A stretch of 64,000 nucleotides of DNA from an uncultured Gammaproteobacteria bacterium (GTDB lineage Bacteria; Pseudomonadota; Gammaproteobacteria; JAURND01). The position numbers were made by a program, and so were the translations under genes. The stretch spans positions 768,001 through 832,000 of the forward strand of contig CAVQQD010000002.1 of assembly GCA_963714975.1 (NCBI GenBank), in the 5' to 3' direction. Every line of letters starts with the position of its first letter. Positions within the stretch are counted from its first letter, which is position 1. A model generated the notes under the pieces. The model saw nothing but the letters and a program-made list of their open reading frames with translations, was not told where the DNA came from and did no database searches. Below, in pieces: positions 1 to 64,000 of the stretch.

Positions 1-315
1 TGGAACCGAAGCAGAAACTGCAGGTTGACTTGCTAGCCGCGGTGGCATACCCACTCCATATAAAAGCCACTCTAGCGAACAATTAAGGCCTTCTTGTTGC
101 AAGGCTACTAGAATGCGAACCGCTCCCTGCCGCGTTAAACCTCCTGATTTTGCTGATTCCCAGGATTGTACCGTGCTAGCACTAATCTGATATTTTCCTT
201 CCAGGGAATGCCGGGTTAAATCCAGAACCATTCTGGCCATTTTCAGGCGTTTGCCCCGAGCTTTAGGGCTAGATTGAGGATCAGAAATTTTAGGAGATTT
301 GAGAGTAAGTTCCAT
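1..315 (-). CDS. XRE-family helix-turn-helix regulator (runs off the window's left edge)
   Basis: Manual translation from ATG at 315: MELTLKSPK...RGKRLKMARMVLDLTRHSLEGKYQISASTVQSWESAKSGGLT...CSLEWLLYGVG. This is the HTH_XRE pattern, and the frame is open to base 1. Not in the ORF track. Confidence 0.7.
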   Translation of the reverse strand, partial: MELTLKSPKISDPQSSPKARGKRLKMARMVLDLTRHSLEGKYQISASTVQSWESAKSGGLTRQGAVRILVALQQEGLNCSLEWLLYGVGMPPRLASQPAVSASVP

Positions 316-469
316 AGATAAATCCTTTTCCGTTGCTGGTTCCTGGTAGGTGCTAATGTTAGCGTGTAACGACCAATTGTCAATCTTTACTTTGTTTTGT
401 CCCAGAAAACCCCATCCCACAAAAAACCATTGTCGGAGAAGGGATGTGCGGTTATTATTACCGTGGTAG

Positions 470-485
470 GTTGAACTAGATCTAA
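470..485 (+). promoter_or_regulatory. 16-bp motif GTTGAACTAGATCTAA upstream of orphan paralog 1
   Basis: An identical copy at 1305-1320 lies at a similar distance from the paralog 2 start. Confidence 0.45.
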
Positions 486-506
486 TTTAAAAAGGAGTGC
501 GAGCTT

Positions 507-1088
507 ATGGGTTCAAATTTCTTAGAAATGCCATCTTTGCCATCTTTGATCGAAGAATCAAAGAAGCAGGTGACATGGGCTGAGTTAGGGCCCCTGTTAA
601 ACACAAACACAAAGAAAGAGACAAAGAAGGAGAAAGCCCTGTTTGTGTTTTGTAACAAGTTATCATCTGCTCAGCTGCATGGTTGCCGCGAGTTGTTAGA
701 AGATAATCAAGCAGAAAAGGCTCAGTGGAAGCTTTTTTCCAAGGCAGTTGATTACAAAATTGCTCAATTAGAAAGTCCTGGGCCAGGATCCTGGGTTTTA
801 GGTGTGGGAGTTGCATCGATTGAATTGGCTGGCTATGTGTACGCTGTGTGCTGGGTTTCTGATAATGTTAGCACGGATACGGGTGGTGTGTTGCCGGCTT
901 TAATGGTTGGATTCATAGTTGCGCTGGCGATAGCACTTCTCTTGTCCGGGGGAATAGCAGAGTTGTCTTCGAGGATTGGAAATTCTCTTGATAAGGAACT
1001 GACTAGGGAATTGAGTGCGCTTAAAGAACTGCGCGAGGACATACAATCTGTCATGAAGCCTTCTTCTCCAGCAACCGCATTGGCCTAA
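507..1088 (+). CDS. Orphan two-TM plus coiled-coil protein, candidate effector (paralog of 1344-1904)
   Basis: SD AAGGAG; shares TWAEL.PLL and LS.AQL..CR.LL with the next ORF; hydrophobic hairpin followed by an acidic helical C-terminus. Confidence 0.7.
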   Translation: MGSNFLEMPSLPSLIEESKKQVTWAELGPLLNTNTKKETKKEKALFVFCNKLSSAQLHGCRELLEDNQAEKAQWKLFSKAVDYKIAQLESPGPGSWVLGVGVASIELAGYVYAVCWVSDNVSTDTGGVLPALMVGFIVALAIALLLSGGIAELSSRIGNSLDKELTRELSALKELREDIQSVMKPSSPATALA

Positions 1089-1129
1089 ATACAAGGCATA
1101 GAAATGGCACTTTCTTTGTGCGTAAAAAT

Positions 1130-1281
1130 CCTTCTCCCCTTGTGGGAGAAGGTGCCCGAAAGGGCGGATGAGGGGTAAACTTGAAATCAGCAAGGAGCAT
1201 TTTATTAGTTAAATGCTAACTGCTGCTTACCCCTCACCCGCGCGCCTTACGGCGCGGCGGCCTCTCCCACAAGGGGAGAGG
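1130..1281. repeat. Inverted pair of family-1 palindromic repeats (CCTTCTCCC-N4/5-GGGAGAAGG plus a second hairpin and GAGGGG)
   Basis: 1130-1175 forward copy; about 1230-1281 inverted variant. Confidence 0.85.
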
Positions 1282-1304
1282 CAAAATCGTGGTGAATAGT
1301 TACT

Positions 1305-1320
1305 GTTGAACTAGATCTAA
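1305..1320 (+). promoter_or_regulatory. 16-bp motif GTTGAACTAGATCTAA upstream of orphan paralog 2
   Basis: Identical to 470-485. Confidence 0.45.
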
Positions 1321-1343
1321 CTACTGAAGAGAGGTGCAAACTT

Positions 1344-1904
1344 ATGACTACAGTCCCTGTAGAAACGCCCCTAATTGGGAGGAAGAATCCGAAAGCATCG
1401 AGGGAGATAACATGGGCTGAACTTGAACCTCTATTAAAGGATGAAAATAGGCTTTTTACTTTTTATGGCCAGTTATCAGCTGCTCAGCTGCGCCAATGCC
1501 GCGATTTGTTAACAGCTGAGTCAGAACAAGAGACTCAGTGGCCTCTTTTATGCCAAGCAGTAAGCCGGAAAATCTTGCAATTAGAAAAGGTTTATTGGTC
1601 CCGAGGACTGATTCTAGGGGGGGGGCTTGGCGTAGCCGGAATGGTTGGCTACGCGCTTGGTATAATTTGGCTTTACGATAATGTTGGGGATCTTGCCGCG
1701 TTGCTGTCTGTGATTCCTGGAATCGTGTTTGCATTCTTGATCACAGCCTGCTTAGTGCTAGGATCAGTACGGTTGTTTTCGAGTATCGGAGATAATTTTG
1801 ATCAAGAACTGGCTGATCTTAAGAATCTCCGTGATGAGATAGTGCAAGAACTGACTGATCTAGTGCAGGAAAATAATCTGCCAGGGACGCTCAAATCGAA
1901 TTGA
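1344..1904 (+). CDS. Orphan two-TM plus coiled-coil protein, candidate effector (paralog of 507-1088)
   Basis: SD GAGG; motifs shared with 507-1088; two hydrophobic segments. Confidence 0.7.
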   Translation: MTTVPVETPLIGRKNPKASREITWAELEPLLKDENRLFTFYGQLSAAQLRQCRDLLTAESEQETQWPLLCQAVSRKILQLEKVYWSRGLILGGGLGVAGMVGYALGIIWLYDNVGDLAALLSVIPGIVFAFLITACLVLGSVRLFSSIGDNFDQELADLKNLRDEIVQELTDLVQENNLPGTLKSN

Positions 1905-1927
1905 GGATAAATACACAAGGCACAGGT

Positions 1928-2551
1928 ATGGCACTTTCACACAGTGAAGATGAACAATGGCAGGCAATTAAAACTTGGTGGAAGGCCAATGGTAAATGGA
2001 CCGTGGCGATTATCCTATCGGCCATCCTTGTGGGTTTTGCGATCCAATATTGGCAAAAAGCTAAAGTAGCCAATGCCAATACGGCTTCTGCCTTGTATGA
2101 TGTATTATTAAATAATTTTCAAGCGAATAAATTACCGCTATTTGAGCAGGCAGCACAGCAGTTGCAAAAGGATTACTCACATACCCCGTATGCGACCATT
2201 GCGGCGCTGTTTCAGGCAGAACAGGCAATTAAGCAAGCTAATTTGGCGCTAGCGTTGCAAAAGCTGCAATGGGCTATGACCCAAGCTCCAGGCTCTGATT
2301 TAAGGCAAATTGCGAGAATTCGTGCGGCGCGGATTTTAGTGGCGCAACAGCAAGGGGATGCCGCGCTTAATTTATTAGCAAAAGTAGAAAATACGGCATT
2401 TTTACCGGGTATTAATCAGGTCAAGGGCGATATTTATTTGATGCAAGGACGAAAAGCAGAAGCACGCGTTGCCTACCAAGCGGCTTTAAAAGAATTGCCA
2501 GCTGGGGGCGTGTCGTATTTTTATTTGAAAATGCAAGTGGATCAACTGTAG
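1928..2551 (+). CDS. yfgM: YfgM-family TPR ancillary SecYEG subunit
   Basis: SEDEQWQAIKTWWKANGK, TM helix, YSHTPYA, IARIRAARIL; directly upstream of bamB-der. ATG 1928 preferred over TTG 1901. Confidence 0.92.
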   Translation: MALSHSEDEQWQAIKTWWKANGKWTVAIILSAILVGFAIQYWQKAKVANANTASALYDVLLNNFQANKLPLFEQAAQQLQKDYSHTPYATIAALFQAEQAIKQANLALALQKLQWAMTQAPGSDLRQIARIRAARILVAQQQGDAALNLLAKVENTAFLPGINQVKGDIYLMQGRKAEARVAYQAALKELPAGGVSYFYLKMQVDQL

Positions 2552-2567
2552 CGTCAAGGAAAATAAC

Positions 2568-3704
2568 ATGTACCAATTTTTTAGAATAACTACTTACATC
2601 GCGATTATTTGTTTCTTAGCAGCTTGTCATCGCAACCCAGAAAATATCGCCTCGTTAGAACCATTAAAACCAGAATTAGCTGTCCATCACGTGTGGTCTA
2701 CCTCGGTGGGTAATGGGGTTCATAAAGAATATTTCAAATTGAATCCGGTTTTGGTAGGCGAGCATATTTATACTTCGAGCTACAATGGTCGGGTTACCGC
2801 AGTGAATGCCAATTCCGGTAAACCGGTTTGGACGACGAGAACCAAGCAGCACATTACTTCGGGGGTGGGTGCCGATGCCAACGCGGTCTATGTGGGTACT
2901 AAAAATGCGCAAGTAGTGGCGCTAAATCGTCTGGATGGACGGGTTCTTTGGCATACGCCAGTGGCCAATGAAGTGTTAGGGACGCCCAATGCGCAAGCTG
3001 CAGAGTTAGTGGTCAAAAGTATTGATGATCATCTCTATGCGCTCAATAAACAAGGGGGTCAATCGCTCTGGACTTATCATGAACCAGCGCCCGGTTTAAT
3101 TTTTCGGGGCAGTAGCTCACCACAAGTGGTAGGCTCCTGGGTGGTAACAGGGTTTGCAGATGGGCAGATTGGTTTATTTAATGTGCGTAATGGACAACTA
3201 TTGTGGAAACAGACCATTGCTCAACCACAGGGCTTATCTCTGGTCGAACAAATGGTTGATATTGGTGATTCGCTGGTGATTGCTGATGGAGTGATTTATG
3301 CTGCTTCTTACCAAGGGGTGGTCTCAGCTCTGCAATTAAGATCTGGGCAGCCTTTATGGGAACAAAAAGTTGCTTCTTATGCTGGGTTGACGGTGGATTC
3401 TCAATATGTTTACGTTACCGATGCCGATAGTCATATCTGGGCCTTTAATCGGCGCACAGGTGCATTAGCTTGGAAGCAAGATAAATTGCATGGTCGTGGA
3501 TTAACTTCTCCGGCGGTATTACCTAATGCTATTGTGGTCGGGGATAGCAAGGGCTATGTGCATTGGTTAGCCAAAGCAGATGGACATTTACTTGCCCGCC
3601 AACGCGCGGATAAAACGGGTATTTTAGCGACGCCTGTAGTGAATGGTCAGGATGTTTATATTTATACGAATTCTGGTGCTTTAGTTAAATACCGAGCAGC
3701 TTAA
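2568..3704 (+). CDS. bamB: Outer membrane assembly lipoprotein BamB
   Basis: Lipobox LAAC, PQQ-like beta-propeller repeats, synteny. Confidence 0.93.
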   Translation: MYQFFRITTYIAIICFLAACHRNPENIASLEPLKPELAVHHVWSTSVGNGVHKEYFKLNPVLVGEHIYTSSYNGRVTAVNANSGKPVWTTRTKQHITSGVGADANAVYVGTKNAQVVALNRLDGRVLWHTPVANEVLGTPNAQAAELVVKSIDDHLYALNKQGGQSLWTYHEPAPGLIFRGSSSPQVVGSWVVTGFADGQIGLFNVRNGQLLWKQTIAQPQGLSLVEQMVDIGDSLVIADGVIYAASYQGVVSALQLRSGQPLWEQKVASYAGLTVDSQYVYVTDADSHIWAFNRRTGALAWKQDKLHGRGLTSPAVLPNAIVVGDSKGYVHWLAKADGHLLARQRADKTGILATPVVNGQDVYIYTNSGALVKYRAA

Positions 3705-5042
3705 ATGATACCTGTAATTGCCATCATTGGTCGCGCTAATGTCGGGAAGTCGACGTTATTTAATTACTTAACCCGCTCACGAAAAGCTTTAGTGGCTGAT
3801 GAACCGGGGGTGACCCGTGATCGCCAATATGGTGAGGGGGAATATGAGAGTCGGCCCTTTATTGTGATTGATACGGCTGGTATCCACCCATCTTCTAAAG
3901 ATACCCAAAGTGAATTGCAAAAATTAATGACTGAGCAGTCTTGGGCTGCCGTGGCTGAAGCGGATTTAATTTTTTGGCTCGTCGATGCTCGTGAAGGCTT
4001 GGTTCTATTGGACTATAGCATTGCGGAATCACTGCGCGTGCAAACTAAGCCAGTGGTTATTTTGGTGAACAAAACCGATGGCCTTGCCCCTGATACCGCT
4101 TGTGCGGATTTTTTTTCGTTTGGAATGCCTCAGGTATTCGCCATTGCTGCCGCGCAGGGCAGGGGGGTGCGCGCAGTTTTGGATCAAGCATTAGCCTTGT
4201 TACCGCCTTCCAGTGAAGAGTTGTCGCCTTCTTCGGGAATCAAAGTTGCCATCGTGGGTCGACCGAATGTGGGTAAATCGACTTTGGTCAATCGGTTGTT
4301 GGGGGAGGAACGGGTGATTGTCTTTGATGCGCCAGGCACGACGCGTGAAAGCATTTTTATTCCTTTTCAGCGCCGAGAACAAAATTATATTCTGATCGAT
4401 ACCGCTGGGGTGCGAAGGCGACGCAGTATTGATAATGCCTTGGAAAAATTTTCAGTCGTGAAGACTTTACAAGCTGTCACCGAGGCCAATGTGGTTATTT
4501 TTGTTCTCGACGCCAGGCAGGGCATCACCGAACAAGATTTGCACTTACTGGGCTTTATTATTGAAGCAGGCAAGGCCTTAGTGATTGCCGTCAATAAATG
4601 GGACGATTTACAGCCGTCGGCTAAGGAAACGGTGTTTCGGCAAATTGATCGACGACTACAATTTGTGCGTTATGCACGGATCCAAACTATCTCCGCTTTG
4701 CATGGTTCGGGAGTAGGGGAGCTGTTCCCTAGGTTGGAAGAGGCCTATAGTTCGGCTACTCAGCCATTAACTACCCACCAGCTCACGGAAATTTTGCAAC
4801 AAGCCATCGAATCCCATCAACCTCCGGCGGTAGTGGGTCGACGTATTAAGTTACGTTATGCCCATATTGGAGGGTATAATCCTCCCGTAATCGTGATTCA
4901 TGGTAACCAAACCGAGGCCTTGCCATTATCCTATAAACGTTATTTAGCTAATTTTTTTCGCCAATCGTTAAATTTAGTGGGCACGCCCTTGCGCATTGAA
5001 TTAAAAAGCGGAAAAAATCCTTATCAGAGGAGCAAAAAATGA
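3705..5042 (+). CDS. der: Ribosome biogenesis GTPase Der (EngA)
   Basis: Two G domains ([16 protein letters not shown]; DTAG; NKTD/NKWD) and a KH-like C-terminus. Confidence 0.97.
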
Positions 5043-5518
5043 CCCAAAGAATTCCTATGACAGTAGAAGGCGCCAAACTGTTACAAGCTGAATTAGAACG
5101 CTTAGAACAAGTCGAACGTCGCCGGATCATCACCGCGATTGCTGAAGCTCGGGCGCATGGCGATTTAAAAGAAAATGCTGAATACCATGCCGCCAAAGAA
5201 GAACAGTCGCATATTGAAGGTCGCATTCATGACATTAAGAGCAAACTGGCTCATGCGCATATCATTGATGTGAGTAAAATGAAGAATGAAGGTGCGGTTG
5301 TGTTTGGATGCACGGTCGAATTATTTAATTTGGGCACGGAAGAGGAGCAAACTTATAAAATTGTTGGTGAAGATGAGGCCAATATTAAAGAAAAGAAAAT
5401 CTCAATTAATTCCCCGATTGCCCGCGCCTTAATTGGTAAACGCCTAGGAGACGAAGTCGAAGTCCAAACCCCAGCGGGCGCGACTTCTTTTGAGATTTCT
5501 GGGGTGGAGTATCGTTAG
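5039..5518 (+). CDS. greA: Transcription elongation factor GreA
   Basis: [20 protein letters not shown]; [13 protein letters not shown]. Confidence 0.97.
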
Positions 5519-5526
5519 GCATTGTT

Positions 5527-5629
5527 CCTTCTCCCCTTGTGGGAGAAGGTGGCCGAAGGCCGGATGAGGAGTGAGCCAAATTCCCTTCTCCCCTTGTGGG
5601 AGAAGGTGCCCGTTAGGGCGGATGAGGGG
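5527..5629 (+). repeat. Two tandem family-1 repeats
   Basis: CCTTCTCCCCTTGTGGGAGAAGGTG...GGATGAGG at 5527-5569 and 5584-5629. Confidence 0.9.
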
Positions 5630-5673
5630 TGTAAGCATCGGTTTGGTAAATGCCTATGCCATGAGTGTGGCTT

Positions 5674-6141
5674 TTAAATTTGAAACCCATCGGCTTCCGA
5701 AAGCTGCGAGAGTGCTCGCCCCTTCTTCTCGTAGTCACTAATCTGATCTTGTGAAATCCCTTGGTCTTTGAGTTTGTTATTGCGCCATTTCAATAGCGCC
5801 CAAGCACCAACAGCTAATAGCAAACCAAACCCAAAAACAGCCCCTTGCGCTGTAAGAAAATTTTGTATGTTACACCTTATATCAGAAGTAATCGGAAAGT
5901 CATTACTATTTAATCCATGATTAGCCGCGTAGAGGCCACCGTAAAAAAGAGAGAATCCGCCAACCAAAATGCTCAGAAATCCGGCACATGTCAGTGCTAC
6001 ACACCCTACATTGCACTTATCAATAAAATCCATTTGTGGTTGAGTGAGGTCAGGCTGCGGAGGATTTGCTTGCTGATTTGACCCCGGACTTCCTAATTGC
6101 TCTGCAATCTCTGTAATTTGTTGAAATGGTTGCTCACTCAT
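5674..6141 (-). CDS. Orphan two-TM protein (paralog of 6764-7168)
   Basis: SD AGGAG; shares LTQPQ..FID.CN, GLNS, CN..N.L and GFGLLL.V.AWA with 6764-7168. Confidence 0.7.
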   Translation of the reverse strand: MSEQPFQQITEIAEQLGSPGSNQQANPPQPDLTQPQMDFIDKCNVGCVALTCAGFLSILVGGFSLFYGGLYAANHGLNSNDFPITSDIRCNIQNFLTAQGAVFGFGLLLAVGAWALLKWRNNKLKDQGISQDQISDYEKKGRALSQLSEADGFQI

Positions 6142-6202
6142 ATAATCACTCCTCTTGCTAGATTTTTTGACAGATATTTAACTGCAGACTAACATAGCTC
6201 CC

Positions 6203-6628
6203 ATGCTCAACAATCCTGCCCCAACTTACGTTCAACCTATCCGCTTTGCTAAACAAGCGGCCAGATTAAAAACCCACTTGAATTTGGCTGTTTTCCCGCG
6301 TCTGCAAGAAATGCTATATGAAAAACAAGGAGAAGTCACTGTAGATTTACACTTCGGCCAAGATCAGGATCAACATTATTATATTCGTGGTGAATTAACC
6401 ACCACCTTCCACCTGCAGTGCCAACGTTGTATGCAGCCCATGGATTATCAATTACGAGCAGAAGTGTATTTGAGTCCTCTATTCAACGATGCCGAAAGTA
6501 AAACTCTGCCAGAGCAATATGAACCCTTGTTGCTGCAAGAGGATAAAATAGCCCTCGTTGATCTGGTTGAAGAGGAGCTATTGCTTAATTTGCCTTTAGT
6601 GCCAAAGCACGAGGAAGGGGAGTGCTAG
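6203..6628 (+). CDS. yceD: YceD/DUF177 23S rRNA accumulation protein
   Basis: LQCQRCMQP and LVEEELLLNLPLVPKH; lies upstream of rpmF. Confidence 0.88.
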   Translation: MLNNPAPTYVQPIRFAKQAARLKTHLNLAVFPRLQEMLYEKQGEVTVDLHFGQDQDQHYYIRGELTTTFHLQCQRCMQPMDYQLRAEVYLSPLFNDAESKTLPEQYEPLLLQEDKIALVDLVEEELLLNLPLVPKHEEGEC

Positions 6629-6644
6629 GAGGAGGCTCCTTAAA

Positions 6645-6685
6645 TCCCCTCTCCCCCCAACAAAAACAGTTGGGGGGAGAGGGGA
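6645..6685. repeat. Family-1-related hairpin between convergent genes (possible terminator)
   Basis: TCCCCTCTCCCCCCAAC-N7-GTTGGGGGGAGAGGGGA. Confidence 0.75.
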
Positions 6686-6763
6686 CTGAACGAAGTGTGC
6701 ATACCTTAGGGATTTGATGAAGGCTGCATCAGGATTGCAGAGAACTTGCTACAGTGCGGTCAC

Positions 6764-7168
6764 CTAAGCGCTTCGCGGATTTTCTCCTCTGGTTATATAA
6801 TTATGGATCGCAATTTCTGAAACCCCTTCCTGGCCTAGTTTATAATTACGGTAGCGCCGTACTGCCCAAGCGGCAACTAATAGCAACAAACCAAACCCCA
6901 CAACACCTCCCATGCCTATAAGAAGATTTTTTGTGTTACAGCTGGCGGTATCACTCCACGGCATTTCACTGTTTAATCCATTCTCAGCTGCGTACGTGCC
7001 TGCAAAGGAAAGTCCAAATCCGCCAAATAAAAAGCACGCAAATACGCCGGTTGCCAGTGCTTGAGCATTGGCATTACACTCGTCAATAAAATTCTTTTGG
7101 GGTTGTGTGAGAGGAGGGTGATTACCTGTGCCACCCAATAGTGGTCGTTCTTGTGAGTCATTGCCCAT
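6764..7168 (-). CDS. Orphan two-TM protein (paralog of 5674-6141)
   Basis: SD AGGAG; motifs shared with 5674-6141. Confidence 0.7.
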   Translation of the reverse strand: MGNDSQERPLLGGTGNHPPLTQPQKNFIDECNANAQALATGVFACFLFGGFGLSFAGTYAAENGLNSEMPWSDTASCNTKNLLIGMGGVVGFGLLLLVAAWAVRRYRNYKLGQEGVSEIAIHNYITRGENPRSA

Positions 7169-7373
7169 ATAATTTACTCCTACTCCTCTTAAAGTGAATA
7201 GTGATTATTAGTAGCTACCCTCCTTGTCATCCCGTTCCCACGACTTGCTTGCTTGGGCAGTCCAGTGCTATATAACGTGTGATTATAGAAAATTTTTAGC
7301 TGAGGCTAAGATATAGTGTTGATGGAAATAGTTCTGACGAGAGCCTGAGCGAATCTCAATCAAGGGGTGAATT

Positions 7374-8024
7374 TTAGTTATTCCATTTGTGATTGCCATA
7401 GTTTGCTGTAGGATCAAAGTAACCATCATCATCATTTTTGTGGATTATTATCCGCGCTAGATTGGTTGCTCGCGCGCTCCGTGTGGGCTTACCCTGAGTA
7501 CCATCCCCCTTGGTAAGGGGAATGGGGATGGGTGTCGTCGAATGCTCAGAATTGTTCGTATTAGAATCCCAAAACGATAACCAACCTTTTTTAATGCTAT
7601 CTCGCTTGCAAAAGGCTAAAAATAGGACGATTGCCAAGAGGCAGACCTCGAATGTTAGCCTGCTAAAATTTGGAATACTTTCGTGAAAAGGGTTAAGAAA
7701 AAAATCTTTGGGGTTGGTCAGGAACTCCTTTCCCTGTTCTGCCCCTCCTTTTATGCTTAAGGCCGCGGCATGTGCTAAGTAATCTACGGACAATAACCCG
7801 ACTACAAATTTAAAAGCATCGCTGGCAGTGACTGAATTAGGATCGGGATTTAGGATAGAAGTGGAGGTAGTAATTGTTGCTTGAGTAGAAGCTTGTGAAT
7901 GTAAAATATCTCGTTTGTTTGTCGTGCTTGTATTATTAGCGGCCGTTTTTGTTGGGGCGATGTAGTCGTCCCCGTTAGGATTTTGCTTCAGTGGGTGGTC
8001 AATTTGTTGGGTAGCCATAATCAC
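7374..8024 (-). CDS. Orphan membrane protein with T/S/N-rich regions
   Basis: 216-aa ORF, SD-like GAGG upstream, one or two hydrophobic segments; no family recognised. Confidence 0.6.
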   Translation of the reverse strand: MIMATQQIDHPLKQNPNGDDYIAPTKTAANNTSTTNKRDILHSQASTQATITTSTSILNPDPNSVTASDAFKFVVGLLSVDYLAHAAALSIKGGAEQGKEFLTNPKDFFLNPFHESIPNFSRLTFEVCLLAIVLFLAFCKRDSIKKGWLSFWDSNTNNSEHSTTPIPIPLTKGDGTQGKPTRSARATNLARIIIHKNDDDGYFDPTANYGNHKWNN

Positions 8025-8166
8025 TTCCTCATAAGTCAGCTTATAAATGGAAAAGACATTTTCCCTTGTTAAATTTTAGGTATTAAATCTTATTTTTGCA
8101 TAAAAAACAAGATTTAATTTAATCCAGGCTGAGCTAACCGTACTATATTAAAAGCCAACTGATGCA

Positions 8167-8309
8167 CCCTCATCTGGCCTTCGGCCACCTTCTCCCGCAA
8201 GCGGGAGAAGGGAAAATCCGTGGCCTGTGGCTATTTTCTCCCACAGAAAGCCCCCTCTCCCTAACCCTCCCCCACCTTCCCTCGCTGCGCTCGGGTGGGG
8301 GAGAGGGGA
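8167..8309. repeat. Family-1 repeats (inverted copy 8167-8212; variant 8251-8309)
   Basis: CCCTCATCTGGCCTTCGGCCACCTTCTCCCGCAAGCGGGAGAAGGG is the reverse form of the 5527 unit. Confidence 0.8.
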
Positions 8310-8385
8310 TTTGAGCAAAAAAGAGTATGGAAAAATCATGCAAAACCAGGGATAATAATCGCCTTTATTAAAACTGGAGAAGATA

Positions 8386-8583
8386 ATGGCTGTACAAAAA
8401 GATAAAGTGACTCGTTCGCGGCGCGGTATGCGGCGTGCGCATGATGCCTTAACTGGCCCTACTTTAGCAATTAATGGTACTACTGGTGAAACTCATCTGC
8501 GTCATCATGTGACTCCGAAGGGCTATTTTAAAGACCGTAAAGTGGTGATTAAACAGCAAACTGCGACTGAAGAAGAAGGCTAA
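8386..8583 (+). CDS. rpmF: 50S ribosomal protein L32
   Basis: [20 protein letters not shown]...HLRHHV. Confidence 0.97.
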
Positions 8584-8588
8584 AACCC

Positions 8589-9623
8589 TTGAAAGACTAT
8601 GTGATTGCGCTGGATGCGATGGGTGGAGATTATGGTCCTGAGGTGACGGTTCCTGCGGCATTACAGGCACTAGCCGCTCATCCTCACCTGAGCCTTATTT
8701 TAGTCGGGAATGCTGAGTTATTGGATAAGGTGCTAGCACTGCACAGTAACGATCAACCTTTAGATCGCATTAAAATTCGCAACACCACCCAAGAAGTGGC
8801 GATGGATGAATCTCCGGCGCAAGCCCTGCGCTTTAAAAAAGATTCTTCCATGCGGGTGGCGATTAATTTAGTCAAAGAAGGCGCCGCCCAAGCCTGTGTC
8901 AGTGCCGGCAATACCGGAGCGTTAATGGCCACTGCCCGCTTTGTATTGAAGACCCTGCCATGCATAGATCGTCCGGCGATTATTACGGCTTTTCCTACCC
9001 CGGATGAAAATAAAGTAGTACGCATGTTGGATTTAGGGGCCAACGTCGATTGCGATCCCCAGCATCTCTACCAGTTTGCCGTGATGGCTTCGGTATTGGT
9101 GGCAGTCCTTGACCAAGTTCAGCAGCCGCGGATTGGGCTATTAAATATTGGGCAAGAAGATATTAAAGGCAATGAACTAGTCAGGCGCACCGCGCGATTA
9201 TTGGCGGAAAGTAAGGTGCTCAATTACTATGGCTATGTCGAAGGTGATGAAATTTTCGCCGGCAAGGTAGATGTCGTCGTTTGCGATGGCTTTGTTGGCA
9301 ATGTGACTTTGAAAACGATTGAAGGGCTGGCTAAGTTTATTAGCCGTTTTACCAAGGAAGAGTTTTATCATGATGTCTATTCACGCTTTGCTGGATTGAT
9401 TGCCACACCAGTGTTAAAGCGGTTGAAGGAACGTATGGATACTGGGCGACGCAATGGGGCAAGTTTTCTAGGTTTGCAAGGTATTGTGATTAAAAGCCAT
9501 GGGGGTGCGAACATCAATGCTTTTGCGCAGGCGATTCGTCAAGCCGTCATTGAAGTTGAAAACAATATCCCAGAGAAAATTGCTCAACTGGTCAGTCAGT
9601 CGTTACAGAAAAATGGTGAATGA
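8589..9623 (+). CDS. plsX: Phosphate acyltransferase PlsX
   Basis: IALDAMGGD, SAGNTGA, DGFVGN, KSHG. Confidence 0.97.
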   Translation: MKDYVIALDAMGGDYGPEVTVPAALQALAAHPHLSLILVGNAELLDKVLALHSNDQPLDRIKIRNTTQEVAMDESPAQALRFKKDSSMRVAINLVKEGAAQACVSAGNTGALMATARFVLKTLPCIDRPAIITAFPTPDENKVVRMLDLGANVDCDPQHLYQFAVMASVLVAVLDQVQQPRIGLLNIGQEDIKGNELVRRTARLLAESKVLNYYGYVEGDEIFAGKVDVVVCDGFVGNVTLKTIEGLAKFISRFTKEEFYHDVYSRFAGLIATPVLKRLKERMDTGRRNGASFLGLQGIVIKSHGGANINAFAQAIRQAVIEVENNIPEKIAQLVSQSLQKNGE

Positions 9624-9627
9624 TACG

Positions 9628-10584
9628 ATGCATTATTCTCGAATTATTGGCAGTGGTGGCTATTTACCCGAACGTATTCTTAGCAATACTGAATTGGAGC
9701 AGATGGTCAACACTTCAGATCAATGGATTCTCGAACGTACTGGCATTAGTCAGCGTCATATCATGGGAGATCAGGAGACGACTTCCTCGATGGCTGAGAT
9801 AGCCGCTACAAGAGCACTGGAAGCCGCAGGAATTAAACCGAATGACATTGAGGTTGTGGTGATTGCCACCTCGACGCCGGATCGATTTTTTCCTAGCACT
9901 GCTAGCATCTTACAAAAACGTTTGGGGATTACCAATCAATGTCCGGCCTTCGATGTTTCAGCAGCTTGCGCCGGTTTTATTTATGCTTTGGGAATTGTCG
10001 ATCCGTTAATTCGTAGTGGCGCAATTAAAACTGCGCTAATACTAGGCGCCGAGTCCCTCACTCGTTTGGTGGATTGGACCGATCGTTCTACCTGTGTTTT
10101 GTTTTCAGATGGGGCTGCCGGAGTGGTGTTGCAGGCTGATAATGCGCCGGGCTTAATTGCTACGCATTTGCATTCAGATGGGATGTATAACGAGCTACTT
10201 TATGCCCCCAGTCATTTAGGCGAATTAAAGGAACCTCCTTACATCAAAATGAAGGGAGGCGAGGTGTTTAAATTAGCCGTCAGGATGTTAAACGATATTG
10301 TTGATGAAACTTTAACTGCAAATAATTTGAGCAAAGATGCTATTGATTGGCTGATTCCACACCAAGCCAATATCCGCATTATTCAAGCTACCGCGAAAAA
10401 GCTGAATGTGCCCCTGGAGCGCGTCGTATTGACGGTAAAAGAACAAGGGAATACTTCCGCCGCATCGATTCCCTTGGCGCTGGACATCGCGATCCGTGAT
10501 GGACGGATAAAGCGCGGCGAGATTCTCTTGCTCGAGGCATTTGGTGCTGGTTTTACTTGGGGTTCCGCTTTAGTAAAGTATTAA
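9628..10584 (+). CDS. fabH: Beta-ketoacyl-ACP synthase III
   Basis: AACAGF, PHQAN, GNTSAASIP; ATG 9628 preferred. Confidence 0.96.
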   Translation: MHYSRIIGSGGYLPERILSNTELEQMVNTSDQWILERTGISQRHIMGDQETTSSMAEIAATRALEAAGIKPNDIEVVVIATSTPDRFFPSTASILQKRLGITNQCPAFDVSAACAGFIYALGIVDPLIRSGAIKTALILGAESLTRLVDWTDRSTCVLFSDGAAGVVLQADNAPGLIATHLHSDGMYNELLYAPSHLGELKEPPYIKMKGGEVFKLAVRMLNDIVDETLTANNLSKDAIDWLIPHQANIRIIQATAKKLNVPLERVVLTVKEQGNTSAASIPLALDIAIRDGRIKRGEILLLEAFGAGFTWGSALVKY

Positions 10585-10605
10585 TTCGTCTTAATATGCC
10601 TGTGA

Positions 10606-10642
10606 CATTATTCCTTCTCCCACAAGGGGAGAAGGAATAATG
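10606..10642. repeat. Family-1 hairpin between fabH and fabD
   Basis: CATTATTCCTTCTCCC-ACAAG-GGGAGAAGGAATAATG, 16-bp stem. Confidence 0.85.
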
Positions 10643-10682
10643 CAGATGTATGAGAGGCGGTATTATTATTTGGAGATCGTTA

Positions 10683-11630
10683 ATGACTCATTTCGCTTTT
10701 ATCTTCCCTGGTCAAGGCTCTCAATCCTTGGGGATGTTGCAGGATTTATATGCAGAATATCCGCTTATTGCTGACACTTTTAGTGAAGCGGCTGATCATC
10801 TGCATTACAATCTTTGGGAGCTGGTGCAAAATGGCCCAGAAACTGCTCTCAATCAAACTGAATTTACTCAACCGGCGTTGCTAACTGCCAGCATTAGCTT
10901 ATGGCGCCTGTGGTTAAAGCAGGGTGGGGAACGTCCACATTTCTTGGCTGGGCATAGCTTAGGGGAATATTCCGCTTTAGTGTGTGCAGAGGCACTTAAA
11001 TTTGCTGATGCGCTTTCTTTAGTAGCACTGCGTGGCAAGCTCATGCAAGCAGCTGTTCCTGAATCCACGGGAGCCATGGCCGCAATCGTTGGCCTAGAAG
11101 ATGCTGTGGTAGGTCAAATATGTATTGAGGCTGCGCAAGGGGAGGTGGTGACAATTGCGAATTACAATGCTATTGGTCAAGTAGTCGTCGCCGGAAATAC
11201 TGGGGCGGTTCTGCGCGTCATTGGCCAAGCTCAGCAGGCAGGAGCTAAAATGGCAAAGCAAATTCCGGTCAGCGTTCCTTCACATTGTGCCTTGATGCAA
11301 CCAGCCGCTCAGCAATTAGCAGATTATTTGCAAACAGTCACTTTTTCCAAACCCCAACTGCCAGTATTGACGAATGTCGATGTGGCTTGTTATTTTGAAC
11401 CCGAACAGCTGCGGTCAGCCTTGGTAAGGCAATTGTATAACCCAGTACGCTGGGTTGAAAGTATGCAACATTTAGTAAAACTTGGAATCACTCAACTCAT
11501 TGAATGTGGTCCAGGTAAGGTATTAGCTGGTTTAAATAGGCGTATTGATCCTTTAATTGCTACCTATCCTATTGGCAACCTCAGCACTTTCCAAGAAACA
11601 ATTCGAAAAAAGGATGTCTTATGTCTATAG
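10683..11630 (+). CDS. fabD: Malonyl-CoA:ACP transacylase
   Basis: FPGQGSQ, GHSLGEY, SVPSH. Confidence 0.96.
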   Translation: MTHFAFIFPGQGSQSLGMLQDLYAEYPLIADTFSEAADHLHYNLWELVQNGPETALNQTEFTQPALLTASISLWRLWLKQGGERPHFLAGHSLGEYSALVCAEALKFADALSLVALRGKLMQAAVPESTGAMAAIVGLEDAVVGQICIEAAQGEVVTIANYNAIGQVVVAGNTGAVLRVIGQAQQAGAKMAKQIPVSVPSHCALMQPAAQQLADYLQTVTFSKPQLPVLTNVDVACYFEPEQLRSALVRQLYNPVRWVESMQHLVKLGITQLIECGPGKVLAGLNRRIDPLIATYPIGNLSTFQETIRKKDVLCL

Positions 11631-12364
11631 CAGGTAAAATGGCTCTGATTACCGGAGCCAGTCGGGGAATAGGTCAGGCAATTTTGTTGCGACTTGCGCA
11701 AGAAGGGGTTGTGGTTGTCGGCACCGCGACCACACCAGCAGGAGCTGAGGCGATTACCCAGCGTTTGCAGGAGAATAATTATTCCGGCCTGGGGTTTGTG
11801 TTGGATGTCACCAACCCTAGCTCCATTGAGGCCTTGCTGACTGAAATAGAATCCGCTTATGGCGCACCGACTATTTTAATTAATAACGCCGGGATCACTC
11901 GAGACACCTTGTTATTGCGGATGAATGCGGATGATTGGGCTACCGTGATTGATACGAATCTCACGGCAATTTATCGATTATCGAAAGCTTGTTTAAGAGG
12001 CATGATGAAAGCTAAGTGGGGGAGAATTGTCAGCATTAGTTCTGTGGGTGGGTTCGCGGGCAGTCCCGGTCAAGTGAACTATGCAGCCGCTAAAGCTGGG
12101 ATGATTGGCTTTAGTAAATCACTGGCCCAAGAAATTGCTTCTCGTGGTATCACAGTGAATGTAGTCGCTCCTGGGTTAATCGAGACGGATATGTCTGGCG
12201 CTTTATCAGAAGTGCAGCGTGCGCAAATCCTCACTAAAATCCCCTTAAATAGGTCCGGCACGCCTGAAGAAATAGCCGCTGCAGTCGCATTTTTATGCTC
12301 TTTGGATGCCGGGTACATTACTGGCGCCACCTTGCATGTCAATGGTGGATTGTATATGGCATGA
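11621..12364 (+). CDS. fabG: 3-oxoacyl-ACP reductase
   Basis: TGASRGIG, NNAGITRD, YAAAK. Confidence 0.96.
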   Translation: MSIAGKMALITGASRGIGQAILLRLAQEGVVVVGTATTPAGAEAITQRLQENNYSGLGFVLDVTNPSSIEALLTEIESAYGAPTILINNAGITRDTLLLRMNADDWATVIDTNLTAIYRLSKACLRGMMKAKWGRIVSISSVGGFAGSPGQVNYAAAKAGMIGFSKSLAQEIASRGITVNVVAPGLIETDMSGALSEVQRAQILTKIPLNRSGTPEEIAAAVAFLCSLDAGYITGATLHVNGGLYMA

Positions 12365-12384
12365 ACTACATCCCCTCTCCTAGG

Positions 12385-12425
12385 CATTATTCCTTCTCCC
12401 ACAAGAGGAGCAGGAAGAAGGAATA
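12385..12425. repeat. Degenerate family-1 repeat
   Basis: CATTATTCCTTCTCCCACAAG...GAAGGAATA. Confidence 0.65.
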
Positions 12426-12546
12426 GTTTTACGAGGGGCTTGCAACTTAACAGCTTTTGAATATACTCATCAAACATTTTACGGCTCCGTAGCAGTTCCA
12501 TTGCTTCGGGTATTTGCAAAACAACTTAACAAGAGGGATTACGATT

Positions 12547-12795
12547 ATGGCCTCACAATCAATTGAATCGAAAGTTATTGACATTGTGGCTGCACAACTT
12601 GGAGTCGATAAGAAACAAGTTACTCCTGAAGCAGCATTTGTTGATGATTTAGGAGCCGATTCACTCGATACGGTGGAATTAGTTATGGCATTTGAGGAAG
12701 AATTTGGGGTTGAAATCCCAGATCACGATGCCGAAGGCATTAAAACAGTAGGCGATGCATTAGCTTATATCGAGAAACACACGGAGCCAGCTTAA
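12547..12795 (+). CDS. acpP: Acyl carrier protein
   Basis: [20 protein letters not shown]. Confidence 0.97.
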
Positions 12796-12817
12796 TACAA
12801 AGCATGGGGTAAGATTT

Positions 12818-14053
12818 ATGCAAAAACGCAAAGTGGTTGTGACTGGCTTAGGCATCATATCTCCGTTAGGCCTTTCAGTGAAGGAAACTTGGGATGGGAT
12901 TTTACAAGGCAAAAGTGGTGTTCGCCCCATAACCTCATTTGATGCTAGTCGGCTCACTACTCGCTTTAGTGCTTCAGTCCAAGGCTTCGACCCGGATCAG
13001 TATTTATCCTCCAAAGAATCGCGCAGGATTGATCAATTTATTCAATATGCCTATGCTGCCTCCAAGGAAGCTTTAGAAGACTCAGGTCTGGTGGTGACTG
13101 AAGAAAACTCCCCCCGCATTGGCGTGGCCATTGGTTCAGGGATTGGTGGTTTGCCTTTGATTGAGAAGAACCATGATGCGTTATTAATGGGAGGGCCGCG
13201 AAAGATTTCGCCCTTCTTTATCCCTAGTGCCATCATTAATATGGCTGCTGGCTTTGTTTCGATCAAGTTCAACTTGAAAGGTCCCAATATCGCCATTGTC
13301 ACGGCCTGTACTACTGGTGCGCATAATATTGGCCATGCTGCGCGCATTATTGCTTATGGTGATGCGGATGTCATGGTTGCGGGGGGAGCTGAAATGGCGA
13401 CTACTGAGCTAGGATTAGGGGGTTTTGCTGCAGCCAGAGCTTTATCTACTCGCAATGAGGAGCCTGAAAAAGCCAGCCGCCCTTGGGACAAAGAGCGTGA
13501 TGGTTTTGTCCTTGGAGAAGGCGCCGCCATTGTGATTTTAGAAGAATATCAACATGCGCTAAATCGCGGAGCACCTATTTATGCCGAATTAGCGGGTTTT
13601 GGAATGAGTGCTGATGCCTTCCATATTACTCAGCCGGGAGAAGAAGGTACGGTGCTTGCTATGCAACATGCCTTGCGAGATGCCGGTGTTAATCCTGATG
13701 AAGTTAACTATATTAATGCTCATGCGACTTCTACCCAAGTAGGAGATACTGCTGAAGCGGCTGCTATTAAAAAAGCCTTTGGTTCCGCAGTCAGCAAAAT
13801 TCCCATTAGCTCGACCAAATCAATGATTGGTCATCTTTTAGGTGCTGCAGGTTCTATTGAGGCTATTTTTTGTGTTCTGGCAATTCGCGATCAAGTGGCC
13901 CCCCCGACGATTAATCTAGATAATCCTGATGATGAATTGCGAGGTTTAGATTTGGTTCCCCATCAAGCACGTTCCGAGAAAATTGATATTAGTTTTTCTA
14001 ATTCTTTTGGTTTTGGTGGCACTAATGGCAGCTTGCTTTTCCGCCGTGTCTAA
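12818..14053 (+). CDS. fabF: Beta-ketoacyl-ACP synthase II
   Basis: [31 protein letters not shown]. Confidence 0.97.
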
Positions 14054-15144
14054 TGAGGTACTTACTACTAGCAATTGTAGTTTGCATACTTCTCTCCTCA
14101 GTGACGTGGATCATCTGGCATTTTTTTCGAGAACCCATCACCATAGTGGATAAACCTGCCAGCTTTTTTGTGGCGAAGGGCCAATCGATGGCAGAATTGG
14201 CTTTTGATCTTTATCAGCGCAGAATTATTAAAAATCCTTATTATTTTCTGTTGCGGGCAAAATGGCAGGGACAGCTTAAGCAAATCAAAGCAGGCGAGTA
14301 CATTATTTATCCTGGGACAACTTCAGCAGCACTGCTGCGAAAATTAGTGCGGGGTGAAGTGGTGATGCACAAAATTACTTTTGTTGAGGGCTGGACTTTT
14401 CGGCAATACTTGGAAAATTTAAAGAGTAATCCATCGCTCACCCATACTTTAGCTAATCAATCTTCCGAGCAGATTATGAGTAGTTTAGGACATCCAGGCC
14501 AAAATCCTGAAGGGATGTTTTACCCCAGTACTTATTTATTTGCTTATGGCGTCAAAGACAGCAAGATTTTGCAAATGGCCTACGATTTAATGCAAACGAA
14601 ATTGCAACAAGCCTGGGAAAAACGTGTGCCTGATTTAGCATTAAAGAGTCCCTATGAAGCCTTAATACTGGCTTCAGTGGTTGAGAAAGAAACGGCGCAA
14701 AAAGACGAACGTCCATTAGTAGCTGGAGTTTTCATGCGTCGCTTGGAGCAGAACATACGGTTGCAGAGCGATGTCACTGTAGCTTATGGTATGGGAGATA
14801 ACTTAACTCGCCCCCTGCTGCGTAGTGATTTACGCTTTGATAGCCCTTATAATACGTTCTTGCATAATGGTTTGCCACCCACGCCGATTGCGATGCCGAG
14901 CGAATCTTCCTTAGAGGCCGCCATGCATCCGAGCCAAGGTCGCATGATTTATTTTATGGGTCGGGGAGATGGTACCCATGTTTTTTCTACGGATTGGCAA
15001 GCTCATCAAGCAGCTGTATCTCAGTATCGAGCGACTAAACGTAAACTTGCTTTGGCTTGTCCCCCCGTTCCGCAGTGTGTCTTGGGTGCGTTGTTAATAA
15101 GCTATTGGCGTTCCTTCTCCCCAAGGGGAGAAGGGATATGCTAA
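14053..15144 (+). CDS. mltG: Endolytic transglycosylase MltG, with a C-terminal extension containing a family-1 repeat
   Basis: LASVVEKET, LQSDVT, SPYNTF, GLPPTPIAMP. Confidence 0.93.
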   Translation: MRYLLLAIVVCILLSSVTWIIWHFFREPITIVDKPASFFVAKGQSMAELAFDLYQRRIIKNPYYFLLRAKWQGQLKQIKAGEYIIYPGTTSAALLRKLVRGEVVMHKITFVEGWTFRQYLENLKSNPSLTHTLANQSSEQIMSSLGHPGQNPEGMFYPSTYLFAYGVKDSKILQMAYDLMQTKLQQAWEKRVPDLALKSPYEALILASVVEKETAQKDERPLVAGVFMRRLEQNIRLQSDVTVAYGMGDNLTRPLLRSDLRFDSPYNTFLHNGLPPTPIAMPSESSLEAAMHPSQGRMIYFMGRGDGTHVFSTDWQAHQAAVSQYRATKRKLALACPPVPQCVLGALLISYWRSFSPRGEGIC

Positions 15145-15788
15145 AAAACAAAGGCTATTTCATTACCTTAGAAGGAATAGAAGGCTCTGGCAAAAGCACG
15201 GCATTAGCTTATATGCAACAGTGGTTGACTGAGGCAGGCATTGCTTATTGTGCCACCCGCGAGCCCGGTGGTACCCCGATTGCTGAGGACATTAGGCAAG
15301 TCTTGCTGAAACACCATGAAGAGTCGATGGCGTCTGATACTGAATTATTGTTAATGTTTGCCAGCAGAGCGCAGCATTTGCACACGCTCATTATCCCTAC
15401 CCTAGCTCAAGGTCAATGGGTGATCTGTGATCGTTTTACTGATGCCACCTATGCTTATCAAGGCGGAGGCAGGGGGATTGATAGCACGCGCATTGCCGCA
15501 ATTGAACATTGGGTGCAGGGCAGTTTACGTCCAGATTGTGTTTTTTTATTGGATTTGCCAGTGGAAGTGGGCTTGGCGCGAATTAAAAAACGTTCTACTA
15601 CCGATCGTATTGAACGAGAACAAGCACAATTTTTCACACGGGTGCGAGAAGCCTATTTACTACGAGCACAAGCAGAACCACAACGCCATAAAATTATTGA
15701 TGCCAGTCAAGCCTTACCCGAAGTGCAAAAAAGCATTGCTGCTGGCTTAAATTCGCTGCTGCGAGAATACTCTCATGCTAGAAACTAA
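15138..15788 (+). CDS. tmk: Thymidylate kinase
   Basis: FITLEGIEGSGKST, REPGGT, CDRFTDATYAYQG. Confidence 0.96.
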   Translation: MLKNKGYFITLEGIEGSGKSTALAYMQQWLTEAGIAYCATREPGGTPIAEDIRQVLLKHHEESMASDTELLLMFASRAQHLHTLIIPTLAQGQWVICDRFTDATYAYQGGGRGIDSTRIAAIEHWVQGSLRPDCVFLLDLPVEVGLARIKKRSTTDRIEREQAQFFTRVREAYLLRAQAEPQRHKIIDASQALPEVQKSIAAGLNSLLREYSHARN

Positions 15789-16593
15789 GGCAGTCGCTGT
15801 GGTACGCGGTTGCGTAATGACTGATTTACCGCAGGATTTATACATTCCTCCAGATGCCTTAGAGATTTTTTTAGAGGCGTTTGAAGGGCCCTTAGATTTG
15901 TTATTGTATCTGATTCGAAAACAGAACTTAGATGTTTTGGATATTCCAATTGCAGAAATTACCAGGCAATATCAACAATATATTGAGCTGATGCAAGGCT
16001 TAAAATTAGAATTAGCTGCTGAATATTTATTAATGGCGGCTATGCTGGCCGAAATTAAGTCGCGTTTATTACTGCCACGGCTCGCGAGCACTGAGACAGG
16101 AGAAGAAGAGGACCCCCGCGCGGAATTAGTGCGGCGTTTGCAGGAATATGAGCAGTTCAAGCAGGCGGCTGAATTGCTAGATAATTTGCCTCGTGTGGAG
16201 CGTGATATTTATACCGTAGCCATCTCATCGAATACCATTCAGCCAATTAAATCTTTGCCAATAGTTACGTTACAAGAACTTCAGAATGCTCTTACTGATG
16301 TGATCAATCGGGCTAATTGGCGCATACCGCATTTGATCCAACCTGAAGTATTGTCCATCCGTGAGCGGATGGGAAAGATCTTAGAAAGATTAAGCACCGG
16401 AGGTTTTGTGCCGTTCCATCAGCTGTTAGAGAAAATCGAAGGCCGCCTGGGTGTGGTAGTGACCTTAATGGCGATTTTGGAGCTACTGAAACAAACTGCA
16501 ATTGAAATTGCGCAAGCAGATCCTTATGCTCCTATCCATGTAACAAGTTCCTTCTCCCACAAGGGGAGAAGGGATAAGGATAAGGGTTTATGA
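15775..16593 (+). CDS. scpA: Segregation and condensation protein A
   Basis: FEGPLDLLLYLI, EIKSRLLLP, DPRAELVRRL. Confidence 0.95.
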   Translation: MLETKAVAVVRGCVMTDLPQDLYIPPDALEIFLEAFEGPLDLLLYLIRKQNLDVLDIPIAEITRQYQQYIELMQGLKLELAAEYLLMAAMLAEIKSRLLLPRLASTETGEEEDPRAELVRRLQEYEQFKQAAELLDNLPRVERDIYTVAISSNTIQPIKSLPIVTLQELQNALTDVINRANWRIPHLIQPEVLSIRERMGKILERLSTGGFVPFHQLLEKIEGRLGVVVTLMAILELLKQTAIEIAQADPYAPIHVTSSFSHKGRRDKDKGL

Positions 16594-16608
16594 AAGGGAG
16601 ATAAAAAA

Positions 16609-17763
16609 ATGGACGACCTATTATATTTAGATGATTTTCTTAGCACTGAAGAGCAATTGATTCGCGATACAGTTAGGAGCTTCGTGCAAGCCGAAGTGTT
16701 GCCATTAATCCCAGATGCTTTTGAAACAGCTCGTTTCCCTCAAGAACTGATTCCCTCGATTGCTGCATTGGGTGTGTTGGGTATGACTCTCCCGGAACAA
16801 TATGGTGGGAGTGGCGCCGGTGCTGTTAGCTATGGTTTAGTTTGTCAGGAGCTTGAGCGCGGGGACAGTGGCTTACGCAGCTTTGTGTCAGTCCAAAGTT
16901 CCTTGTGCATGTACCCCCTGTTTAAATTTGGTTCCGAAGAACAAAAACAGCGTTTTTTACCGGCTATGGCGCGAGGTGAAATCATTGCTTGCTTTGGACT
17001 CACAGAACCTGATGCTGGCTCTGATCCAGCCAGTATGAAAACCTATGCTAGGAAAATTCCCGGGGCTTGGAAAATCAATGGGTCAAAAATGTGGATCACC
17101 AATGCGCCGATTGCCGATATTGCTATCATCTGGGCTAATACTGAACAAGGCATTCGTGGCTTTATTATCGAAAAAGAATTTCCTGGATTTACGCGCAATG
17201 AAATTACCAAGAAACTTTCTCTGCGTGCTTCAGCAACCGGGGAATTAGTCATGGACGATTGCGTGGTTCCTGAGAGTAATTTACTTCCAGGAACTGAACG
17301 TGGTATGGGAGCTGCCTTAAGTTGCCTAACCCAAGCGCGTTACGGCATTGCTTGGGGCGTCATGGGTGCGGCTATGGCCTGCTTTGATGCGGCCTTGTCC
17401 TACACCAAAGAGCGTCGCCAGTTTAATCGGCCCGTAGCTGCTTGTCAGTTGGTGCAGAAAGATTTAGCTGATATGTATGCAGAAATCATCAAAATGCAAT
17501 GCGTGAATTGGCGGCTAGGTCGGCTCAAAGAACAAGGAAAGTTATCTCCAGTGGCCGTGTCATTAGCCAAAATGAGTGCTTGCCAGACTGCGTTGCAAGT
17601 GGCGCGTAAGGCCCGCAATTTATTAGGCGCCAATGGCATTAGTTTAGAGTATCCAGTCATGCGTCATATGGTGAATCTCGAATCGGTGTTTACTTATGAA
17701 GGCACCGATAACATTCATCACTTAGTCATCGGCAAACACCTTACTGGGATGGAAGCTTTCTAG
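16609..17763 (+). CDS. Acyl-CoA dehydrogenase (glutaryl-CoA dehydrogenase-like)
   Basis: CFGLTEPDAGSDP, GSKMWITN, ESVFTYEGT. Confidence 0.88.
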   Translation: MDDLLYLDDFLSTEEQLIRDTVRSFVQAEVLPLIPDAFETARFPQELIPSIAALGVLGMTLPEQYGGSGAGAVSYGLVCQELERGDSGLRSFVSVQSSLCMYPLFKFGSEEQKQRFLPAMARGEIIACFGLTEPDAGSDPASMKTYARKIPGAWKINGSKMWITNAPIADIAIIWANTEQGIRGFIIEKEFPGFTRNEITKKLSLRASATGELVMDDCVVPESNLLPGTERGMGAALSCLTQARYGIAWGVMGAAMACFDAALSYTKERRQFNRPVAACQLVQKDLADMYAEIIKMQCVNWRLGRLKEQGKLSPVAVSLAKMSACQTALQVARKARNLLGANGISLEYPVMRHMVNLESVFTYEGTDNIHHLVIGKHLTGMEAF

Positions 17764-18982
17764 CCATCCAATTTCGTCCTTCGACCAGTCGGGCAGTTAA
17801 CATACTGCAAACACTATCACCGGTTACATTTAACATCGTTGCTGCAGGATCAATTAAGATAGTAATGGCAGCAATGATAAATAATGCTTGAGGAGGGAAA
17901 CCATAGAGCGAGAGGATTAACACTTCTACCACCATCCCACCACTTGGCATTGTCCCAATGACAGTTCCCACCAACAATGAAATAAATATGGCGCCGATTA
18001 AAATTGACGCACCTGAAAAATCAAGGTGAAAAATACTAAATAAAAAAGCAATCTTCAGCATCCCGGCCATGACCGAACCATCTTTGTGCAGAGTGGCGCC
18101 GAGGACCACTACCGTTTCAGCAATTTCTTCAGGCACCCCCATTTTGGTAGTCGCATGGAGATTGATAGGCAGGGTCGCTGCGCTACTACAGGTGGCTAGT
18201 GACGTTATTATGGGTAATGGAGCATGGGACCAAAAGCTTATTACTGCTGATTTACCCCCGGCCAAGAAAGCGTAGAAACTAATTCCTATTAAAAGGTAGA
18301 ACAATGCGAGAGGATAGAAAAGCAGAGAAACTTGCGCATAATTAGTCAGTAACTTTGGACCAAATTCGCCAATTAATACTGCAAAATAAGCAAAAAACCC
18401 AATGGGGGCATAGAGCATGACATAGGAGACCATTTTCATGGAAATCGCAGCGCCTGAGTGCAAAAACTTTGCAAACGGTTTGCCTTTTTCACCGACCGCC
18501 GCCGTGGCAACACCCATTAATATTGAAAAAATTATTAAGGCTAGAAGGTTGGTTTTGGAAAATAAGTTTATAAAATCAGGGACGGTGAAAATGCTGACCA
18601 GCCGTTCGCCTAGACTGATATTTTCTACTTGGGTAGGCAAATTGAAATTTATTGCAATATTTTGTGGAGGTAAAAAAAATTTTATTCCAATAAGCATAAC
18701 GATAGCGGCAATGATGCTGGTGAATAGAAAAGTAATCAGCATCCGTGAAATCACTTGCAATATCCGCTTTAAGTTGGACATCGCCGCAATGGAGGAAGCG
18801 ACACTAAAAAATATGAGTGGGATCACGATACTGAAAATGAGGTTTAGAAAAATGTCACCCAAGGGTTTTAGACTGACTGCTTTTTCGCCCAGCAGATAGC
18901 CAACGAGGCTTCCCAGTACTATCGCGCTCAATAAAGCGATGATGAGTGTATAGGGTCGAATTTTTTTAAGAAAAATTTCCAA
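17741..18982 (-). CDS. Dicarboxylate/amino acid:cation symporter (DAACS)
   Basis: TCSSAATLP, GATLHKDG, TMLNVTGD. Confidence 0.9.
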   Translation of the reverse strand: MEIFLKKIRPYTLIIALLSAIVLGSLVGYLLGEKAVSLKPLGDIFLNLIFSIVIPLIFFSVASSIAAMSNLKRILQVISRMLITFLFTSIIAAIVMLIGIKFFLPPQNIAINFNLPTQVENISLGERLVSIFTVPDFINLFSKTNLLALIIFSILMGVATAAVGEKGKPFAKFLHSGAAISMKMVSYVMLYAPIGFFAYFAVLIGEFGPKLLTNYAQVSLLFYPLALFYLLIGISFYAFLAGGKSAVISFWSHAPLPIITSLATCSSAATLPINLHATTKMGVPEEIAETVVVLGATLHKDGSVMAGMLKIAFLFSIFHLDFSGASILIGAIFISLLVGTVIGTMPSGGMVVEVLILSLYGFPPQALFIIAAITILIDPAATMLNVTGDSVCSMLTARLVEGRNWMARKLPSQ

Positions 18983-18994
18983 AACTAAACCCTC

Positions 18995-19744
18995 TCAACG
19001 CTGTAGATCTAAGACCTGTCGGGTAGGCAAAAACATCCATTTCCCTGGCGCTAATGTTTTAGGTAAAGAAATAGATCCAAAACCTAAGCGGATCAAACGA
19101 TTAATCTTTATCCCTTGCGATTCAAATAAGCGCCTGACAATACGGTTGCGTCCTAATTTTAAACTCACTTGATACCAGCGATTTGTCCCGTTACCACTGG
19201 TTGCTTCAATGGAATCAAAAGCAGCCCTACCATCAGCTAAACGTACGCCGGTACGCAACTTGGCTAATGAACCTGCTGAGAGAGCACCAAATAAACGCAC
19301 GGCGTAAACCCGCGCATGGCCGTTACTAGGATGCATCAGGTGATTGGCGAGGGCACCATCATTCGTAAATAATAATAATCCCGAGGTATTGAAATCTAAG
19401 CGCCCTACCATAACCCAGCGACCAATTGGAGGTTTAGGTAGCTGATCAAATACACTTGTCCGTCCTTGTGGATCTGCCTGGGTACATATTTCTCCTACCG
19501 GTTTATGGTAAAGCAACACCGTAGGTAGTGGGGGTCCCTTCTCCTCGGAAGCTCGTCGTCCCGGCATGGATGCCGGGACGACGCTTCCATCCACCCGAAT
19601 TTCACTGGCAGTTGCCTCCACTCGATCCCCTAGCTGAGCTACCTGACCATTAACTTTCACTCGACCGGCCGCAATCCACCCTTCCATTTTCCGGCGTGAG
19701 CCTAAACCACATTGCGCCAATATTTTTTGTAATTTTTCACTCAT
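18995..19744 (-). CDS. rluB: 23S rRNA pseudouridine synthase RluB, with an in-frame palindromic insert
   Basis: MSEKLQK..SRR S4 domain; GRLDFNTSGLLLFTNDG; follows scpB. Confidence 0.9.
   Translation of the reverse strand: MSEKLQKILAQCGLGSRRKMEGWIAAGRVKVNGQVAQLGDRVEATASEIRVDGSVVPASMPGRRASEEKGPPLPTVLLYHKPVGEICTQADPQGRTSVFDQLPKPPIGRWVMVGRLDFNTSGLLLFTNDGALANHLMHPSNGHARVYAVRLFGALSAGSLAKLRTGVRLADGRAAFDSIEATSGNGTNRWYQVSLKLGRNRIVRRLFESQGIKINRLIRLGFGSISLPKTLAPGKWMFLPTRQVLDLQR
19554..19583. repeat. Family-2 palindrome inside the rluB coding sequence
   Basis: CGTCGTCCCGGCAT-GG-ATGCCGGGACGACG. Confidence 0.8.
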
Positions 19745-20309
19745 GTATTTCGTCAACAGGGGATAATATAATCTCGATTTGTCCACCCTTGGTCTCTTTA
19801 AGAGCAGGCAAATCTGCTAAATTTCGCAAATTAAAATAATCAAGAAATTGCTTGGTGGTGGAATATAAAGCGGGTTTGCCAGGAGTTTCTTTATGACCAA
19901 TAATCTTGATCCATTCGCGCTCCAGCAAGCTGCGTAGCGTACTGGAGCTAATACTCACCCCACGGATTTCTTCGATTGCAGCACGGGTAATCGGTTGCCG
20001 ATAAGCAATGAGCGCCAAGGTCTCTAAAAAAGCTCGGGAATAGCGCCCTGGACGATCTTGTAACCAGCGTGCCAACCAAGGCGTTACTTCTTTTTTGGCT
20101 TGAAATCGATAGCCACTGGCCACTTCACGCAACTCAATCCCGCGATTTTGATAATCTTGTGCCAATTCACGCAATAATTCCCGTAATGCTTTGGTTGTTA
20201 ACCCCTGTTCTGGCTCAAATAATTCCGCCAAGCGCTCCACGGACACCGGTTCCTGAGAGATTAATACTGCTGCTTCAATAATGCGCTTAAATTGCTCATG
20301 AGAAGACAT
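19737..20309 (-). CDS. scpB: Segregation and condensation protein B
   Basis: EVASGYRF, SRAFLETLALIAYRQPITR, FLDYFNL. Confidence 0.95.
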   Translation of the reverse strand: MSSHEQFKRIIEAAVLISQEPVSVERLAELFEPEQGLTTKALRELLRELAQDYQNRGIELREVASGYRFQAKKEVTPWLARWLQDRPGRYSRAFLETLALIAYRQPITRAAIEEIRGVSISSSTLRSLLEREWIKIIGHKETPGKPALYSTTKQFLDYFNLRNLADLPALKETKGGQIEIILSPVDEIHE

Positions 20310-20387
20310 ATTACTGATACCGTCCTTATTTAAACTGCGAATGATTTAAGGAATAGTATCGAATTGGGCTTTAAATGAGAAGAGAAT

Positions 20388-20413
20388 TCCTTCTCCCGCA
20401 AGCGGGAGAAGGA
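20388..20413. repeat. Family-1 hairpin
   Basis: TCCTTCTCCCGC-AA-GCGGGAGAAGGA. Confidence 0.8.
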
Positions 20414-20454
20414 TTAATGCTTCAATTTACCCCTCACCCTAAGTGTCAGAACTA

Positions 20455-23027
20455 CTAGCCCCTGAGAAGCCCTTGATTAAGGAGAGGTATGGTTATGGGT
20501 ACTTCCTCTTCTTGCTGGTTTACCTGATTTGGATTAGGAACTCCATTAGAAGAAGGAAGGTCCTTATTTGTGCTTCTAAGGTGACGGCACCATAAATAAA
20601 ACGCCAGAACTGCTGCCACATTCACAACCGTAGCAGTAATAACCGGCCAATGATTCATGAACCCATCGGAAGTGCCTTGCCAAGCCTGCTTCATACCCCC
20701 CCACTTATTATTTATCCCGTAATCGACTGAATAATATAACCCAGTGCCAACTCCTCCTAGTCCTACCCCTGTCTTCACAACCGGCTTCCAATAAGCGCAA
20801 CTGGCGGTTGTCGATGGCGATGGTAGGGGTTGGTTAAAAAACGCCACAAACAGTGCGTTTAAAAACCCATCAGGTCGATTTACTCCCCGCTCACCATCCA
20901 GTTCCGTACATTCTTTAAGTAAACCCATTTTAGCTTTATGTAAATTTATAGGAGTAAAAGTTTGGTTTGTAATCTCCTTATTGAGTTCTCCACCTCCATG
21001 AAAAAATTGTGGTAGGTCACTAAGAGCAATATTAAATTTGTGCATGGCAAGCGCGGGATAGCTCTCTCTGCTAAGTACATCCAGAAAAAATAGAGCTATT
21101 TTTCCACGGCTAGAGTCCTTCCCTTCAGGGAAAAAACTATCCTTTGTGTCACTTATTTCTTGCATCAACTGTGGAAAGTTCACATTAGCAGTAGAGCGGA
21201 GGTGGTGGGTCTTAAATGCCTGAAATACATAAATCGTATCAGCGATTTGCTCGCGCATATTTTCTGCTTCTGCTTCTTGAAGTTTTTGAAGTTCTTGAAG
21301 TTCTTTTTGCGACGGACCAGAAGAACCCTTGGCATCTTCCAATGATTGAGGTAGGGGGGTAGATAAAGCAGCATACGGCGTACGCAAAATCTTATTCAAG
21401 GTACTGGAAAACTGAGTGTTAATGTTGTGTCCTGGAAATGACTATCAAAATCACTAAATATCTTAGACAAAATACCTTTAGCTGCTAGAGCTTGCTCTGG
21501 AGAAAGCGATTTATTTCCCCATAAAATAGGGAAAAAACTCAATTGTGTTACGTCATTCACTCTCGGGTGGAGCTGATTCTTAATTTTTTTGGCTGTTCCT
21601 ATAACTAGCCCTGTACCCTCGGTATTACTTAGCATTAAAATTTTCTATTGTGCGAAATTGATCCAGCAATTGTAGGGCAATGCGTTTACGTGCGTTCGCA
21701 TTTTCGGAAAAATATCCCATAGAGTTATCTGTTAGAATGAGCTGCTTAATGCTTTCAATATCATTTGTAGCACCATAGTCCGTTTGCCCGTTTATTAAGT
21801 AATAATTGGTCAATGCCTGAACAGCAGCAAGCACATCGGTGATTTTAATACGTTCCTCTGGGGTGATCTCAGAGGGTTTGGAATCCTGCGGATAAAATGA
21901 CGCGTATATGTCCTCAGCAGCGGATTTTGAAGCTGACGATCGCTCAGCTTCTGACTGCCTAAGTTTCTTTAAACGGTCTACAGGCAATTTTTTTGTTAAA
22001 ATTTTTTGCAAATTCAGTACGATTTTGGCTAAATCTCTGGTCGAAAGTTTTTAGCGCCACCTCCAGCTGGATTTTCGCTTTATTCTGCTCATCCGACTCA
22101 AGTCGTTGCAGCTTATCTTCTTGACTGTATAAAGAGGTGAGAATATTAGCTGTACTAAGAGCCTTGAGAAAAATTGGTTTTTTCTAGAAGAAAATTTGTT
22201 TTACCTCCTTGAGCTGCTTTCTTAAATTCCATGAGAAATTGGATTGCAATTGCTTTAGCCACCACATTGTTATAGAAAAATTGAGGATTATCGTCATCGA
22301 CAGCTTGGATAAACCGGTCGAAGTCTGCAGGCTTTTTTTCCCCATTTAGATACTCTGCTGCTTTTAAAACCTGGATAGCATAAACTACGTCGGTAATGTT
22401 GGGAGCCTCTTCTCCTTTCTCAGCTGGGGTAAGCGTAGATTTTGGTGTTGAATCGACTTCCTCTTTGCCCTCCTTGTCGTCATTAGCAGTCGACCCCGTC
22501 CAGGAGTTTGAGGGAGAAGGATTTGATGGAGGCGCTGTTGCTTCAGGCTGTGCCGGCTGTCCCGTCAAAACGTTGTCATAAAAAGTCTCAAATTGCTGAT
22601 TACCAAGAGAGAAATCCCAGCCTTTAAACAGAGTGTCTAAAGCCTGGCCCGCTGCTGCTGCTTCGCTAGGGGAAAATTTTCTACTGGTTGTCGACCAATC
22701 GCCCAGTTTAGGAATACCACTCTTTTCGAACTGGGAATTAATATTTATACAGTCTTGTTGAATTTTCTCTGGAGTTAGTTGGCGCTGCAATTGTAATTGA
22801 TTGAGAAGTTCCAAAGCAATTTTCTTATGAACCGGGAGGTTATGATACGGAGCAAATCCTTTTTCCTGGATATCTAAAATCGTATTTTGGAGTTTTTGCT
22901 GGTCATGACTTTGGTCTAAGTGAGGTTTTAATAGCTGCATCACATAAACTAAATCAGCAACCCTAGTTATTTTCTCCGGAGTGAGCTTGGCCTCTGGTGG
23001 AGGAGTTATCTGTGTTTCTTGTGTCAT
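20455..23027 (-). CDS. Large four-repeat orphan protein with C-terminal TM pair (about 850 aa), split by about four frameshifts; candidate effector
   Basis: ORFs 22155-23027, 21625-22011, 21396-21635 and 20455-21399 carry four copies of [IV][AT]D.[VLI]...Q.[LF] ... IA[LI]..L... An unannotated bridging frame (about 21960-22170) supplies the missing end of repeat 2. Confidence 0.65.
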
Positions 23028-23126
23028 GTTAAACCTCTATACTTCGTTGAGTGAAACTACTCCTCGTCATCTCCCCGCACGAACATAGGGCGACGCGAGT
23101 AGAGTATGAGTAAATTTATTTTACCT

Positions 23127-23159
23127 ATCATACCAAGCAAATATGAAGGATATATTAAG
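23127..23159 (-). promoter_or_regulatory. PmrA-like box plus -10
   Basis: Minus strand CTTAA-TATATC-CTTCAT-N10-TATGAT upstream of the 23027 start. Confidence 0.55.
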
Positions 23160-23266
23160 GGAGTGGGGCCGTTTTTAAAATAACTCTGTAAATTAATAGG
23201 GTCCGGCCATTTGTAGTGGAGGTAATGTAGAGAAAATGTGACTATTTAGCGGATACCACAGATTTA

Positions 23267-23351
23267 AACGCGCCCGATTGTGTGCCCGACTTTTCTATCC
23301 TTTAATTGATAGAAAACTGGGCATGAGCACGGGCATGCAATCGGGCGCGTT
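23267..23351. repeat. Long imperfect hairpin in a divergent intergenic region
   Basis: AACGCGCCCGATTG / CAATCGGGCGCGTT outer arms; TTTTCTATC / GATAGAAAA inner arms. Confidence 0.7.
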
Positions 23352-23521
23352 AGGGAAATCTTTACAACACTTGTTAATTTTTCTTTAAGCTAGTAAGCTG
23401 CCAGCGTGGTTGGAGGGCCTGTTTTTAGATTTGGTAACCCTGGAAATTCGCAAACTAGCCAAACTGCCAACCAAAATGTATCCTTGCATGATCTCAGCCT
23501 ATAAGCAATCTAGACTAAAAT

Positions 23522-24703
23522 ATGGAATTTCCAAGAGAACCCAAAAAAAAGAAAGTAAAACTACCTAAAAATTCAGTTGATGTTTTGGATGAACGCTTGC
23601 GCGCGTATACCGACGCACTTTTTACCTTGAGTCAAGCGTATTACGATTTTTCATCCATGGCAAAAAACTCCAATGCTCAAGTGCAATCGATACTGGAAAT
23701 TAAACCAGAAATTTTACCGCCTGAATTATTAGAGTCTGGTGAAAAATGGTTGAAGAAATTCATCTGTGATCAGGCCCAGGAACTTGAATATAAATTAACT
23801 GAATCAAATTTGGCAGAGAAAGTTTTGGAGTTTAAATTATTACACATGGCTCTTGATCTTCATGGGATGAAAAAGCAGGCGGGAGATGATTTTTCATCTG
23901 CCTTAAATAAAGCATATTCGTTACAAGCGGATAATGGAGTAGAAGCACTAAGCCAGACAAAATCGCGGGTAGAGTTTCTGTTAAAATACTGGATAAATTT
24001 ACCCAATAACCAAAAGGATTCTATTGCAAGGGAGAAGGCTAATGATTCTATTAAATATTTAGAAAGACAAATATCTAAAGCTAAAACTAATTTGGCAGAA
24101 AGTGGTTCAACCCAAATTGATCGTTCGAGTAATTATGAAGATAATCGAAGGAGAGGGAGGGTGGGAAAATCAGCTAAAATTCCATCTTCTAATTCTCCTT
24201 CTTCTAGCAGCATGAGTCCTCATTTTACAAATTCTAGTTCTTCTTATTTGAGATTCATGACAGGGGATTTAAAAAGATCAGATTCCGAGAAACCGCAGTT
24301 ACCATTAAATAATCCAACATCTTTTGGGATAAATAACAGTTTCGACTTGACGAGCAACACATTGCTGGAAAATAAATATGAGCAAAATGATGAGGACGAC
24401 GGGTATGATGCTGATGATGAGGAAGCAGATTTGGAAAAATCAGTAATAGAGCTTTCATTGGGCCTTGATCCGTCAAACGAAAAGGAGCAATCCGTAACTG
24501 CGTCTGCAAGCGGTTCATTTATCGCTGTTAATTTTGAGCAGACTGCTAGTTCTATGGTTACAGTCAATGCCAGTACACGTAGTAGATCAAATGCAACACC
24601 TGCAGGTAGCACTTTTAGATTTGTGGGTGGTAATTTTCCCAGAAATTCAAAAACTAACGAAAATGCCCGCTCAGATGCGGATTTGGATAATCTCAGCCCC
24701 TAA
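23522..24703 (+). CDS. Orphan protein with NLS-like N-terminus, helical core and Ser-rich/acidic tail; candidate effector
   Basis: 393-aa ORF; PKKKKVK at the N-terminus; DEDDGYDADDEE acidic tract. Confidence 0.65.
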   Translation: MEFPREPKKKKVKLPKNSVDVLDERLRAYTDALFTLSQAYYDFSSMAKNSNAQVQSILEIKPEILPPELLESGEKWLKKFICDQAQELEYKLTESNLAEKVLEFKLLHMALDLHGMKKQAGDDFSSALNKAYSLQADNGVEALSQTKSRVEFLLKYWINLPNNQKDSIAREKANDSIKYLERQISKAKTNLAESGSTQIDRSSNYEDNRRRGRVGKSAKIPSSNSPSSSSMSPHFTNSSSSYLRFMTGDLKRSDSEKPQLPLNNPTSFGINNSFDLTSNTLLENKYEQNDEDDGYDADDEEADLEKSVIELSLGLDPSNEKEQSVTASASGSFIAVNFEQTASSMVTVNASTRSRSNATPAGSTFRFVGGNFPRNSKTNENARSDADLDNLSP

Positions 24704-24802
24704 TAACCGTCGATGGCGTATGGATATGGTGCGTACTGGAGCCTCCCTAGGTATTATCGGTAAATCTCTTAGGTTCTATGAAGTTTTGAGTGGGTAATAT
24801 AT

Positions 24803-24821
24803 CCTTCTCCCCTTGTGGGAG
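24803..24821 (+). repeat. Truncated family-1 repeat
   Basis: CCTTCTCCCCTTGTGGGAG stops where AAGG is expected and abuts the 16-bp inverted repeat. Confidence 0.7.
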
Positions 24822-26531
24822 CTATCCGATGCACACAAATTCGGTTAGCAATTCCCGCTGAAGCCTTGCTCCCCGACGGGTCCTGCCGCAGCGGCAGGAC
24901 CCGAGGTTAATGGATTAACAGTGCATCACCTTCATGTTCTATCAAATCATCTAAAATCTCTTTCTGTATTTTTGTGCTACGATTCCTATAATGTATAGCA
25001 CATGCAAATAATAATAGGCTTAATCCGAGCAATATAGTCGCCGAAATGTTAAATTGCGCAAAGGGGTCATTGATGTTGAATGAAGGAGGTGACGATGATA
25101 GATCTTGGCCCATATTCCATGAATATATTATTAAAGTTCCGCTTGCAGTCAAAGTCGTTATTCCGAAAAAGACACTTCGAACTTTGTATGATTTTTGAGC
25201 ACTGAAATCCATAGCAATTTTTTCTAAGCCCAAAAATTTTATTATCTTCGATTCTTGTTCAGTCATTTCTTGTTTTGTTTGTGAAGAATCATGAACTCCA
25301 TGGGTTCTCCAGGTTCTTTTTACAAAATTTCTGAAATAAGTGTCAACAGGAGTTGGTGGTGTGTCCGTATTTTTTTGGTTCAGATTAAAGTCTGACTTTT
25401 TTGTTTCTAATATGTCGCTAGCAATGGCTCGATGACTGTCATACTGTGCCAATTTATTCTCTTGATTAGTCTCTACTGAAAAATAATTACGTAGCCGATA
25501 ATCTTCCTTAGGGCTATGACAATCTATGAGATTCACACCTTCTTCTGTAATTCCTTGCTTATCACTGTTTATATATTGGAACCTTTCTGCTTTAGGAGCT
25601 TGCATTTTTCTATTTTTTAAGTGGTTTTTAGCTTCTATCAAAAAATTTTTAGCAAATTCTAATTTTGATAGGTTTTGTGATGTATTTTTTCCAATTTTTT
25701 CTTCTGATACTGCAATTTTAGAATTTATTTCAGTAATCCAGTGATTAATTACAGCCTTGTATTTTTTTCTTTTATCCTTCAGCGCCGCATGTATGGAAGC
25801 ATAATGCACAACAACTCCATCATCCTGATGATCGTCCGTTCGATCCTGGTATTTAGTTCGTACGACTAAATAATCTTTATAAGCTAAGGGGATAGCTCGA
25901 AAGGCTTTACCGGAATTGAACTCCCATTTAACTAAGCTCACACCGAATTTCACAAAGGGTTTTGCCAGGTAACCGAGTAATTTACCGCCCCAAGTTTCTT
26001 TATGACCAATGCGCGGATGACCCCAAGCTTCAGGATGTTTGGTAGCGCGAATATTCCCCACGATATAATTGGTAATGGAAGAAAAAGATCGATCATTAAA
26101 TATATTAATGGGTTGGCCATGTTGATGAAAATGATGAGCAACTAAAGTTGCTATGGCTCCTCCTAATGAATGGCCTTTTAAGATAATATTTTGGGGAGAG
26201 ACACCTTCTTGGAGTAAACGCTGGACTTGAGCAATACCATCTGTGATTAAATCCTCTTTTGATCTTGGACTCCGTTTGCTCTTTATAACCCCTCGGTAAT
26301 TAAAACCAATCACATTACATTTTAATTCGTTAGCGTCATTCCTCATTGTATTTTGAATTTCTTCATAGCACATTTCGTTGCCGACAAAATTAATAATGTA
26401 TTTTTGGTTAATTATCGGCAAATTTTCTGGTGATTTATAGCTAAGTTCTAAGGTATCTAATTCAGCTTGATCGTGGGTGATTACTGTATATCGTTTCGCC
26501 GTTATAGAAGGAGAATTAGATAAATCTAGAT

Positions 26532-28081
26532 CAATGGCACTACCTTAAGCCACAGAATATTTTAAAATCCTTTTATTTATTTTACGTAGCAATTTTTCTT
26601 TTTCGATTGCTCTGTTTCTCTTCAAGGCTGGAAATGGTTTCGGTCTTTGCTTGACTAGCCTGGGCTCCACCCTATCTGGTCTATTTCCAACTTTGTTTTG
26701 CACAATTAATTTTAACATCTCAATATACATTTTATGGTTGCTCACCTGATTTGAGCTTATAAAATAAGGAATAAATTCATTTAGTAGCTGCACACTTCCC
26801 TTAAAGCTTATTTCCCATGGATTAACGCCATACTCATAACAAGCTTTTGCTATAATTATTCTGATAAAATTATATGCTAATAAATGAATTCCTATTTCTT
26901 TTCTAACCATTTCTGGTGTTTTGCACGATAACATATCCATATTCATGATACTTTTAATACTTCGCAAATTAAGCTCCACCTCCCACCTTCGCTTATATAT
27001 TTGGGCAAGCTCTGCTTTGTGGTATTTTTTGTCTAAAAATGTTGTAACGTATATGTGGCCTGATACTTTAAATTCCCGTATGGAAATTTGATCGGGGTAT
27101 GCCTCATATTGCTTTTGTGTCATCCATTCCGGTTTCTGTGGTTTCTCCCAGTTGACAATGTGATCATTTTTACCCAATTTTTGTCCCATTCTAAAATCAT
27201 AATTCCTTTGACTTTGTCCGCGAAAAACACCATCAGCTCCTATTTTTTTTAAGTCCGCCATAAGAAAAAAATTGGGGTAATAACGGTCACCCAGCACAAT
27301 ATCGTCGGCTTTAATGCAGTTTATAATTTCTCTTAATAATGAGATTTCTCCTGTGCCCTTTCCTTTGTGAGCCCCTATTGCATAATCTATTACGGTTCCC
27401 CGCGTCAGTGACATAACGGCTACTATTCGCGCCATAGGAAATCCAGCCCCTTTTTTCTGATTACCATGCTGAGGAAATTTTTTTTGATTAGCTTTTGTAT
27501 CCGACATTTTGACGGTAGATCCATCAAATGCTTTTAATTCTCGGCCATAGACTTTCCATCTCATTGGAATAGATTTCAAAGGGAAAGCTCCAGATTCTTT
27601 AACTAATGCCTTCACAGTATCTTCAGGCAATCGCTTTCTGGCCTTACAATAGGGGCCAGTATTTGAGCTTATTTTATTCTGCTTCTTTTTTTTACTATGC
27701 AGCTGCTCCACAACAACACCAGCAACCGCTTTTTTGCAGGATTTATCTGGATTTAAAACTTGTTTAATAAACGTAAATAAGGTTTTGGTGGGGCTATATA
27801 TCCGGTCACGATATTCCCGGCACTCTCTAAGTATCTTCTGACATTTTTCTGAATTCAATAGGTTTAACAGGAAAATGTCTGGTGCACCATCAGCCAATTC
27901 TTGTCTTTTATTTTTAACTTGCTTAATTTTATTTTTCTTTTTAAAATTCACAGATCAGTTTCCTTTTTTTATTATTGTGTGTTTGCTACAACAATAATAT
28001 TAAATTTGGAAACTGATTTCATCTTTTTTCATCTAAATCATAGGCTTATATTCATCTTTGCTCCTTAAGGTAGTGCCATTG
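26532..28081 (-). mobile_element. Complete IS4-family insertion sequence (1550 bp)
   Basis: 18-bp perfect TIRs CAATGGCACTACCTTAAG (26532-26549) and its reverse complement (28064-28081); 10-bp TSD AAATCTAGAT (26522-26531 and 28082-28091). Confidence 0.95.
26545..27951 (-). CDS. IS4-family DDE transposase
   Basis: YCKARKRLP, AFDGS, LGDRYY, YKRRWEVELNLRSIK (YREK-type motif); stop codon lies inside the TIR. Confidence 0.93.
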   Translation of the reverse strand: MNFKKKNKIKQVKNKRQELADGAPDIFLLNLLNSEKCQKILRECREYRDRIYSPTKTLFTFIKQVLNPDKSCKKAVAGVVVEQLHSKKKKQNKISSNTGPYCKARKRLPEDTVKALVKESGAFPLKSIPMRWKVYGRELKAFDGSTVKMSDTKANQKKFPQHGNQKKGAGFPMARIVAVMSLTRGTVIDYAIGAHKGKGTGEISLLREIINCIKADDIVLGDRYYPNFFLMADLKKIGADGVFRGQSQRNYDFRMGQKLGKNDHIVNWEKPQKPEWMTQKQYEAYPDQISIREFKVSGHIYVTTFLDKKYHKAELAQIYKRRWEVELNLRSIKSIMNMDMLSCKTPEMVRKEIGIHLLAYNFIRIIIAKACYEYGVNPWEISFKGSVQLLNEFIPYFISSNQVSNHKMYIEMLKLIVQNKVGNRPDRVEPRLVKQRPKPFPALKRNRAIEKEKLLRKINKRILKYSVA

Positions 28082-28325
28082 AAATCTAGATCAATGCTTG
28101 GGAGGCTCATCTGTTGAGCTGGTAAAACTAAAAATTTTCCTAGTAATTCTCCCAAAAACCAATTGAATAGCCACTTGAAAAAATCCCATAACAAGATGGG
28201 TGGGAACAAAATTCGCCAAAGGATAGGTTTCACCCATGTCTGTTCAGGCTTTGAAGCTGTATAGGATTTTGACTCTTGCATTTAATTCCTCACATGGAAC
28301 GCCGTCAAATTGTAGTCTTAATAAA

Positions 28326-28358
28326 ATGTTATCTGATTATTCTTAAGAGAGTATTAAC
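28326..28358 (-). promoter_or_regulatory. PmrA-like box plus -10 for the hydrolase
   Basis: Minus strand GTTAA-TACTCT-CTTAAG-N10-TAACAT. Confidence 0.55.
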
Positions 28359-28414
28359 GAGCCTTAAATGTGTGCATCGGATAGTTTGAAAAAAGGGGAA
28401 ATTATTTTTTATTA

Positions 28415-28447
28415 ATTCATAATTTCTTAAGAATGAATCTCTATAAT
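28415..28447 (+). promoter_or_regulatory. PmrA-like box plus -10 for the porin
   Basis: ATTCA-TAATTT-CTTAAG-N10-TATAAT. Confidence 0.5.
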
Positions 28448-28535
28448 TCACAAAAATTAATTAGATAAACTGGGACTTGTGCAATAGGGTGAAGGATAAA
28501 TCTATAACAAAAAAAAATTAGTAGAGAGGCGAGTT

Positions 28536-29924
28536 ATGCGATTATGGGTGCTTTCTTTAGTATGTGTTCCTTTTGTTTCTTTGGCGGCTGGTGAAGCGGA
28601 TGTTGGCGGTGGGACGGATTCAGAGGTCTTGCAACAGGAGTTGGCTGAAATCAATGCTTCAGATACTGCGGATTTTCTTAAAGATGGCAGTGTGGTTTTT
28701 CGTACCACTTGGTACAGCCGCTATCGTGAAGGCTTTCCTAGTCTGTTTTATCAATCCTCTGGCGATAAGAAATTTAATGTCTTGGGTCTGGCCTTGGATA
28801 TTAGTTCCGGTTATTTGTGGGGAATTTTAGGTTTTGATTTCAGCTTCAATAGTAATCTAAAAATAGGTCCCACTGTCGGGCAATCGGAAATATTATTTTA
28901 TGACTATGCAACCCGTCAGGAAAAGAGTGAGGCGATGATTGGTCGGGCTTCGTTGAAATTAAAATTGGGTGGTGATGATAATGGCTTCAAGGCCAATGTG
29001 GGTTATACCCCTATTGATGTTGGGACCATTGGCACTTCCAGTGGGTTGCATCCTCATGGGTATCGTGGCTTTGATGCGAAATATATTTTTCATGATTTTG
29101 AGTTAGGTTATGGCTGGGCTGATCAATTTCACAATGAGTGGACTACTGATTTTTTACCGATCACCACTTCTGAGGCGCAGAATCAACCGCCTTTTCAGAA
29201 TACTGGAAAACGCATTGATTATATCCATAGCCTAGGTGCGCGTTATAAATTTGGTCCGCAAAAATCTGGGTTTGTAGATGTGGGCGTGGGGCAGGGGAAA
29301 GATTATCGTAATAATCAACAAGTAGTGGCTGGTTACCAATTTGATCTGGCCAAGGAACGTGCTTTTAATATCACGGGCTATTATTTTCAAGGCCAATATA
29401 TTCCGGAATTATCAGGTGTTGCGAATCCAAGTAATGAATGGCACACCAGTTTTGGCGTGAATTACCACGAGGGTCCTTGGACATTTGTTGCTGGTTATGG
29501 AAAAACCCATGCTCCTGATTCTGGAGAGCTAAATTTTGCCTTGGCTGCCTATGGGAATAGCGATAGTCGTGATTTTAATCAGGTTTCTGCACAGTTAGAT
29601 GATTATATTTGGGATGGTGAGCAAGCAGTCAAGTTGGGGGTGAATTATGAGATTGGACGCTTAATTAATTTGCCAGGTTTGGTGACGGGTGTTAGTTACA
29701 ATTATGGTTGGGGTTTGATCAATCGCAATGCCAACGGTCAAGTGATTGGCAGGAGTAAGGTTTCTGAAATTGATACTAAGTTAGTTTATACCGTATCTGA
29801 AGGCGTGCTTAAGGGGGTTAGTGCTGGGGTTTATGCCGGATGGCTACGGGGAGATAATGATTTTTATGGTAAACCACCGCGTAATGATGTAAAGTTCATT
29901 CTTTCCTATGAGATTAAATTGTAA
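28536..29924 (+). CDS. OprD/ChiP-like outer membrane porin
   Basis: Signal peptide; DFLKDGS, LDISSGYLWGILGFD; amphipathic beta-strands; ends NDVKFILSYEIKL. Confidence 0.7.
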   Translation: MRLWVLSLVCVPFVSLAAGEADVGGGTDSEVLQQELAEINASDTADFLKDGSVVFRTTWYSRYREGFPSLFYQSSGDKKFNVLGLALDISSGYLWGILGFDFSFNSNLKIGPTVGQSEILFYDYATRQEKSEAMIGRASLKLKLGGDDNGFKANVGYTPIDVGTIGTSSGLHPHGYRGFDAKYIFHDFELGYGWADQFHNEWTTDFLPITTSEAQNQPPFQNTGKRIDYIHSLGARYKFGPQKSGFVDVGVGQGKDYRNNQQVVAGYQFDLAKERAFNITGYYFQGQYIPELSGVANPSNEWHTSFGVNYHEGPWTFVAGYGKTHAPDSGELNFALAAYGNSDSRDFNQVSAQLDDYIWDGEQAVKLGVNYEIGRLINLPGLVTGVSYNYGWGLINRNANGQVIGRSKVSEIDTKLVYTVSEGVLKGVSAGVYAGWLRGDNDFYGKPPRNDVKFILSYEIKL

Positions 29925-29947
29925 CTCACTATTGCGGATCGGCGCTC

Positions 29948-31075
29948 TTGGATTGGACGAGCTTAACAGTCTTGGGCAAGTTGGGGAATGGTTTAGCGAC
30001 TACCTTTGTTATTACCGCTCTCTTAGATCCGCTCGTTAAACTCAGAGAAACGCAAACCTATCGAATCGCTCTTGCGGACTATGAATTTGACTTGCTTTCC
30101 CTAGGCATGGCTGGCGCACTTTGTCTTAGTCTAGTGATCCTAGCGGCAATAGCCGAATGGGATAGAAAAAATCAAAGTGTTTCTGCTCAAAAAGCGAGTT
30201 GTACAGAGACACCACAGACGCCTACAGAATCCTCCTCTAGCAAGCAATGTAAAGTGGGTAAGCAGGTGCAAAAGTGGGCAGAGCGCGGAAAATGGATCCA
30301 ACATGCCCTGGAATATAGTAGTTTACCCGCATTTATATTCTTTCTCGCGATAGCGGACTATTCCTTTCCCGCCTGGGGCTCGAGTTTAATTCAAATAGCA
30401 TTAATTCTAACTTATGGAATGTTTACATCCTGGGGCAGAATGCCCCGTAGCACTTCATCTCATGAAGTGGGTAATAACAAAAAGCAAATTTCTCAGTCAG
30501 TTGGGGCAGGTAACCCTGCTCCTCAAAGCAAGTTACATCATGCCGATTGGAAAACCAAGGCAGGTTATGTGGGTTCATTCGGGAGTGCTTTAGCTGATAT
30601 TTTTGTGGTTGCGCAAATTTTTGTTCCTCTAGTAAAAGTGGCAAATACAGGTAAGGCATTAAAAACAGTACAGATTCTTGATTATGAATATGATGTGATC
30701 ACCCTGGGGGTAGTCGGATTTCTAGGCTTAATTATGGCGTTTTATTGTGCCAAAGCAGATTGGTATGTGAATAAATATAACCAAATCTGTGAAGGGATGC
30801 CGAGCAATGCGCAGGAAAAGCTTGAGCCAGAACAAGAATGTGCGCTGCGCTTTAAGTGGATGAAAGGTGCCCTGGATAATGCTGCGTTACCTGCATTAAT
30901 ATTTTCAGCAAGTGATTTACTGCCTGATTGGCAAAGTCGCCTAGTACAATTAGCACTGGTTATTGTTTATGGATTGACGACCTCTTGGGCTGATGTGCAG
31001 GCAGCGCGTTCGAATATCATGGCCTATAAGCAGCGTAAAAATCAGCTTAAAGCAGAGCTGGAGCCCAGAATGTAG
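29948..31075 (+). CDS. Orphan polytopic membrane protein made of two internal repeats
   Basis: Both halves share PLVK, DYE[FY]D...LG, A[ED]W, KW...AL....LPA.IF, P.W.S.L.Q.AL...YG..TSW. Confidence 0.7.
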   Translation: MDWTSLTVLGKLGNGLATTFVITALLDPLVKLRETQTYRIALADYEFDLLSLGMAGALCLSLVILAAIAEWDRKNQSVSAQKASCTETPQTPTESSSSKQCKVGKQVQKWAERGKWIQHALEYSSLPAFIFFLAIADYSFPAWGSSLIQIALILTYGMFTSWGRMPRSTSSHEVGNNKKQISQSVGAGNPAPQSKLHHADWKTKAGYVGSFGSALADIFVVAQIFVPLVKVANTGKALKTVQILDYEYDVITLGVVGFLGLIMAFYCAKADWYVNKYNQICEGMPSNAQEKLEPEQECALRFKWMKGALDNAALPALIFSASDLLPDWQSRLVQLALVIVYGLTTSWADVQAARSNIMAYKQRKNQLKAELEPRM

Positions 31076-31126
31076 AGTCCCTTTCCCACAGTGTTTTTCT
31101 TTGGGAGAAGGGACCAGGCCCAAGGC

Positions 31127-31816
31127 TTATGGGGGATTTTTAAAACTCATAATATTCCACCGCCGTTCCATAGCCACTTGCTGTAAATGTGGATCGGGAT
31201 CTACAACAATGGGAGTTTTTACTCGGCTTAATAATGGCTGATCATAAATAGAATCGCTATACAGGGTTGTGTGGCTGGGTTGAATGCCACGCTTTTTTAG
31301 CCATTGATCAAAGTGAAAAACCTTACCTTCTCCGAGACAAGGAATACCGGCTAACTGCCCCGTATACTCATCTGCTATTATTTCTTCTTGGGTAGCAATG
31401 GTGTCATGAACTTGGGCATAACGGGCTATGGGTTTGGCTATAAATGAAATGGTAGCAGTAATGAGGACTACGATATTGTTCGGATCTTTTTTATAATTTT
31501 CAATCAAACCTAAGCCAATTTTGGAGACCAGGCTTTTCACTCGTTGCTGAAAAAATTCTTCTCGCCAGGTTTCACGGACTGCGCTGGGAATTCTGCGGAG
31601 CAAAGACAAGTCAAGCTGATAACTAGCAGCGACATCTAATTTGTTTTCTATGTAATCGTTAGCAAATTTCAGCCTTTTTTCCCAGTCATCTTGAGTCATA
31701 ATACCTTTTTGGTCGAGAAATTCTGACCATAATACTGTGGTGTCGGCTGATACTAAGGTTTTATCCATATCAAATAACACGACATGTTTTTCTTTGGCTG
31801 CATTTAATGTTTCCAT
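31127..31816 (-). CDS. HAD-IB family hydrolase
   Basis: LFDMDKTLV, ITAT, GEGK, YSDSIYDQPLL. Confidence 0.88.
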   Translation of the reverse strand: METLNAAKEKHVVLFDMDKTLVSADTTVLWSEFLDQKGIMTQDDWEKRLKFANDYIENKLDVAASYQLDLSLLRRIPSAVRETWREEFFQQRVKSLVSKIGLGLIENYKKDPNNIVVLITATISFIAKPIARYAQVHDTIATQEEIIADEYTGQLAGIPCLGEGKVFHFDQWLKKRGIQPSHTTLYSDSIYDQPLLSRVKTPIVVDPDPHLQQVAMERRWNIMSFKNPP

Positions 31817-31819
31817 AGA

Positions 31820-33013
31820 CTACTCGGTGTTAATTGATTCAATGGCCACTTGGGGATCTAGGTCCTCATTATATTCCACATTGGCATTAAATCCAAATAA
31901 ACGATAAAAGTCTGTTAGATATCCATCTATATCAGTAAGTTCGTGAAGGTTTTCGGTAGTGACTTCTGGCCATAGTTTCTTGATGTGTTGCTGCACATCA
32001 TCCTGCATTTCCCAATCATCTAAGCGGAGGCGGTTAGCGGCATCTCGTGCTGGAGGTTCTGAGGTATAAAGATGTTCCCTAAATAGGCGATTCATTTGTT
32101 CAATACAACCCTCGTGAGTGCCTTTTTCTTTCATTATTTTAAATAATAACGAGATGTAGAGAGGTACCACAGGAATGGCAGAGCTGGCTTGGGTCACTAA
32201 TGCCTTGTTGACGGCTAACAGAGCTTGGCCGCCATCACCCTTGAGCTGCTGGTTCAGCCGATCAGCGGTTTTTTGTAGGTCGTCTTTTGCGCGACCAATA
32301 GTGCCATCTTTGTAAATGGCATGGGTTAATTCGGGCCCAATATAGGTATAGGCCAGGGTGGTAGCGCGAGGTGCTAATAGATTTTCCTGTTTAAGGAAAT
32401 CAATCCACATTGCCCAATCTTCACCGCCCATGACTGCTATGGTATCGGCAATTTCTGCTGCAGTGGCAGGCTCAATGGTAATATCTTTGACGATCCCACG
32501 CAGTGGATCGACTGTTTTGCCGGTAAAAGTTTGTCCAATGGGTTTTAATATTGAAGCGTGGATCTGTCCTGTTTGCGGATGCACGCGTCTGGGCGCAGCA
32601 AGGCTATAGATAATCAGGTCGACTTGTTTTAAATCAGCACGAATTAGCTCAGCGGTTTTTTCTTTAATGTCCTGAGAAAAAGCATCGCCATTAATGCTTT
32701 TAGCATATAAGCCTTGTTGATGAGCTAATCGCTCAAATGCAGCTGTATTGTACCAACCTGCCGAAGCCGTGCGATTATCGCCAGCCGGTTTTTCAAAGAA
32801 GACACCAATAGTATTAGCCTTAGAACCAAAGGTAGCCGCAATTCGACTCGCTAGACCATAGCCTGTAGAGGCACCAATAATCAGAACATTTTTAGGTCCA
32901 GAAAAATGCCCTTGCGATAGAGTGAAATTAACTTGTTCTGATACTGCTTCTGCACATCCTTCTGGATGTGCTGTGGTACAAATGAAGCCACGAACTTTGG
33001 GTTGGATAATCAT
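31820..33013 (-). CDS. fabV: Enoyl-ACP reductase FabV
   Basis: MIIQPKVRGFICTTAHP, GASTGYG, YSLAAP, VMGGEDW, YKDGTIGRAK. Confidence 0.95.
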   Translation of the reverse strand: MIIQPKVRGFICTTAHPEGCAEAVSEQVNFTLSQGHFSGPKNVLIIGASTGYGLASRIAATFGSKANTIGVFFEKPAGDNRTASAGWYNTAAFERLAHQQGLYAKSINGDAFSQDIKEKTAELIRADLKQVDLIIYSLAAPRRVHPQTGQIHASILKPIGQTFTGKTVDPLRGIVKDITIEPATAAEIADTIAVMGGEDWAMWIDFLKQENLLAPRATTLAYTYIGPELTHAIYKDGTIGRAKDDLQKTADRLNQQLKGDGGQALLAVNKALVTQASSAIPVVPLYISLLFKIMKEKGTHEGCIEQMNRLFREHLYTSEPPARDAANRLRLDDWEMQDDVQQHIKKLWPEVTTENLHELTDIDGYLTDFYRLFGFNANVEYNEDLDPQVAIESINTE

Positions 33014-33046
33014 AATTTTATTAATTTTCCTCTTCAATATAAGTCA

Positions 33047-33397
33047 TTAGGGAGCAGGTGGTTGACGTTTTTTACATAGGTAAGCGATGAATATTAGTAG
33101 TATAAAAAATGGCATTATGATTGGAAATAAAATAGGGAATAATAGGATTGCTAATAACATCCAAATGAAGGCAAAACCACTCAGTAGGAAAATCATAAAT
33201 CCTGGTATGACAAAAAATAGCAGTAAGGCAATAGAGAACACGACAATGGTAGCAACAATGACTCCCCAGATAGTAGCACTCATTACAAAAACAATTCCTA
33301 ACAAAGGAAAAGCAAAATAAAAGCCAATTACGGAGAGAAAAATCAATGCAATAGCAAGTAGCAGCGCAAATCGAAACGGTGAATTATGAGGTTGCAT
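33047..33397 (-). CDS. Small hydrophobic membrane protein
   Basis: Almost entirely hydrophobic 116-aa ORF with a basic tail; co-oriented with fabV. Confidence 0.6.
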   Translation of the reverse strand: MQPHNSPFRFALLLAIALIFLSVIGFYFAFPLLGIVFVMSATIWGVIVATIVVFSIALLLFFVIPGFMIFLLSGFAFIWMLLAILLFPILFPIIMPFFILLIFIAYLCKKRQPPAP

Positions 33398-33570
33398 GGT
33401 TCAATCCTTTTAAAGGGGGTGGTTGGTCATGGAGGATTGTATGCTTATTCAGGGAACTTGTGAATAGCTTGGCAATAAGGAATTTGAGACCGTCCCTGGT
33501 CCTTGCTTCGATAACGAGGAGTTTGCTATTATTCACTACTTATTTTTTTACACGGAAAACCAATTCGCCT

Positions 33571-33655
33571 GTCGTCCCGCGGCTTGTCCGCGGGATCCAG
33601 AAATGAGGTTTCTATTGGCCTTTACCTGGATCCCGCGGACAAGCTGCGGGACGAC
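33571..33655. repeat. Family-2 REPIN-like element (two inverted palindromes)
   Basis: GTCGTCCCGCGGCTTGTCCGCGGGATCCAG...CTGGATCCCGCGGACAAGCTGCGGGACGAC. Confidence 0.9.
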
Positions 33656-33687
33656 GGCGCTTAGTTACTTATAAGGAGTGATACATT

Positions 33688-33870
33688 ATGGGTTTGATTC
33701 AAATTGTTTTAGTACTTATTATCATTGGTGTTTTGCTCTGGTTGATAAATGCTTATATCCCTATGGCGAGACCAATTAAAACTATTTTAAATATTTTAGT
33801 CATAATTTGTGTGGTCCTGTGGCTGTTATCTTTGTTTGGAATAATTAGCGGGTTAAACTTTAAACTATAG
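33688..33870 (+). CDS. Small two-TM protein (Thivi_2564-like)
   Basis: SD AAGGAG; [21 protein letters not shown] pattern. Confidence 0.7.
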
Positions 33871-33883
33871 TAATCGCACTGTG

Positions 33884-34837
33884 ATGATTATAAATAATAT
33901 TTTAGAAGCAATAGGGAAAACTCCCATCGTTAAACTAAATCGGGTGGGTGCTGAACTGCCTTGCTCGCTTTATGCGAAATGTGAATTTTTAAATCCCGGA
34001 GGTTCAGTCAAAGATCGAATCGCGCTTTATATGGTTGAGCAAGCGGAAAAGCGAGGTGAAATAAAACCAGGTGATACGCTGATTGAGGCAACTTCCGGTA
34101 ATACGGGTATTGGGATTGCTCTTGCTGGCGCGGTTAAGGGTTATCAAGTGATAATCACCATGCCGGAAAAAATGAGTCACGAAAAACAGGTCGTTTTGGA
34201 AGCACTAGGCGCTAAAATATATCGTACGCCTACTGCGGCTGCCTGGGACTCCCCAGAGAGCCATATTTCATTGGCTAAGCGTTTGCAGCAAGAAATTCCC
34301 AATTCTCATATTTTAGATCAATATAATAATCTCGATAACTGTGCCGCGCATTATTCCTGTACTGCTCAAGAAATTTTAGAAGATATGGATGGTCAGCTGG
34401 ATATGATCGTTATGACGGTGGGGACTGGTGGAACCATTACCGGCGTTGCTCAGCGGCTAAAAGAACATAATCCCAAAATTCGTGTTATTGGCGTTGATCC
34501 TATTGGTTCTATCTTGGGAGGTGGTACAGAGATTAAACCCTATTTAGTAGAAGGGATTGGCTATGATTTCTTTCCCAAAGTCTTAGATAATCGGCTAATC
34601 GATGAATATATTAAAATTAATGATCAAGATTCTTTCTTAATGGCGCGTCGCTTAATTAAAGAAGAAGGGCTTTTGGTGGGCGGGTCTTCCGGATCAGCTG
34701 TGTGGGCCATGCTGCAAACTGCCAAAACACTGCGCGTTGGACAGCGTTGTTTAGTAATTTTGCCAGATTCTATTCGTAATTATCTGACTAAATTTGTAGA
34801 TGAAAAATGGATGAGAGACCATCAATTTATAACTTAA
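33884..34837 (+). CDS. Cystathionine beta-synthase-like PLP enzyme
   Basis: [48 protein letters not shown]; adjacent to a cystathionine gamma-lyase/synthase. Confidence 0.85.
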
Positions 34838-34852
34838 TATTGTGACATCCTT

Positions 34853-36016
34853 ATGACCCAAAACAAGTGCTACCATTTAGCTACCAGAGTTATTCATGGT
34901 GGCCAGCATCCAGATCCCTTAACAGGTGCAGTTATGGTGCCTATTTATGCGACTTCCACTTATGCCCAGGAAAGTCCCGGGCAACATCAGGGTTACGAAT
35001 ATTCTCGTACTAAAAATCCAACGCGGCTAGCCTATGAAGAATGCGTCGCTAATTTGGAGTCTGGAATACAAGGTTTTGCCTTTGCTTCGGGTATGGCTGC
35101 TACAGCCACCTTGTTGGAGTTATTGCAATCAGGGGATCATGTTGTCGTCATAGATAATGTCTATGGTGGCACTTATCGGTTATTTCAAAATGTGCGCCGG
35201 CGTTCCGCAGGATTGCAATTTAGCTTCATTGATTTTAGCGATCTTGCTTCGGTAAAAGCAGCAATTTTGCCCAATACGAAAATGATTTGGGTAGAATCTC
35301 CGACTAATCCACTATTAAAGTTAGTGGATCTGCAAGCTATTGCGCAAATAGCTAAGGAGTATGATTTGCTTTCTGTGGCGGACAACACCTTTGCTACCCC
35401 ACTAGCGCAGCGTCCGCTGGAATATGGTTTTGATATCGTGATGCATTCTGCAACTAAATATCTCAATGGCCACTCGGATATTATTAGTGGTATAGTAGTT
35501 GTGAATGATGCTAGGTTAGCAGAGCAATTAGGTTATCTACAAAATTCAATTGGCGGAGTTGCTAGCCCATTTGATAGTTTTTTAGCTTTACGTGGTTTAA
35601 AAACTTTGGATGTGCGGATGGAGCGGCATAGCAAAAATGCGCTTATTTTAGCAGAATGGTTAGAGGCCCACCCAAAGGTGATGCAAGTATTTTACCCAGG
35701 CTTGCCTAGTCATCCTCAATATGAATTAGCGCAGCGACAAATGGAATTGTTTGGTGGCATGATTAGTGTAAAGCTAAAGGCTGATTTGCAGCAAACCAGA
35801 AAAATGTTGTCCGAATGTAAGCTTTTTACCTTAGCAGAAAGCCTGGGGGGAGTGGAAAGTTTAATTGAACATCCTGGGTTAATGACCCATGCTTCTATCC
35901 CTGCAGCGGAGCGCGAACAAATGGGGTTTTCTGATAATTTTATTCGATTGTCAGTAGGTTTGGAAAATATAGAGGATCTTCGTGCGGATTTAGAGCAGGC
36001 TTTGGAGAAAATTTAA
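34853..36016 (+). CDS. Cystathionine gamma-lyase/gamma-synthase
   Basis: [38 protein letters not shown]. Confidence 0.9.
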
Positions 36017-36031
36017 AAGGAGCAGTTTGCT

Positions 36032-36760
36032 ATGGAAAAGCTTAAGTTAGTCTTGATTGCATTGCTAAGTGCTTTATGTGTTACTGCACAAGCACAGGAC
36101 GAAGAAATTTATTTAGTCCCAGTACCTCAACCTAGGGCAGTTATAGTCGTCCCATCAGCTATAGTCGCACCATCAGCTACAGTACTCCCGCTTCGAGAAC
36201 GGCAACCCATTAGGATGACCATTCAAAATGATTCTAATTTTGACATTAGCATGGTTAGTAGGGGTTATGATAATGTAAATGAGAAGGATGTGCACGCCCT
36301 AGAGGCACAAACCTTATATGCACACTCTACCCATCAATTTCTTATTGGCAGGGAGGGCTATCCAGCTCATTTATCTCTTGGATTTGCTATTTCCCCGACA
36401 GAAACGCAACGCTTGGATAGAATAATTGCGCAGTGGGAATATATTGAAGATGAAAACTTAGCAGACTCTTGCCATAATTACGGGGCGCGCACGGAACGCC
36501 AAACGACTGTTAGTTATGTGCCTGCAGAGACCTATGCTTATCCCTATGAAAATCCGTTATATCCTTACCCAGGCTATACTCCTTATTATTATTCTCCTTA
36601 TCCTAATTATGCCCCGGTTGCGACCTATGCTTATCCTCCGCCTGAGGTAGGTTACACGGCTGTTCCAGTCTACACCAACTCCACTCCCTTTTCGGTTAGG
36701 TGCTCAGGAGACAACAGTATTATCACCCCCATAGTACAGTTGGAGTTAGAGCATGTGTAA
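36032..36760 (+). CDS. Secreted orphan protein with a Pro/Tyr-rich segment
   Basis: SD AAGGAG; signal peptide ending AQA; YAYPYENPLYPYPGYTPYYYSPYPNYAP. Confidence 0.7.
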   Translation: MEKLKLVLIALLSALCVTAQAQDEEIYLVPVPQPRAVIVVPSAIVAPSATVLPLRERQPIRMTIQNDSNFDISMVSRGYDNVNEKDVHALEAQTLYAHSTHQFLIGREGYPAHLSLGFAISPTETQRLDRIIAQWEYIEDENLADSCHNYGARTERQTTVSYVPAETYAYPYENPLYPYPGYTPYYYSPYPNYAPVATYAYPPPEVGYTAVPVYTNSTPFSVRCSGDNSIITPIVQLELEHV

Positions 36761-36769
36761 CAACAATCC

Positions 36770-36810
36770 CCTTCTCGCTTTAGTGAGAAGGTGCCGAAGA
36801 CAAATGAGGG
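36770..36810 (+). repeat. Diverged family-1 repeat
   Basis: CCTTCTCGCTTTAGTGAGAAGGTGCCGAAGACAAATGAGGG. Confidence 0.65.
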
Positions 36811-36872
36811 ATTAGTATTACGCTAAATGCTGTGTTACCATGACTGAATTTTTCTGACAGGGAGTTGTTTTT

Positions 36873-39170
36873 ATGCCGAAGAACCAGGCCAAATCCGAAC
36901 AAATTGAGGCGGCAATCAAGGAAATACTCGAGAGTGGGGGAGAGCCCACCCTTGAATCTGCACGTCAAATGCTATCCATTAAAAATCTCACTACGACTGG
37001 ACCCCGATTTTATAAATATTTATACAGCAATCATCTATACGATGGCAGATTAAAACGTTCTGCAAAAGAAGCGCTGGGCGAGAAAGAAACAAAAGAAAGA
37101 ATTGGTGAACTAGAAAAAACTCTTTCCTTGGTAAAAGCTACCTTAGAGTCGACAGCGGATGGCCTGTTAATTCTTGATCGGGATGGAAAGCTAGTAAGCT
37201 GGAACCAGAAATTTGTAGAGATGTATCGGTTTCCTCCAGAAGTTTTGGAGACACGTGATGAGCGAGTTGCACTGCAATACATTTTAGATCAATTAAGTGA
37301 CCCGCAAGGTTTTTTTAATTCTGTAGCAAAATTATACGATCATCCAGAGGCAAAAGGAGAATTAGAAGATTTACATTTTAAAGATGGTCGGATTTTTGAG
37401 CGTTATTCACAGCCACAATTAGTAGGCGAGCAAATTGTAGGGCGGGTTTGGAGTTTTCGTGATGTCACGGAGCGACGAAAACAAGAAGAGCAGCTCCGTT
37501 TGCGTGAACGTGCCATTGAGGCTAGTACCCACGGCGTCATTATTACAGACAACACCACTCATCATAATATTTTATATGCTAACCCGGCTTTTGAACGTAT
37601 TACCGGCTATTCATTTTCTGAGATAAAAGAGCACCAGTGTTTTGTATGGTGCAAGGATGATCAACAACTACCCGCGATCCAAAATATCCGTTTGGCACTC
37701 AAAGAACAGCGTGAAGATCAAGTGATTATTCTTAATCACAAGAAAAACGGCGAGGAATTTTGGAGTGAAATTAATATTGCTCCAGTGCCTGATAGTACTG
37801 GTAAAGTTAACCATTTCGTTTGGATAATCAATGATATTACTCAGCGCAAAATCATGGAGGATAAATTATCCCACCAGGCGACCCACGATTATTTAACTGA
37901 ATTACCAAATAGATTATTGCTCCGAGATCGATTACAGCAAATTATTTTGAATGCAAAGCGATTAGAAGTAATTGCTTCTGTGTGGTTTATTGATTTAGAT
38001 CGTTTTAAATTAACCAATGATAGTTTGGGTCATGGTGCAGGTGATAAATTGTTACAAGTTATTGCTGAACGTTTAGTGAACAGCGTCCGTGAAACTGATA
38101 CGGTATCTCGACTTGGCGGGGATGAGTTTGTCGTAGTTTGTTTATTACAAAAAAATGAGTTTGATGCTATTCCATTAGTTCAAAAAATCTTAAAAAAAAT
38201 TTCTGAGCCTGTGCCAATTGATGACCGTATTATTAATATTACTGCAAGTATCGGTATTAGTTCTTATCCAAGTAATGGTGAAGATATTGATACCTTAATG
38301 CGACATGCTGATATTGCCATGTATCGTGCGAAAGATTTAGGGCGTGACAATTTTCAGTTTTTTACTCCCGAGATGAATGAGCAACTAGATAAACGTTTAA
38401 TGTTAGAGAGCGATTTACATCAAGCGTTAGAACGAAGTGAATTTGTCTTGTACTATCAACCTTTAATTTGTTTAAAGACGGGAACTATCAAGAGCTTTGA
38501 AGCATTGATTCGTTGGTTTCATCCTGAGAAAGGCTTGATACCTCCCTTAGAATTTATTCCTTTTGCTGAAGAAACCGGCTTAATAGTGCCCATTGGTGAG
38601 TGGGCCTTAACAGCAGCCTGTAGAGACTATCAGCTTTTTCGGGAAAAAATATCCACACCATTGCACATAGCTGTGAATGTATCAAGTCAACAATTTCGTA
38701 GAAATAATTTTATTGAAGTTATTGATCAGATCTTATCTAAGACTAAGATGCTCGCCAGCTGCTTAGATATTGAAATCACTGAAAGTATTTTAATCGAAAA
38801 TGTTGATAAAACCATGCTTACTTTTAATGAATTAAAAACCCGAGGGATCAATCTTATTTTAGATGATTTTGGTACCGGCTATTCAAGTTTAAGCTACTTA
38901 AAGCGCTTACCATTAGATAAACTAAAAATTGATAAATCTTTTGTAGATGGAATTGGTACTCATACCAATGGACCCGCCATTGTTCAGACCATTATTTCCA
39001 TGGCTCATGTATTAGGACTCAGTGTTGTGGCAGAAGGAGTAGAAACCAAAGAGCAATTAGAATTTTTGAAAGCCCACAATTGTGATCAAATGCAAGGCTT
39101 TTACTTTAGTCGGCCACTACCCCTGCAAGAAGCACTGAAATTATTACAACCAGAAGAAGTTTTAGTGTAA
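36873..39170 (+). CDS. PAS-PAS-GGDEF-EAL c-di-GMP enzyme with an unusual N-terminal helical domain
   Basis: Two PAS domains (WSFRDVTERR, NDITQRK); RETD I-site, GGDEF; EAL, DDFGTGYSS. Confidence 0.93.
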   Translation: MPKNQAKSEQIEAAIKEILESGGEPTLESARQMLSIKNLTTTGPRFYKYLYSNHLYDGRLKRSAKEALGEKETKERIGELEKTLSLVKATLESTADGLLILDRDGKLVSWNQKFVEMYRFPPEVLETRDERVALQYILDQLSDPQGFFNSVAKLYDHPEAKGELEDLHFKDGRIFERYSQPQLVGEQIVGRVWSFRDVTERRKQEEQLRLRERAIEASTHGVIITDNTTHHNILYANPAFERITGYSFSEIKEHQCFVWCKDDQQLPAIQNIRLALKEQREDQVIILNHKKNGEEFWSEINIAPVPDSTGKVNHFVWIINDITQRKIMEDKLSHQATHDYLTELPNRLLLRDRLQQIILNAKRLEVIASVWFIDLDRFKLTNDSLGHGAGDKLLQVIAERLVNSVRETDTVSRLGGDEFVVVCLLQKNEFDAIPLVQKILKKISEPVPIDDRIINITASIGISSYPSNGEDIDTLMRHADIAMYRAKDLGRDNFQFFTPEMNEQLDKRLMLESDLHQALERSEFVLYYQPLICLKTGTIKSFEALIRWFHPEKGLIPPLEFIPFAEETGLIVPIGEWALTAACRDYQLFREKISTPLHIAVNVSSQQFRRNNFIEVIDQILSKTKMLASCLDIEITESILIENVDKTMLTFNELKTRGINLILDDFGTGYSSLSYLKRLPLDKLKIDKSFVDGIGTHTNGPAIVQTIISMAHVLGLSVVAEGVETKEQLEFLKAHNCDQMQGFYFSRPLPLQEALKLLQPEEVLV

Positions 39171-39190
39171 TCTATATAGGATTTACAATT

Positions 39191-39625
39191 ATGGCAAATT
39201 CATTAATGCAGGAAGTTCAAGTAATTCCTAGAAATGAAATACCGGCTATTTATTCGGTGAATCAAACAGGCATAGAACATAGAATTGGTGAATTAAGAGA
39301 TTTTCAATGGCATCCCTTATTAAAACAATTCATTCCAGAACAACTAGGCATTTCTTTTAGTTGGACTCGATTGCGAGGGGATGAAATTTTGCAGCCTCAT
39401 TTACATCCTGAGCAGTCAATTATTATCATTGTAAAAGGAAACGGCCGATTATTAGGTCAGAAAAATCTACCATTGACTGAAGGTGATACTGTGGTGGTTC
39501 CTCCTGGTTGTGCCCACGGTTTTCAGGGTGACGGGGGGGAAGGTTTTTGTGCTTTATCCATCCAATTTGCTGGTGGTCTTTATACGCATCCAGAACAAGC
39601 ACGTGTTGCATTTGTGGAGAAATAA
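39191..39625 (+). CDS. Stand-alone cupin
   Basis: PHLHPEQ and GDTVVVPPGCAH motifs; homologous to the cupin domains at 43778-45777. Confidence 0.85.
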   Translation: MANSLMQEVQVIPRNEIPAIYSVNQTGIEHRIGELRDFQWHPLLKQFIPEQLGISFSWTRLRGDEILQPHLHPEQSIIIIVKGNGRLLGQKNLPLTEGDTVVVPPGCAHGFQGDGGEGFCALSIQFAGGLYTHPEQARVAFVEK

Positions 39626-39627
39626 AT

Positions 39628-40866
39628 ATGCTGACAAGGAAATACACCGCTATTGGCGCCGTTGTTTTCGCATTATGCCCGCAATTAGTTTTGGCTAGCA
39701 ATTTTCAATTTTTTTCGGGCATTGATTATAATAACCCCGCGGATTTAACTTTTTTAGTTCAAGATACTCAAATTATTTTAGGATTCGAGTATTTTCCTCC
39801 TGCACCCCATGTCACGTTTAAAGGCAGTGTAATGGTACCCGATCCTACTGGTATGGGTAATAATGTTGTGACTACAGGTACAGCCAAAAATATTGGGAAT
39901 TCCAGCTTTCCCTATGGGCGCATTGCAAAACGACTATCTAAACAATGGGTCGCTAGTTTGGATGTGACAGAGCCTTTTAAGTCGGACATTATTTATCCTG
40001 GAGATTCAATTGTAAGATATGTGGTAACCGATTCTATCATTCATTCTGTCGATGTCGCGCCTAGTGTGGCTTATCAATTTGGAGGGGGCTTATCAAATTT
40101 GGCAGTGGGTTTTGGATTGGATGCGATGTATATGAAAATTGCCTTGAATTCGAAGTACCCCTCTTTTCCTATACCTCCTAATATACCTTTTGGTGCTGGT
40201 CCTGATGCTATTTTTACTAATGGAGCATCAAGTTGGAACTATGGTTGGCACGCAGGAGCCATTTATCATGTATCTAAATCAACCATTTTGGCCGCGAGTT
40301 ATTTTTCAGCCATAAAACAAAAATTTTCTCACGGCGAAAGTACTTTTACTGGATTCCCAGACAGCCACGATTTTGCTACGAGTCTTAATTTACCTGCCAC
40401 AAGCAATTTTAGTCTTACTCAGTTTATTGGCGAAAAAATGATTGTTTTTGCACAGGCAAGTTATTCACAGTGGCATCGTTTGCAGCAAACAATATTGTAT
40501 AATACTGCCGGCCCAGCTTCAGAAATTGTGCTCAATTTTCATTACCGAAATACCTGGCGCTATGGTTTAGCTGGGCGCTATAGTCTCACGCCTGACCTAT
40601 CTTTAGGTGGCATCATTTGTTATGACTCTACTCCTACCAATAATGCTGATAGGAATTTGGCATTACCAGGAGCTAATTTGTTTATCTTAGGTGGGTCAGC
40701 TGAATATAAATTGACTAAGGAATTAGCTCTACAATTAGAATATGGTCATGCATTTACCATTAATGTACCTCTGAATAATGTAGAGGAGGGCTCTGGCATT
40801 ACCACCGTGGGTAATGCCAGCATTTACGGTAATATATTCGGGGTGCAGTTGTCCTTTAATATCTAA
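39628..40866 (+). CDS. FadL/TodX (OmpP1)-like outer membrane channel
   Basis: Signal peptide, YNNPA hatch motif, PSVAYQ, YRNTWRYG, YDSTP; ATG 39628 follows the cupin stop. Confidence 0.8.
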   Translation: MLTRKYTAIGAVVFALCPQLVLASNFQFFSGIDYNNPADLTFLVQDTQIILGFEYFPPAPHVTFKGSVMVPDPTGMGNNVVTTGTAKNIGNSSFPYGRIAKRLSKQWVASLDVTEPFKSDIIYPGDSIVRYVVTDSIIHSVDVAPSVAYQFGGGLSNLAVGFGLDAMYMKIALNSKYPSFPIPPNIPFGAGPDAIFTNGASSWNYGWHAGAIYHVSKSTILAASYFSAIKQKFSHGESTFTGFPDSHDFATSLNLPATSNFSLTQFIGEKMIVFAQASYSQWHRLQQTILYNTAGPASEIVLNFHYRNTWRYGLAGRYSLTPDLSLGGIICYDSTPTNNADRNLALPGANLFILGGSAEYKLTKELALQLEYGHAFTINVPLNNVEEGSGITTVGNASIYGNIFGVQLSFNI

Positions 40867-40905
40867 TGTGGGGGGGGGCGGCGGTGGCCATTCAGCACAG
40901 GATAG

Positions 40906-40978
40906 AAACAGGCATCTATGGCGCCCCATCTATGGCCTATCTTTCGTTACTTCAACCTAGGCTCATAGCTGCCTGTTT
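40906..40978. terminator. Long inverted repeat between convergent fadL-like and halogenase genes
   Basis: AAACAGGCATCTATG ... CATAGCTGCCTGTTT followed by T's. Confidence 0.45.
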
Positions 40979-41003
40979 TTGCCAACTTTGGCAATAGGGT
41001 GAG

Positions 41004-42590
41004 TTACACTAAGGTTTCTGCTTTCTTTTGATTATACAAGTGCTGCAAGTATTGATATTGAGAAGGCAGTTTTTCTGCTAATTCACCTGACTTGATTTGG
41101 ATTTCTTGTATAAGTTGTTCGCCTCTTTGCATAATATCATGGCGAAAATTAAGAATAGGCATAGCAGTATGGGGTAATTGACCGACGCCACATAAAATAC
41201 ATTGGTAATTAGTGTTTGTCCAAAAGGTTTCAAATTGAGCTGCGAAAGAGCTATACAGCTCATTATCGGGTTGTGTGCTTTGTCGAATAGGGAGCCCAGC
41301 TTTTTGACGATTCAATGTTTGCTGTAAATATTCAGGCATTTTTGTTTCGTACTTATTAGCCTTCCAAAATGGTGTGTCTTCACGTTGCGCAGTTTTAAAG
41401 TGCATGATAATAAAATTTTTCACATCTTCAACCATATAGGATATTTTTTGATTAAATTTATCCCGATAGACTGGATCAATATTTTTATTGGGGAAATTTT
41501 TAATTAATTGATAGAGTGCTGCGTAAATAAAGTAAATTCCAGTAGATTCCAGAGGTTCCAAAAAGCTACTAGATAGCCCAATGCCCACGCAATTGTTTAC
41601 CCAGGCATGGCGGCGTCTACGCGATTGAAATTTAATGAAACGAATTTTTGCTTGCTCGCCGCGTTTGCCAAAAAATGCTCTCACTTCTTTTTCTGCTTCA
41701 TCGTCGCTAATAAATTGGCTGGAATAGACATAGCCATTTCCTGTACGATAAAATAACGGAATTTCCCATACCCATCCCGCCTTAAGAGCGGTTGCTGAAG
41801 TAAAAGGGCGAATACCTTTAATTTCAGCAGATTCTTCAAAATTAATCGAAATTGCACGATCGGTTAATAAGCTTTCTTCAAATGAAACTATGGGCTCATG
41901 TAGAGTTTTTTCAATTAAAAACCCATTAAACCCTGAGCAATCAATAAATAGGTCTGCAGCATATTTTTTTCCAGATTCACTTACCACGCATTTAATATTC
42001 CCTTGTTCATCTAATTCAACATGCGTCAAATTATCAGACACATAATTAATTCCATGCTTAATCGACCATTTTTGTAAAAAATTAGCTAGTAATAGTGCGT
42101 CAAAATGGTATGCATAATGCTGTACTGGCGTGCCATTTAAAAATTTAGGAGATTTATTGAGTTCCCACGCTTTAGCAGTCGAAAAGCAGGCATGGTCCAT
42201 GGGAATATTAAAATTCTCTTCTAGTCGTTTTTTAATCCATATATGAGTTAATGGCACTTCGTCAATCGTTGGAACTTCACCGAAATTATGATGATAGCTA
42301 TCACCTCCAGTTTCAGGAGGGATTTTCCAATTAATAAATTTTACTCCCAGTTTGTAAGTGGCTTGACAACTTGGCATCCATTCTTCTTCCGAAAGTCCCA
42401 AGTGATCAAAAAATTCTGTTTTTATTGTAGGGATGGTAGCTTCTCCTACACCAATTCTAGGAACAGAGGGAGACTCGATAACAGTTATATTAACTTTAAA
42501 GCCTAAAGATTTTCCGATGTAAGCAGCAGACATCCAGCCGGAGCTTCCACCACCAACAATAATAATATTCTGAATTTTTTCTTGTTCCAT
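41004..42590 (-). CDS. Flavin-dependent tryptophan halogenase (PrnA/RebH-like)
   Basis: IVGGGSSGW, IGVGEATIP, catalytic K in ATYKLGVKF, WVWEIP, FLEPLESTG; PrnA-like segments HHNFGEVP..DEVPLTH.W and FETFWTNTNY. Confidence 0.93.
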   Translation of the reverse strand: MEQEKIQNIIIVGGGSSGWMSAAYIGKSLGFKVNITVIESPSVPRIGVGEATIPTIKTEFFDHLGLSEEEWMPSCQATYKLGVKFINWKIPPETGGDSYHHNFGEVPTIDEVPLTHIWIKKRLEENFNIPMDHACFSTAKAWELNKSPKFLNGTPVQHYAYHFDALLLANFLQKWSIKHGINYVSDNLTHVELDEQGNIKCVVSESGKKYAADLFIDCSGFNGFLIEKTLHEPIVSFEESLLTDRAISINFEESAEIKGIRPFTSATALKAGWVWEIPLFYRTGNGYVYSSQFISDDEAEKEVRAFFGKRGEQAKIRFIKFQSRRRRHAWVNNCVGIGLSSSFLEPLESTGIYFIYAALYQLIKNFPNKNIDPVYRDKFNQKISYMVEDVKNFIIMHFKTAQREDTPFWKANKYETKMPEYLQQTLNRQKAGLPIRQSTQPDNELYSSFAAQFETFWTNTNYQCILCGVGQLPHTAMPILNFRHDIMQRGEQLIQEIQIKSGELAEKLPSQYQYLQHLYNQKKAETLV

Positions 42591-42627
42591 AAGGGGTACT
42601 CCTATTTTGATTCGAAAATAATGGCAC

Positions 42628-42719
42628 GTTGTCCCTGCACGGAAGCAGGGATCCAGTCTTCAGGATGCAAAAGCTTCACGTCCTTGTTGCCTGGATCCTG
42701 GCATCCGTGCCAGGACGAC
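42628..42719. repeat. Family-2 MITE-like element overlapping the 3' end of the PLP enzyme gene
   Basis: Homologous to 57923-58016, including the internal spacer. Confidence 0.8.
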
Positions 42720-43785
42720 AGCGGTGCGTTAAGACATTAATTACTCTGTTGTTTTCATTTTTGTTTCCTAAGGTAATTCTAGCCGTGTTATGAAGCTCCT
42801 CAGGGCGCCACAGTACTTTAATGTTAGCATCATTAAAGCGATCAATTATTGTATGAGCATCAGTGAATTCGATGCAGATAAAATTAGTTTCACTAGAATA
42901 AATTTTTTTAATTAATGGAGAATTTTTAATTGCGTCTATAACCCGTATTCGTTCTTGTCGTATTTGTTCAATTCCATGATGTAGAAGTTCTGGATGATTC
43001 AGTTGTTGTTGTAACATATTCTCAATTGGACCCGGCATGTTATATGGAGGCTGGACCCGTTTCAGCGTGTCTATAATTTTTTCATTAGCAATTAATGCGC
43101 CAACCCGAAGGCTTGCCATTCCTAATGCCTTAGAACAAGTTCTAAGTATAATCAAATTAGGGTATTCTAATATTTTATTTAAATAGGAAGGCTTTTTTGA
43201 AAATTCGACATAAGCCTCATCAATAATAATTAGATTTGAAAATTTATCTAAAATGTTGATTATATTTTCGGGATTAATTCGCGATCCTAATGGATTATTG
43301 GGGTCACACAGTAACAAAAGTTTTGCCTTGTGGTTAATTATTTTTGTAATGGGTAATTGTGCTCCGTCAAGTTCAAGGTCGAACAGAACGGGGTGAATTC
43401 TATATAATTGAGCCCAATGGATAAAGGCACTAAAAGTAGGTGGAGTTAGGATTACTTCGTCCAGATTGGGTTCAGCAAATGCCTTAAATACTAGGTCTAA
43501 TGCATCGACAGCACCAGTAGAAAATAAAATATTACGAAAATTAAGTGGATTATCCTTAATAGGGAGGCTTTGAGTTTTTTGATCAAGTTTCCAAATAAAA
43601 TCTAGGTAATGTTGTTTAATACTTCTTTGATGAAGATCAGGGTAATGTTTAAAGGTCCCACCGAATGCATTAGTATTATTATTTAATAGCAACTGTGCGT
43701 TGTCAAAAACTTGATTTTCAGCTAGCGGTCCGGGGAAAGATAATTTTTTAACATTTTTTCTAGAAAGTTCATGAGCATTACTCAT
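42676..43785 (-). CDS. HisC/CobD-fold PLP-dependent aminotransferase or decarboxylase
   Basis: CDPNNPLG, IDEAYVEF, RTCSKALGMASLRVG. Confidence 0.85.
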   Translation of the reverse strand: MSNAHELSRKNVKKLSFPGPLAENQVFDNAQLLLNNNTNAFGGTFKHYPDLHQRSIKQHYLDFIWKLDQKTQSLPIKDNPLNFRNILFSTGAVDALDLVFKAFAEPNLDEVILTPPTFSAFIHWAQLYRIHPVLFDLELDGAQLPITKIINHKAKLLLLCDPNNPLGSRINPENIINILDKFSNLIIIDEAYVEFSKKPSYLNKILEYPNLIILRTCSKALGMASLRVGALIANEKIIDTLKRVQPPYNMPGPIENMLQQQLNHPELLHHGIEQIRQERIRVIDAIKNSPLIKKIYSSETNFICIEFTDAHTIIDRFNDANIKVLWRPEELHNTARITLGNKNENNRVINVLTHRCRPGTDARIQATRT

Positions 43786-44728
43786 ATTTTTTCTCCTTAT
43801 CCATTAATGAGTAAACTCTTGAGGAAAAAGCGTCTACCATTTTCCAAGATTCTTCCAATACTTCATTGATACGTTTTGCTGTGTGTAAATTTTCTATTAA
43901 CAATGGTTGTTCGTCATTTAAATTTGTTTTTATTAGGTTGAATGTTGTCGGAAATTTTATGTTAGTAATTTCATAAGATTCGCAAATATTAATAAATAAG
44001 TTAGTAACAGGTTTTGTGATTAAATGATTAATGGCTATTTTTTCCATTTGATCTAAAATGAGTGTTTGATAAATGAACCATTCTGCTAGAGATTCTAAGG
44101 TCAAGTCAAAAGATTTTTCTTCTATTGTCTGTCTTGAGAGGAAAGGTTCTTGACATTTGTTAAACCAAATTTGTATAGCATTAGAAAATATTTCTCGTTT
44201 TTTTAAATTATTTAACAGTCCAGATTTAATTTTTTTAAAGAGAAGATTAGAATAAAATTGATTTATATATTTTTGGTTTTTTTTAAGTGTTTGTGTCAAA
44301 ATTAATTTTTGCTTTGAGTTTGTTTTTGCTGTTGTATAAGTATCTTGATAAAACTCATTGCCTAATTGGATGCATACACTATGCAAACCTTTTGGGCCAG
44401 CAATGAAGGAGTGAGATTGTCCAGCTGGAATTAATACTGTATCACCTTCTTTTATTTTAGTATAAGAGTTTTCTCCAATAAATTTACCACTTCCAGAAAT
44501 AAACAATAATAGATGTGGAAATAAATTTTCATGGAGCGGCATAGTATGATCGGGTTTTAAATATCCTATGTTAATGGATAATGCAGAAATAGATGGTAAA
44601 ATTTTATGTAAGGATTCGTGCCATGTCAAATCCCTAAACTGTCCTATATGGTGGATTTTTCCTTGAAGTTCTATCCATTCTACAGGTGCTATATCCATTA
44701 ACTTTAAATGAATAATTTTTTTGGTCAT
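43778..44728 (-). CDS. Cupin plus degenerate HDO-like domain (paralog B)
   Basis: Cupin PLH.....H / GDTVLIPAGQSH; C-terminal half aligns to paralog A (WF.YQ...LD..EK.A..HLI) but lacks the diiron ligands. Confidence 0.75.
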   Translation of the reverse strand: MTKKIIHLKLMDIAPVEWIELQGKIHHIGQFRDLTWHESLHKILPSISALSINIGYLKPDHTMPLHENLFPHLLLFISGSGKFIGENSYTKIKEGDTVLIPAGQSHSFIAGPKGLHSVCIQLGNEFYQDTYTTAKTNSKQKLILTQTLKKNQKYINQFYSNLLFKKIKSGLLNNLKKREIFSNAIQIWFNKCQEPFLSRQTIEEKSFDLTLESLAEWFIYQTLILDQMEKIAINHLITKPVTNLFINICESYEITNIKFPTTFNLIKTNLNDEQPLLIENLHTAKRINEVLEESWKMVDAFSSRVYSLMDKEKKYE

Positions 44729-44752
44729 GTGGAACCTCCAAAGATTACTCCA

Positions 44753-45777
44753 TTAATCTTTTTGATCAGATAAAACCGCAATACGATTCAGCATGATATT
44801 TAGCATCTCCCAGCCTTTATCGATAACCTGGTGCAATCGTCGATAAGTAAGCGCATCTTGACCCTTAAGTAATTTTTTCCCCATTTGTGCATGTTCATCA
44901 TCTCCTTCCCCGTGAATATCGAAATAATTTGAATGAACATTTTTTCCTACTTTTTCCTTAGCCCAGTTTCCATAATAAGATCCTCCTGTTTCAAGGATTA
45001 AGTGGATTAGAGCAGTTTTTTCTATATTATCTAATACAAACATTTGATAGCAAAACCAACTAGAGCTTGCATGTAAAATAGGATCTTTAATAACATGCTT
45101 GTTTTCACGATTTGCAAGTAATTCATTATGCCCAAATTCTTCTTGAAGATGTTTTAGAAATAGTGGTATGTATGTTTTGTCTTCACAAGTTGCTTCTCTA
45201 CTAAACATAATGAGCTGAAAATAATCAGAAAATACCTGGACGCAATCTAAGAATCGTTGTTTTTTAAGAGAACTTAAGTGCGTTTTGTTTTTCAGAAGAC
45301 TGAAAAATTCATTGTTCAAGGTTTTTTTTAAGCGTAATTGATTGTGCAATAATAATCCATCAAAGGTAAGCGCATATGATTTATAATTATCGACAGGTGT
45401 TTTGTTTTTTTTAAATGTTTTGAGATTAAGTTGTATTTGTATGCCTTGTAGCCCTTCCACACTAATTTTATTGAAGCCATAAGGGCATTGCTGTGGGATC
45501 AGTAGTATGTCACCAGCACAGATTTTCGGATCTTAGTGCCTATAAGATTAGCTGATCCCTGATATATATAAATCAGGGTACCTAGCGGTTCAGTTCTAAT
45601 TGCTAATTCATTATTTTTTTGGCCAAAAATCCAAGAAACATTAAATTGCTTGTTATTAGGTAATAATTTTTTAAGGATAGCATGATGATGCAGAGTTTTT
45701 ATATTTCTTATACTTGGAATTTGTTCTTGATGAATAATTTTTGATTTTTCAAGCGTTACACTAGTCATTTTTTCCAT
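44753..45777 (-). CDS. Degenerate cupin plus heme-oxygenase-like diiron oxidase (paralog A); one frameshift near 45523-45526
   Basis: Adding one A joins ORFs 45499-45789 and 44753-45460 (GTKIRKICAGDILLIPQQCPYGFNKISVEGLQG). HDO-type ligands: EEFGH, HLILE, HGEGDDEH (HxxxDxxH). Confidence 0.75.
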
Positions 45778-45829
45778 AAACAACTCCATGTGTAGTCGTA
45801 ACTACTTACGCCATAGCCAGCTCAGTTCC

Positions 45830-45870
45830 GTCGTCCCGCTCCCGCGATCAAGTCGCGGGAGCGGGACGAC
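45830..45870. repeat. Family-2 palindrome with an 18-bp perfect stem
   Basis: GTCGTCCCGCTCCCGCGA-TCAAG-TCGCGGGAGCGGGACGAC. Confidence 0.85.
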
Positions 45871-45877
45871 AATAATG

Positions 45878-47164
45878 CTAGTAATAAATATATTTTTTTT
45901 CTTTTTTATATAATAAATTATACAATGGTGAGGTGATCATTGTCGTAATAATTGCCATAGTAACTAATATTGTAAATAAAGCGTGAGTTATAATGTGTTG
46001 TTGGAGCCCTATGTTGAGCACTATTAGCTCCATAAGGCCTCTTGTGTTCATGAGAATTCCTATTCCTATAGAGTCACGCCAGTTTATACCGGTAATTTTA
46101 GCTGCAAACATTGTGCTTAACCCTTTTCCTAGTATAGCAGTTAATAAGACGACTGCTAAAAGGCCTAACAAATCTATTGAATTTATTAAATTGATTTGTG
46201 TGTTTAGGCCTGAAAATACGAAAAATATGGGCAGTAATAATGAATTAGTGACATGTTCGAGTTTTTGTTTTATCTTAATACTCAAATCTCTAGCTCTAGG
46301 GATAATAATCCCAGCTATAAAAGCACCAAATACCGAATATGTTCCAGCATGATCAGTAAACCAAGAGCAAATCATTAACCCTGCTAAAATTGTTCCTAAT
46401 GTTGCATTAGAGTTTAATTTAATTTTATCGAACACGGAAAAAAATTTTCCTAGAGGTTTTTTTATTAATAACATAACCACTATAAACGACGTTGTTCCGA
46501 GTATAGCTAATAATGCAATGTTTATATTGCTTTTTAGACCACTTAATAAAATGGCGAAAATAATCCATGCTAACAAGTCACCTAATGTACCAGCAGACAA
46601 GGCAATTAATCCCAGTTCGGTATGTACCGCATTTTTTTCCTCTAAAATGCGTGCTAGTATAGGCAGAGCAGTAATTGAAAGTGCAGTACCAAGAAAGATA
46701 CTTTTAGATATATCAGAAATTGATTCATTGAATAAATTAAGCTGACTAGGTAAATATAGAAATAATACTACGCCCAATAAAAATGGGATACATGTTCCTA
46801 TGCTGGCAATAAAAGCTGCTGATTTGTATTGATTTTTTAAAATTTTAATATCAAGTTCTAAACCGACCTGAAACATATATAATACAATTCCTATCTGACT
46901 TATGGAAAATAATATTGACATTGATGGATTGGGGATCGTCTTATGGTTTGCCAGCAAGTATTCTGTAGTTGGGAAAATCCAGCTATGTAAATCAGGGAAG
47001 AGTAATCCGAAGAATGAGGGTCCTAATAAAATTCCGGCGACCATTTCACATATTACATTAGTTTGTGAAAAAAATTTATTACCAATATAACTGATAGCCC
47101 TGCAAAAAAATAAAATTATAGCAAGTTGGATAAAAAGTCTTAGTATTAAATCAGAATAAGACAT
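45878..47164 (-). CDS. Cation:proton antiporter (CPA2, single domain)
   Basis: EMVAGILLGPS, SITALPILARIL, FGAFIAG, LMNTRGLMELIVLNIG. Confidence 0.9.
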   Translation of the reverse strand: MSYSDLILRLFIQLAIILFFCRAISYIGNKFFSQTNVICEMVAGILLGPSFFGLLFPDLHSWIFPTTEYLLANHKTIPNPSMSILFSISQIGIVLYMFQVGLELDIKILKNQYKSAAFIASIGTCIPFLLGVVLFLYLPSQLNLFNESISDISKSIFLGTALSITALPILARILEEKNAVHTELGLIALSAGTLGDLLAWIIFAILLSGLKSNINIALLAILGTTSFIVVMLLIKKPLGKFFSVFDKIKLNSNATLGTILAGLMICSWFTDHAGTYSVFGAFIAGIIIPRARDLSIKIKQKLEHVTNSLLLPIFFVFSGLNTQINLINSIDLLGLLAVVLLTAILGKGLSTMFAAKITGINWRDSIGIGILMNTRGLMELIVLNIGLQQHIITHALFTILVTMAIITTMITSPLYNLLYKKEKKYIYY

Positions 47165-47212
47165 TGGAAGTTACCTTTAGGCCACTGTTCAAGCCATAAC
47201 CAGCTTCACCAT

Positions 47213-47260
47213 GTCGTCCCCCGCGGACAATCCCGCGATCAAGTCGTGAGAGCAGACGAC
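47213..47260. repeat. Degenerate family-2 repeat
   Basis: GTCGTCCC...CCCGCGATCAAGTCG...GACGAC; preceded by GCCATA.CCAGCT as at 45810. Confidence 0.7.
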
Positions 47261-47276
47261 GGTGTGAGTAGTTACT

Positions 47277-48707
47277 CTATATTTCAAATTTTTGGGCTTC
47301 TCTTTCATATAAGCCTTCAAAGCGAACTACATCATCATCATTTATGTAACTCCCCATTTGTATCTCTAAAATTTCAAGAACTTCTTCTGAAGTATTTTCA
47401 ATACTATGCAGCATTTTTGGTGGAATATAAGTTGATTGGTTTTCATTTAAAAATAAAATTTCATCGCCACGGGTAATTTTAGCTTGCCCAGAAATGACAA
47501 CCCAATGTTCTCCTCGGAAGCGATGCATCTGCAAAGCAATGCAACCTCTGGGCAAAATACAGACATTTCGGATTTGATAATTAGTGTTAGATTCAATTAT
47601 TTTATAATGACCCCAAATGCGAAATACTTGCTGCGACATAGTTGCCTCAGGGCGATTTTTTTTCTCTAGTATTTTTACCATATTAGCAATTTCTTGGCTT
47701 GATTCTTTATCTGCAACTAAAATTACATCAGGAGTATCTACTACTACGATATCCTTAACTCCTACCGCAGCTATTAAACGCTTATCCGACCTTAAGTAAG
47801 AGTTTTTAGAATTCAATGCAACAACATTACCAATCGTAACATTTTGATCTTTATCTTTTTGAGTAATCTTATAAAGTGACTTCCAATTTCCTATATCAAT
47901 AAATTTGGTATTTAATTTTGTGGTCACAATATTTTGTGATTTTTCCATTACTGCATAGTCTATGGATATATCAGGGGCTTTTTCAAAGTCATCTCGATTG
48001 ACAAGTAATTTTTTGTTTTGTAACGTTTGATATTTTATTGCCTCTTTACAAGCATGAAATATTTTTGGAGAATGTTTTTCAAGTTCTTCTAAAATTACCG
48101 AAGCACGAAACATGAAAATTCCAGAATTCCACGTATATTTATCTTGGGTAAGGAATTTTTTTGCTGTTTGTAAATCTGGTTTTTCAATAAAACCATTAAC
48201 ATTGAATACATCATTGTTTGAAAAAACTTCTCCAGATTCGAGGTAACCGTAGTTCATATCGGCGTGATTAGGTTTCACACCAAAAGCAACTATTTTATTT
48301 TCTGTAGCCGCTTGTTTGGTTTTTTGAATCGCTTGGACTAATTTACGTGGATTTTGAATATAATGATCGATTGGCATTACTAATAAGATAGGATCTTTGA
48401 AATACTGTTTGGCACATAAAGCTGCAAGCGTAACAGCTGCAGCACTTCCACGGGCTACAGGTTCTAGAATTAAACATGAATAATCAAAATTTAATTCACG
48501 TACTTGTAAATCAATTATATAACGTCGGTTAAAATTACAAACAATAATGGGTGCTTTGATTTCCGAAAATTCTCGCAATCGTTCCAAAGTATTTTGCAAT
48601 AAAGATTTTTCATTATATAAAGACAATAATTGCTTAGGGTGTTGTTCGCGCGACAATGGCCATAAACGTTTTCCAAAACCACCAGACAATATGACAGGAA
48701 GGATCAT
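47277..48707 (-). CDS. manC: Mannose-1-phosphate guanylyltransferase/mannose-6-phosphate isomerase
   Basis: PVILSGGFGKRLWPLSR, FIEKP, WNSGIF, SIDYAVMEK, C-terminal cupin LQMHRFRGEHW. Confidence 0.9.
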   Translation of the reverse strand: MILPVILSGGFGKRLWPLSREQHPKQLLSLYNEKSLLQNTLERLREFSEIKAPIIVCNFNRRYIIDLQVRELNFDYSCLILEPVARGSAAAVTLAALCAKQYFKDPILLVMPIDHYIQNPRKLVQAIQKTKQAATENKIVAFGVKPNHADMNYGYLESGEVFSNNDVFNVNGFIEKPDLQTAKKFLTQDKYTWNSGIFMFRASVILEELEKHSPKIFHACKEAIKYQTLQNKKLLVNRDDFEKAPDISIDYAVMEKSQNIVTTKLNTKFIDIGNWKSLYKITQKDKDQNVTIGNVVALNSKNSYLRSDKRLIAAVGVKDIVVVDTPDVILVADKESSQEIANMVKILEKKNRPEATMSQQVFRIWGHYKIIESNTNYQIRNVCILPRGCIALQMHRFRGEHWVVISGQAKITRGDEILFLNENQSTYIPPKMLHSIENTSEEVLEILEIQMGSYINDDDVVRFEGLYEREAQKFEI

Positions 48708-48742
48708 CCATTTTACTCCTATTAATTGGCTTCTATTAGGCG

Positions 48743-50560
48743 TTATTGTAACGCCTTGCTAATACCATGCTCAGTTTTATCCCAATAATTTGGTTTAAAA
48801 AATAATTGGTATAAGGCCCTATAACTTGCAATCGACATAAATAGCCAGTAAATAGGGGCAGTTAGAGCATGAAAAATTAAATAATATTTTTTCCTACGTA
48901 AGGCAGCAATTAGATTCAGAAGTATCATAATAAATAGCCCACCAATGAAATTAAAGAGTGCAATTTTTAATACTATCGGCGGAAATATTTGTTCTACGTA
49001 TTCTTTGTTAAGAAAAAAATAGCTAATAAAAAATATCCATAGTAACACATTTGCTAAATTACTTACAAAAGTACCTCCTACGAATAACTGAAATCCAATA
49101 AAGCCTTTTGTGCCTATTGCTCGCCATAACTTAAATGGATTACGCATGTGGACAAGGTAGGTCTGCATATAACCTTTGATCCATCGAGAACGCTGTTTTA
49201 TCCAATTATAGAGCTTGGTATTTGCTTCTTCATAGGTGGTTGACGGCATCACTTTTTCTTTATAGCCGAGACGATTAAGACGAATACCAATATCAGCATC
49301 TTCAGATACGTTGTAAGGGTCCCAAGCACGGATTTTTTTTAAACATTCAGTTTTAAAATGGTTGCTAGTACCCCCTAGAGGAATGGGCGCCCCAACATAT
49401 TCTAAAGCTGGAAGCATATAATCAAACCAATAAGAGTACTCGAGAGTGAACATTTTAGTTAACCAATTATCATTTGAATTGTAAAAATTTAAGCAGCATT
49501 GCACGCAGGCTAATTTTTGTTCATTCTCTCCATGGAATACGGCAAGAGCTTTTTTTAATTGCAAAGGATCTGGCTTATCTTCCGCGTCATAAATTGTCAG
49601 ATATTCGCCGCGTGCAAATTTTAAACCATAATTACAGGCCTTTGCTTTAGTCCGTGGAAGTTTATTTGGTATGTAAATGAATTCATAACATCCTGAAATG
49701 TGGAGATTTTTTAATATCTCAATTGTCTCAGTATCGTCGGACTCTAAAAGTATTTTAATATCAAGTTTGTGTTTTGGATAATCTAAATTGTTTAAATTAT
49801 TAATTAAAGCTTTTAAAATTACTTCTTTTTCTTGGTAAAGGGGGATTAAAACAGTATAAATGGGGAGGTTTTTAAGGTTAGCTTCTACTTGAGTAATGTC
49901 GATTTTGCGTGACAAAAACATCCCAATTAATGTTAACAAAAATTTGTAGATTAAAATACCAAACAAAATGAACGACAGAACTAGGTTGAATACGAGTAAA
50001 GTTCGCAGTGGATTAATACTCAAACAACTTACCAGGAAAATAAAAAAAATTGCTAGAAAAATTTTATGCCAGGTGCAAAAGGTTTTTTTGGCACTAAGAG
50101 ATTGATTACTTGTGTTTAATTCTGATATGGATTCCTCGATATAAGTTTCATCAAATACTTTTTGTAATGTCCATAAGATGTCAAATTTAGACGTGCATAC
50201 AATTTCTGCATTTCCACCCCATTCGGCATGAATAAGCTCAAAAGTTTCATCGCTAGGATTGGCTGTGGCAACTACTATTTGATGACCAGTTTGCTTAATA
50301 GGCAATACTAATTGAGAAAAATACATATTCCGTTGCTTAGACAATAGCAAATTTTGATCAATCTCAGTGTGGATTAGGTCAACAAATTTTAGTTGAAAGT
50401 GAGAGGCGATCGCTTGGTAATAGTCTAATGATCGCAGATTTTTTATTGAAAATAAAATATCTCCTAATTTTCCTCCAATTTTTTTTTGCGTTTCCAAGGC
50501 CAATTCAATTTCATCATTGCTTGCGAGTCCCTTTTTTACAAATATCTCACCAAGTTTCAT
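48743..50560 (-). CDS. GT2 processive glycosyltransferase with an N-terminal MshEN-type domain (NfrB-like architecture)
   Basis: KLGEIFVKKG......ALETQ..KLGDIL; TKAKACNYG, YDAED, SEDAD, QRSRW; TM helices. Confidence 0.85.
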   Translation of the reverse strand: MKLGEIFVKKGLASNDEIELALETQKKIGGKLGDILFSIKNLRSLDYYQAIASHFQLKFVDLIHTEIDQNLLLSKQRNMYFSQLVLPIKQTGHQIVVATANPSDETFELIHAEWGGNAEIVCTSKFDILWTLQKVFDETYIEESISELNTSNQSLSAKKTFCTWHKIFLAIFFIFLVSCLSINPLRTLLVFNLVLSFILFGILIYKFLLTLIGMFLSRKIDITQVEANLKNLPIYTVLIPLYQEKEVILKALINNLNNLDYPKHKLDIKILLESDDTETIEILKNLHISGCYEFIYIPNKLPRTKAKACNYGLKFARGEYLTIYDAEDKPDPLQLKKALAVFHGENEQKLACVQCCLNFYNSNDNWLTKMFTLEYSYWFDYMLPALEYVGAPIPLGGTSNHFKTECLKKIRAWDPYNVSEDADIGIRLNRLGYKEKVMPSTTYEEANTKLYNWIKQRSRWIKGYMQTYLVHMRNPFKLWRAIGTKGFIGFQLFVGGTFVSNLANVLLWIFFISYFFLNKEYVEQIFPPIVLKIALFNFIGGLFIMILLNLIAALRRKKYYLIFHALTAPIYWLFMSIASYRALYQLFFKPNYWDKTEHGISKALQ

Positions 50561-50569
50561 TACATTCTC

Positions 50570-51364
50570 CTAAAAAGTGAACCAGGCAGCTAAAAATGGT
50601 GCAGTTCCTACTCCTAAATTTCTAGCATAGATATCTTGTGAGATACCTGCTTGCAGGGCAAAAGGTTTTTTTACCCAATAGACTAAGCTCGGAACAAGTG
50701 TAAATTGATCGTAATTTGTGCCTTTTGGCTGGGTTGGATTAACTAGGCTTAAAGTATTATAACTTTGTAGAAATACCCAAAGCTTTTGATCAAACAGCTT
50801 TATTCCAGCTTCCAAGTTGATTTGTGCTTGATCGCCTGCGCCATAGCGTTGAATGATGCCATTCGAGGTATCGAAAAACCAATAGACGGATGATTTTTTT
50901 CCAAAACTTCCTCCAGTCCCGTACAGAATAGCCTCTCCGGTATTCACGTGAGTGTTTTGTGGTGGAATATTTGCTGAAGCAGCCTTGCCAAAGAAATCGG
51001 CAAATGTTTGTGCGGAGATCACGCTATTTTTGCCACGCCAAATTTGATAGCGTGCCAGTATTTCATTGTCATTGGATCCTGTGATACCCGGAGGAGTTGC
51101 TGGATGGGTAGAGATGCCGGAGAAATAGGCGCCCAGAGTTAAATTAGTATTTACGCCAAATTCAAAATATTGGTCTACTTCATACTTGGCAAAACGCGGA
51201 GCACTGGTTAGCGTGCCATTACTAGTGCGAAAATGGGTGCTGACATAATGTTTAATAACGGAAATACTCAAACCCTGGCCAGGATCTTGAACCCAAGCAC
51301 CTGCAGATGCATCTTGCATAAAAAAAAATAGCAGTAATATAAATGCTAAAATTTTACTAAACAT
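50570..51364 (-). CDS. Outer membrane beta-barrel protein linked to the GT2
   Basis: Signal peptide ASA-GAW; alternating aromatic strands; C-terminal AWFTF. Confidence 0.7.
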   Translation of the reverse strand: MFSKILAFILLLFFFMQDASAGAWVQDPGQGLSISVIKHYVSTHFRTSNGTLTSAPRFAKYEVDQYFEFGVNTNLTLGAYFSGISTHPATPPGITGSNDNEILARYQIWRGKNSVISAQTFADFFGKAASANIPPQNTHVNTGEAILYGTGGSFGKKSSVYWFFDTSNGIIQRYGAGDQAQINLEAGIKLFDQKLWVFLQSYNTLSLVNPTQPKGTNYDQFTLVPSLVYWVKKPFALQAGISQDIYARNLGVGTAPFLAAWFTF

Positions 51365-51477
51365 TGTTGATGCTTATCCATTTTTGACAATGCATTTGCA
51401 TTTTTCATAAAATACCTGCATTGGGTGTTTCCCTAGCTGGGTATTATAGTCTAATTCACAATGAGGCAGAAGTTTAT

Positions 51478-53016
51478 TTACAACCTTTCTGTGATTTTGC
51501 GTTCATTAATCCAATCGTTGATAGTAATTAGCAAATTTTGCTTCTTTTCTATGGCATATTCTTGGGGTAAACAAGTACTGCATTGTCCACAACTTTTGGG
51601 GTTGTTATCGCCTAATGTTTGACACAAAATAACCATTAAACAATTTCGTGATTGTTCGGCATATTGTTGCATTAATGCTAATTCAAAATGTCGTATTTGT
51701 AATTGGAGCCCATAACGATGTAAGCTAGGCTGATTTTGTTTTCCGGTCAAGTGGTATATTTGCCTTCCATGGTGACTTGCTTTTCGTATGTATTCTTGCT
51801 CGATTAATTCTGTCACTACTACGGTTAAACGTGTTGCTTGAAGTCCGGTGATCTCTTTTAAGTTGGTAATGTTGAGAGGTGTTTTAGAGTTTTCTAGAAC
51901 ATTTAAGACCAATTTAAAGTCCTCCATCTGTGGTCGTGAAGCATCAATAAAATATTTTTGTATCTTGCAATCTTGAGCATCGTAAAGGAGAATCCCATTC
52001 GCCGAATTTCCATCTCTGCCGCATCGTCCTACTTCCTGATAATAAGCAGTAATTGATCCTGGGAAATCGAAATGAATAATAAAGCGTAAATTTGCTTTGT
52101 CTATTCCCATGCCTAAGGCATTTGTTGCAGCAACCACTTTATAATGGTCGAGGATAAAATTGTCCTGAATTTGTTGCTTTTTCTGCAAACCAATACCTGA
52201 ATGATATGCAATAGTATTTATGCCTTTGGAAAATAAATAATCGGCAACTAGCTCGGTATTTTCTCGGGTAGCACAATAAATTATGCCTGATCCTTTTAGT
52301 TTTGGTAATAAACTTTGTAAGGTTAATAGCTTCATGGCAGTGCCGGTTAGTGGAATAACAGATAGATGAATATTGGGACGATTCATAGCTTCGCGATGTA
52401 CTTCGATACATTTGTCGTCTATGCTTAGTTGCTGGATAATATCGGATTCTGTTTTTTGATTGGCTGTTGCTGTGAGCCCCAAGATTTTAATATTGGAGTC
52501 TTTTTTTGCCAAGGCGCGTGCTAATTGGGTGATTTGTCGATAGCTAGGACGAAAATCGTGTCCCCAAGTAGAAATGCAATGAGCCTCGTCAACCACTAAT
52601 AAACTAATGGGTAAGCTAAGTAAAAATTCGAAACGATCTATGTGTTCCAATTGCTCTGGAGAGATAAATAGGATGCGTACTTTCCCTGTTTGTACTGCTT
52701 GTCGTGCTGCCATATTTTCAGCATAACTTTGATCGCTATTAATGCTAATTGCAGATATATCGAAACGATTTTTTAACTGCATGATTTGATCTCTCATTAG
52801 AGCCAGCAAGGGTGATATCACTAAAGTAATACCGCTAAGCATTGTAGTAGGTAGTTGATATAGTAGTGATTTACCGTGACCCGTAGGTTGAATGCAAAGC
52901 AGCCGACCATGGACCATTAGGCTAATTAGTGCGTTCAGTTGTCCAGGACGAAATTGATTAAAGTGAAAATTATCTTGTAAAGCTTGAAGAAGAGCATTTC
53001 GAATTTCATTTTGCAT
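51478..53016 (-). CDS. RecQ-family helicase (short form)
   Basis: FRPGQ, PTGHGKS, DEAHCISTWGHDFRP, QEVGRCGRDG, C-terminal Zn cysteines. Confidence 0.88.
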   Translation of the reverse strand: MQNEIRNALLQALQDNFHFNQFRPGQLNALISLMVHGRLLCIQPTGHGKSLLYQLPTTMLSGITLVISPLLALMRDQIMQLKNRFDISAISINSDQSYAENMAARQAVQTGKVRILFISPEQLEHIDRFEFLLSLPISLLVVDEAHCISTWGHDFRPSYRQITQLARALAKKDSNIKILGLTATANQKTESDIIQQLSIDDKCIEVHREAMNRPNIHLSVIPLTGTAMKLLTLQSLLPKLKGSGIIYCATRENTELVADYLFSKGINTIAYHSGIGLQKKQQIQDNFILDHYKVVAATNALGMGIDKANLRFIIHFDFPGSITAYYQEVGRCGRDGNSANGILLYDAQDCKIQKYFIDASRPQMEDFKLVLNVLENSKTPLNITNLKEITGLQATRLTVVVTELIEQEYIRKASHHGRQIYHLTGKQNQPSLHRYGLQLQIRHFELALMQQYAEQSRNCLMVILCQTLGDNNPKSCGQCSTCLPQEYAIEKKQNLLITINDWINERKITERL

Positions 53017-53115
53017 TATTATAGTCCATCGAAAAATAAAAATAATCAGTCTTCAGCGGTTCCCGCTGAACCGCCCAGATCTTACCTCAAGGCCCTGGAA
53101 AACAAAACCTGGTAT

Positions 53116-53144
53116 TTGACATATATATGATTCTCTGATAGACT
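53116..53144 (+). promoter_or_regulatory. Sigma70-like promoter of the small-protein cluster
   Basis: TTGACA-N17-TAGACT. Confidence 0.6.
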
Positions 53145-53232
53145 TCCGCAAGTATTTTTAGTTACTGCAGGTGTCCAGGATGGATCCCTGAGTAGTTGGT
53201 TATAAAATGCTCAACATTTAGGGAGAAATGGT

Positions 53233-53406
53233 ATGAGCCAAGAAAAATCGTTTGAAGTTCAAACTAATCAAGCATTTCCAAAGATATCAGATCAAATTGC
53301 TGATTATCATTCTACCGAAATTTCCTCAATTAAAAAAACGCGGAAATATCGTTCAAAACAGCGCCATATTTTACCCATCATCGATAAGCCATCTGGCGGT
53401 TCCTAG
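53233..53406 (+). CDS. 57-aa small protein (not in the ORF track)
   Basis: SD GGAG upstream; MSQEKSFEVQ...KKTRKYRSKQRH...GGS*; first ORF after the promoter. Confidence 0.45.
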   Translation: MSQEKSFEVQTNQAFPKISDQIADYHSTEISSIKKTRKYRSKQRHILPIIDKPSGGS

Positions 53407-53479
53407 AGGTTTAATTTGTAAATTTTTGCGCTTATTTTTATAGTTTCACGATTGTTTTTCGTAATTTGGAGATAAATGA

Positions 53480-53695
53480 ATGAATAAGGAGATTAATAAG
53501 AGTTATCTCAATACCTTAGGAAAGTATGAAAACCTTTACTGGGAAAGTGTTTTAGAAGATGACTTAGATGATATAATTGAACCGTATGAGGAAATCGAAC
53601 GCCACCTACGGGAGCAATATGGTTATGACAAGGAACATGCTAGGAAGGAGCTATATTCTTCTCAGCAGAACGATGGGTGGGACGATGATTATTAA
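53480..53695 (+). CDS. CsbD-like small acidic protein
   Basis: SD GGAG; W...L.DDL...I...LREQYGYDKEHA resembles CsbD/YjbJ. Confidence 0.55.
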   Translation: MNKEINKSYLNTLGKYENLYWESVLEDDLDDIIEPYEEIERHLREQYGYDKEHARKELYSSQQNDGWDDDY

Positions 53696-53715
53696 TTTTT
53701 AAGGGAGGAATTTAT

Positions 53716-53958
53716 ATGACATCAATTGAATTAGATAGAGAAGTCGAAGCTAATAATCCAGATGCGAAATTTTATGATAAAAGTGAGAGTACTTTTGAAG
53801 AATTGAAAGAAATGTTAGAAGGAGCTGGCTATCAAGTGAAAAAAAAGACGGCTGCAACTAAGCAAGCAATCGAAAATTATAGTAAAACTCATCCATGGGA
53901 AGCAATTGTGATTTCAGCATTAGCAGGAGCAACACTTTCATTATTATTAAGAAAATAG
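53716..53958 (+). CDS. ElaB/YqjD (DUF883) family protein
   Basis: Y.K.HPW.AI.I.A..G..L..LLRK tail anchor. Confidence 0.8.
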   Translation: MTSIELDREVEANNPDAKFYDKSESTFEELKEMLEGAGYQVKKKTAATKQAIENYSKTHPWEAIVISALAGATLSLLLRK

Positions 53959-53962
53959 CTAT

Positions 53963-54334
53963 ATGGATGAAAAAGAGATTAAAAACAGCTTACTACGTAA
54001 TTTTTTCAATATATTTCGAGGGTGCTCAGGGATCTATACGGAAATACTTGAGCTAATGAAGCTTGAATTGCAGTTGGCAAAGTTAAGTATTCTGTTTTTA
54101 TTGATTGTATCTTTGGCAATTTTTGTATTGTTGGGAATTTTTTGGTTTTTCTTGATGGCTTTGTTGACTGTATTTTTTTATTCAATTTCTGGTAATTGGT
54201 TCCTAGCATTAACTATTATTTTATTATTAAATCTTGTATTGATTGTTGCTTTAATAATTATTGCGATTAAGTTAGTTGGCAACCTTAAATTCTCTGCTAC
54301 ACGTCGCCAGTTATTATCACATAAGAAGGTTTAA
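53963..54334 (+). CDS. YqjE-like membrane protein
   Basis: LELMKLELQLA, two TM helices, FSATRRQL; follows the elaB-like gene. Confidence 0.75.
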   Translation: MDEKEIKNSLLRNFFNIFRGCSGIYTEILELMKLELQLAKLSILFLLIVSLAIFVLLGIFWFFLMALLTVFFYSISGNWFLALTIILLLNLVLIVALIIIAIKLVGNLKFSATRRQLLSHKKV

Positions 54335-54340
54335 AGTTCT

Positions 54341-54655
54341 ATGTTAATGATTAAACGTAAAATTAGTTTGCTTGAGTCTAAAATTGTTGCAAAAAAAATA
54401 TTGCTTGCTAATGATTTTTCTCAAACAAAAAAAATCCTTAGTTCCCCTAAATATATTGTAGGTTCGATACTGGGAGGATTGACTTTAGGCTTTATTTTAT
54501 TTGCCGTGAAAATAAAAAAAACCGGAAAAAATACCAAAAAAACCCCAAAAAATGTTAATCCTGGAGCTCTCCCAGACCTGCGTTATAAATTTGTTTTTTT
54601 ACTTTTAACTTTTTTAATTAGCATTATGCGTGTGATTCACTCGAGGGAGGGATAA
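54341..54655 (+). CDS. Small basic membrane protein (YqjK-like position)
   Basis: Third gene of a yqjD-yqjE-yqjK-like triad. Confidence 0.5.
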   Translation: MLMIKRKISLLESKIVAKKILLANDFSQTKKILSSPKYIVGSILGGLTLGFILFAVKIKKTGKNTKKTPKNVNPGALPDLRYKFVFLLLTFLISIMRVIHSREG

Positions 54656-54774
54656 TTTCTTACATTTCAAATGGTGTGGTTATTACATTTTAATTTTATT
54701 AAATGGTATTTGATTATTAAGTAAGTTAAATAACTTTGTTACACTTTATTGATTGTCAAATGGAGAACATAAAG

Positions 54775-55032
54775 ATGCCAAGTCAAGACATTAATCAAGC
54801 CTCAGAGGCGTTAAAATCTCATCTTAATGGGGGGCGAGAAAGATTATCTAAAGCTATTAGCGATGCATTAGGTGACACTATGGAAATGTTAGAAAAACAA
54901 GGTCATCAGATGAAAAAGCAAAGCTTGCATGCGCGTGATTCAGTAGATAAGTATGTAAAATTAAATCCTTTTAAATCATTGAGTATGGCATTAGTCGCTG
55001 GTGCTATTGTGGCACTAATTTTACGACGATAA
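54775..55032 (+). CDS. ElaB/YqjD (DUF883) family protein
   Basis: VDKYVKLNPFKSLSMALVAGAIVALILRR. Confidence 0.8.
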   Translation: MPSQDINQASEALKSHLNGGRERLSKAISDALGDTMEMLEKQGHQMKKQSLHARDSVDKYVKLNPFKSLSMALVAGAIVALILRR

Positions 55033-55148
55033 TCCGTTGGTATAGGTACAAGTAGCAGGATCGAATGATTACATTTATTTTACCTTTCTAGTCTTTAATT
55101 TGTTAATAAGATATTTGTTAAATTTTTTTAACCAAAGGAGAAAGCATC

Positions 55149-55313
55149 ATGACAAACAATTGGCAATCAAATAACCAACGTCAAGGTTCTGACAAAAATC
55201 AACAGCAACAATCTAAAGGAAGAGACCGTGATTCTAAGCAAAAGCAATGGAGTGACGATCCAAGTCGACAACAACACGAATCAGAACGAAGCGAGGGGGA
55301 AAGAAACAAATAA
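55149..55313 (+). CDS. 54-aa hydrophilin-like protein (not in the ORF track)
   Basis: Strong SD AAAGGAG; MTNNWQSNNQRQGSDKNQQQQSKGRDRDSKQKQWSDDPSRQQHESERSEGERNK. Confidence 0.65.
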   Translation: MTNNWQSNNQRQGSDKNQQQQSKGRDRDSKQKQWSDDPSRQQHESERSEGERNK

Positions 55314-55325
55314 GCACATTTAAGT

Positions 55326-55368
55326 AAAAATAGCACGAAGAATATTATCGCTTCTTTGTGCTATTTTT
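55326..55368 (+). terminator. Intrinsic terminator-like hairpin
   Basis: AAAAATAGCAC...GTGCTATTTTT. Confidence 0.6.
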
Positions 55369-55385
55369 ATTAGGAGATCATCTCA

Positions 55386-55604
55386 ATGGATGAACAAAAA
55401 TTAAATGCACAAAAATTAGCTGGGACAGCAGAAAATGTTGTTCAAGAAATTATCGATGTTATGGAAGAAAAAGGGTACCAAGTAAGAAAAGACCCTAATA
55501 AGATTCGTATGGCTGTAAAAACCTATGTAAAAAATAATCCTTTTAAAACTATTGGATTTTCGGCATTAATTGGGATAGTTATTGGTTTTTTATGGCGTCT
55601 TTAA
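55386..55604 (+). CDS. ElaB/YqjD (DUF883) family protein
   Basis: YVKNNPFKTIGFSALIGIVIGFLWRL. Confidence 0.8.
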   Translation: MDEQKLNAQKLAGTAENVVQEIIDVMEEKGYQVRKDPNKIRMAVKTYVKNNPFKTIGFSALIGIVIGFLWRL

Positions 55605-55610
55605 TCTTGA

Positions 55611-56213
55611 TTAAAACCAGTGGTGAGTAAATGCATAGCTTGCCGCCAAACCAGCTATGAATCCACATACATGCCCCTCCCAAGAGGTTCTTTCCTCGCT
55701 GGGAAATAAACTCAAGGCGATGCCACTAAAATAGTATAGACAGAGCAGTGCTAATAATATTGAGATGATGGAATGTTGTTGGTAAGCATTGCTAAGCAAA
55801 AATCCCCAATATCCCACAATCAGAGCGCTTGAGCCTATGTGAAGGGCAGGGCGACCAACTAGCCAAGTTAATATTCCACTTAAAATTATAATAAAAAGCG
55901 AGACCAGCAGAAAAACAATCTTGCCATTTACTAAGACTAGGGCGCCTAAAACAAAAAAAGGTAGGGCATTAAAAAAGAAGTGTTGGAAATTTCCATGTAA
56001 TAGGGGGGTTGTAAAAATCCCAATTAGACCATATATTTTTCTTGGGTATATTCCTAAGATGTTTAATCGATAGCCTAAAAGGCAATTGGCTATTTGTACA
56101 CCAAAGCCTATTATTACTAGCAAGGATAGAAAACGCCAGTTGGCTTGTACGCTACTAATGATTGTCCGCAGTGCTTCTGTTAGGCTCTCAAGCATATAGG
56201 ATAAGTGACCCAT
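55611..56213 (-). CDS. Rhomboid-family intramembrane protease
   Basis: LLHGNFQHFFFN, HIGSSA, SWEGHVCG. Confidence 0.85.
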   Translation of the reverse strand: MGHLSYMLESLTEALRTIISSVQANWRFLSLLVIIGFGVQIANCLLGYRLNILGIYPRKIYGLIGIFTTPLLHGNFQHFFFNALPFFVLGALVLVNGKIVFLLVSLFIIILSGILTWLVGRPALHIGSSALIVGYWGFLLSNAYQQHSIISILLALLCLYYFSGIALSLFPSEERTSWEGHVCGFIAGLAASYAFTHHWF

Positions 56214-56319
56214 TAATTACTGGCAATAAACTAGAAAAAAGTCTAAAATGCTAGTATACGTTAGGATGCTACTATGACCCAAGGGGTTTTTTGGGGAACC
56301 TTAAACTAAACTTAAGAAA

Positions 56320-57891
56320 GTGCTCATGTTATCAAAATCTGATCGTGTTTATATTGAAAAAAATCAACGCTTGTCTAATTCTTGCCTATGGGATTTCCAA
56401 CGGGAATATTTCCACCGAGAGGGCGTAAAAGCCTGGGTAAAAGATGTTCCTTTTTATGTGACTAGTAATCCCTTTTTGGCGAATACTTATGCTCATATGG
56501 CCGTTCGATTAGCTCAAGATTGGGTTCGAAAATATCCTTCTGCTAAAGATCATCCTTTTTATATTATTGAATTGGGTACAGGGTCAGGAAGACTGAGTTA
56601 CTATATCCTAAAAAAAATCAAACAATTGCAACAACAACTGCAAATTGAAGATATTTCTATTCGATACATCATGACTGATTTTACGGAAAACAATATGCGA
56701 TTTTGGGATACCCATCCTGCCTTACGCCCTTTCGTTGCAGAAAACCGGTTGGACTTTGCCTTATTTAATATGGAAAGCGATACGAGTCTAAATTTAATAA
56801 AGTCTGGCATCACTTTATCTCCAGGGGGCGTAGTTAATCCAATCATAGCTTATGCTAACTATGTGTTTGATACGGTATCCCAAGACACTTTTGTAGTGGA
56901 AAATGGGGAGATATATGAATCCTTAGTGACTTCATTTACAGACTCTGAAAATATGCAGGATGGAAAAGTAATCAATATGGAAAAGATCCATGTTGAATAT
57001 GCTAAAGCCCCTGCCGCTGAAAAATTTTATGAGGATGATACGATTAATGCTGTGGTCAACAGCTACAAAGACAAGTTAAAGGATAGCCACTTTCTTTTGC
57101 CTATAGCTGGCATCAAAGCCATTTCTAATTTAAGAAAATTAAGTAATGACAAGCTTTTCCTTGTATCTACTGATAAAGGCAGCACTTACCTTGAAGAGTT
57201 GGAAAATTTAGATCAGCCCGATATCGTGTTTCATGGCAGTTTTTCCGTGATGGTTAATTTTCATGCTTTAGCGACTTACATTGAGCAAGCAGGAGGAACC
57301 GCCATTATTCAATCGTTACGTTCAGACATTAAAACGGTAGCTTTCTGTACGGGCTTCCAGATCAGTGATCTACCTGATTTTGCTACTGCTATAAGTGAAA
57401 ACATAGAACGATTAAGTCCCGCTGATTACTTTATTTTACACCGTAACATCAGTGAAAACTTTCAGCATGCCAAAATAAACACTTTAGTTTCTCATTTAGC
57501 TTTTAGCGATTGGGATCCTCATATTTATGAAAAATTAAGCCGACAAATCAACGAGCAAATTACTCATGCTGACCGAGTAACTACTGAGTATCTGGTTAAT
57601 CATATTCCAAATTTATCTAGTAATTTTTATTTTATGCCCCGTACTTACGATGTTAATTTTGACTTGGGTGTCTTATTGCATACCTTACATCGTTATAAAG
57701 AAGCTGCTGTGTATTATAAAAAGTCAGAACAGCATTTTGGGGAGCGCTTTAATTTGTTATATAACATGGCTATTTGTATCTATCATAGTGGGGATACTGA
57801 AGCTGCCTTAGCCACATTTAACCGGGCACTCTATCTTAATCCCGATTCTGCCGAAGCGAAATCCTGGGTAGAATTCTTAAGTAAAGAATAA
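56320..57891 (+). CDS. MidA/NDUFAF7-like SAM methyltransferase fold plus C-terminal TPR
   Basis: IIELGTGSGR, YIMTDF, ANYVFDT; TPR helices at the C-terminus; ATG 56326 is an alternative start. Confidence 0.7.
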   Translation: MLMLSKSDRVYIEKNQRLSNSCLWDFQREYFHREGVKAWVKDVPFYVTSNPFLANTYAHMAVRLAQDWVRKYPSAKDHPFYIIELGTGSGRLSYYILKKIKQLQQQLQIEDISIRYIMTDFTENNMRFWDTHPALRPFVAENRLDFALFNMESDTSLNLIKSGITLSPGGVVNPIIAYANYVFDTVSQDTFVVENGEIYESLVTSFTDSENMQDGKVINMEKIHVEYAKAPAAEKFYEDDTINAVVNSYKDKLKDSHFLLPIAGIKAISNLRKLSNDKLFLVSTDKGSTYLEELENLDQPDIVFHGSFSVMVNFHALATYIEQAGGTAIIQSLRSDIKTVAFCTGFQISDLPDFATAISENIERLSPADYFILHRNISENFQHAKINTLVSHLAFSDWDPHIYEKLSRQINEQITHADRVTTEYLVNHIPNLSSNFYFMPRTYDVNFDLGVLLHTLHRYKEAAVYYKKSEQHFGERFNLLYNMAICIYHSGDTEAALATFNRALYLNPDSAEAKSWVEFLSKE

Positions 57892-57902
57892 CTGCCCTAG
57901 CG

Positions 57903-58035
57903 TGTCCTCCCTGCAGCTAGTGCGTCTTCCCTGCAGGACGCAGGGATCCAGTCACCAGGATGTGAAAGTTTCGCTTCCTGCGCCGTGGATCCCGGCATCC
58001 ATGCCGCGGGATGACGAGCTTGAGCGGGGATGACG
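57903..58035. repeat. Family-2 MITE-like element (nested)
   Basis: CCCTGCAGGACGCAGGGATCCAGTC...GGATCCCGGCATCCATGCCGCGGGATGACG; homolog of 42628-42719. Confidence 0.8.
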
Positions 58036-58103
58036 AAATACGGTATTGATCTTAAGTTTTTTTAAGCGAATAGTTTTCCTTTTTATTGAAAGGAAAACTC
58101 GCT

Positions 58104-60392
58104 ATGTATGTCTGGATAACGGCTTGGCTGTTTGGCATTACTGCCATTCGATGGATTTCTGTATTTCCTCCAATTACTTATCTCCTGATTGCTATTATCG
58201 TCTTAGTGGCTATAGGCTACTTTTCTCCTCGCGCAATTAAACCCGTTATCTTTTGGTTTCTGATTATGTTATTGGGTTTTACTTGGGTTGCTTGGCAGGC
58301 AAAGCGTGTTTTAGTTTGGCATCTACCGGATTTATATGAAGGAAAGCTAGTGCATATTTCAGGATATATTTCATCATTGCCCCAAGCTATAGACCATGGC
58401 ACGCAATTTGAGTTTAATTTATTAAAGCTTGAAGGTAAGGAACAATCGACTAAGTTGCGTCTAGCCTGGTATCAATTTTCAGGCTATAAATTACAGGTAG
58501 GCGATTTGTGGCAATTACAGGTACGACTAAAAAAGTCCCATGGTCTTTTTAACCCAGGAGGGTTTGATTATGAGCAATGGTTATTTGCAAAAGGTATTCG
58601 CGCGACCGGCTCTGTTGTTAATAGTCAGTATAATCAACGGCTAGCTTTTAACCAATATCATCATTTCATTGATCGTTGGCGGCAGCACTTACAAGTTAAA
58701 ATTCAAAAAATCTTATCTGGGCAACGCACAGCAGGATTGATTACTGCACTCATCATGGGAGCCCAAGATGATATTAACTTCGCGCAGTGGGAGATTATGC
58801 GTGCCACAGGCACAAACCATCTTATGGCAATTGCTGGAGTTCATATTGGTTTTGTATATGGATTTATTTATTTTTTAGCACAACGGATTTGGCGTCGTTT
58901 CCCTTATTTGCTTTTGTATTTACCAGCGTATCAGGCAGCTGCATTAATAGCATTTATAGCTGCCCTGGTCTATAGTGCTTTAGCTGGGTTTGCCCTACCT
59001 GCCCAACGGGCCCTGATCATGTTATCGGTATTTTTATCAGGACTTTTTTTGCGCCGAGAATTGTCTTCTTGGAATGCGTGGGCACTGGCTTTGGGTTTAG
59101 TGCTACTTTGGGATCCATTGGCCGTTTTATCGATTAGTTTTTGGTTATCTTTTATTGCGGTGGCGTCGATTTTGTATGGCATTGGCGGGCGGTTAAGACC
59201 CAAAGGCTTTTGGTGGAAATACGGGCGGGTTCAATGGGTGATTAGTCTAGGTTTAGTACCCGTGACCCTGTGGCTCTTTCAGCAAGCTTCCCTGGTTTCT
59301 TTATTAGCTAACTTAGTTGCAGTTCCAGCACTTGGTTTTTTGATTTTGCCCTTGTGTTTAACTGGGGCTTTAGCTTTGATGATTTCCGATTCATTGGCTT
59401 CTGGGTTATTGTTGGCAGCAGCCAAAATAATTGAATTGTTGTGGCAAGTGCTTGCTTGGTTTGCTCATCTCGGTGGGGCGGTGTGGCACAGTTCAGTATC
59501 CAATGGCTATTTGTTGTTAGCTACCAGCATCGGTGTCATTTTATTGTTGGTGCCCCGTGGATTTCCAGGCTATTGGTTTGGCCTATTTTGGCTGTGCCCG
59601 GTCATTTTTTATCAACCCGCCTCCCCCAAATTAGGAGCACTACGCTTTAGTTTGCTTGATGTAGGTCAAGGCTTAGCCACAGTCATACAAACTGCCAATC
59701 ATTCGCTTATTTTTGACACCGGTCCTCCAATGGGATCCCTCGACGACGCAGGCCAACGGGTGATTTTGCCATATTTACAAGCTGTGGGTATTTCTCGAAT
59801 TGATCAATTGATTGTTAGTCACGGAGATAGTGACCATAGTGGAGGTGCGCGCTCGCTGTTGAAGCATTTACCTATCACGAAAATTCTCACCAGTGTTCCA
59901 GAACGTTTTAGGCAATCCGCTCAGTTATGTATAGCTGGACAACATTGGCAATGGGATGGCGTTAATTTTGAGATTCTCTATCCTACGCTAACATGGCTGC
60001 ATCAGGGTAATAATAGTTCCTGTGTACTACGTATTGAGGTAGCTAATAGAGTAATTTTAATTCCAGGCGATATTGAAAAACCCGCTGAAGAGTATTTACT
60101 GAAACAAGCTACGTTACAGGCCGACATTTTAATAGCCCCCCATCATGGTAGCAAAACTTCTTCGACTTCGGGTTTTGTAAGTCAAGTCCATCCGCGCTAT
60201 GTCTTATTTCCTATTGGCTACAGAAATCGTTACCATTTTCCGCATAAAACGGTAATAGCAAGATATCAAAACATCCAGTCTCTGTTGTTCAATACCGCAG
60301 AGAGTGGGGCGATTATTGCCGATATCGATGCTAATGGGGTGATTAACATTACTCAGTATCGCCAACAAAATCGACGAATTTGGCATAATTAG
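58104..60392 (+). CDS. comEC: DNA uptake channel ComEC/Rec2
   Basis: NPGGFDYEQW, HLMAIAGVH, LDVGQG, SHGDSDHSGG, PHHGSKTSS. Confidence 0.95.
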   Translation: MYVWITAWLFGITAIRWISVFPPITYLLIAIIVLVAIGYFSPRAIKPVIFWFLIMLLGFTWVAWQAKRVLVWHLPDLYEGKLVHISGYISSLPQAIDHGTQFEFNLLKLEGKEQSTKLRLAWYQFSGYKLQVGDLWQLQVRLKKSHGLFNPGGFDYEQWLFAKGIRATGSVVNSQYNQRLAFNQYHHFIDRWRQHLQVKIQKILSGQRTAGLITALIMGAQDDINFAQWEIMRATGTNHLMAIAGVHIGFVYGFIYFLAQRIWRRFPYLLLYLPAYQAAALIAFIAALVYSALAGFALPAQRALIMLSVFLSGLFLRRELSSWNAWALALGLVLLWDPLAVLSISFWLSFIAVASILYGIGGRLRPKGFWWKYGRVQWVISLGLVPVTLWLFQQASLVSLLANLVAVPALGFLILPLCLTGALALMISDSLASGLLLAAAKIIELLWQVLAWFAHLGGAVWHSSVSNGYLLLATSIGVILLLVPRGFPGYWFGLFWLCPVIFYQPASPKLGALRFSLLDVGQGLATVIQTANHSLIFDTGPPMGSLDDAGQRVILPYLQAVGISRIDQLIVSHGDSDHSGGARSLLKHLPITKILTSVPERFRQSAQLCIAGQHWQWDGVNFEILYPTLTWLHQGNNSSCVLRIEVANRVILIPGDIEKPAEEYLLKQATLQADILIAPHHGSKTSSTSGFVSQVHPRYVLFPIGYRNRYHFPHKTVIARYQNIQSLLFNTAESGAIIADIDANGVINITQYRQQNRRIWHN

Positions 60393-61310
60393 TTTTCAAT
60401 TAACCTCCGAGGGGTAATCCAACCATCCTCAAGCACTTCTCCCACCCCAAAAAATTGGCCACTACGGCGAACCAGGCGGAATCCAGCCTCTTGAAATATT
60501 GTTTGGAGGAACAATACGTTGACCGCGCTTTAAATAATAAATGGCTGCCTCGGATAATTCTAGCTCTGGCCAGGTACTAATTGAGGTATCTATAGGCAAT
60601 AAGTAGTTATCCAATTGCTCTCTAGCTTGGGCTTGGTGAAGAGTTTCCAGGTGAGATAGGGTATGCATTTGTTCTGCGAAATAAGGACCTGCTCTTAAAC
60701 GCCGCAGTGCTATGACATGGGCGCCACAACCTAAAGCTTTCCCTATGTCTTCTACTAAGGTACGAACATAGGTGCCCTTACTACAATGCACAGAAAAACG
60801 ACATTCATCTTCCCAATGTTGCAGGAGCGTTAAGGAATGGATAGTAATTTGCCGCGGTTCGCGTTCTATTTCAATTCCTTGGCGTGCTAATTTGTATAAG
60901 GGCTGTCCATGATATTTAATTGCAGAAAACATCGAGGGGATTTGTTCAATGGCGCCAATAAATGCTTGGAAAACATCCTCGAGTGCGCGAATAGAAAGGG
61001 CAGGGACGGGGTGCTGAGCTAACACTTTACCTTCTCGATCTCCAGTGGTGGTAGTCACACCTAGTTTTAAAGTTACAACATAGTGTTTGTCTGCTTCTAA
61101 AAGGTATTGACTAAATTTAGTGGCTTCACCAAAGCAAAGCGGCAACATACCACTGGCTAAAGGATCTAAGCTTCCGGTGTGGCCTGCTTTACGTGCCTGG
61201 TAAAGTCGTTTAACGATTTGTAAGGCGGCATTAGAAGACATACCTTCTGGTTTATCTAACAGCAGGATTCCATTCACCGCACGACCTGAATTGCGTGATT
61301 TAATAGACAT
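60389..61310 (-). CDS. truB: tRNA pseudouridine(55) synthase; one extra base near 60478
   Basis: KAGHTGSLDPLASG, CSKGTYVRTL. Removing one C restores the C-terminus RGWIRLVRRSGQFFGVGEVLEDGWITPRRLIEN*. Confidence 0.93.
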
Positions 61311-61321
61311 GGGGGGCCTTC

Positions 61322-61663
61322 TTATTTTTTTAATGCTTCATCTATTAAAGTACTTAGATGAGCAGCGTTACTAATAGAGCTGTCGTAAACAAATTTTAAT
61401 TTTGGAGTAATGCGTAAATTAAGTGAATGAGCTAATTGCGTACGAAAAAACCCGCTGGCTTTATTGAGAGCAGCTAAAACTTTTTGCGGATGTGTTTCAT
61501 CGAGTAAACTGATATAAATGTTCGCGTGCGCCATGTCTACCGAGAGCTCTACAGCGGTTATGCTGACAAGACGAAAGCGAGGATCATTGGCTTTTGTTTG
61601 TAATAAACCAGAGAGGGTGTGTTGAATTTGATCCGCTACACGTTGGATATGAAAGGTAGTCAC
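61322..61663 (-). CDS. rbfA: Ribosome-binding factor A
   Basis: QRVADQI, DPR, LRITPKLKFVYDSSI. Confidence 0.93.
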   Translation of the reverse strand: MTTFHIQRVADQIQHTLSGLLQTKANDPRFRLVSITAVELSVDMAHANIYISLLDETHPQKVLAALNKASGFFRTQLAHSLNLRITPKLKFVYDSSISNAAHLSTLIDEALKK

Positions 61664-61675
61664 TTAAAATTACTC

Positions 61676-64000
61676 TTATAATTTTCTAGCTACTTCAGTG
61701 GTTTCGAAAACTTCTATTTGGTCACCTGGTCTGATATCGTTATAGTCTTTTACTCCAATACCACACTCTGTTCCGCTACGCACCTCGCTTACATCTTCTT
61801 TGAAGCGTCTCAATGATTCCAATTTGCCAGTAAACACCACTACATTGTCACGCAAAACACGAGTGGGATTATTACGTCGGATTGAACCATCAATGACCAA
61901 ACAACCTGCAATTGCTCCAAATTTTGAAGAACGAAAAACATCTCGGACTTCAGCAAGACCAAGGATGGTTTCACGATATTCAGGTTTGAGCATCCCACTA
62001 AGCGCTGCTTTGATCTCATCAATTAAATTATAAATAACGCTGTAATATCGCAGATCAACATCTTCGCTTTCTACTAGTTTTCGTGCACTATTATCAGCAC
62101 GCACATTAAACCCAATTAAAATAGCAGAAGAAGCAATGGCCAAATTGACGTCGGATTCGGTGATCCCACCAACCCCACTGGCAATAATATTAACTTTAAC
62201 TTCAGTTGTTGCAAGTTTCATTAAGGCGTCGTTGATTGCTTCTACGGAACCTTGAACGTCTCCTTTCAAGACCACGTTGAGGGTACTGATTTTTCCCTCA
62301 CCCATTTGCGAGAAAATATTTTCCAGCTTAGCAGCGCGTTGTCTAGCGAGTTTAATCTCCCGATATTTACCTTGTCTGAATAAAGCGACTTCACGCGCTT
62401 TTTTCTCGGAAGGTACTACCATTGCCTCATCGCCTGCGCTAGGTGTGCCAGATAAACCAAGAATTTCTACGGGAGTGGAAGGAGTAGCTTGATCCCGTAG
62501 CTTGACCTAAATCACCCACCATCGCTCGTACGCGACCATATTCTCCTCCTGCGAGTAAAATATCACCCTTATGTAACGTGCCCCTTTGTACCAAAATGGT
62601 GGCAACAGGGCCGCGTCCTTTATCTAGGCGCGATTCAATCACAATACCTCTGGCGGGGGTTGCAATAGGTGCTTTTAGTTCTAATATGTCAGCTTGTAGT
62701 AATATGCGGTCAAGTAACTCATCAATGCCCATGCCTGTTTTTGCTGAGATAGGTTGGAACATAGTATCTCCACCCCATTCTTCGGCAATGACCTCGTATT
62801 TAGATAGTTCTGTACGCACACGATCTGGGTCAGCATCAGGTTTATCCATTTTGTTAATGGCGACAATAATAGGAACTTTGGCAGCTTTCGCATGTTGAAT
62901 AGCTTCTATTGTTTGTGGCATCACGCCATCATCTGCTGCCACTACCAGGATCACGATATCGGTGCATTTGGCCCCTCGAGCACGCATGGCGGTGAATGCC
63001 TCATGCCCTGGAGTATCTAAGAAGGTAATCATCCCCTTGCGAGTATTAACTTGATAAGCACCAATATGTTGAGTGATGCCGCCAGCTTCGCTACTCGTTA
63101 CTTTGGTTCGACGGATATAATCGAGTAAAGAGGTTTTCCCATGATCAACATGGCCCATAATCGTCACGACCGGTGCACGCGACACTGATTCTTGTGCATT
63201 AGGCTGTTCCTGTAATAAGCTTTCTTCCAATGCATTCATACTGATCAGTTTTGGGATATGCCCCATTTCTTGCACAACAATGGCTGCTGTTTCTTGATCA
63301 ATCACTTGATTAATGGTGACGATGGCGCCAAGTTTCATCATGGCCTTAATAACTGCAGCAGCTTTCACGGACATTTTTTGGGCCAGATCAGCCACAGTAA
63401 TTGTTTCAGGTATCGGGACTTCACGGACAATCGGAGTTGTAGGTTTGGAAAAGGCATGTTCTCGTAGGGAATGAGCTTGTTTTTTGGTTTTCTATAGCGC
63501 GGAGTCTCAAACTCTTCCTCTGCATCTAAAGCTAAGTGCCCTCGTCGTTCTCCGGTTCGCCGTTCTTTTTTCTTTTTAGAAGGTTTCCTTTCTTCTTCGA
63601 AGGTGACAGGTTTGCTGGGTTTGGGTGGTTCTGCTGAAGGTTCTGCTGTTGTAACAGGAGATTCAACAGTTTTGATAGTCGCCCCGGCTTCAGAAGTAAT
63701 TGGTTCAACTGTCGTAGGGGTTGCCGCCTCAGCAACTGAAGCGGGAACTTCCGCTGGGGGAACTTCTTCCACAGGTTTTGCTGGAACAACGACTTGTTTT
63801 TTACGCTGGAAAATTACCTTAACTGAACTTTTCCCCCCTTGTTGACGTAGAGTATCTACCTTGGTATGAGTAAAAGTGACTTTTTTATCCGTGCTCGGCG
63901 TGGTAAGGGTGGCGCTACCTTGGGCACTTTTTAAGAACAGTCAATAAGGCTCTTTTTTGTTCCGCAGTCAGGGGTTGATTTGGGCTCGTCACAGTAACGC
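61676..64000 (-). CDS. infB: Translation initiation factor IF-2 (5' end outside the window; three apparent indels)
   Basis: [27 protein letters not shown]. Frame breaks at about 62495 (extra G), 63480-63485 (missing A) and 63930-63940. Confidence 0.95.

Follow-up and report, generated by a model that had tools for sequence, protein, structure and literature searches.

A probable halogenated-tryptophan tailoring cassette with paired cupin-HDO paralogs in an uncultured gammaproteobacterium

In the aet and skt clusters, as in the locus described here, a diiron enzyme of the heme-oxygenase-like diiron oxidase (HDO) fold, the nitrile synthase AetD or the skatole synthase SktA, adjoins a tryptophan halogenase, and the expected substrate is halo-Trp; this adjacency is the hallmark of both clusters (PMC11869266; review). 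In SznF, the streptozotocin N-nitrosourea synthase, a single amino-acid substrate is processed in turn by a diiron HDO domain and a mononuclear cupin domain, and a passage of a 2026 review gives this enzyme as the only HDO so far characterised that has a cupin domain. CADD, UndA, BesC and HrmI are stand-alone HDOs. In the literature that we searched, no HDO with an N-terminal cupin was found described. The locus lies in a stretch of 64,000 nucleotides (the window) from an uncultured Gammaproteobacteria bacterium, and is likely a copy of a conserved, undescribed biosynthetic cassette whose enzymes tailor free halogenated tryptophan. Its features are as follows.

36873-39170, plus strand: PAS-GGDEF-EAL protein, 765 aa, a conserved cassette flank (Pfam EAL, GGDEF, PAS)
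39191-39625, plus strand: stand-alone cupin, 144 aa, with the canonical HxH...H set of the family (Cupin_2, E 2.9e-09)
39625-40866, plus strand: FadL/TodX-family outer-membrane channel (Pfam Toluene_X, E 4.8e-32)
41004-42590, minus strand: flavin-dependent tryptophan halogenase, PrnA-like, 528 aa (Pfam PF04820 Trp_halogenase, E 2e-150)
42676-43785, minus strand: class I/II PLP aminotransferase, HisC-like, 369 aa (Pfam Aminotran_1_2, E 8.8e-35)
43778-44728, minus strand: paralog B, 316 aa, cupin plus HDO-fold domain (Pfam AraC_binding/Cupin_2)
44753-45460, minus strand: paralog A, HDO part, 235 aa, listed ORF with a GTG start; the open frame extends to 45532
45499-45789, minus strand: paralog A, N-terminal cupin part, 96 aa, stopping at TGA 45501-45499
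45830-45870: perfect GC-rich palindrome with 18-bp arms, a dispersed-repeat copy between the antiporter and paralog A
45878-47164, minus strand: CPA2-type cation/proton antiporter, 428 aa (Na_H_Exchanger, E 8.6e-57)

The six minus-strand ORFs that span 41004-47164 are all co-oriented. The cassette genes overlap or are spaced 24-85 nt, and the overlap of the aminotransferase with paralog B, noted before, amounts to 8 nt (43778-43785). As an earlier sequence-only reading of this DNA had it, the block is AT-rich: its GC content is 33.9%, whereas 2542 genome segments of the same size average 43.0% (sd 3.4), and only 0.55% of them have a GC as low. The AT-rich stretch runs on to ~57 kb, so AT-richness is not specific to the five genes.

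The halogenase aligns with PrnA (2apg) over residues 5-519 (E 1.6e-156), and full-length with RebH and Thal as well (both ~1e-148). GGGSSG, GWVWEIP, the K of 'KLGVKF' and 'FLEPLESTG' are all present, the GxGxxG and WxWxIP motifs were found, and alignment gave equivalents of PrnA Lys79 and Glu346, so that the catalytic and flavin motifs are conserved and the claim of intact halogenase motifs is borne out. This is the only PF04820 match in the whole genome, which therefore holds no PrnC-type second halogenase; prnB, prnC and prnD are absent, and the locus, as had been stated, does not match prnABCD. A further difference from PrnA, RebH and Thal is that a search of the genome (93.75% complete) for a PF01613 flavin reductase gave none, with a model that detects the family in 13 of 14 control genomes.

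Paralogs A and B belong, by sequence, to an uncharacterised family with an N-terminal cupin and a C-terminal HDO domain. The HDO ligand columns of paralog A (EEHEHDH) are intact, with EEFGH, E and HxxxDxxH all present, and H104, E108, H111, E157, H183, D187 and H190 are invariant in an 88-row family alignment. Its cupin has no His ligands, which is true of the whole A-type clade. In paralog B, ~33 residues including the EExGH motif are gone, and the remaining diiron columns hold K, N and other residues (gap/K/N). The cupin columns of paralog B read HNHH, a variant three-His set with N at the second His position, at which we assume metal binding; the cupin of SznF is three-His. The AF2 model of paralog B (pLDDT 86.9) consists of a beta-barrel and a helical domain, and its cupin resembles TM1459-type cupins (TMt 0.72-0.81). 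The sole close relative of this protein is P0009 (49%). The locus had been read as encoding two cupin-HDO fusions with an intact HDO ligand set. Both are indeed cupin/HDO-family proteins and paralog A keeps the set, but paralog A is frameshifted in this assembly and paralog B lacks the diiron site, so that what remains is a single diiron site and a single variant cupin site, not two complete fusions.

With a profile built from six relatives of paralog A, 439 cluster representatives were retrieved at E<=1e-3, of which 227 reach E<=1e-30; most are cupin-HDO fusions of 330-380 aa. Three types occur: those that keep both metal sites, those with the diiron site only (A-type) and those with the cupin site only (B-type). 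Among 179 rows, a count that takes in fragments, 77 have both sites, 46 keep the diiron site and have lost the cupin His, 12 keep the cupin site and have lost the diiron site, 17 have neither set, and 27 have no aligned cupin. In a FastTree phylogeny the A-type clade comprises 36 rows, 30 of them A-type (SH-like support 96), and its sister clade (31 rows, support 99), a mixture of both-intact and diiron-dead forms, contains paralog B. Genes of the A and B types adjoin in the window, L001 (4-nt overlap), L018 and L024, and are fused in the metagenomic 683-aa protein P0010; P0017 is a live HDO fused with a dead HDO. Both fusion proteins are singletons, on one contig each, and may therefore be read-through artefacts. 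Complex prediction for the HDO part of A with B, run on our own alignments, gave a median score of 0.75 against 0.02 for the best of three controls, with at least 82% common contacts across runs and a partner pLDDT of at least 74; 58 of 80 solved complexes attain this score mark, as do 2 of 110 mismatched pairs. In both chains the predicted interface maps to the conserved helix with the motif DPxL..A...WF..Q...LDxxEK, which would explain why paralog B has kept this motif. The prediction supports an A-B heterodimer formed through the HDO-fold domains, although the high score may be a mere echo of the homodimer interfaces in solved HDOs.

The genes were found together in other bacteria, in line with the sequence-only reading: a Trp halogenase adjoins a cupin-HDO gene at 7 of 15 fused-type loci, the window included. 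For A-type genes the figure is 6 of 8 (window, L001, L018, L020, L021 and L022), and the A-type loci without a halogenase hold little upstream sequence (309 nt in L019; L024 is cut at the gene). An aminotransferase is almost always found at cupin-HDO loci. In the window, L002 (30%) and L023 (34%) it is HisC-like and its gene comes immediately after the cupin-HDO gene; a class IV aminotransferase, forming one orthologous set (46-73% identity), is present in L001, L018, L019, L020, L021 and L022. The window enzyme scores 227.2 bits against TIGR01141 hisC, short of the cut-off of 276.55, and a 29%-identical paralogue is encoded elsewhere in the genome (G000:C2:1014290-1015105). Further genes typical of biosynthetic tailoring occur at related loci, namely those for a flavin reductase (inside the cluster in L020-L022), a P450, an O-methyltransferase, an FAD monooxygenase and ATP-grasp enzymes. 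Such a cluster had been thought unexpected in a Legionellales-like host-associated bacterium, an expectation that does not survive the finding of DotI/IcmL genes both in the window genome and in the genomes holding L001 and L002.

Judged by sequence comparison, the conserved neighbourhood takes in the plus-strand genes for the stand-alone cupin, the FadL-like porin and the PAS-GGDEF-EAL protein. Orthologues of the last stand beside the cassette in L001 and L018 (56-57%) and L030 (34-39%). The FadL/TodX channel has orthologues (55%) in the same divergent position beside the halogenase in L001 and L018; its listed ORF starts at TTG 39547, and the start is likely near 39625, at a signal-peptide-like MLTRKY... 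stretch. The stand-alone cupin has HHSH in its ligand columns, stops exactly at the inter-domain linker of the family (GGLYTHPEQARVAF), and is 49-53% identical to partner-clade cupin domains in L001, L018, L019, L020, L022 and L024 and only 27-29% identical to paralog B. The CPA2 antiporter, which had been counted as a cassette member, is probably outside the system: tblastn found a homologue in none of 30 other loci, and the dispersed palindrome separates it from paralog A. The palindrome arms (45830-45847, plus; 45853-45870, minus), of which 0 would be expected in shuffles, belong to a repeat with 17 arm matches, at most 3 mismatches each, over the three contigs. The antiporter scores 137.5 bits against the CPA2 model TIGR00932, below its cut-off of 238.3.

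Paralog A is split by a frameshift, its cupin and HDO parts being read in different frames. The HDO frame continues upstream to 45532, where it encodes the last cupin strands (GDILLIPQQCPYGF). Both frames are open only over 45502-45532, so the frame change must fall there; this stretch contains an A4 run (45523-45526, minus strand). Intact orthologues of 341-346 aa are 84% (P0002), 73% (P0003) and 56% (P0004) identical to paralog A; against the 345-aa P0002 its HDO part is 84% identical, and its cupin part is 70% identical to the P0002 N-terminus. Since paralog A carries the only diiron site of the cassette, the pathway is broken here unless the assembly is in error, and the cassette is possibly inactive in this genome. 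The chance is a little short of even that we are looking at a decaying relic, once functional in this lineage and now being lost, with a real frameshift and accessory genes already shed. A second frameshift in the genome splits a SmoA-like flavoprotein gene beside the other HDO (G000:C3 ~680,069-680,085). Otherwise the assembly looks clean (72 ORFs with 92.7% coverage in the window; the three suspicious pairs of overlapping ORFs proved to be separate, complete genes), which speaks against indel errors being widespread. Missing here are the class IV aminotransferase, the AMP-binding enzyme and the stand-alone HDO that the syntenic loci L001 and L018 carry, as well as the flavin reductase of related loci; the linker stop of the stand-alone cupin resembles a truncation, and the halogenase is present in only one of nine genomes of the order. 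The halogenase, aminotransferase and paralog B are nevertheless intact, and both halves of A are otherwise open, which together with their identity to P0002 points to a break that is recent or artefactual. The break also adjoins a homopolymer, the usual site of assembly indels.

It is improbable that paralog A alone turns halo-Trp into an indole nitrile, skatole or aldehyde by chemistry of the AetD/SktA type, with paralog B, the stand-alone cupin and the aminotransferase accessory or unrelated. The halogenase-HDO adjacency would fit such chemistry, L030 has a stand-alone HDO together with a halogenase of 60% identity, and the HDO domain of a P0002 model matches the fold of AetD (Z 16.7). The same domain matches CADD at Z 17.4 (rmsd 2.8, 191 residues), HrmI at 17.1, BesC at 17.0, UndA at 16.8 and SznF at 12.1; in this moderate model (pLDDT 70.7, six-sequence alignment) it is structurally equidistant from CADD, HrmI, BesC, UndA and AetD, so that AetD is no closer than the others. 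Neither phmmer nor the family profile matched the HDO domain of A to solved HDOs in the PDB, AetD included, at E<=10. In all fused-type loci with enough flank the HDO is accompanied by one or more live cupin sites and by an aminotransferase, whereas AetD and SktA chemistry requires neither. The window HDO further differs from the aet and skt enzymes in its N-terminal cupin, its second cupin/HDO-fold subunit and its aminotransferase partner, the halogenase is PrnA-type rather than AetF- or SktB-type, and the locus has no P450, tryptophanase or SktC-type monooxygenase. SznF gives a weaker fold match and no sequence match. Its domain order (helical N-domain, HDO, cupin) is, as had been pointed out, opposite to that of the window family (cupin, HDO), its context is methyl-arginine rather than halo-Trp, and the live sites of the window lie on two separate polypeptides. 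CADD, UndA, BesC and HrmI share the seven-helix fold (Z 16.8-17.4) and similar His/carboxylate ligands, but not detectable sequence similarity, and they all lack both an N-terminal cupin and a partner subunit devoid of ligands. No characterised pathway was matched, as the sequence-only reading had proposed.

Cupin dioxygenases are common in aromatic degradation, a FadL/TodX-type channel adjoins the halogenase in the window, L001 and L018, and the latter two loci carry an AMP-binding, CoA-ligase-like enzyme. That the locus serves to take up and then degrade or detoxify aromatic or indolic compounds, rather than for biosynthesis, is nonetheless very unlikely: Trp halogenases are anabolic, O-methyltransferase, P450, ATP-grasp ligases and fused ABC exporters are encoded at related loci, and the annotated loci showed no genes for ring cleavage or beta-oxidation. 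That the genes are functionally unlinked neighbours in an AT-rich island hardly merits belief, for although the low-GC block extends far past the five genes and the antiporter does not share the conservation of its neighbours, several divergent loci (halogenase identities 39-72%) again combine the halogenase with the cupin-HDO pair and an aminotransferase, which contradicts it, and the window genes are closely packed.

We therefore favour a tailoring cassette for free halogenated tryptophan. The PrnA-like halogenase would chlorinate or brominate the benzo ring of L-Trp at the 7- or 6-position, and a two-subunit oxygenase would act on halo-Trp or its keto acid. Subunit A would supply the diiron site, its cupin being dead, and subunit B the mononuclear three-His cupin site, its HDO-fold domain being dead; the two would dimerise via the HDO-fold domains. 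The translationally coupled PLP aminotransferase would interconvert amino and keto forms of the substrate or product. The order of the halogenase, aminotransferase, cupin and HDO steps is our guess. The product would be an oxidatively remodelled halo-indole; the nitrile, oxime, nitro and keto-acid-derived classes named in the sequence-only reading are guesses. Its passage across the outer membrane may be through the FadL-type channel, which is conserved at the two closest loci. Because the same gene set recurs in other bacteria, the cassette probably makes a halogenated indole compound.

Every long open reading frame (ORF) between positions 41004 and 47164 lies on the (-) strand, and the aminotransferase and paralog B ORFs overlap by 8 nt. 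The GC content of this block is 33.9%, compared with a genome mean of 43.0% (sd 3.4), and the block ranks in the lowest 0.55% among 2542 genome windows of equal size. These values agree with the co-oriented, AT-rich gene block and the aminotransferase/paralog B overlap described in the sequence-only reading, which overall was confirmed in part as an observation and supported in part in its interpretation. Promoter-like sites (44 versus 35.5±5.8 expected) and terminator-like sites (4 versus 5.3±2.4 expected) between 38900 and 47500 were uninformative for operon structure.

Features of the cassette region, in window coordinates
45878-47164, (-) strand: Na+/H+-exchanger-family protein, 428 aa (Pfam E 8.6e-57)
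45499-45789, (-) strand: paralog A, cupin part, 96-aa ORF
44753-45460, (-) strand: paralog A, HDO part, 235-aa ORF
43778-44728, (-) strand: paralog B, 316-aa ORF
42676-43785, (-) strand: class I/II aminotransferase, 369 aa
41004-42590, (-) strand: tryptophan halogenase, 528 aa
39191-39625: stand-alone cupin, 144 aa, with a canonical HxH...H set

The low-GC block runs on to about 57 kb of the window. Within it, a GDP-mannose pyrophosphorylase gene is followed by one for a 605-aa family-2 glycosyltransferase-like protein (48743-50560), whose N-terminus is, by sequence impression, a putative T2SSE_N/MshEN-type domain. Six small (+)-strand ORFs of 63-123 aa occupy 53252-55032 in the lowest-GC part; for one of them a holin-like Pfam match is weak (E 5.5e-06) and falls below the cut-off.

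Paralog A had been described as one intact fusion of a cupin with a heme-oxygenase-like diiron oxidase/oxygenase (HDO). No uninterrupted frame was found: the 96-aa and 235-aa ORFs are the cupin and HDO parts of one gene. The first frame ends at a TGA (45501-45499), the second can be read from 45532 onward, where it codes for the final cupin strands (GDILLIPQQCPYGF), and the frame change is confined to the 31 nt in which both are open (45502-45532), a stretch that includes a run of four A. Intact orthologues are 345, 341 and 346 aa long (84%, 73% and 56% identity, respectively). We lean slightly towards a real mutation, because the window is otherwise clean (72 ORFs, 92.7% coverage; its three suspicious overlapping ORF pairs are distinct complete genes) and the same genome carries a second frameshift. 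An assembly indel at the homopolymer may also account for the interruption. Programmed -1 slippage on the A-run is not favored, as the site departs from the canonical X XXY YYZ heptamer. The cupin part of paralog A has no His ligands, and its HDO domain retains all seven ligand columns: EEFGH, E157 and H183-x3-D187-x2-H190, which comprise the three-His and carboxylate columns, are invariant in an 88-row family alignment. The earlier assignment of an intact HDO ligand set is thus upheld for this paralog.

The second frameshift (about 10069-10085 of locus L017) splits a gene for a SmoA-like flavoprotein that adjoins a stand-alone HDO on contig 3 (G000:C3:678827-680419; L017 8777-10419), which is 37% identical to paralog A. 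MFS, PP-loop and arginine-biosynthesis genes lie nearby. Loci of Rickettsiella, Aquirickettsiella and Pseudomonas also contain the HDO and SmoA-like pair, and the proteins P0083 and P0118 are fusions of the two.

Paralog B is homologous to paralog A over both domains, yet the full HDO ligand set attributed to it is not there: about 33 residues including EExGH are deleted, and K, N and other residues occupy the remaining diiron ligand positions. Judged from these substitutions, paralog B is an HDO-fold homologue and no diiron enzyme. Its cupin has His at ligand position 1 and in motif 2, Asn at position 2 and His in place of the canonical Glu, a shifted pattern that the one close relative of paralog B (P0009, 49% identity) shares. 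The structural model (pLDDT 86.9) contains a small cupin barrel resembling TM1459 (TMt about 0.8). The stand-alone cupin at 39191-39625 is 49-53% identical to the cupin domains of the partner clade, partner denoting a second cupin/HDO-fold protein encoded near an A-type gene, and it ends precisely at the inter-domain linker of the family; it could represent a partner that was truncated, or else a third component. Paralog B probably carries one putative mononuclear metal site, as perhaps does the stand-alone cupin.

A word-index search returned only six relatives of paralog A and one of paralog B. A family profile built from six paralog A relatives and searched among 1.84 billion proteins recovered 439 cluster representatives at E<=1e-3, of which 227 also pass E<=1e-30; most are 330-380 aa long, with the cupin preceding the HDO domain. 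Ligand classes were scored over 179 family rows, fragments included. Both metal sites are kept in 77 rows, 46 are A-type (cupin His lost, diiron set kept) and 12 are B-type (cupin set kept, diiron set lost); the cupin region did not align in 27, and the 17 with neither set include many fragments or HNHH variants. A FastTree phylogeny, midpoint-rooted and with only local support values, includes many rows of unusual composition and leaves out ten (long fusions, cupin-only pieces and sequences under 200 aa). In this tree the A-type proteins group in a single 36-row clade, in which 30 rows are A-type (support 96). Window paralog B falls in the sister clade of 31 rows (support 99), where both-intact partners and diiron-dead proteins are mixed, and the other half of the tree consists of single-gene, both-intact proteins. 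The simplest reading is an ancestral two-site enzyme that duplicated, with the cupin site lost in one copy and the diiron site lost repeatedly in the other.

The automatic names in the Atlas clusters (cupin, iron-containing redox enzyme) serve as leads only. In literature searches whose coverage largely excludes subscription journals and supplements, we found no described HDO with an N-terminal cupin, no tryptophan halogenase in Legionella and no heterodimeric diiron HDO with a cupin, the broader results being known HDOs only. Passages of PMC13185094 and PMC8269204 contain nothing on the cupin-HDO family. A described member may exist in those journals or in supplements such as the AetD-homologue similarity network of the SktA paper.

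An A-type gene is adjacent to a B-type gene in the window and in three of the other loci that hold relatives of cassette genes (L001, where the two overlap by 4 nt, L018 and L024). At L019, L020 and L022 a class IV aminotransferase gene lies between the A-type gene and a both-intact partner. Two proteins, each a singleton from one contig, join such domains in a single chain: P0010, a 683-aa metagenomic protein, is an A-type fused to a B-type, and P0017 is a live HDO fused to a ligand-less one. In complex prediction, the HDO part of window paralog A with paralog B scored a median of 0.75 (best control 0.02), a level attained by 58 of 80 solved complexes and by 2 of 110 mismatched pairs. Contact agreement across runs was at least 82% and partner pLDDT at least 74. 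The predicted interface is formed in both chains by the helix with the DPxL..A...WF..Q...LDxxEK motif, which paralog B retains despite its ligand loss; the predicted interface helix covers residues 125-147 of A and 197-223 of B. The prediction supports binding of A and B to each other, although the pass may reflect likeness to the homodimer interfaces of solved HDOs.

Co-occurrence of the genes was examined in 11 loci from one-genome-per-species contigs and 20 from metagenome contigs. A tryptophan halogenase adjoins the A-type gene in 6 of 8 loci (window, L001, L018, L020, L021 and L022), and these halogenases are 39-72% identical; the other two A-type loci have at most 309 nt of upstream sequence. 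A halogenase is also present at L023, which has a single both-intact cupin-HDO, while L002, from a Coxiellaceae metagenome-assembled genome, has an aromatic amino-acid hydroxylase in its place. The aminotransferase is the constant companion of the cupin-HDO genes: one orthologous class IV enzyme is common to L001, L018, L019, L020, L021 and L022, a HisC-like enzyme is encoded immediately after the cupin-HDO gene at L002, L023 and in the window, and in L008, from a Pseudomonas isolate, a class IV enzyme lies about 5.3 kb downstream. Other neighbors include P450, O-methyltransferase, FAD monooxygenases, ATP-grasp enzymes and fused ABC transporters. The proposed gene set recurs for the halogenase, the cupin-HDO genes and the aminotransferase. 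The antiporter that had been counted with it drops out, as none of the 30 other loci contains a homologue (tblastn, E<=1e-5); its score also lies below the cut-off of the CPA2 model TIGR00932.

The antiporter and paralog A are separated by one copy of a dispersed palindromic repeat, whose arms have 17 matches in the genome. The palindrome (45830-45870, also near 7226) is GC-rich and perfect with 18-bp arms; its matches, on contigs C1, C2 and C3, have at most 3 mismatches, several forming inverted pairs 5 nt apart, and in appearance it is REP- or MITE-like.

Synteny of L001 and L018 with the window continues outside the block of 41004-47164. In both loci the same side of the halogenase holds a gene for a PAS-GGDEF-EAL protein (56-57% identical) and a divergent one for a FadL/TodX-type channel (55% identical). 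An AMP-binding enzyme, the class IV aminotransferase and a stand-alone HDO are encoded between the two, where the window has only the 144-aa cupin. The L001 AMP-binding enzyme has about 20 weak matches in the window's genome (21-34% identity; tblastn, contigs C2 and C3), which suggests many putative adenylate-forming enzymes for a 2.56-Mb genome. Proteins of c-di-GMP turnover lie beside HDO clusters in six loci (window, 36873-39170; L001, L018, L030, L022 and L027), four with PAS-GGDEF-EAL and two with REC-EAL architecture; the independence of this recurrence is doubtful because four of the loci are close kin. The L001 PAS-GGDEF-EAL orthologue (18124-20422) is split into ORFs of 447 and 269 aa and is intact in the window and L018.

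The halogenase matches PF04820 with E 2e-150 over profile positions 1-454 of 458. Its alignment to PrnA spans residues 5-519 (E 1.6e-156), with RebH and Thal nearly as good. The flavin motif GxGxxG reads GGGSSG and the WxWxIP motif GWVWEIP; the K of KLGVKF, aligned to IKF of PrnA, is the equivalent of the catalytic Lys, and FLEPLESTG, with the catalytic Glu equivalent, is identical to PrnA, in which these residues are Lys79 and Glu346. The motifs noted from the sequence are thus all present, and the enzyme looks competent. No other PF04820 gene occurs in the 2.56-Mb genome, which is therefore without a prnC-like second halogenase. A search limited to the flavin reductase family PF01613 found no match in this 93.75% complete genome; the clusters at L020-L022 each encode a flavin reductase. 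The aminotransferase scores 227.2 bits against TIGR01141 HisC, under the equivalog cut-off of 276.55, and is better described as a HisC-like paralogue than as a true HisC. Another HisC-like gene is located elsewhere in the genome.

The model of P0002, the 84%-identical orthologue of paralog A, is of moderate quality (pLDDT 70.7). Its HDO domain superposes on CADD (Z 17.4), HrmI (17.1), BesC (17.0), HamA (17.0), UndA (16.8), AetD (16.7), FlcD (16.0), RohS (15.0) and SznF (12.1), and Foldseek matches for the fold were TenA, CADD, UndA and AetD. Judged on this model, paralog A has the heme-oxygenase-like helical fold. As Z-scores from CADD to RohS span only 15-17.4, the HDO resembles AetD no more closely than it does the rest. 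Sequence searches of the PDB, by phmmer with the A HDO part and hmmsearch with the family profile, returned chance matches and cupins only, with no HDO at E<=10, although the PDB copy searched includes AetD chains; the sequence similarity to AetD that an AetD/SktA family member would show is thus absent at that threshold. An SznF-like architecture does not fit: SznF is helical-HDO-cupin in one chain, whereas here the cupin precedes the HDO, and its Z-score is 12.1. A 2026 review names SznF as the sole characterised HDO that has a cupin domain, which is C-terminal there and N-terminal in paralogs A and B. SktA and AetD are HDOs encoded beside Trp halogenases and remodel the halo-Trp side chain, as PMC11869266 and the review describe, and in the literature covered each newly characterised HDO has brought new chemistry (alkene, alkyne, nitrile, skatole, N-nitrosourea and nitro formation). 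Halogenated L-Trp is a putative substrate of paralog A, read from the adjacency of the halogenase.

The Legionellales-like, host-associated description given to the bacterium is reasonable in view of its three DotI/IcmL genes, for which 0 of 14 control genomes had a match. The gene set was, however, thought unexpected in such a host, and here the reading does not hold: the genomes with L001 and L002 also carry DotI/IcmL genes, and the cassette is found in more than one Dot/Icm-type lineage. Within the window's own small order, the halogenase occurs in 1 of 9 genomes and a relative of the A HDO in 2 of 9, the second being of the stand-alone type. This rarity, together with the low GC content, is consistent with a patchy distribution that is probably horizontal.

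The window thus contains a halogenase, a diiron site in paralog A if the gene is read through the frameshift, and a PLP enzyme, in a tightly coupled and recurrent set. In the scheme that we propose, the halogenase would make 7- or 6-halo-Trp, and an A/B heterodimer would oxidise its side chain or amino group in two consecutive steps. The aminotransferase would provide the keto acid or re-aminate a keto product. We consider this general scheme likely, and any single named product far less so. A further reading, possible but less likely than not, is that a cupin-HDO fusion was duplicated, that reciprocal loss left one metal site in each copy, and that A and B are a new class of obligate heterodimeric oxygenase. 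With the aminotransferase, the pair would perform halo-Trp chemistry of a kind not known among HDOs so far. In this reading the halo-Trp side chain might be shortened or rearranged oxidatively in two steps and then re-aminated, which would parallel the logic of the hydroxyphenylglycine pathway, in which a dioxygenase, an oxidase and an aminotransferase act; alternatively, an SznF-style N-oxygenation would precede a rearrangement. The outcome would be a new halo-indolyl amino acid or signal from Dot/Icm-bearing intracellular bacteria.

For genome mining the cassette is a good lead, although to an enzyme system still undescribed and not to a defined pathway. Its value is lower for the window's own genome because the catalytic subunit is interrupted, and this copy may be inactive. 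For the family, the analysis delimits an uncharacterised HDO branch of 439 representatives with an N-terminal cupin and three ligand classes, and gives it a testable context (halo-tryptophan and an aminotransferase) and a heterodimer hypothesis with one live site per subunit. Such gene sets are present in several bacteria that bear Dot/Icm genes and are probably intracellular, which points to halogenated indole metabolites not yet explored in microbes associated with hosts.

Follow-up and report, generated by a model that had tools for sequence, protein, structure and literature searches.

Complementary degeneration of metal sites in a recurrent pair of cupin-HDO paralogues encoded beside a tryptophan halogenase

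Two neighbouring genes in the DNA of an uncultured Gammaproteobacteria bacterium encode paralogues that join a cupin to a domain of the heme-oxygenase-like diiron oxidases (HDOs), and in each product the opposite domain seems to have lost its metal ligands. HDOs are a fast-growing enzyme class with unusual amino-acid chemistry, including nitrile, skatole, alkyne and N-nitroso formation. The locus raises the question whether two half-degenerate chains can make up one enzyme. A preliminary description read them as a possible split heterodimer that arose by tandem duplication and subfunctionalisation. The window, that is, the whole stretch of DNA that was analysed, comprises 64,000 nt, and the features needed below are, in window coordinates:

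45833-45867, no strand: perfect palindrome, rich in GC, that separates gene A from the Na+/H+ exchanger gene upstream
44753-45789, minus strand: gene A as a whole, cupin then HDO domain, in two frames in the assembly
45499-45789, minus strand: 5' piece of A, a 96-codon ORF holding the first part of the ligand-less cupin
45523-45526, minus strand: frame break of A, in an A4 run
44753-45532, minus strand: 3' piece of A, a 259-codon open frame with the final strands of the cupin (PQQCPYGF) followed by the HDO domain in full
24 nt from the stop codon of A to the start of B: spacer between the two genes
44735-44739, minus strand: GGAGG Shine-Dalgarno sequence of B, 6 nt ahead of its ATG
43778-44728, minus strand: gene B, 316 aa, intact ORF
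44354-44728, minus strand: cupin domain of B (about residues 1-125), with H66, N68, H72 and H106
43778-44320, minus strand: ligand-less HDO-like helical domain of B (about residues 137-316)
42676-43785, minus strand: gene of a HisC-family class I/II aminotransferase, its start overlapping the end of B by 8 nt
41004-42590, minus strand: gene of a flavin-dependent tryptophan halogenase (PF04820, 2e-150), the last of the operon

Alignment with intact relatives confirms the state ascribed earlier to A. Its HDO ligands are complete (H/E/H of HLQEEFGH, E of HLILE, H/D/H of HGEGDDEH) and include all the conserved His/carboxylate positions by which the superfamily is recognised (ExxH; E; HxxxDxxH); H214, E218, H221, E267, H293, D297 and H300, in the numbering of the homologue P0006, are invariant across 90 members of the A family. 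Its cupin, in contrast, has R, E and Y at three metal-His positions of the intact relatives (AIRTEP, PQQCPY) and lacks the motif histidines that mark metal-binding cupins. In the family alignment the HDO domain of B has, as described before, lost the ExxH helix, carries HLITK in place of HLILE and is missing HxxxDxxH, which leaves it without the metal-ligand set of an HDO; pairwise alignment of the C part of A with B (24% identity, E 7e-14) opens a 28-residue gap in B opposite IPLFLKHLQEEFGHNELL of A. The cupin of B, which had been credited with intact metal histidines, is less canonical than that. Three of them (H66, H72 and H106) are kept, also in P0004, a relative that is 49% identical and has the same architecture, but in both proteins HxH is represented by H-E-N, Asn taking the place of the second His, and the His of 'FPH' (H72) occupies what we take to be the canonical Glu position when the alignments are compared with the motif G(X)5HXH(X)3-4E(X)6G. 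Judged by sequence, B has His at three of the four canonical cupin positions, in a set that differs from that of its relatives, and metal binding by this cupin is uncertain because of the Asn at the second His position. The resemblance is not due to chance, since A has intact homologues (P0006, 345 aa and 82% identical; P0007, 70%; P0008 and P0009, 51%) and B-like proteins with the same helix loss occur among the relatives.

The reading frame of A is broken in the assembly, at the very site for which the preliminary description had advised a check of the reads. The 5' piece aligns with the N-termini of P0006 and P0007, and the start of the gene is likely the second ATG at 45777, preceded by GGAG. 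Within the 3' frame a called ORF of 235 aa begins with GTG at 45460, and the source annotation's gene call for A is this piece (P0005). When the A4 run is read as A5 (a -1 shift), both frames fuse into a 345-residue protein collinear with P0006, in which, besides the one missing base, there are no stops and no other indels relative to P0006. Programmed -1 frameshifting at the run was considered and rejected, P0006, P0007, P0008 and P0009 being single ORFs there and the A4 site no classical slippery heptamer. Reads from one soil-metagenome run (0.05 of the sampled words) yielded a single 151-nt contig at 43858-44008, with the frameshift site outside it.

The one-base gap means that the module may be inactive in this genome. 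To the view that the frameshift is real, the operon product is no longer made and the locus is a decaying remnant, we give slightly better than an even chance. The break and the shortened gene call fit it; the run is just four bases long and the gene map of the window (~60 genes) contains no other obvious split gene, so that a high rate of homopolymer errors is not evident; a true pseudogene lies next to another HDO paralogue in the genome; and the operon, in its low-GC island, is absent from 40 relatives. Against this stand the intact ORFs of B, the aminotransferase and the halogenase, and the collinearity of A with P0006 with every HDO ligand kept, from which it follows that any loss is either very recent or an assembly error. 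The break also falls inside the dead cupin, and since the gene-1 clade has a natural HDO-only member (L007, see below), an HDO-only product might still work. The module here may be inactive, or reduced to such a product, or merely mis-assembled. The pseudogene beside the other HDO paralogue has lost its N-terminal 63 residues and carries a frameshift of its own.

The four genes of the window form an operon in the order A, B, aminotransferase, halogenase, whose 5' boundary is likely the palindrome at 45833-45867. It was found solely in G000 among 41 related genomes and was probably gained by horizontal transfer. Given this distribution, the low-GC island and the 24% identity between A and B, the duplication must be old and must have happened outside this genome, and the local tandem duplication proposed earlier has to be abandoned.

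The arrangement recurs in many other bacteria. The cupin-HDO family comprises 253 cluster representatives at E <= 1e-30, and two of its genes lie side by side in 17 loci other than the window. In all 15 complete copies the upstream gene (gene 1, the A type) combines a dead cupin with a live HDO, the full His set being absent from every one, and the HDO is live too in the two copies cut by contig ends. The downstream gene (gene 2) is more variable: both sites are live in 5 loci, the cupin is live and the HDO dead in 7, both are dead in 4, and one copy is cut. Across the best 150 representatives (151 rows, since the two halves of the fusion protein P0016 were counted separately), both sites are live in 71, an A-like pattern is seen in 24 and a B-like one in 21. 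Subfunctionalisation thus holds insofar as the tree and the ligand tables place the two types in sister lineages of one family, each with one degenerate domain; the reciprocal decay of the preliminary description, however, was stepwise and not symmetric, gene 1 always having the dead cupin while gene 2 is intact in 5 of 16 scorable pairs.

A class IV aminotransferase gene lies between gene 1 and gene 2 in 6 pairs, and in these gene 2 is fully live in all 5 that can be scored, the sixth being cut by a contig end. All 11 HDO-dead gene 2 copies with enough upstream sequence lie right next to a gene 1, at distances of -18 to +57 nt. At L032, L034, L035 and L038 gene 2 has neither metal site complete and is kept beside gene 1 all the same, which points to a non-catalytic role. 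P0016 (683 aa) unites an A-type half and then a B-type half in one polypeptide, a natural A-B fusion. Several further members (P0019, P0020, P0028, P0036) are bicupin-HDO fusions and suggest that pairing of cupin with cupin is used in the family. The HDO-only gene of L007 belongs to the gene-1 clade and tells us that the dead cupin can be lost. The family has a single-gene branch as well (L015, L008), and free-standing HDO-only relatives.

In the tree the gene-1 clade (22 rows) has an SH-aLRT support of 99 and the gene-2 rows group separately with 86; sub-clades such as L005/P0016/L022 and L027/L030 are found in mirrored form in both groups, and the branch that carries B and P0004 is long (1.49). 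The HDO-dead state of gene 2 requires at least four state changes on this tree. Repeated independent loss is nonetheless not established and was dropped as a claim, because the AU test does not reject a single origin (p 0.20).

Selection was judged from per-domain identities. For the A type, identity to P0006 is 86.7% in the HDO versus 68.9% in the dead cupin, and to L005 54.0 versus 24.6%; for the B type, identity to P0004 is 63.1% in the cupin versus 43.2% in the dead HDO, and between L005 and L022 64.6 versus 37.0%. By this measure the dead domain of each protein is the faster-evolving one and is still intact. Certain residues of the dead domain, among them D208, W217, D226, E229, R286, W295 and R304, are invariant in thirteen B types. 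Such conservation means that B is not drifting freely, and by these measures the relaxed selection on it that had been named as an argument against a functional pair is not what we find.

For fold modelling P0006, which comes from another organism, stood in for the broken window gene. Its model (pLDDT 91.6) has the HDO fold in residues 139-345, which align with HDO structures: best with CtCADD (8va9; Z 18.5, rmsd 2.7, 191 aligned), next with AetD (8twn; Z 18.3, rmsd 2.9, 200 aligned), then with HrmI (Z 17.6), UndA (Z 17.4) and SznF (6vzy; Z 13.1). The A-type cupin matches TM1459-like small metal cupins with Z about 13. As the whole-model Foldseek lists were filled by the cupin domain, HDO matches were taken from the VIA wide search. 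The model of B (pLDDT 86.4) contains the cupin beta-barrel, with cupin matches up to VIA Z 14.5; against TM1459 it gives Foldseek E 1e-07, and small metal cupins of this kind match it at VIA Z 13.3-14.5. Its helical domain (residues 137-315) matches AetD, the only HDO listed for it, at Z 11.9, rmsd 3.6 and 168 aligned residues, a value below the tool's caution level for helical bundles.

Sequence comparison gives much less. The C part of A reaches E 0.023 and 15 bits with Pfam PF14518, whose cut-off is 28.9, and 17 of the 90 family members match this entry at E <= 0.001. Searches of PDB sequences with A and B singly gave no meaningful match, the cupin RemF being a marginal one for B (E 0.11). 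A profile of 12 A-family sequences, run against the whole set of PDB sequences, picked up no HDO at E <= 10, not even AetD, whose entry 8twn is in that library; the best match of the profile (E 0.06) is an unrelated protein. In NCBIfam neither A nor B matches a family; P0006 and P0012 have just sub-threshold CADD hits.

How does the pair relate to known enzymes? According to a 2026 review (PMC13108848), no HDO with a cupin domain other than SznF has been characterised. In this streptozotocin N-nitrosourea synthase an HDO and a three-His mononuclear cupin act in turn on one amino-acid substrate (PMC7848743, PMC13108848), both sites being live in one chain with an N-terminal dimerisation domain, a central HDO and a C-terminal cupin (PMC7848743). 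The A/B module likewise joins an HDO diiron domain and a mononuclear cupin, but its cupin precedes the HDO, a third domain is lacking and each of the two paralogous chains carries one of the live sites; SznF is moreover a weaker fold match of the A-type model than CADD, AetD, HrmI and UndA. AetD and SktA are HDOs encoded beside tryptophan halogenases, as A and B are, and are described in PMC11869266 and PMC13108848 as rearranging or fragmenting brominated L-tryptophan. They are single-domain proteins with neither a cupin nor a paralogous partner, and since the A-family profile matches no solved HDO, the link to them is one of fold and genomic context; a halo-tryptophan substrate for A and B is what this context would suggest. 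With CtCADD, UndA, HrmI and BesC (PF14518) A shares the seven-helix heme-oxygenase-like fold and His/carboxylate ligands on core helices, while the N-terminal cupin and the marginal PF14518 match set its family apart. Both cupins have the small metal cupin beta-barrel of TM1459, unlike which the A cupin is without metal histidines and the B cupin has H-x-N for HxH and His at the Glu position.

Dead paralogues retained through a complex with a live copy are known from trypanosomatid AdoMetDC/prozyme and deoxyhypusine synthase (PMC5201418, PMC3663545). There one partner is wholly dead, whereas A and B are each half dead, in opposite domains, and their complex is putative. Our literature searches turned up neither fusions of an N-terminal cupin to an HDO nor paired HDO paralogues that are each half dead. 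PMC13149037 lists among its unknowns a 'haem oxygenase and tryptophan halogenase' neighbourhood. One of the HDO network clusters of PMC7848743 holds long, possibly cupin-fused sequences, and these clusters may already contain the family. The results indicate a separate and sizeable HDO family with a domain order opposite to that of SznF, organised as a fixed gene pair that has lost its metal sites complementarily. For this genome alone the value is smaller, as the operon was probably acquired horizontally and A is broken or mis-assembled. The pairs, intact in L005 and L022, offer concrete targets for halogenated-tryptophan chemistry, and at the same time a natural experiment on the way in which duplicated proteins keep dead domains as structural partners, in a graded series (both live, one dead, both dead, domain lost, fused) that can be compared locus by locus.

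The halogenase of the window is closest to PrnA (1.6e-156), Thal and RebH. Halogenases flank the pair here and in L005, L021, L022, L027, L028 and L030, and PrnA-like tryptophan halogenases occur in the window and six other loci. Recurrence of the complementary pair beside tryptophan halogenases argues that it is probably a two-part oxygenase of a pathway without characterised members. We therefore consider it fairly probable that A and B make up a conserved oxygenase module of two genes, probably a heteromer, which acts on halogenated tryptophan or its keto acid. A and B would be the two genes of an old module in which gene 1 supplies a metal-free cupin fused to a live HDO and gene 2 a live mononuclear cupin together with an HDO that has kept its ligands in some lineages and lost them in others (the B type). 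The PrnA-like halogenase would make 6- or 7-halo-L-tryptophan, which the aminotransferase would interconvert with halo-indolepyruvate, and the diiron site of A and the cupin site of B could then carry out two different O2-dependent steps on the halo-indole skeleton. The dead domains might be kept because they bind A to B, with the two cupins facing each other and the two helical bundles likewise, and the pair would then act as a single heteromeric enzyme that has one live cupin site and one live HDO site.

Three lines of evidence hint at a physical A:B heteromer: the overlap of the genes, the P0016 fusion and a complex prediction. The predicted complex of P0006 (for A) with window B scores 0.39, a range that the tool rates as more often wrong than right, and the best of 3 controls scores 0.00; at least 54% of the contacts recur between runs, and partner pLDDT is at least 72. 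Of 80 solved complexes 58 pass the mark for this score, as do 2 of 110 mismatched pairs; at scores of 0.60 or under just 7 of the 80 pass, and both of the passing mismatches fall there. Cupin and HDO folds often form homodimers, so the model of two paralogues may echo a homodimer. P0016 is a single metagenome database protein in which a lost stop codon could be an error. The 6 pairs with an aminotransferase gene in between fit independent enzymes equally well.

A bolder version, which we regard as doubtful, makes the pair an obligate heteromeric oxygenase of an undescribed kind, in which each chain would contribute one live metal centre and one dead interface domain, the interfaces forming a pseudo-bicupin and a pseudo-HDO dimer. 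The 253 representatives would then be a large HDO branch making halogenated indole metabolites; gene 2 would have lost its diiron site on several occasions, in each lineage from which the intervening aminotransferase disappeared; and the frameshift of A would be a snapshot of dead-cupin shedding towards an HDO-only subunit, as in L007.

Alternatively, A and B could be independent enzymes that act in sequence and form no complex, their dead domains being leftovers that stabilise their own protein. The 6 loci with the interposed aminotransferase gene, where gene 2 has both sites live in the 5 scorable, agree with this, as do the single-gene branch, the HDO-only relatives and L007, and the weak score of the complex. 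Against it stand the 11 of 11 HDO-dead copies that abut or overlap gene 1, the P0016 fusion and the bicupin-HDO fusions, and it is hard to see in such a scheme why a gene 2 with neither site complete should be retained beside gene 1; on balance we find it unlikely.

That B is no enzyme at all and serves as a non-catalytic scaffold, chaperone or ligand-sensing partner activating or stabilising A strikes us as improbable, in spite of its missing HDO site, the Asn shared with P0004, the long branch of the two and the four loci that keep a gene 2 without a complete site. The best Pfam match of B is the AraC-type ligand-binding cupin (AraC_binding, 3.2e-06, above the cut-off; Cupin_2, 2.3e-04), although Pfam finds no DNA-binding domain in it. 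The three histidines kept at canonical ligand positions in B and P0004 and the better conservation of the cupin speak against this view, and a full HHH cupin is combined with a dead HDO in 7 of the 11 HDO-dead gene 2 copies and in 21 of the 151 representative rows. Least of all would we take B for a pseudogene or an annotation artefact under relaxed selection: it has lost a helix and all ligand motifs of the HDO domain, but this view is largely refuted by an intact 316-codon ORF with its GGAGG ribosome-binding site, the 49% relative of the same architecture, the dead-domain residues invariant among B types of many loci and a confidently predicted model.

The paired cupin-HDO genes A and B of the window (HDO, heme-oxygenase-like diiron oxidase) form a conserved module, and their pattern of metal-site loss is a family-wide rule, not a local accident. 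The family alignment shows that relatives with both domains intact combine a three-histidine cupin (PHVHP ... CAHGF) with the HDO motifs HxxxExxH, HLVxE and HxxxDxxH. In A, R, E and Y replace the three cupin histidines and all HDO motifs are retained, as the preliminary description had stated. Its reading of the HDO site of B as lost is also borne out: the C-terminal piece of A aligns with B at 24% identity (E 7e-14) with a 28-residue gap in B opposite IPLFLKHLQEEFGHNELL, the ExxH helix is gone, HLITK stands in place of HLILE of A, and nothing is found at HxxxDxxH. The cupin of B was said to keep its histidines. Three do stand at canonical positions, but the HxH motif reads H-E-N, and H72 (of FPH) aligns to the position of the Glu ligand that belongs to the canonical cupin motif. 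B therefore has a different set from its relatives and, judging by sequence, a putative metal site; P0004, its only close relative (49% identity), has the same cupin pattern.

The window ORF map places A and B in a row of four close-packed minus-strand genes:

45499-45789, minus strand: A, 5' piece (ORF)
45532 to 44753, minus strand: A, 3' piece (open frame)
43778-44728, minus strand: B, 316 aa (ORF)
42676-43785, minus strand: HisC-family aminotransferase, overlapping the end of B by 8 nt
41004-42590, minus strand: tryptophan halogenase (PF04820, E 2e-150)
45833-45867: GC-rich perfect palindrome between A and the upstream Na+/H+ exchanger gene

B starts 24 nt after the stop of A and has GGAGG 6 bases upstream of its ATG; downstream of the halogenase the genes are convergent. 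One arm of the palindrome occurs in 8 copies in the genome, so it resembles a small repeated element. At the aminotransferase-halogenase junction lies another palindrome, an imperfect one (~42625-42725), which gives the aminotransferase ORF its unusual C-terminal tail.

A 12-member family profile picked out, among 1.84 billion, 1022 cluster representatives with E <= 0.001, of which 253 reach E <= 1e-30. The best 150 were scored by ligand columns, a domain being live when its metal-ligand set is complete and dead when it is lost.

Ligand states among the best 150 representatives (151 rows, P0016 being split in two)
Both sites live: 71
A type (without cupin His, with HDO ligands): 24
B type (HHH cupin, without HDO ligands): 21
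Neither set complete (includes window B when HHH is strictly required): 16
HDO-only or cut, HDO live: 13
Cut: 6

Two scans of contig collections gave 45 loci, 17 of them with two adjacent family genes. The upstream member, gene 1, is of A type in all 15 complete copies, and two copies cut by contig ends also have a live HDO. The downstream member, gene 2, varies.

State of gene 2 in the 17 paired loci
Both sites live: 5 (L006, L024, L027, L029, L030)
Cupin live, HDO dead: 7 (L005, L021, L022, L033, L036, L037, L041)
Incomplete at both sites: 4 (L032, L034, L035, L038)
Cut: 1 (L039)

All 11 pairs with a dead gene-2 HDO are abutting or overlapping, at gaps of -18 to +57 nt. The 6 pairs in which that HDO is live or unscorable (L039, at a contig end) are all separated by a class IV aminotransferase gene, at gaps of 933-990 nt; locus L007 is arranged likewise, with an HDO-only gene replacing gene 1. 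No class IV aminotransferase lies between the genes of the 11 HDO-dead pairs (L005, L021, L022, L032-L038, L041). Loss of this aminotransferase and loss of the gene-2 HDO thus go together. The earlier proposal of a subfunctionalised pair was largely right but understated, the pattern being one of the family as a whole.

A quick maximum-likelihood tree (69 rows) unites the gene-1 proteins in a single clade of 22 rows (SH-aLRT 99), with A and the HDO-only gene of L007 inside it, and the gene-2 proteins cluster separately (32 rows, support 86). Free-standing HDO-only proteins, among them the third paralogue of the window genome on contig C3, make up a further clade (support 100) together with the single-gene forms of L015 and L008. 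Sub-clades are mirrored between genes 1 and 2; the gene pair was therefore inherited together. The HDO-dead state takes at least 4 changes on the tree, and a single origin is not rejected by the AU test (p 0.20).

Domain-wise identities (cupin; HDO)
A and P0006: 68.9%; 86.7%
A and P0007: 44.1%; 75.9%
A and gene 1 of L005: 24.6%; 54.0%
B and P0004: 63.1%; 43.2%
Gene 2 of L005 and of L022: 64.6%; 37.0%

By these identities dead domains change faster than live ones, yet are still constrained: 13 B types share invariant residues in the dead HDO domain. As far as protein comparison can tell, this speaks against the relaxed selection on B that had been named earlier as refuting the proposal.

The model of B (pLDDT 86.4) has a cupin barrel (residues ~1-125) followed by a helical bundle. 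The barrel matches TM1459-type cupins (Foldseek E 1e-07, VIA Z up to 14.5); the only HDO among the listed matches of the bundle is the nitrile synthase AetD (8twn; Z 11.9, rmsd 3.6, 168 aligned), below the caution level of the tool for helical bundles. For broken A we modelled its 82% relative P0006 (pLDDT 91.6), whose residues 139-345 match CtCADD (Z 18.5, rmsd 2.7, 191 aligned), AetD (18.3), HrmI (17.6), UndA (17.4) and other HDOs, with SznF at 13.1. PF14518 hits A at E 0.023 and reaches E <= 0.001 in 17/90 members, placing the family at the edge of PF14518; the family profile search of PDB sequences found no solved HDO.

The case for binding between A and B is indirect. We count toward it the overlapping genes among HDO-dead pairs, the retention of gene-2 copies with neither metal site complete, and the natural fusion P0016 (683 aa), in which an A-type half is joined to a B-type half by a ~20-residue linker. 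Bicupin-HDO fusions with two cupin domains ahead of the HDO domain (P0019, P0020, P0028, P0036; 505-525 aa) suggest that cupin-cupin pairing is used in the family. Complex prediction for P0006 with B adds weak support, scoring 0.39 against 0.00 for the best control, a pass that the tool calls wrong oftener than right unless the guess is already likely. Its mark was reached by 58/80 solved complexes and 2/110 mismatched pairs, and passes scoring <= 0.60 comprised only 7 of the 80 solved complexes and both passing mismatches. The runs share at least 54% of contacts with partner pLDDT of at least 72. As further cautions, the two chains are paralogues whose folds commonly homodimerise, and P0006 stood in for A.

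The pair has flanking halogenase genes in the window and at six other loci (L005, L021, L022, L027, L028, L030). The halogenases of L005 and L022 share 72% identity with the window enzyme, whose nearest matches are PrnA (E 1.6e-156), Thal and RebH, all halogenases of free tryptophan. Among characterised HDOs, just AetD and SktA have genes beside tryptophan halogenases, and they act on brominated L-tryptophan (PMC11869266, PMC13108848). From this adjacency, the PrnA-like halogenase and these substrates we infer a pathway in which the halogenase would make halo-tryptophan, the aminotransferase would interconvert it and its keto acid, and the HDO of A and cupin of B would carry out two O2-dependent steps on the halo-tryptophan skeleton. 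The A-B heteromer and this chemistry are proposals. Related loci carry extra genes, O-methyltransferase and P450 (L006, L027) or gamma-glutamyltranspeptidase (L021, L033), as expected of varied secondary-metabolite clusters. The former follow in these two loci with gene-2 HDO live; the latter comes after gene 2 in several HDO-dead loci (L021:5909-7642, L033:6739-8493, and by similarity L037, L041, L045, L046).

Our literature search turned up neither a family of HDOs with an N-terminal cupin nor HDO paralogues that are half dead in a complementary way. A 2026 review (PMC13108848) sets SznF apart from other characterised HDOs by its cupin domain, which is C-terminal there and N-terminal in the A/B family. 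The 2021 HDO network analysis (PMC7848743) mentions one cluster of long, possibly cupin-fused sequences among predicted N-oxygenases, and its supplements may already list the family.

The break in A was correctly located at 45523-45526: the two frames overlap near this AAAA run, and one added A gives a 345-residue protein collinear with database proteins of 341-355 aa. The single public run with any of this DNA covers 43858-44008, away from the break. That A is otherwise perfect across 345 codons favours an assembly error or a very recent event; the homopolymer run is short, however, no other obvious split occurs among the ~60 genes of the window, and a true pseudogene adjoins the other HDO paralogue of the genome, so that we lean slightly towards a real break. 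It falls within the dead cupin and leaves the HDO domain as an open frame of 235-259 codons. An HDO-only form is natural in the gene-1 clade; for A, the window sequence shows no evident ribosome-binding site that would serve one.

The operon was probably acquired horizontally, because its GC is low (28-35% versus 43.1% for the genome, within a low-GC stretch at ~41-58 kb) and, among 41 related genomes, the window genome alone carries cupin-HDO genes, one other having just an HDO-only relative. The stretch 41000-58000 (GC 0.32-0.39 versus 0.43) also holds the Na+/H+ exchanger, a mannose-1-phosphate guanylyltransferase-like gene and a large membrane glycosyltransferase-like gene, and is probably a horizontally acquired island. 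Within it, the open frames at 53052-55614 are all short (100-127 codons), with full-size genes on either side; this part may be a gene remnant or non-coding.

The HDO-only paralogue on C3 (L003:1450-2205, minus strand; 37% identity to the HDO domain of A) neighbours a styrene-monooxygenase-like FAD enzyme (L003:2198-3245). The latter is a true pseudogene, with its N-terminal 63 residues gone and a frameshift; a related genome (L002) has it intact at 418 aa. An HDO-only gene next to a Smoa_sbd monooxygenase gene is seen again in 10 loci (L009-L014, L017-L020), some of them from Pseudomonas and Rickettsiella-like genomes. In L010, from a MAG labelled Wolbachia endosymbiont of Folsomia candida, the HDO-only gene is near-identical to Rickettsiella/Aquirickettsiella MAG genes (branch lengths 0.014-0.026), which suggests that this contig is mis-binned.
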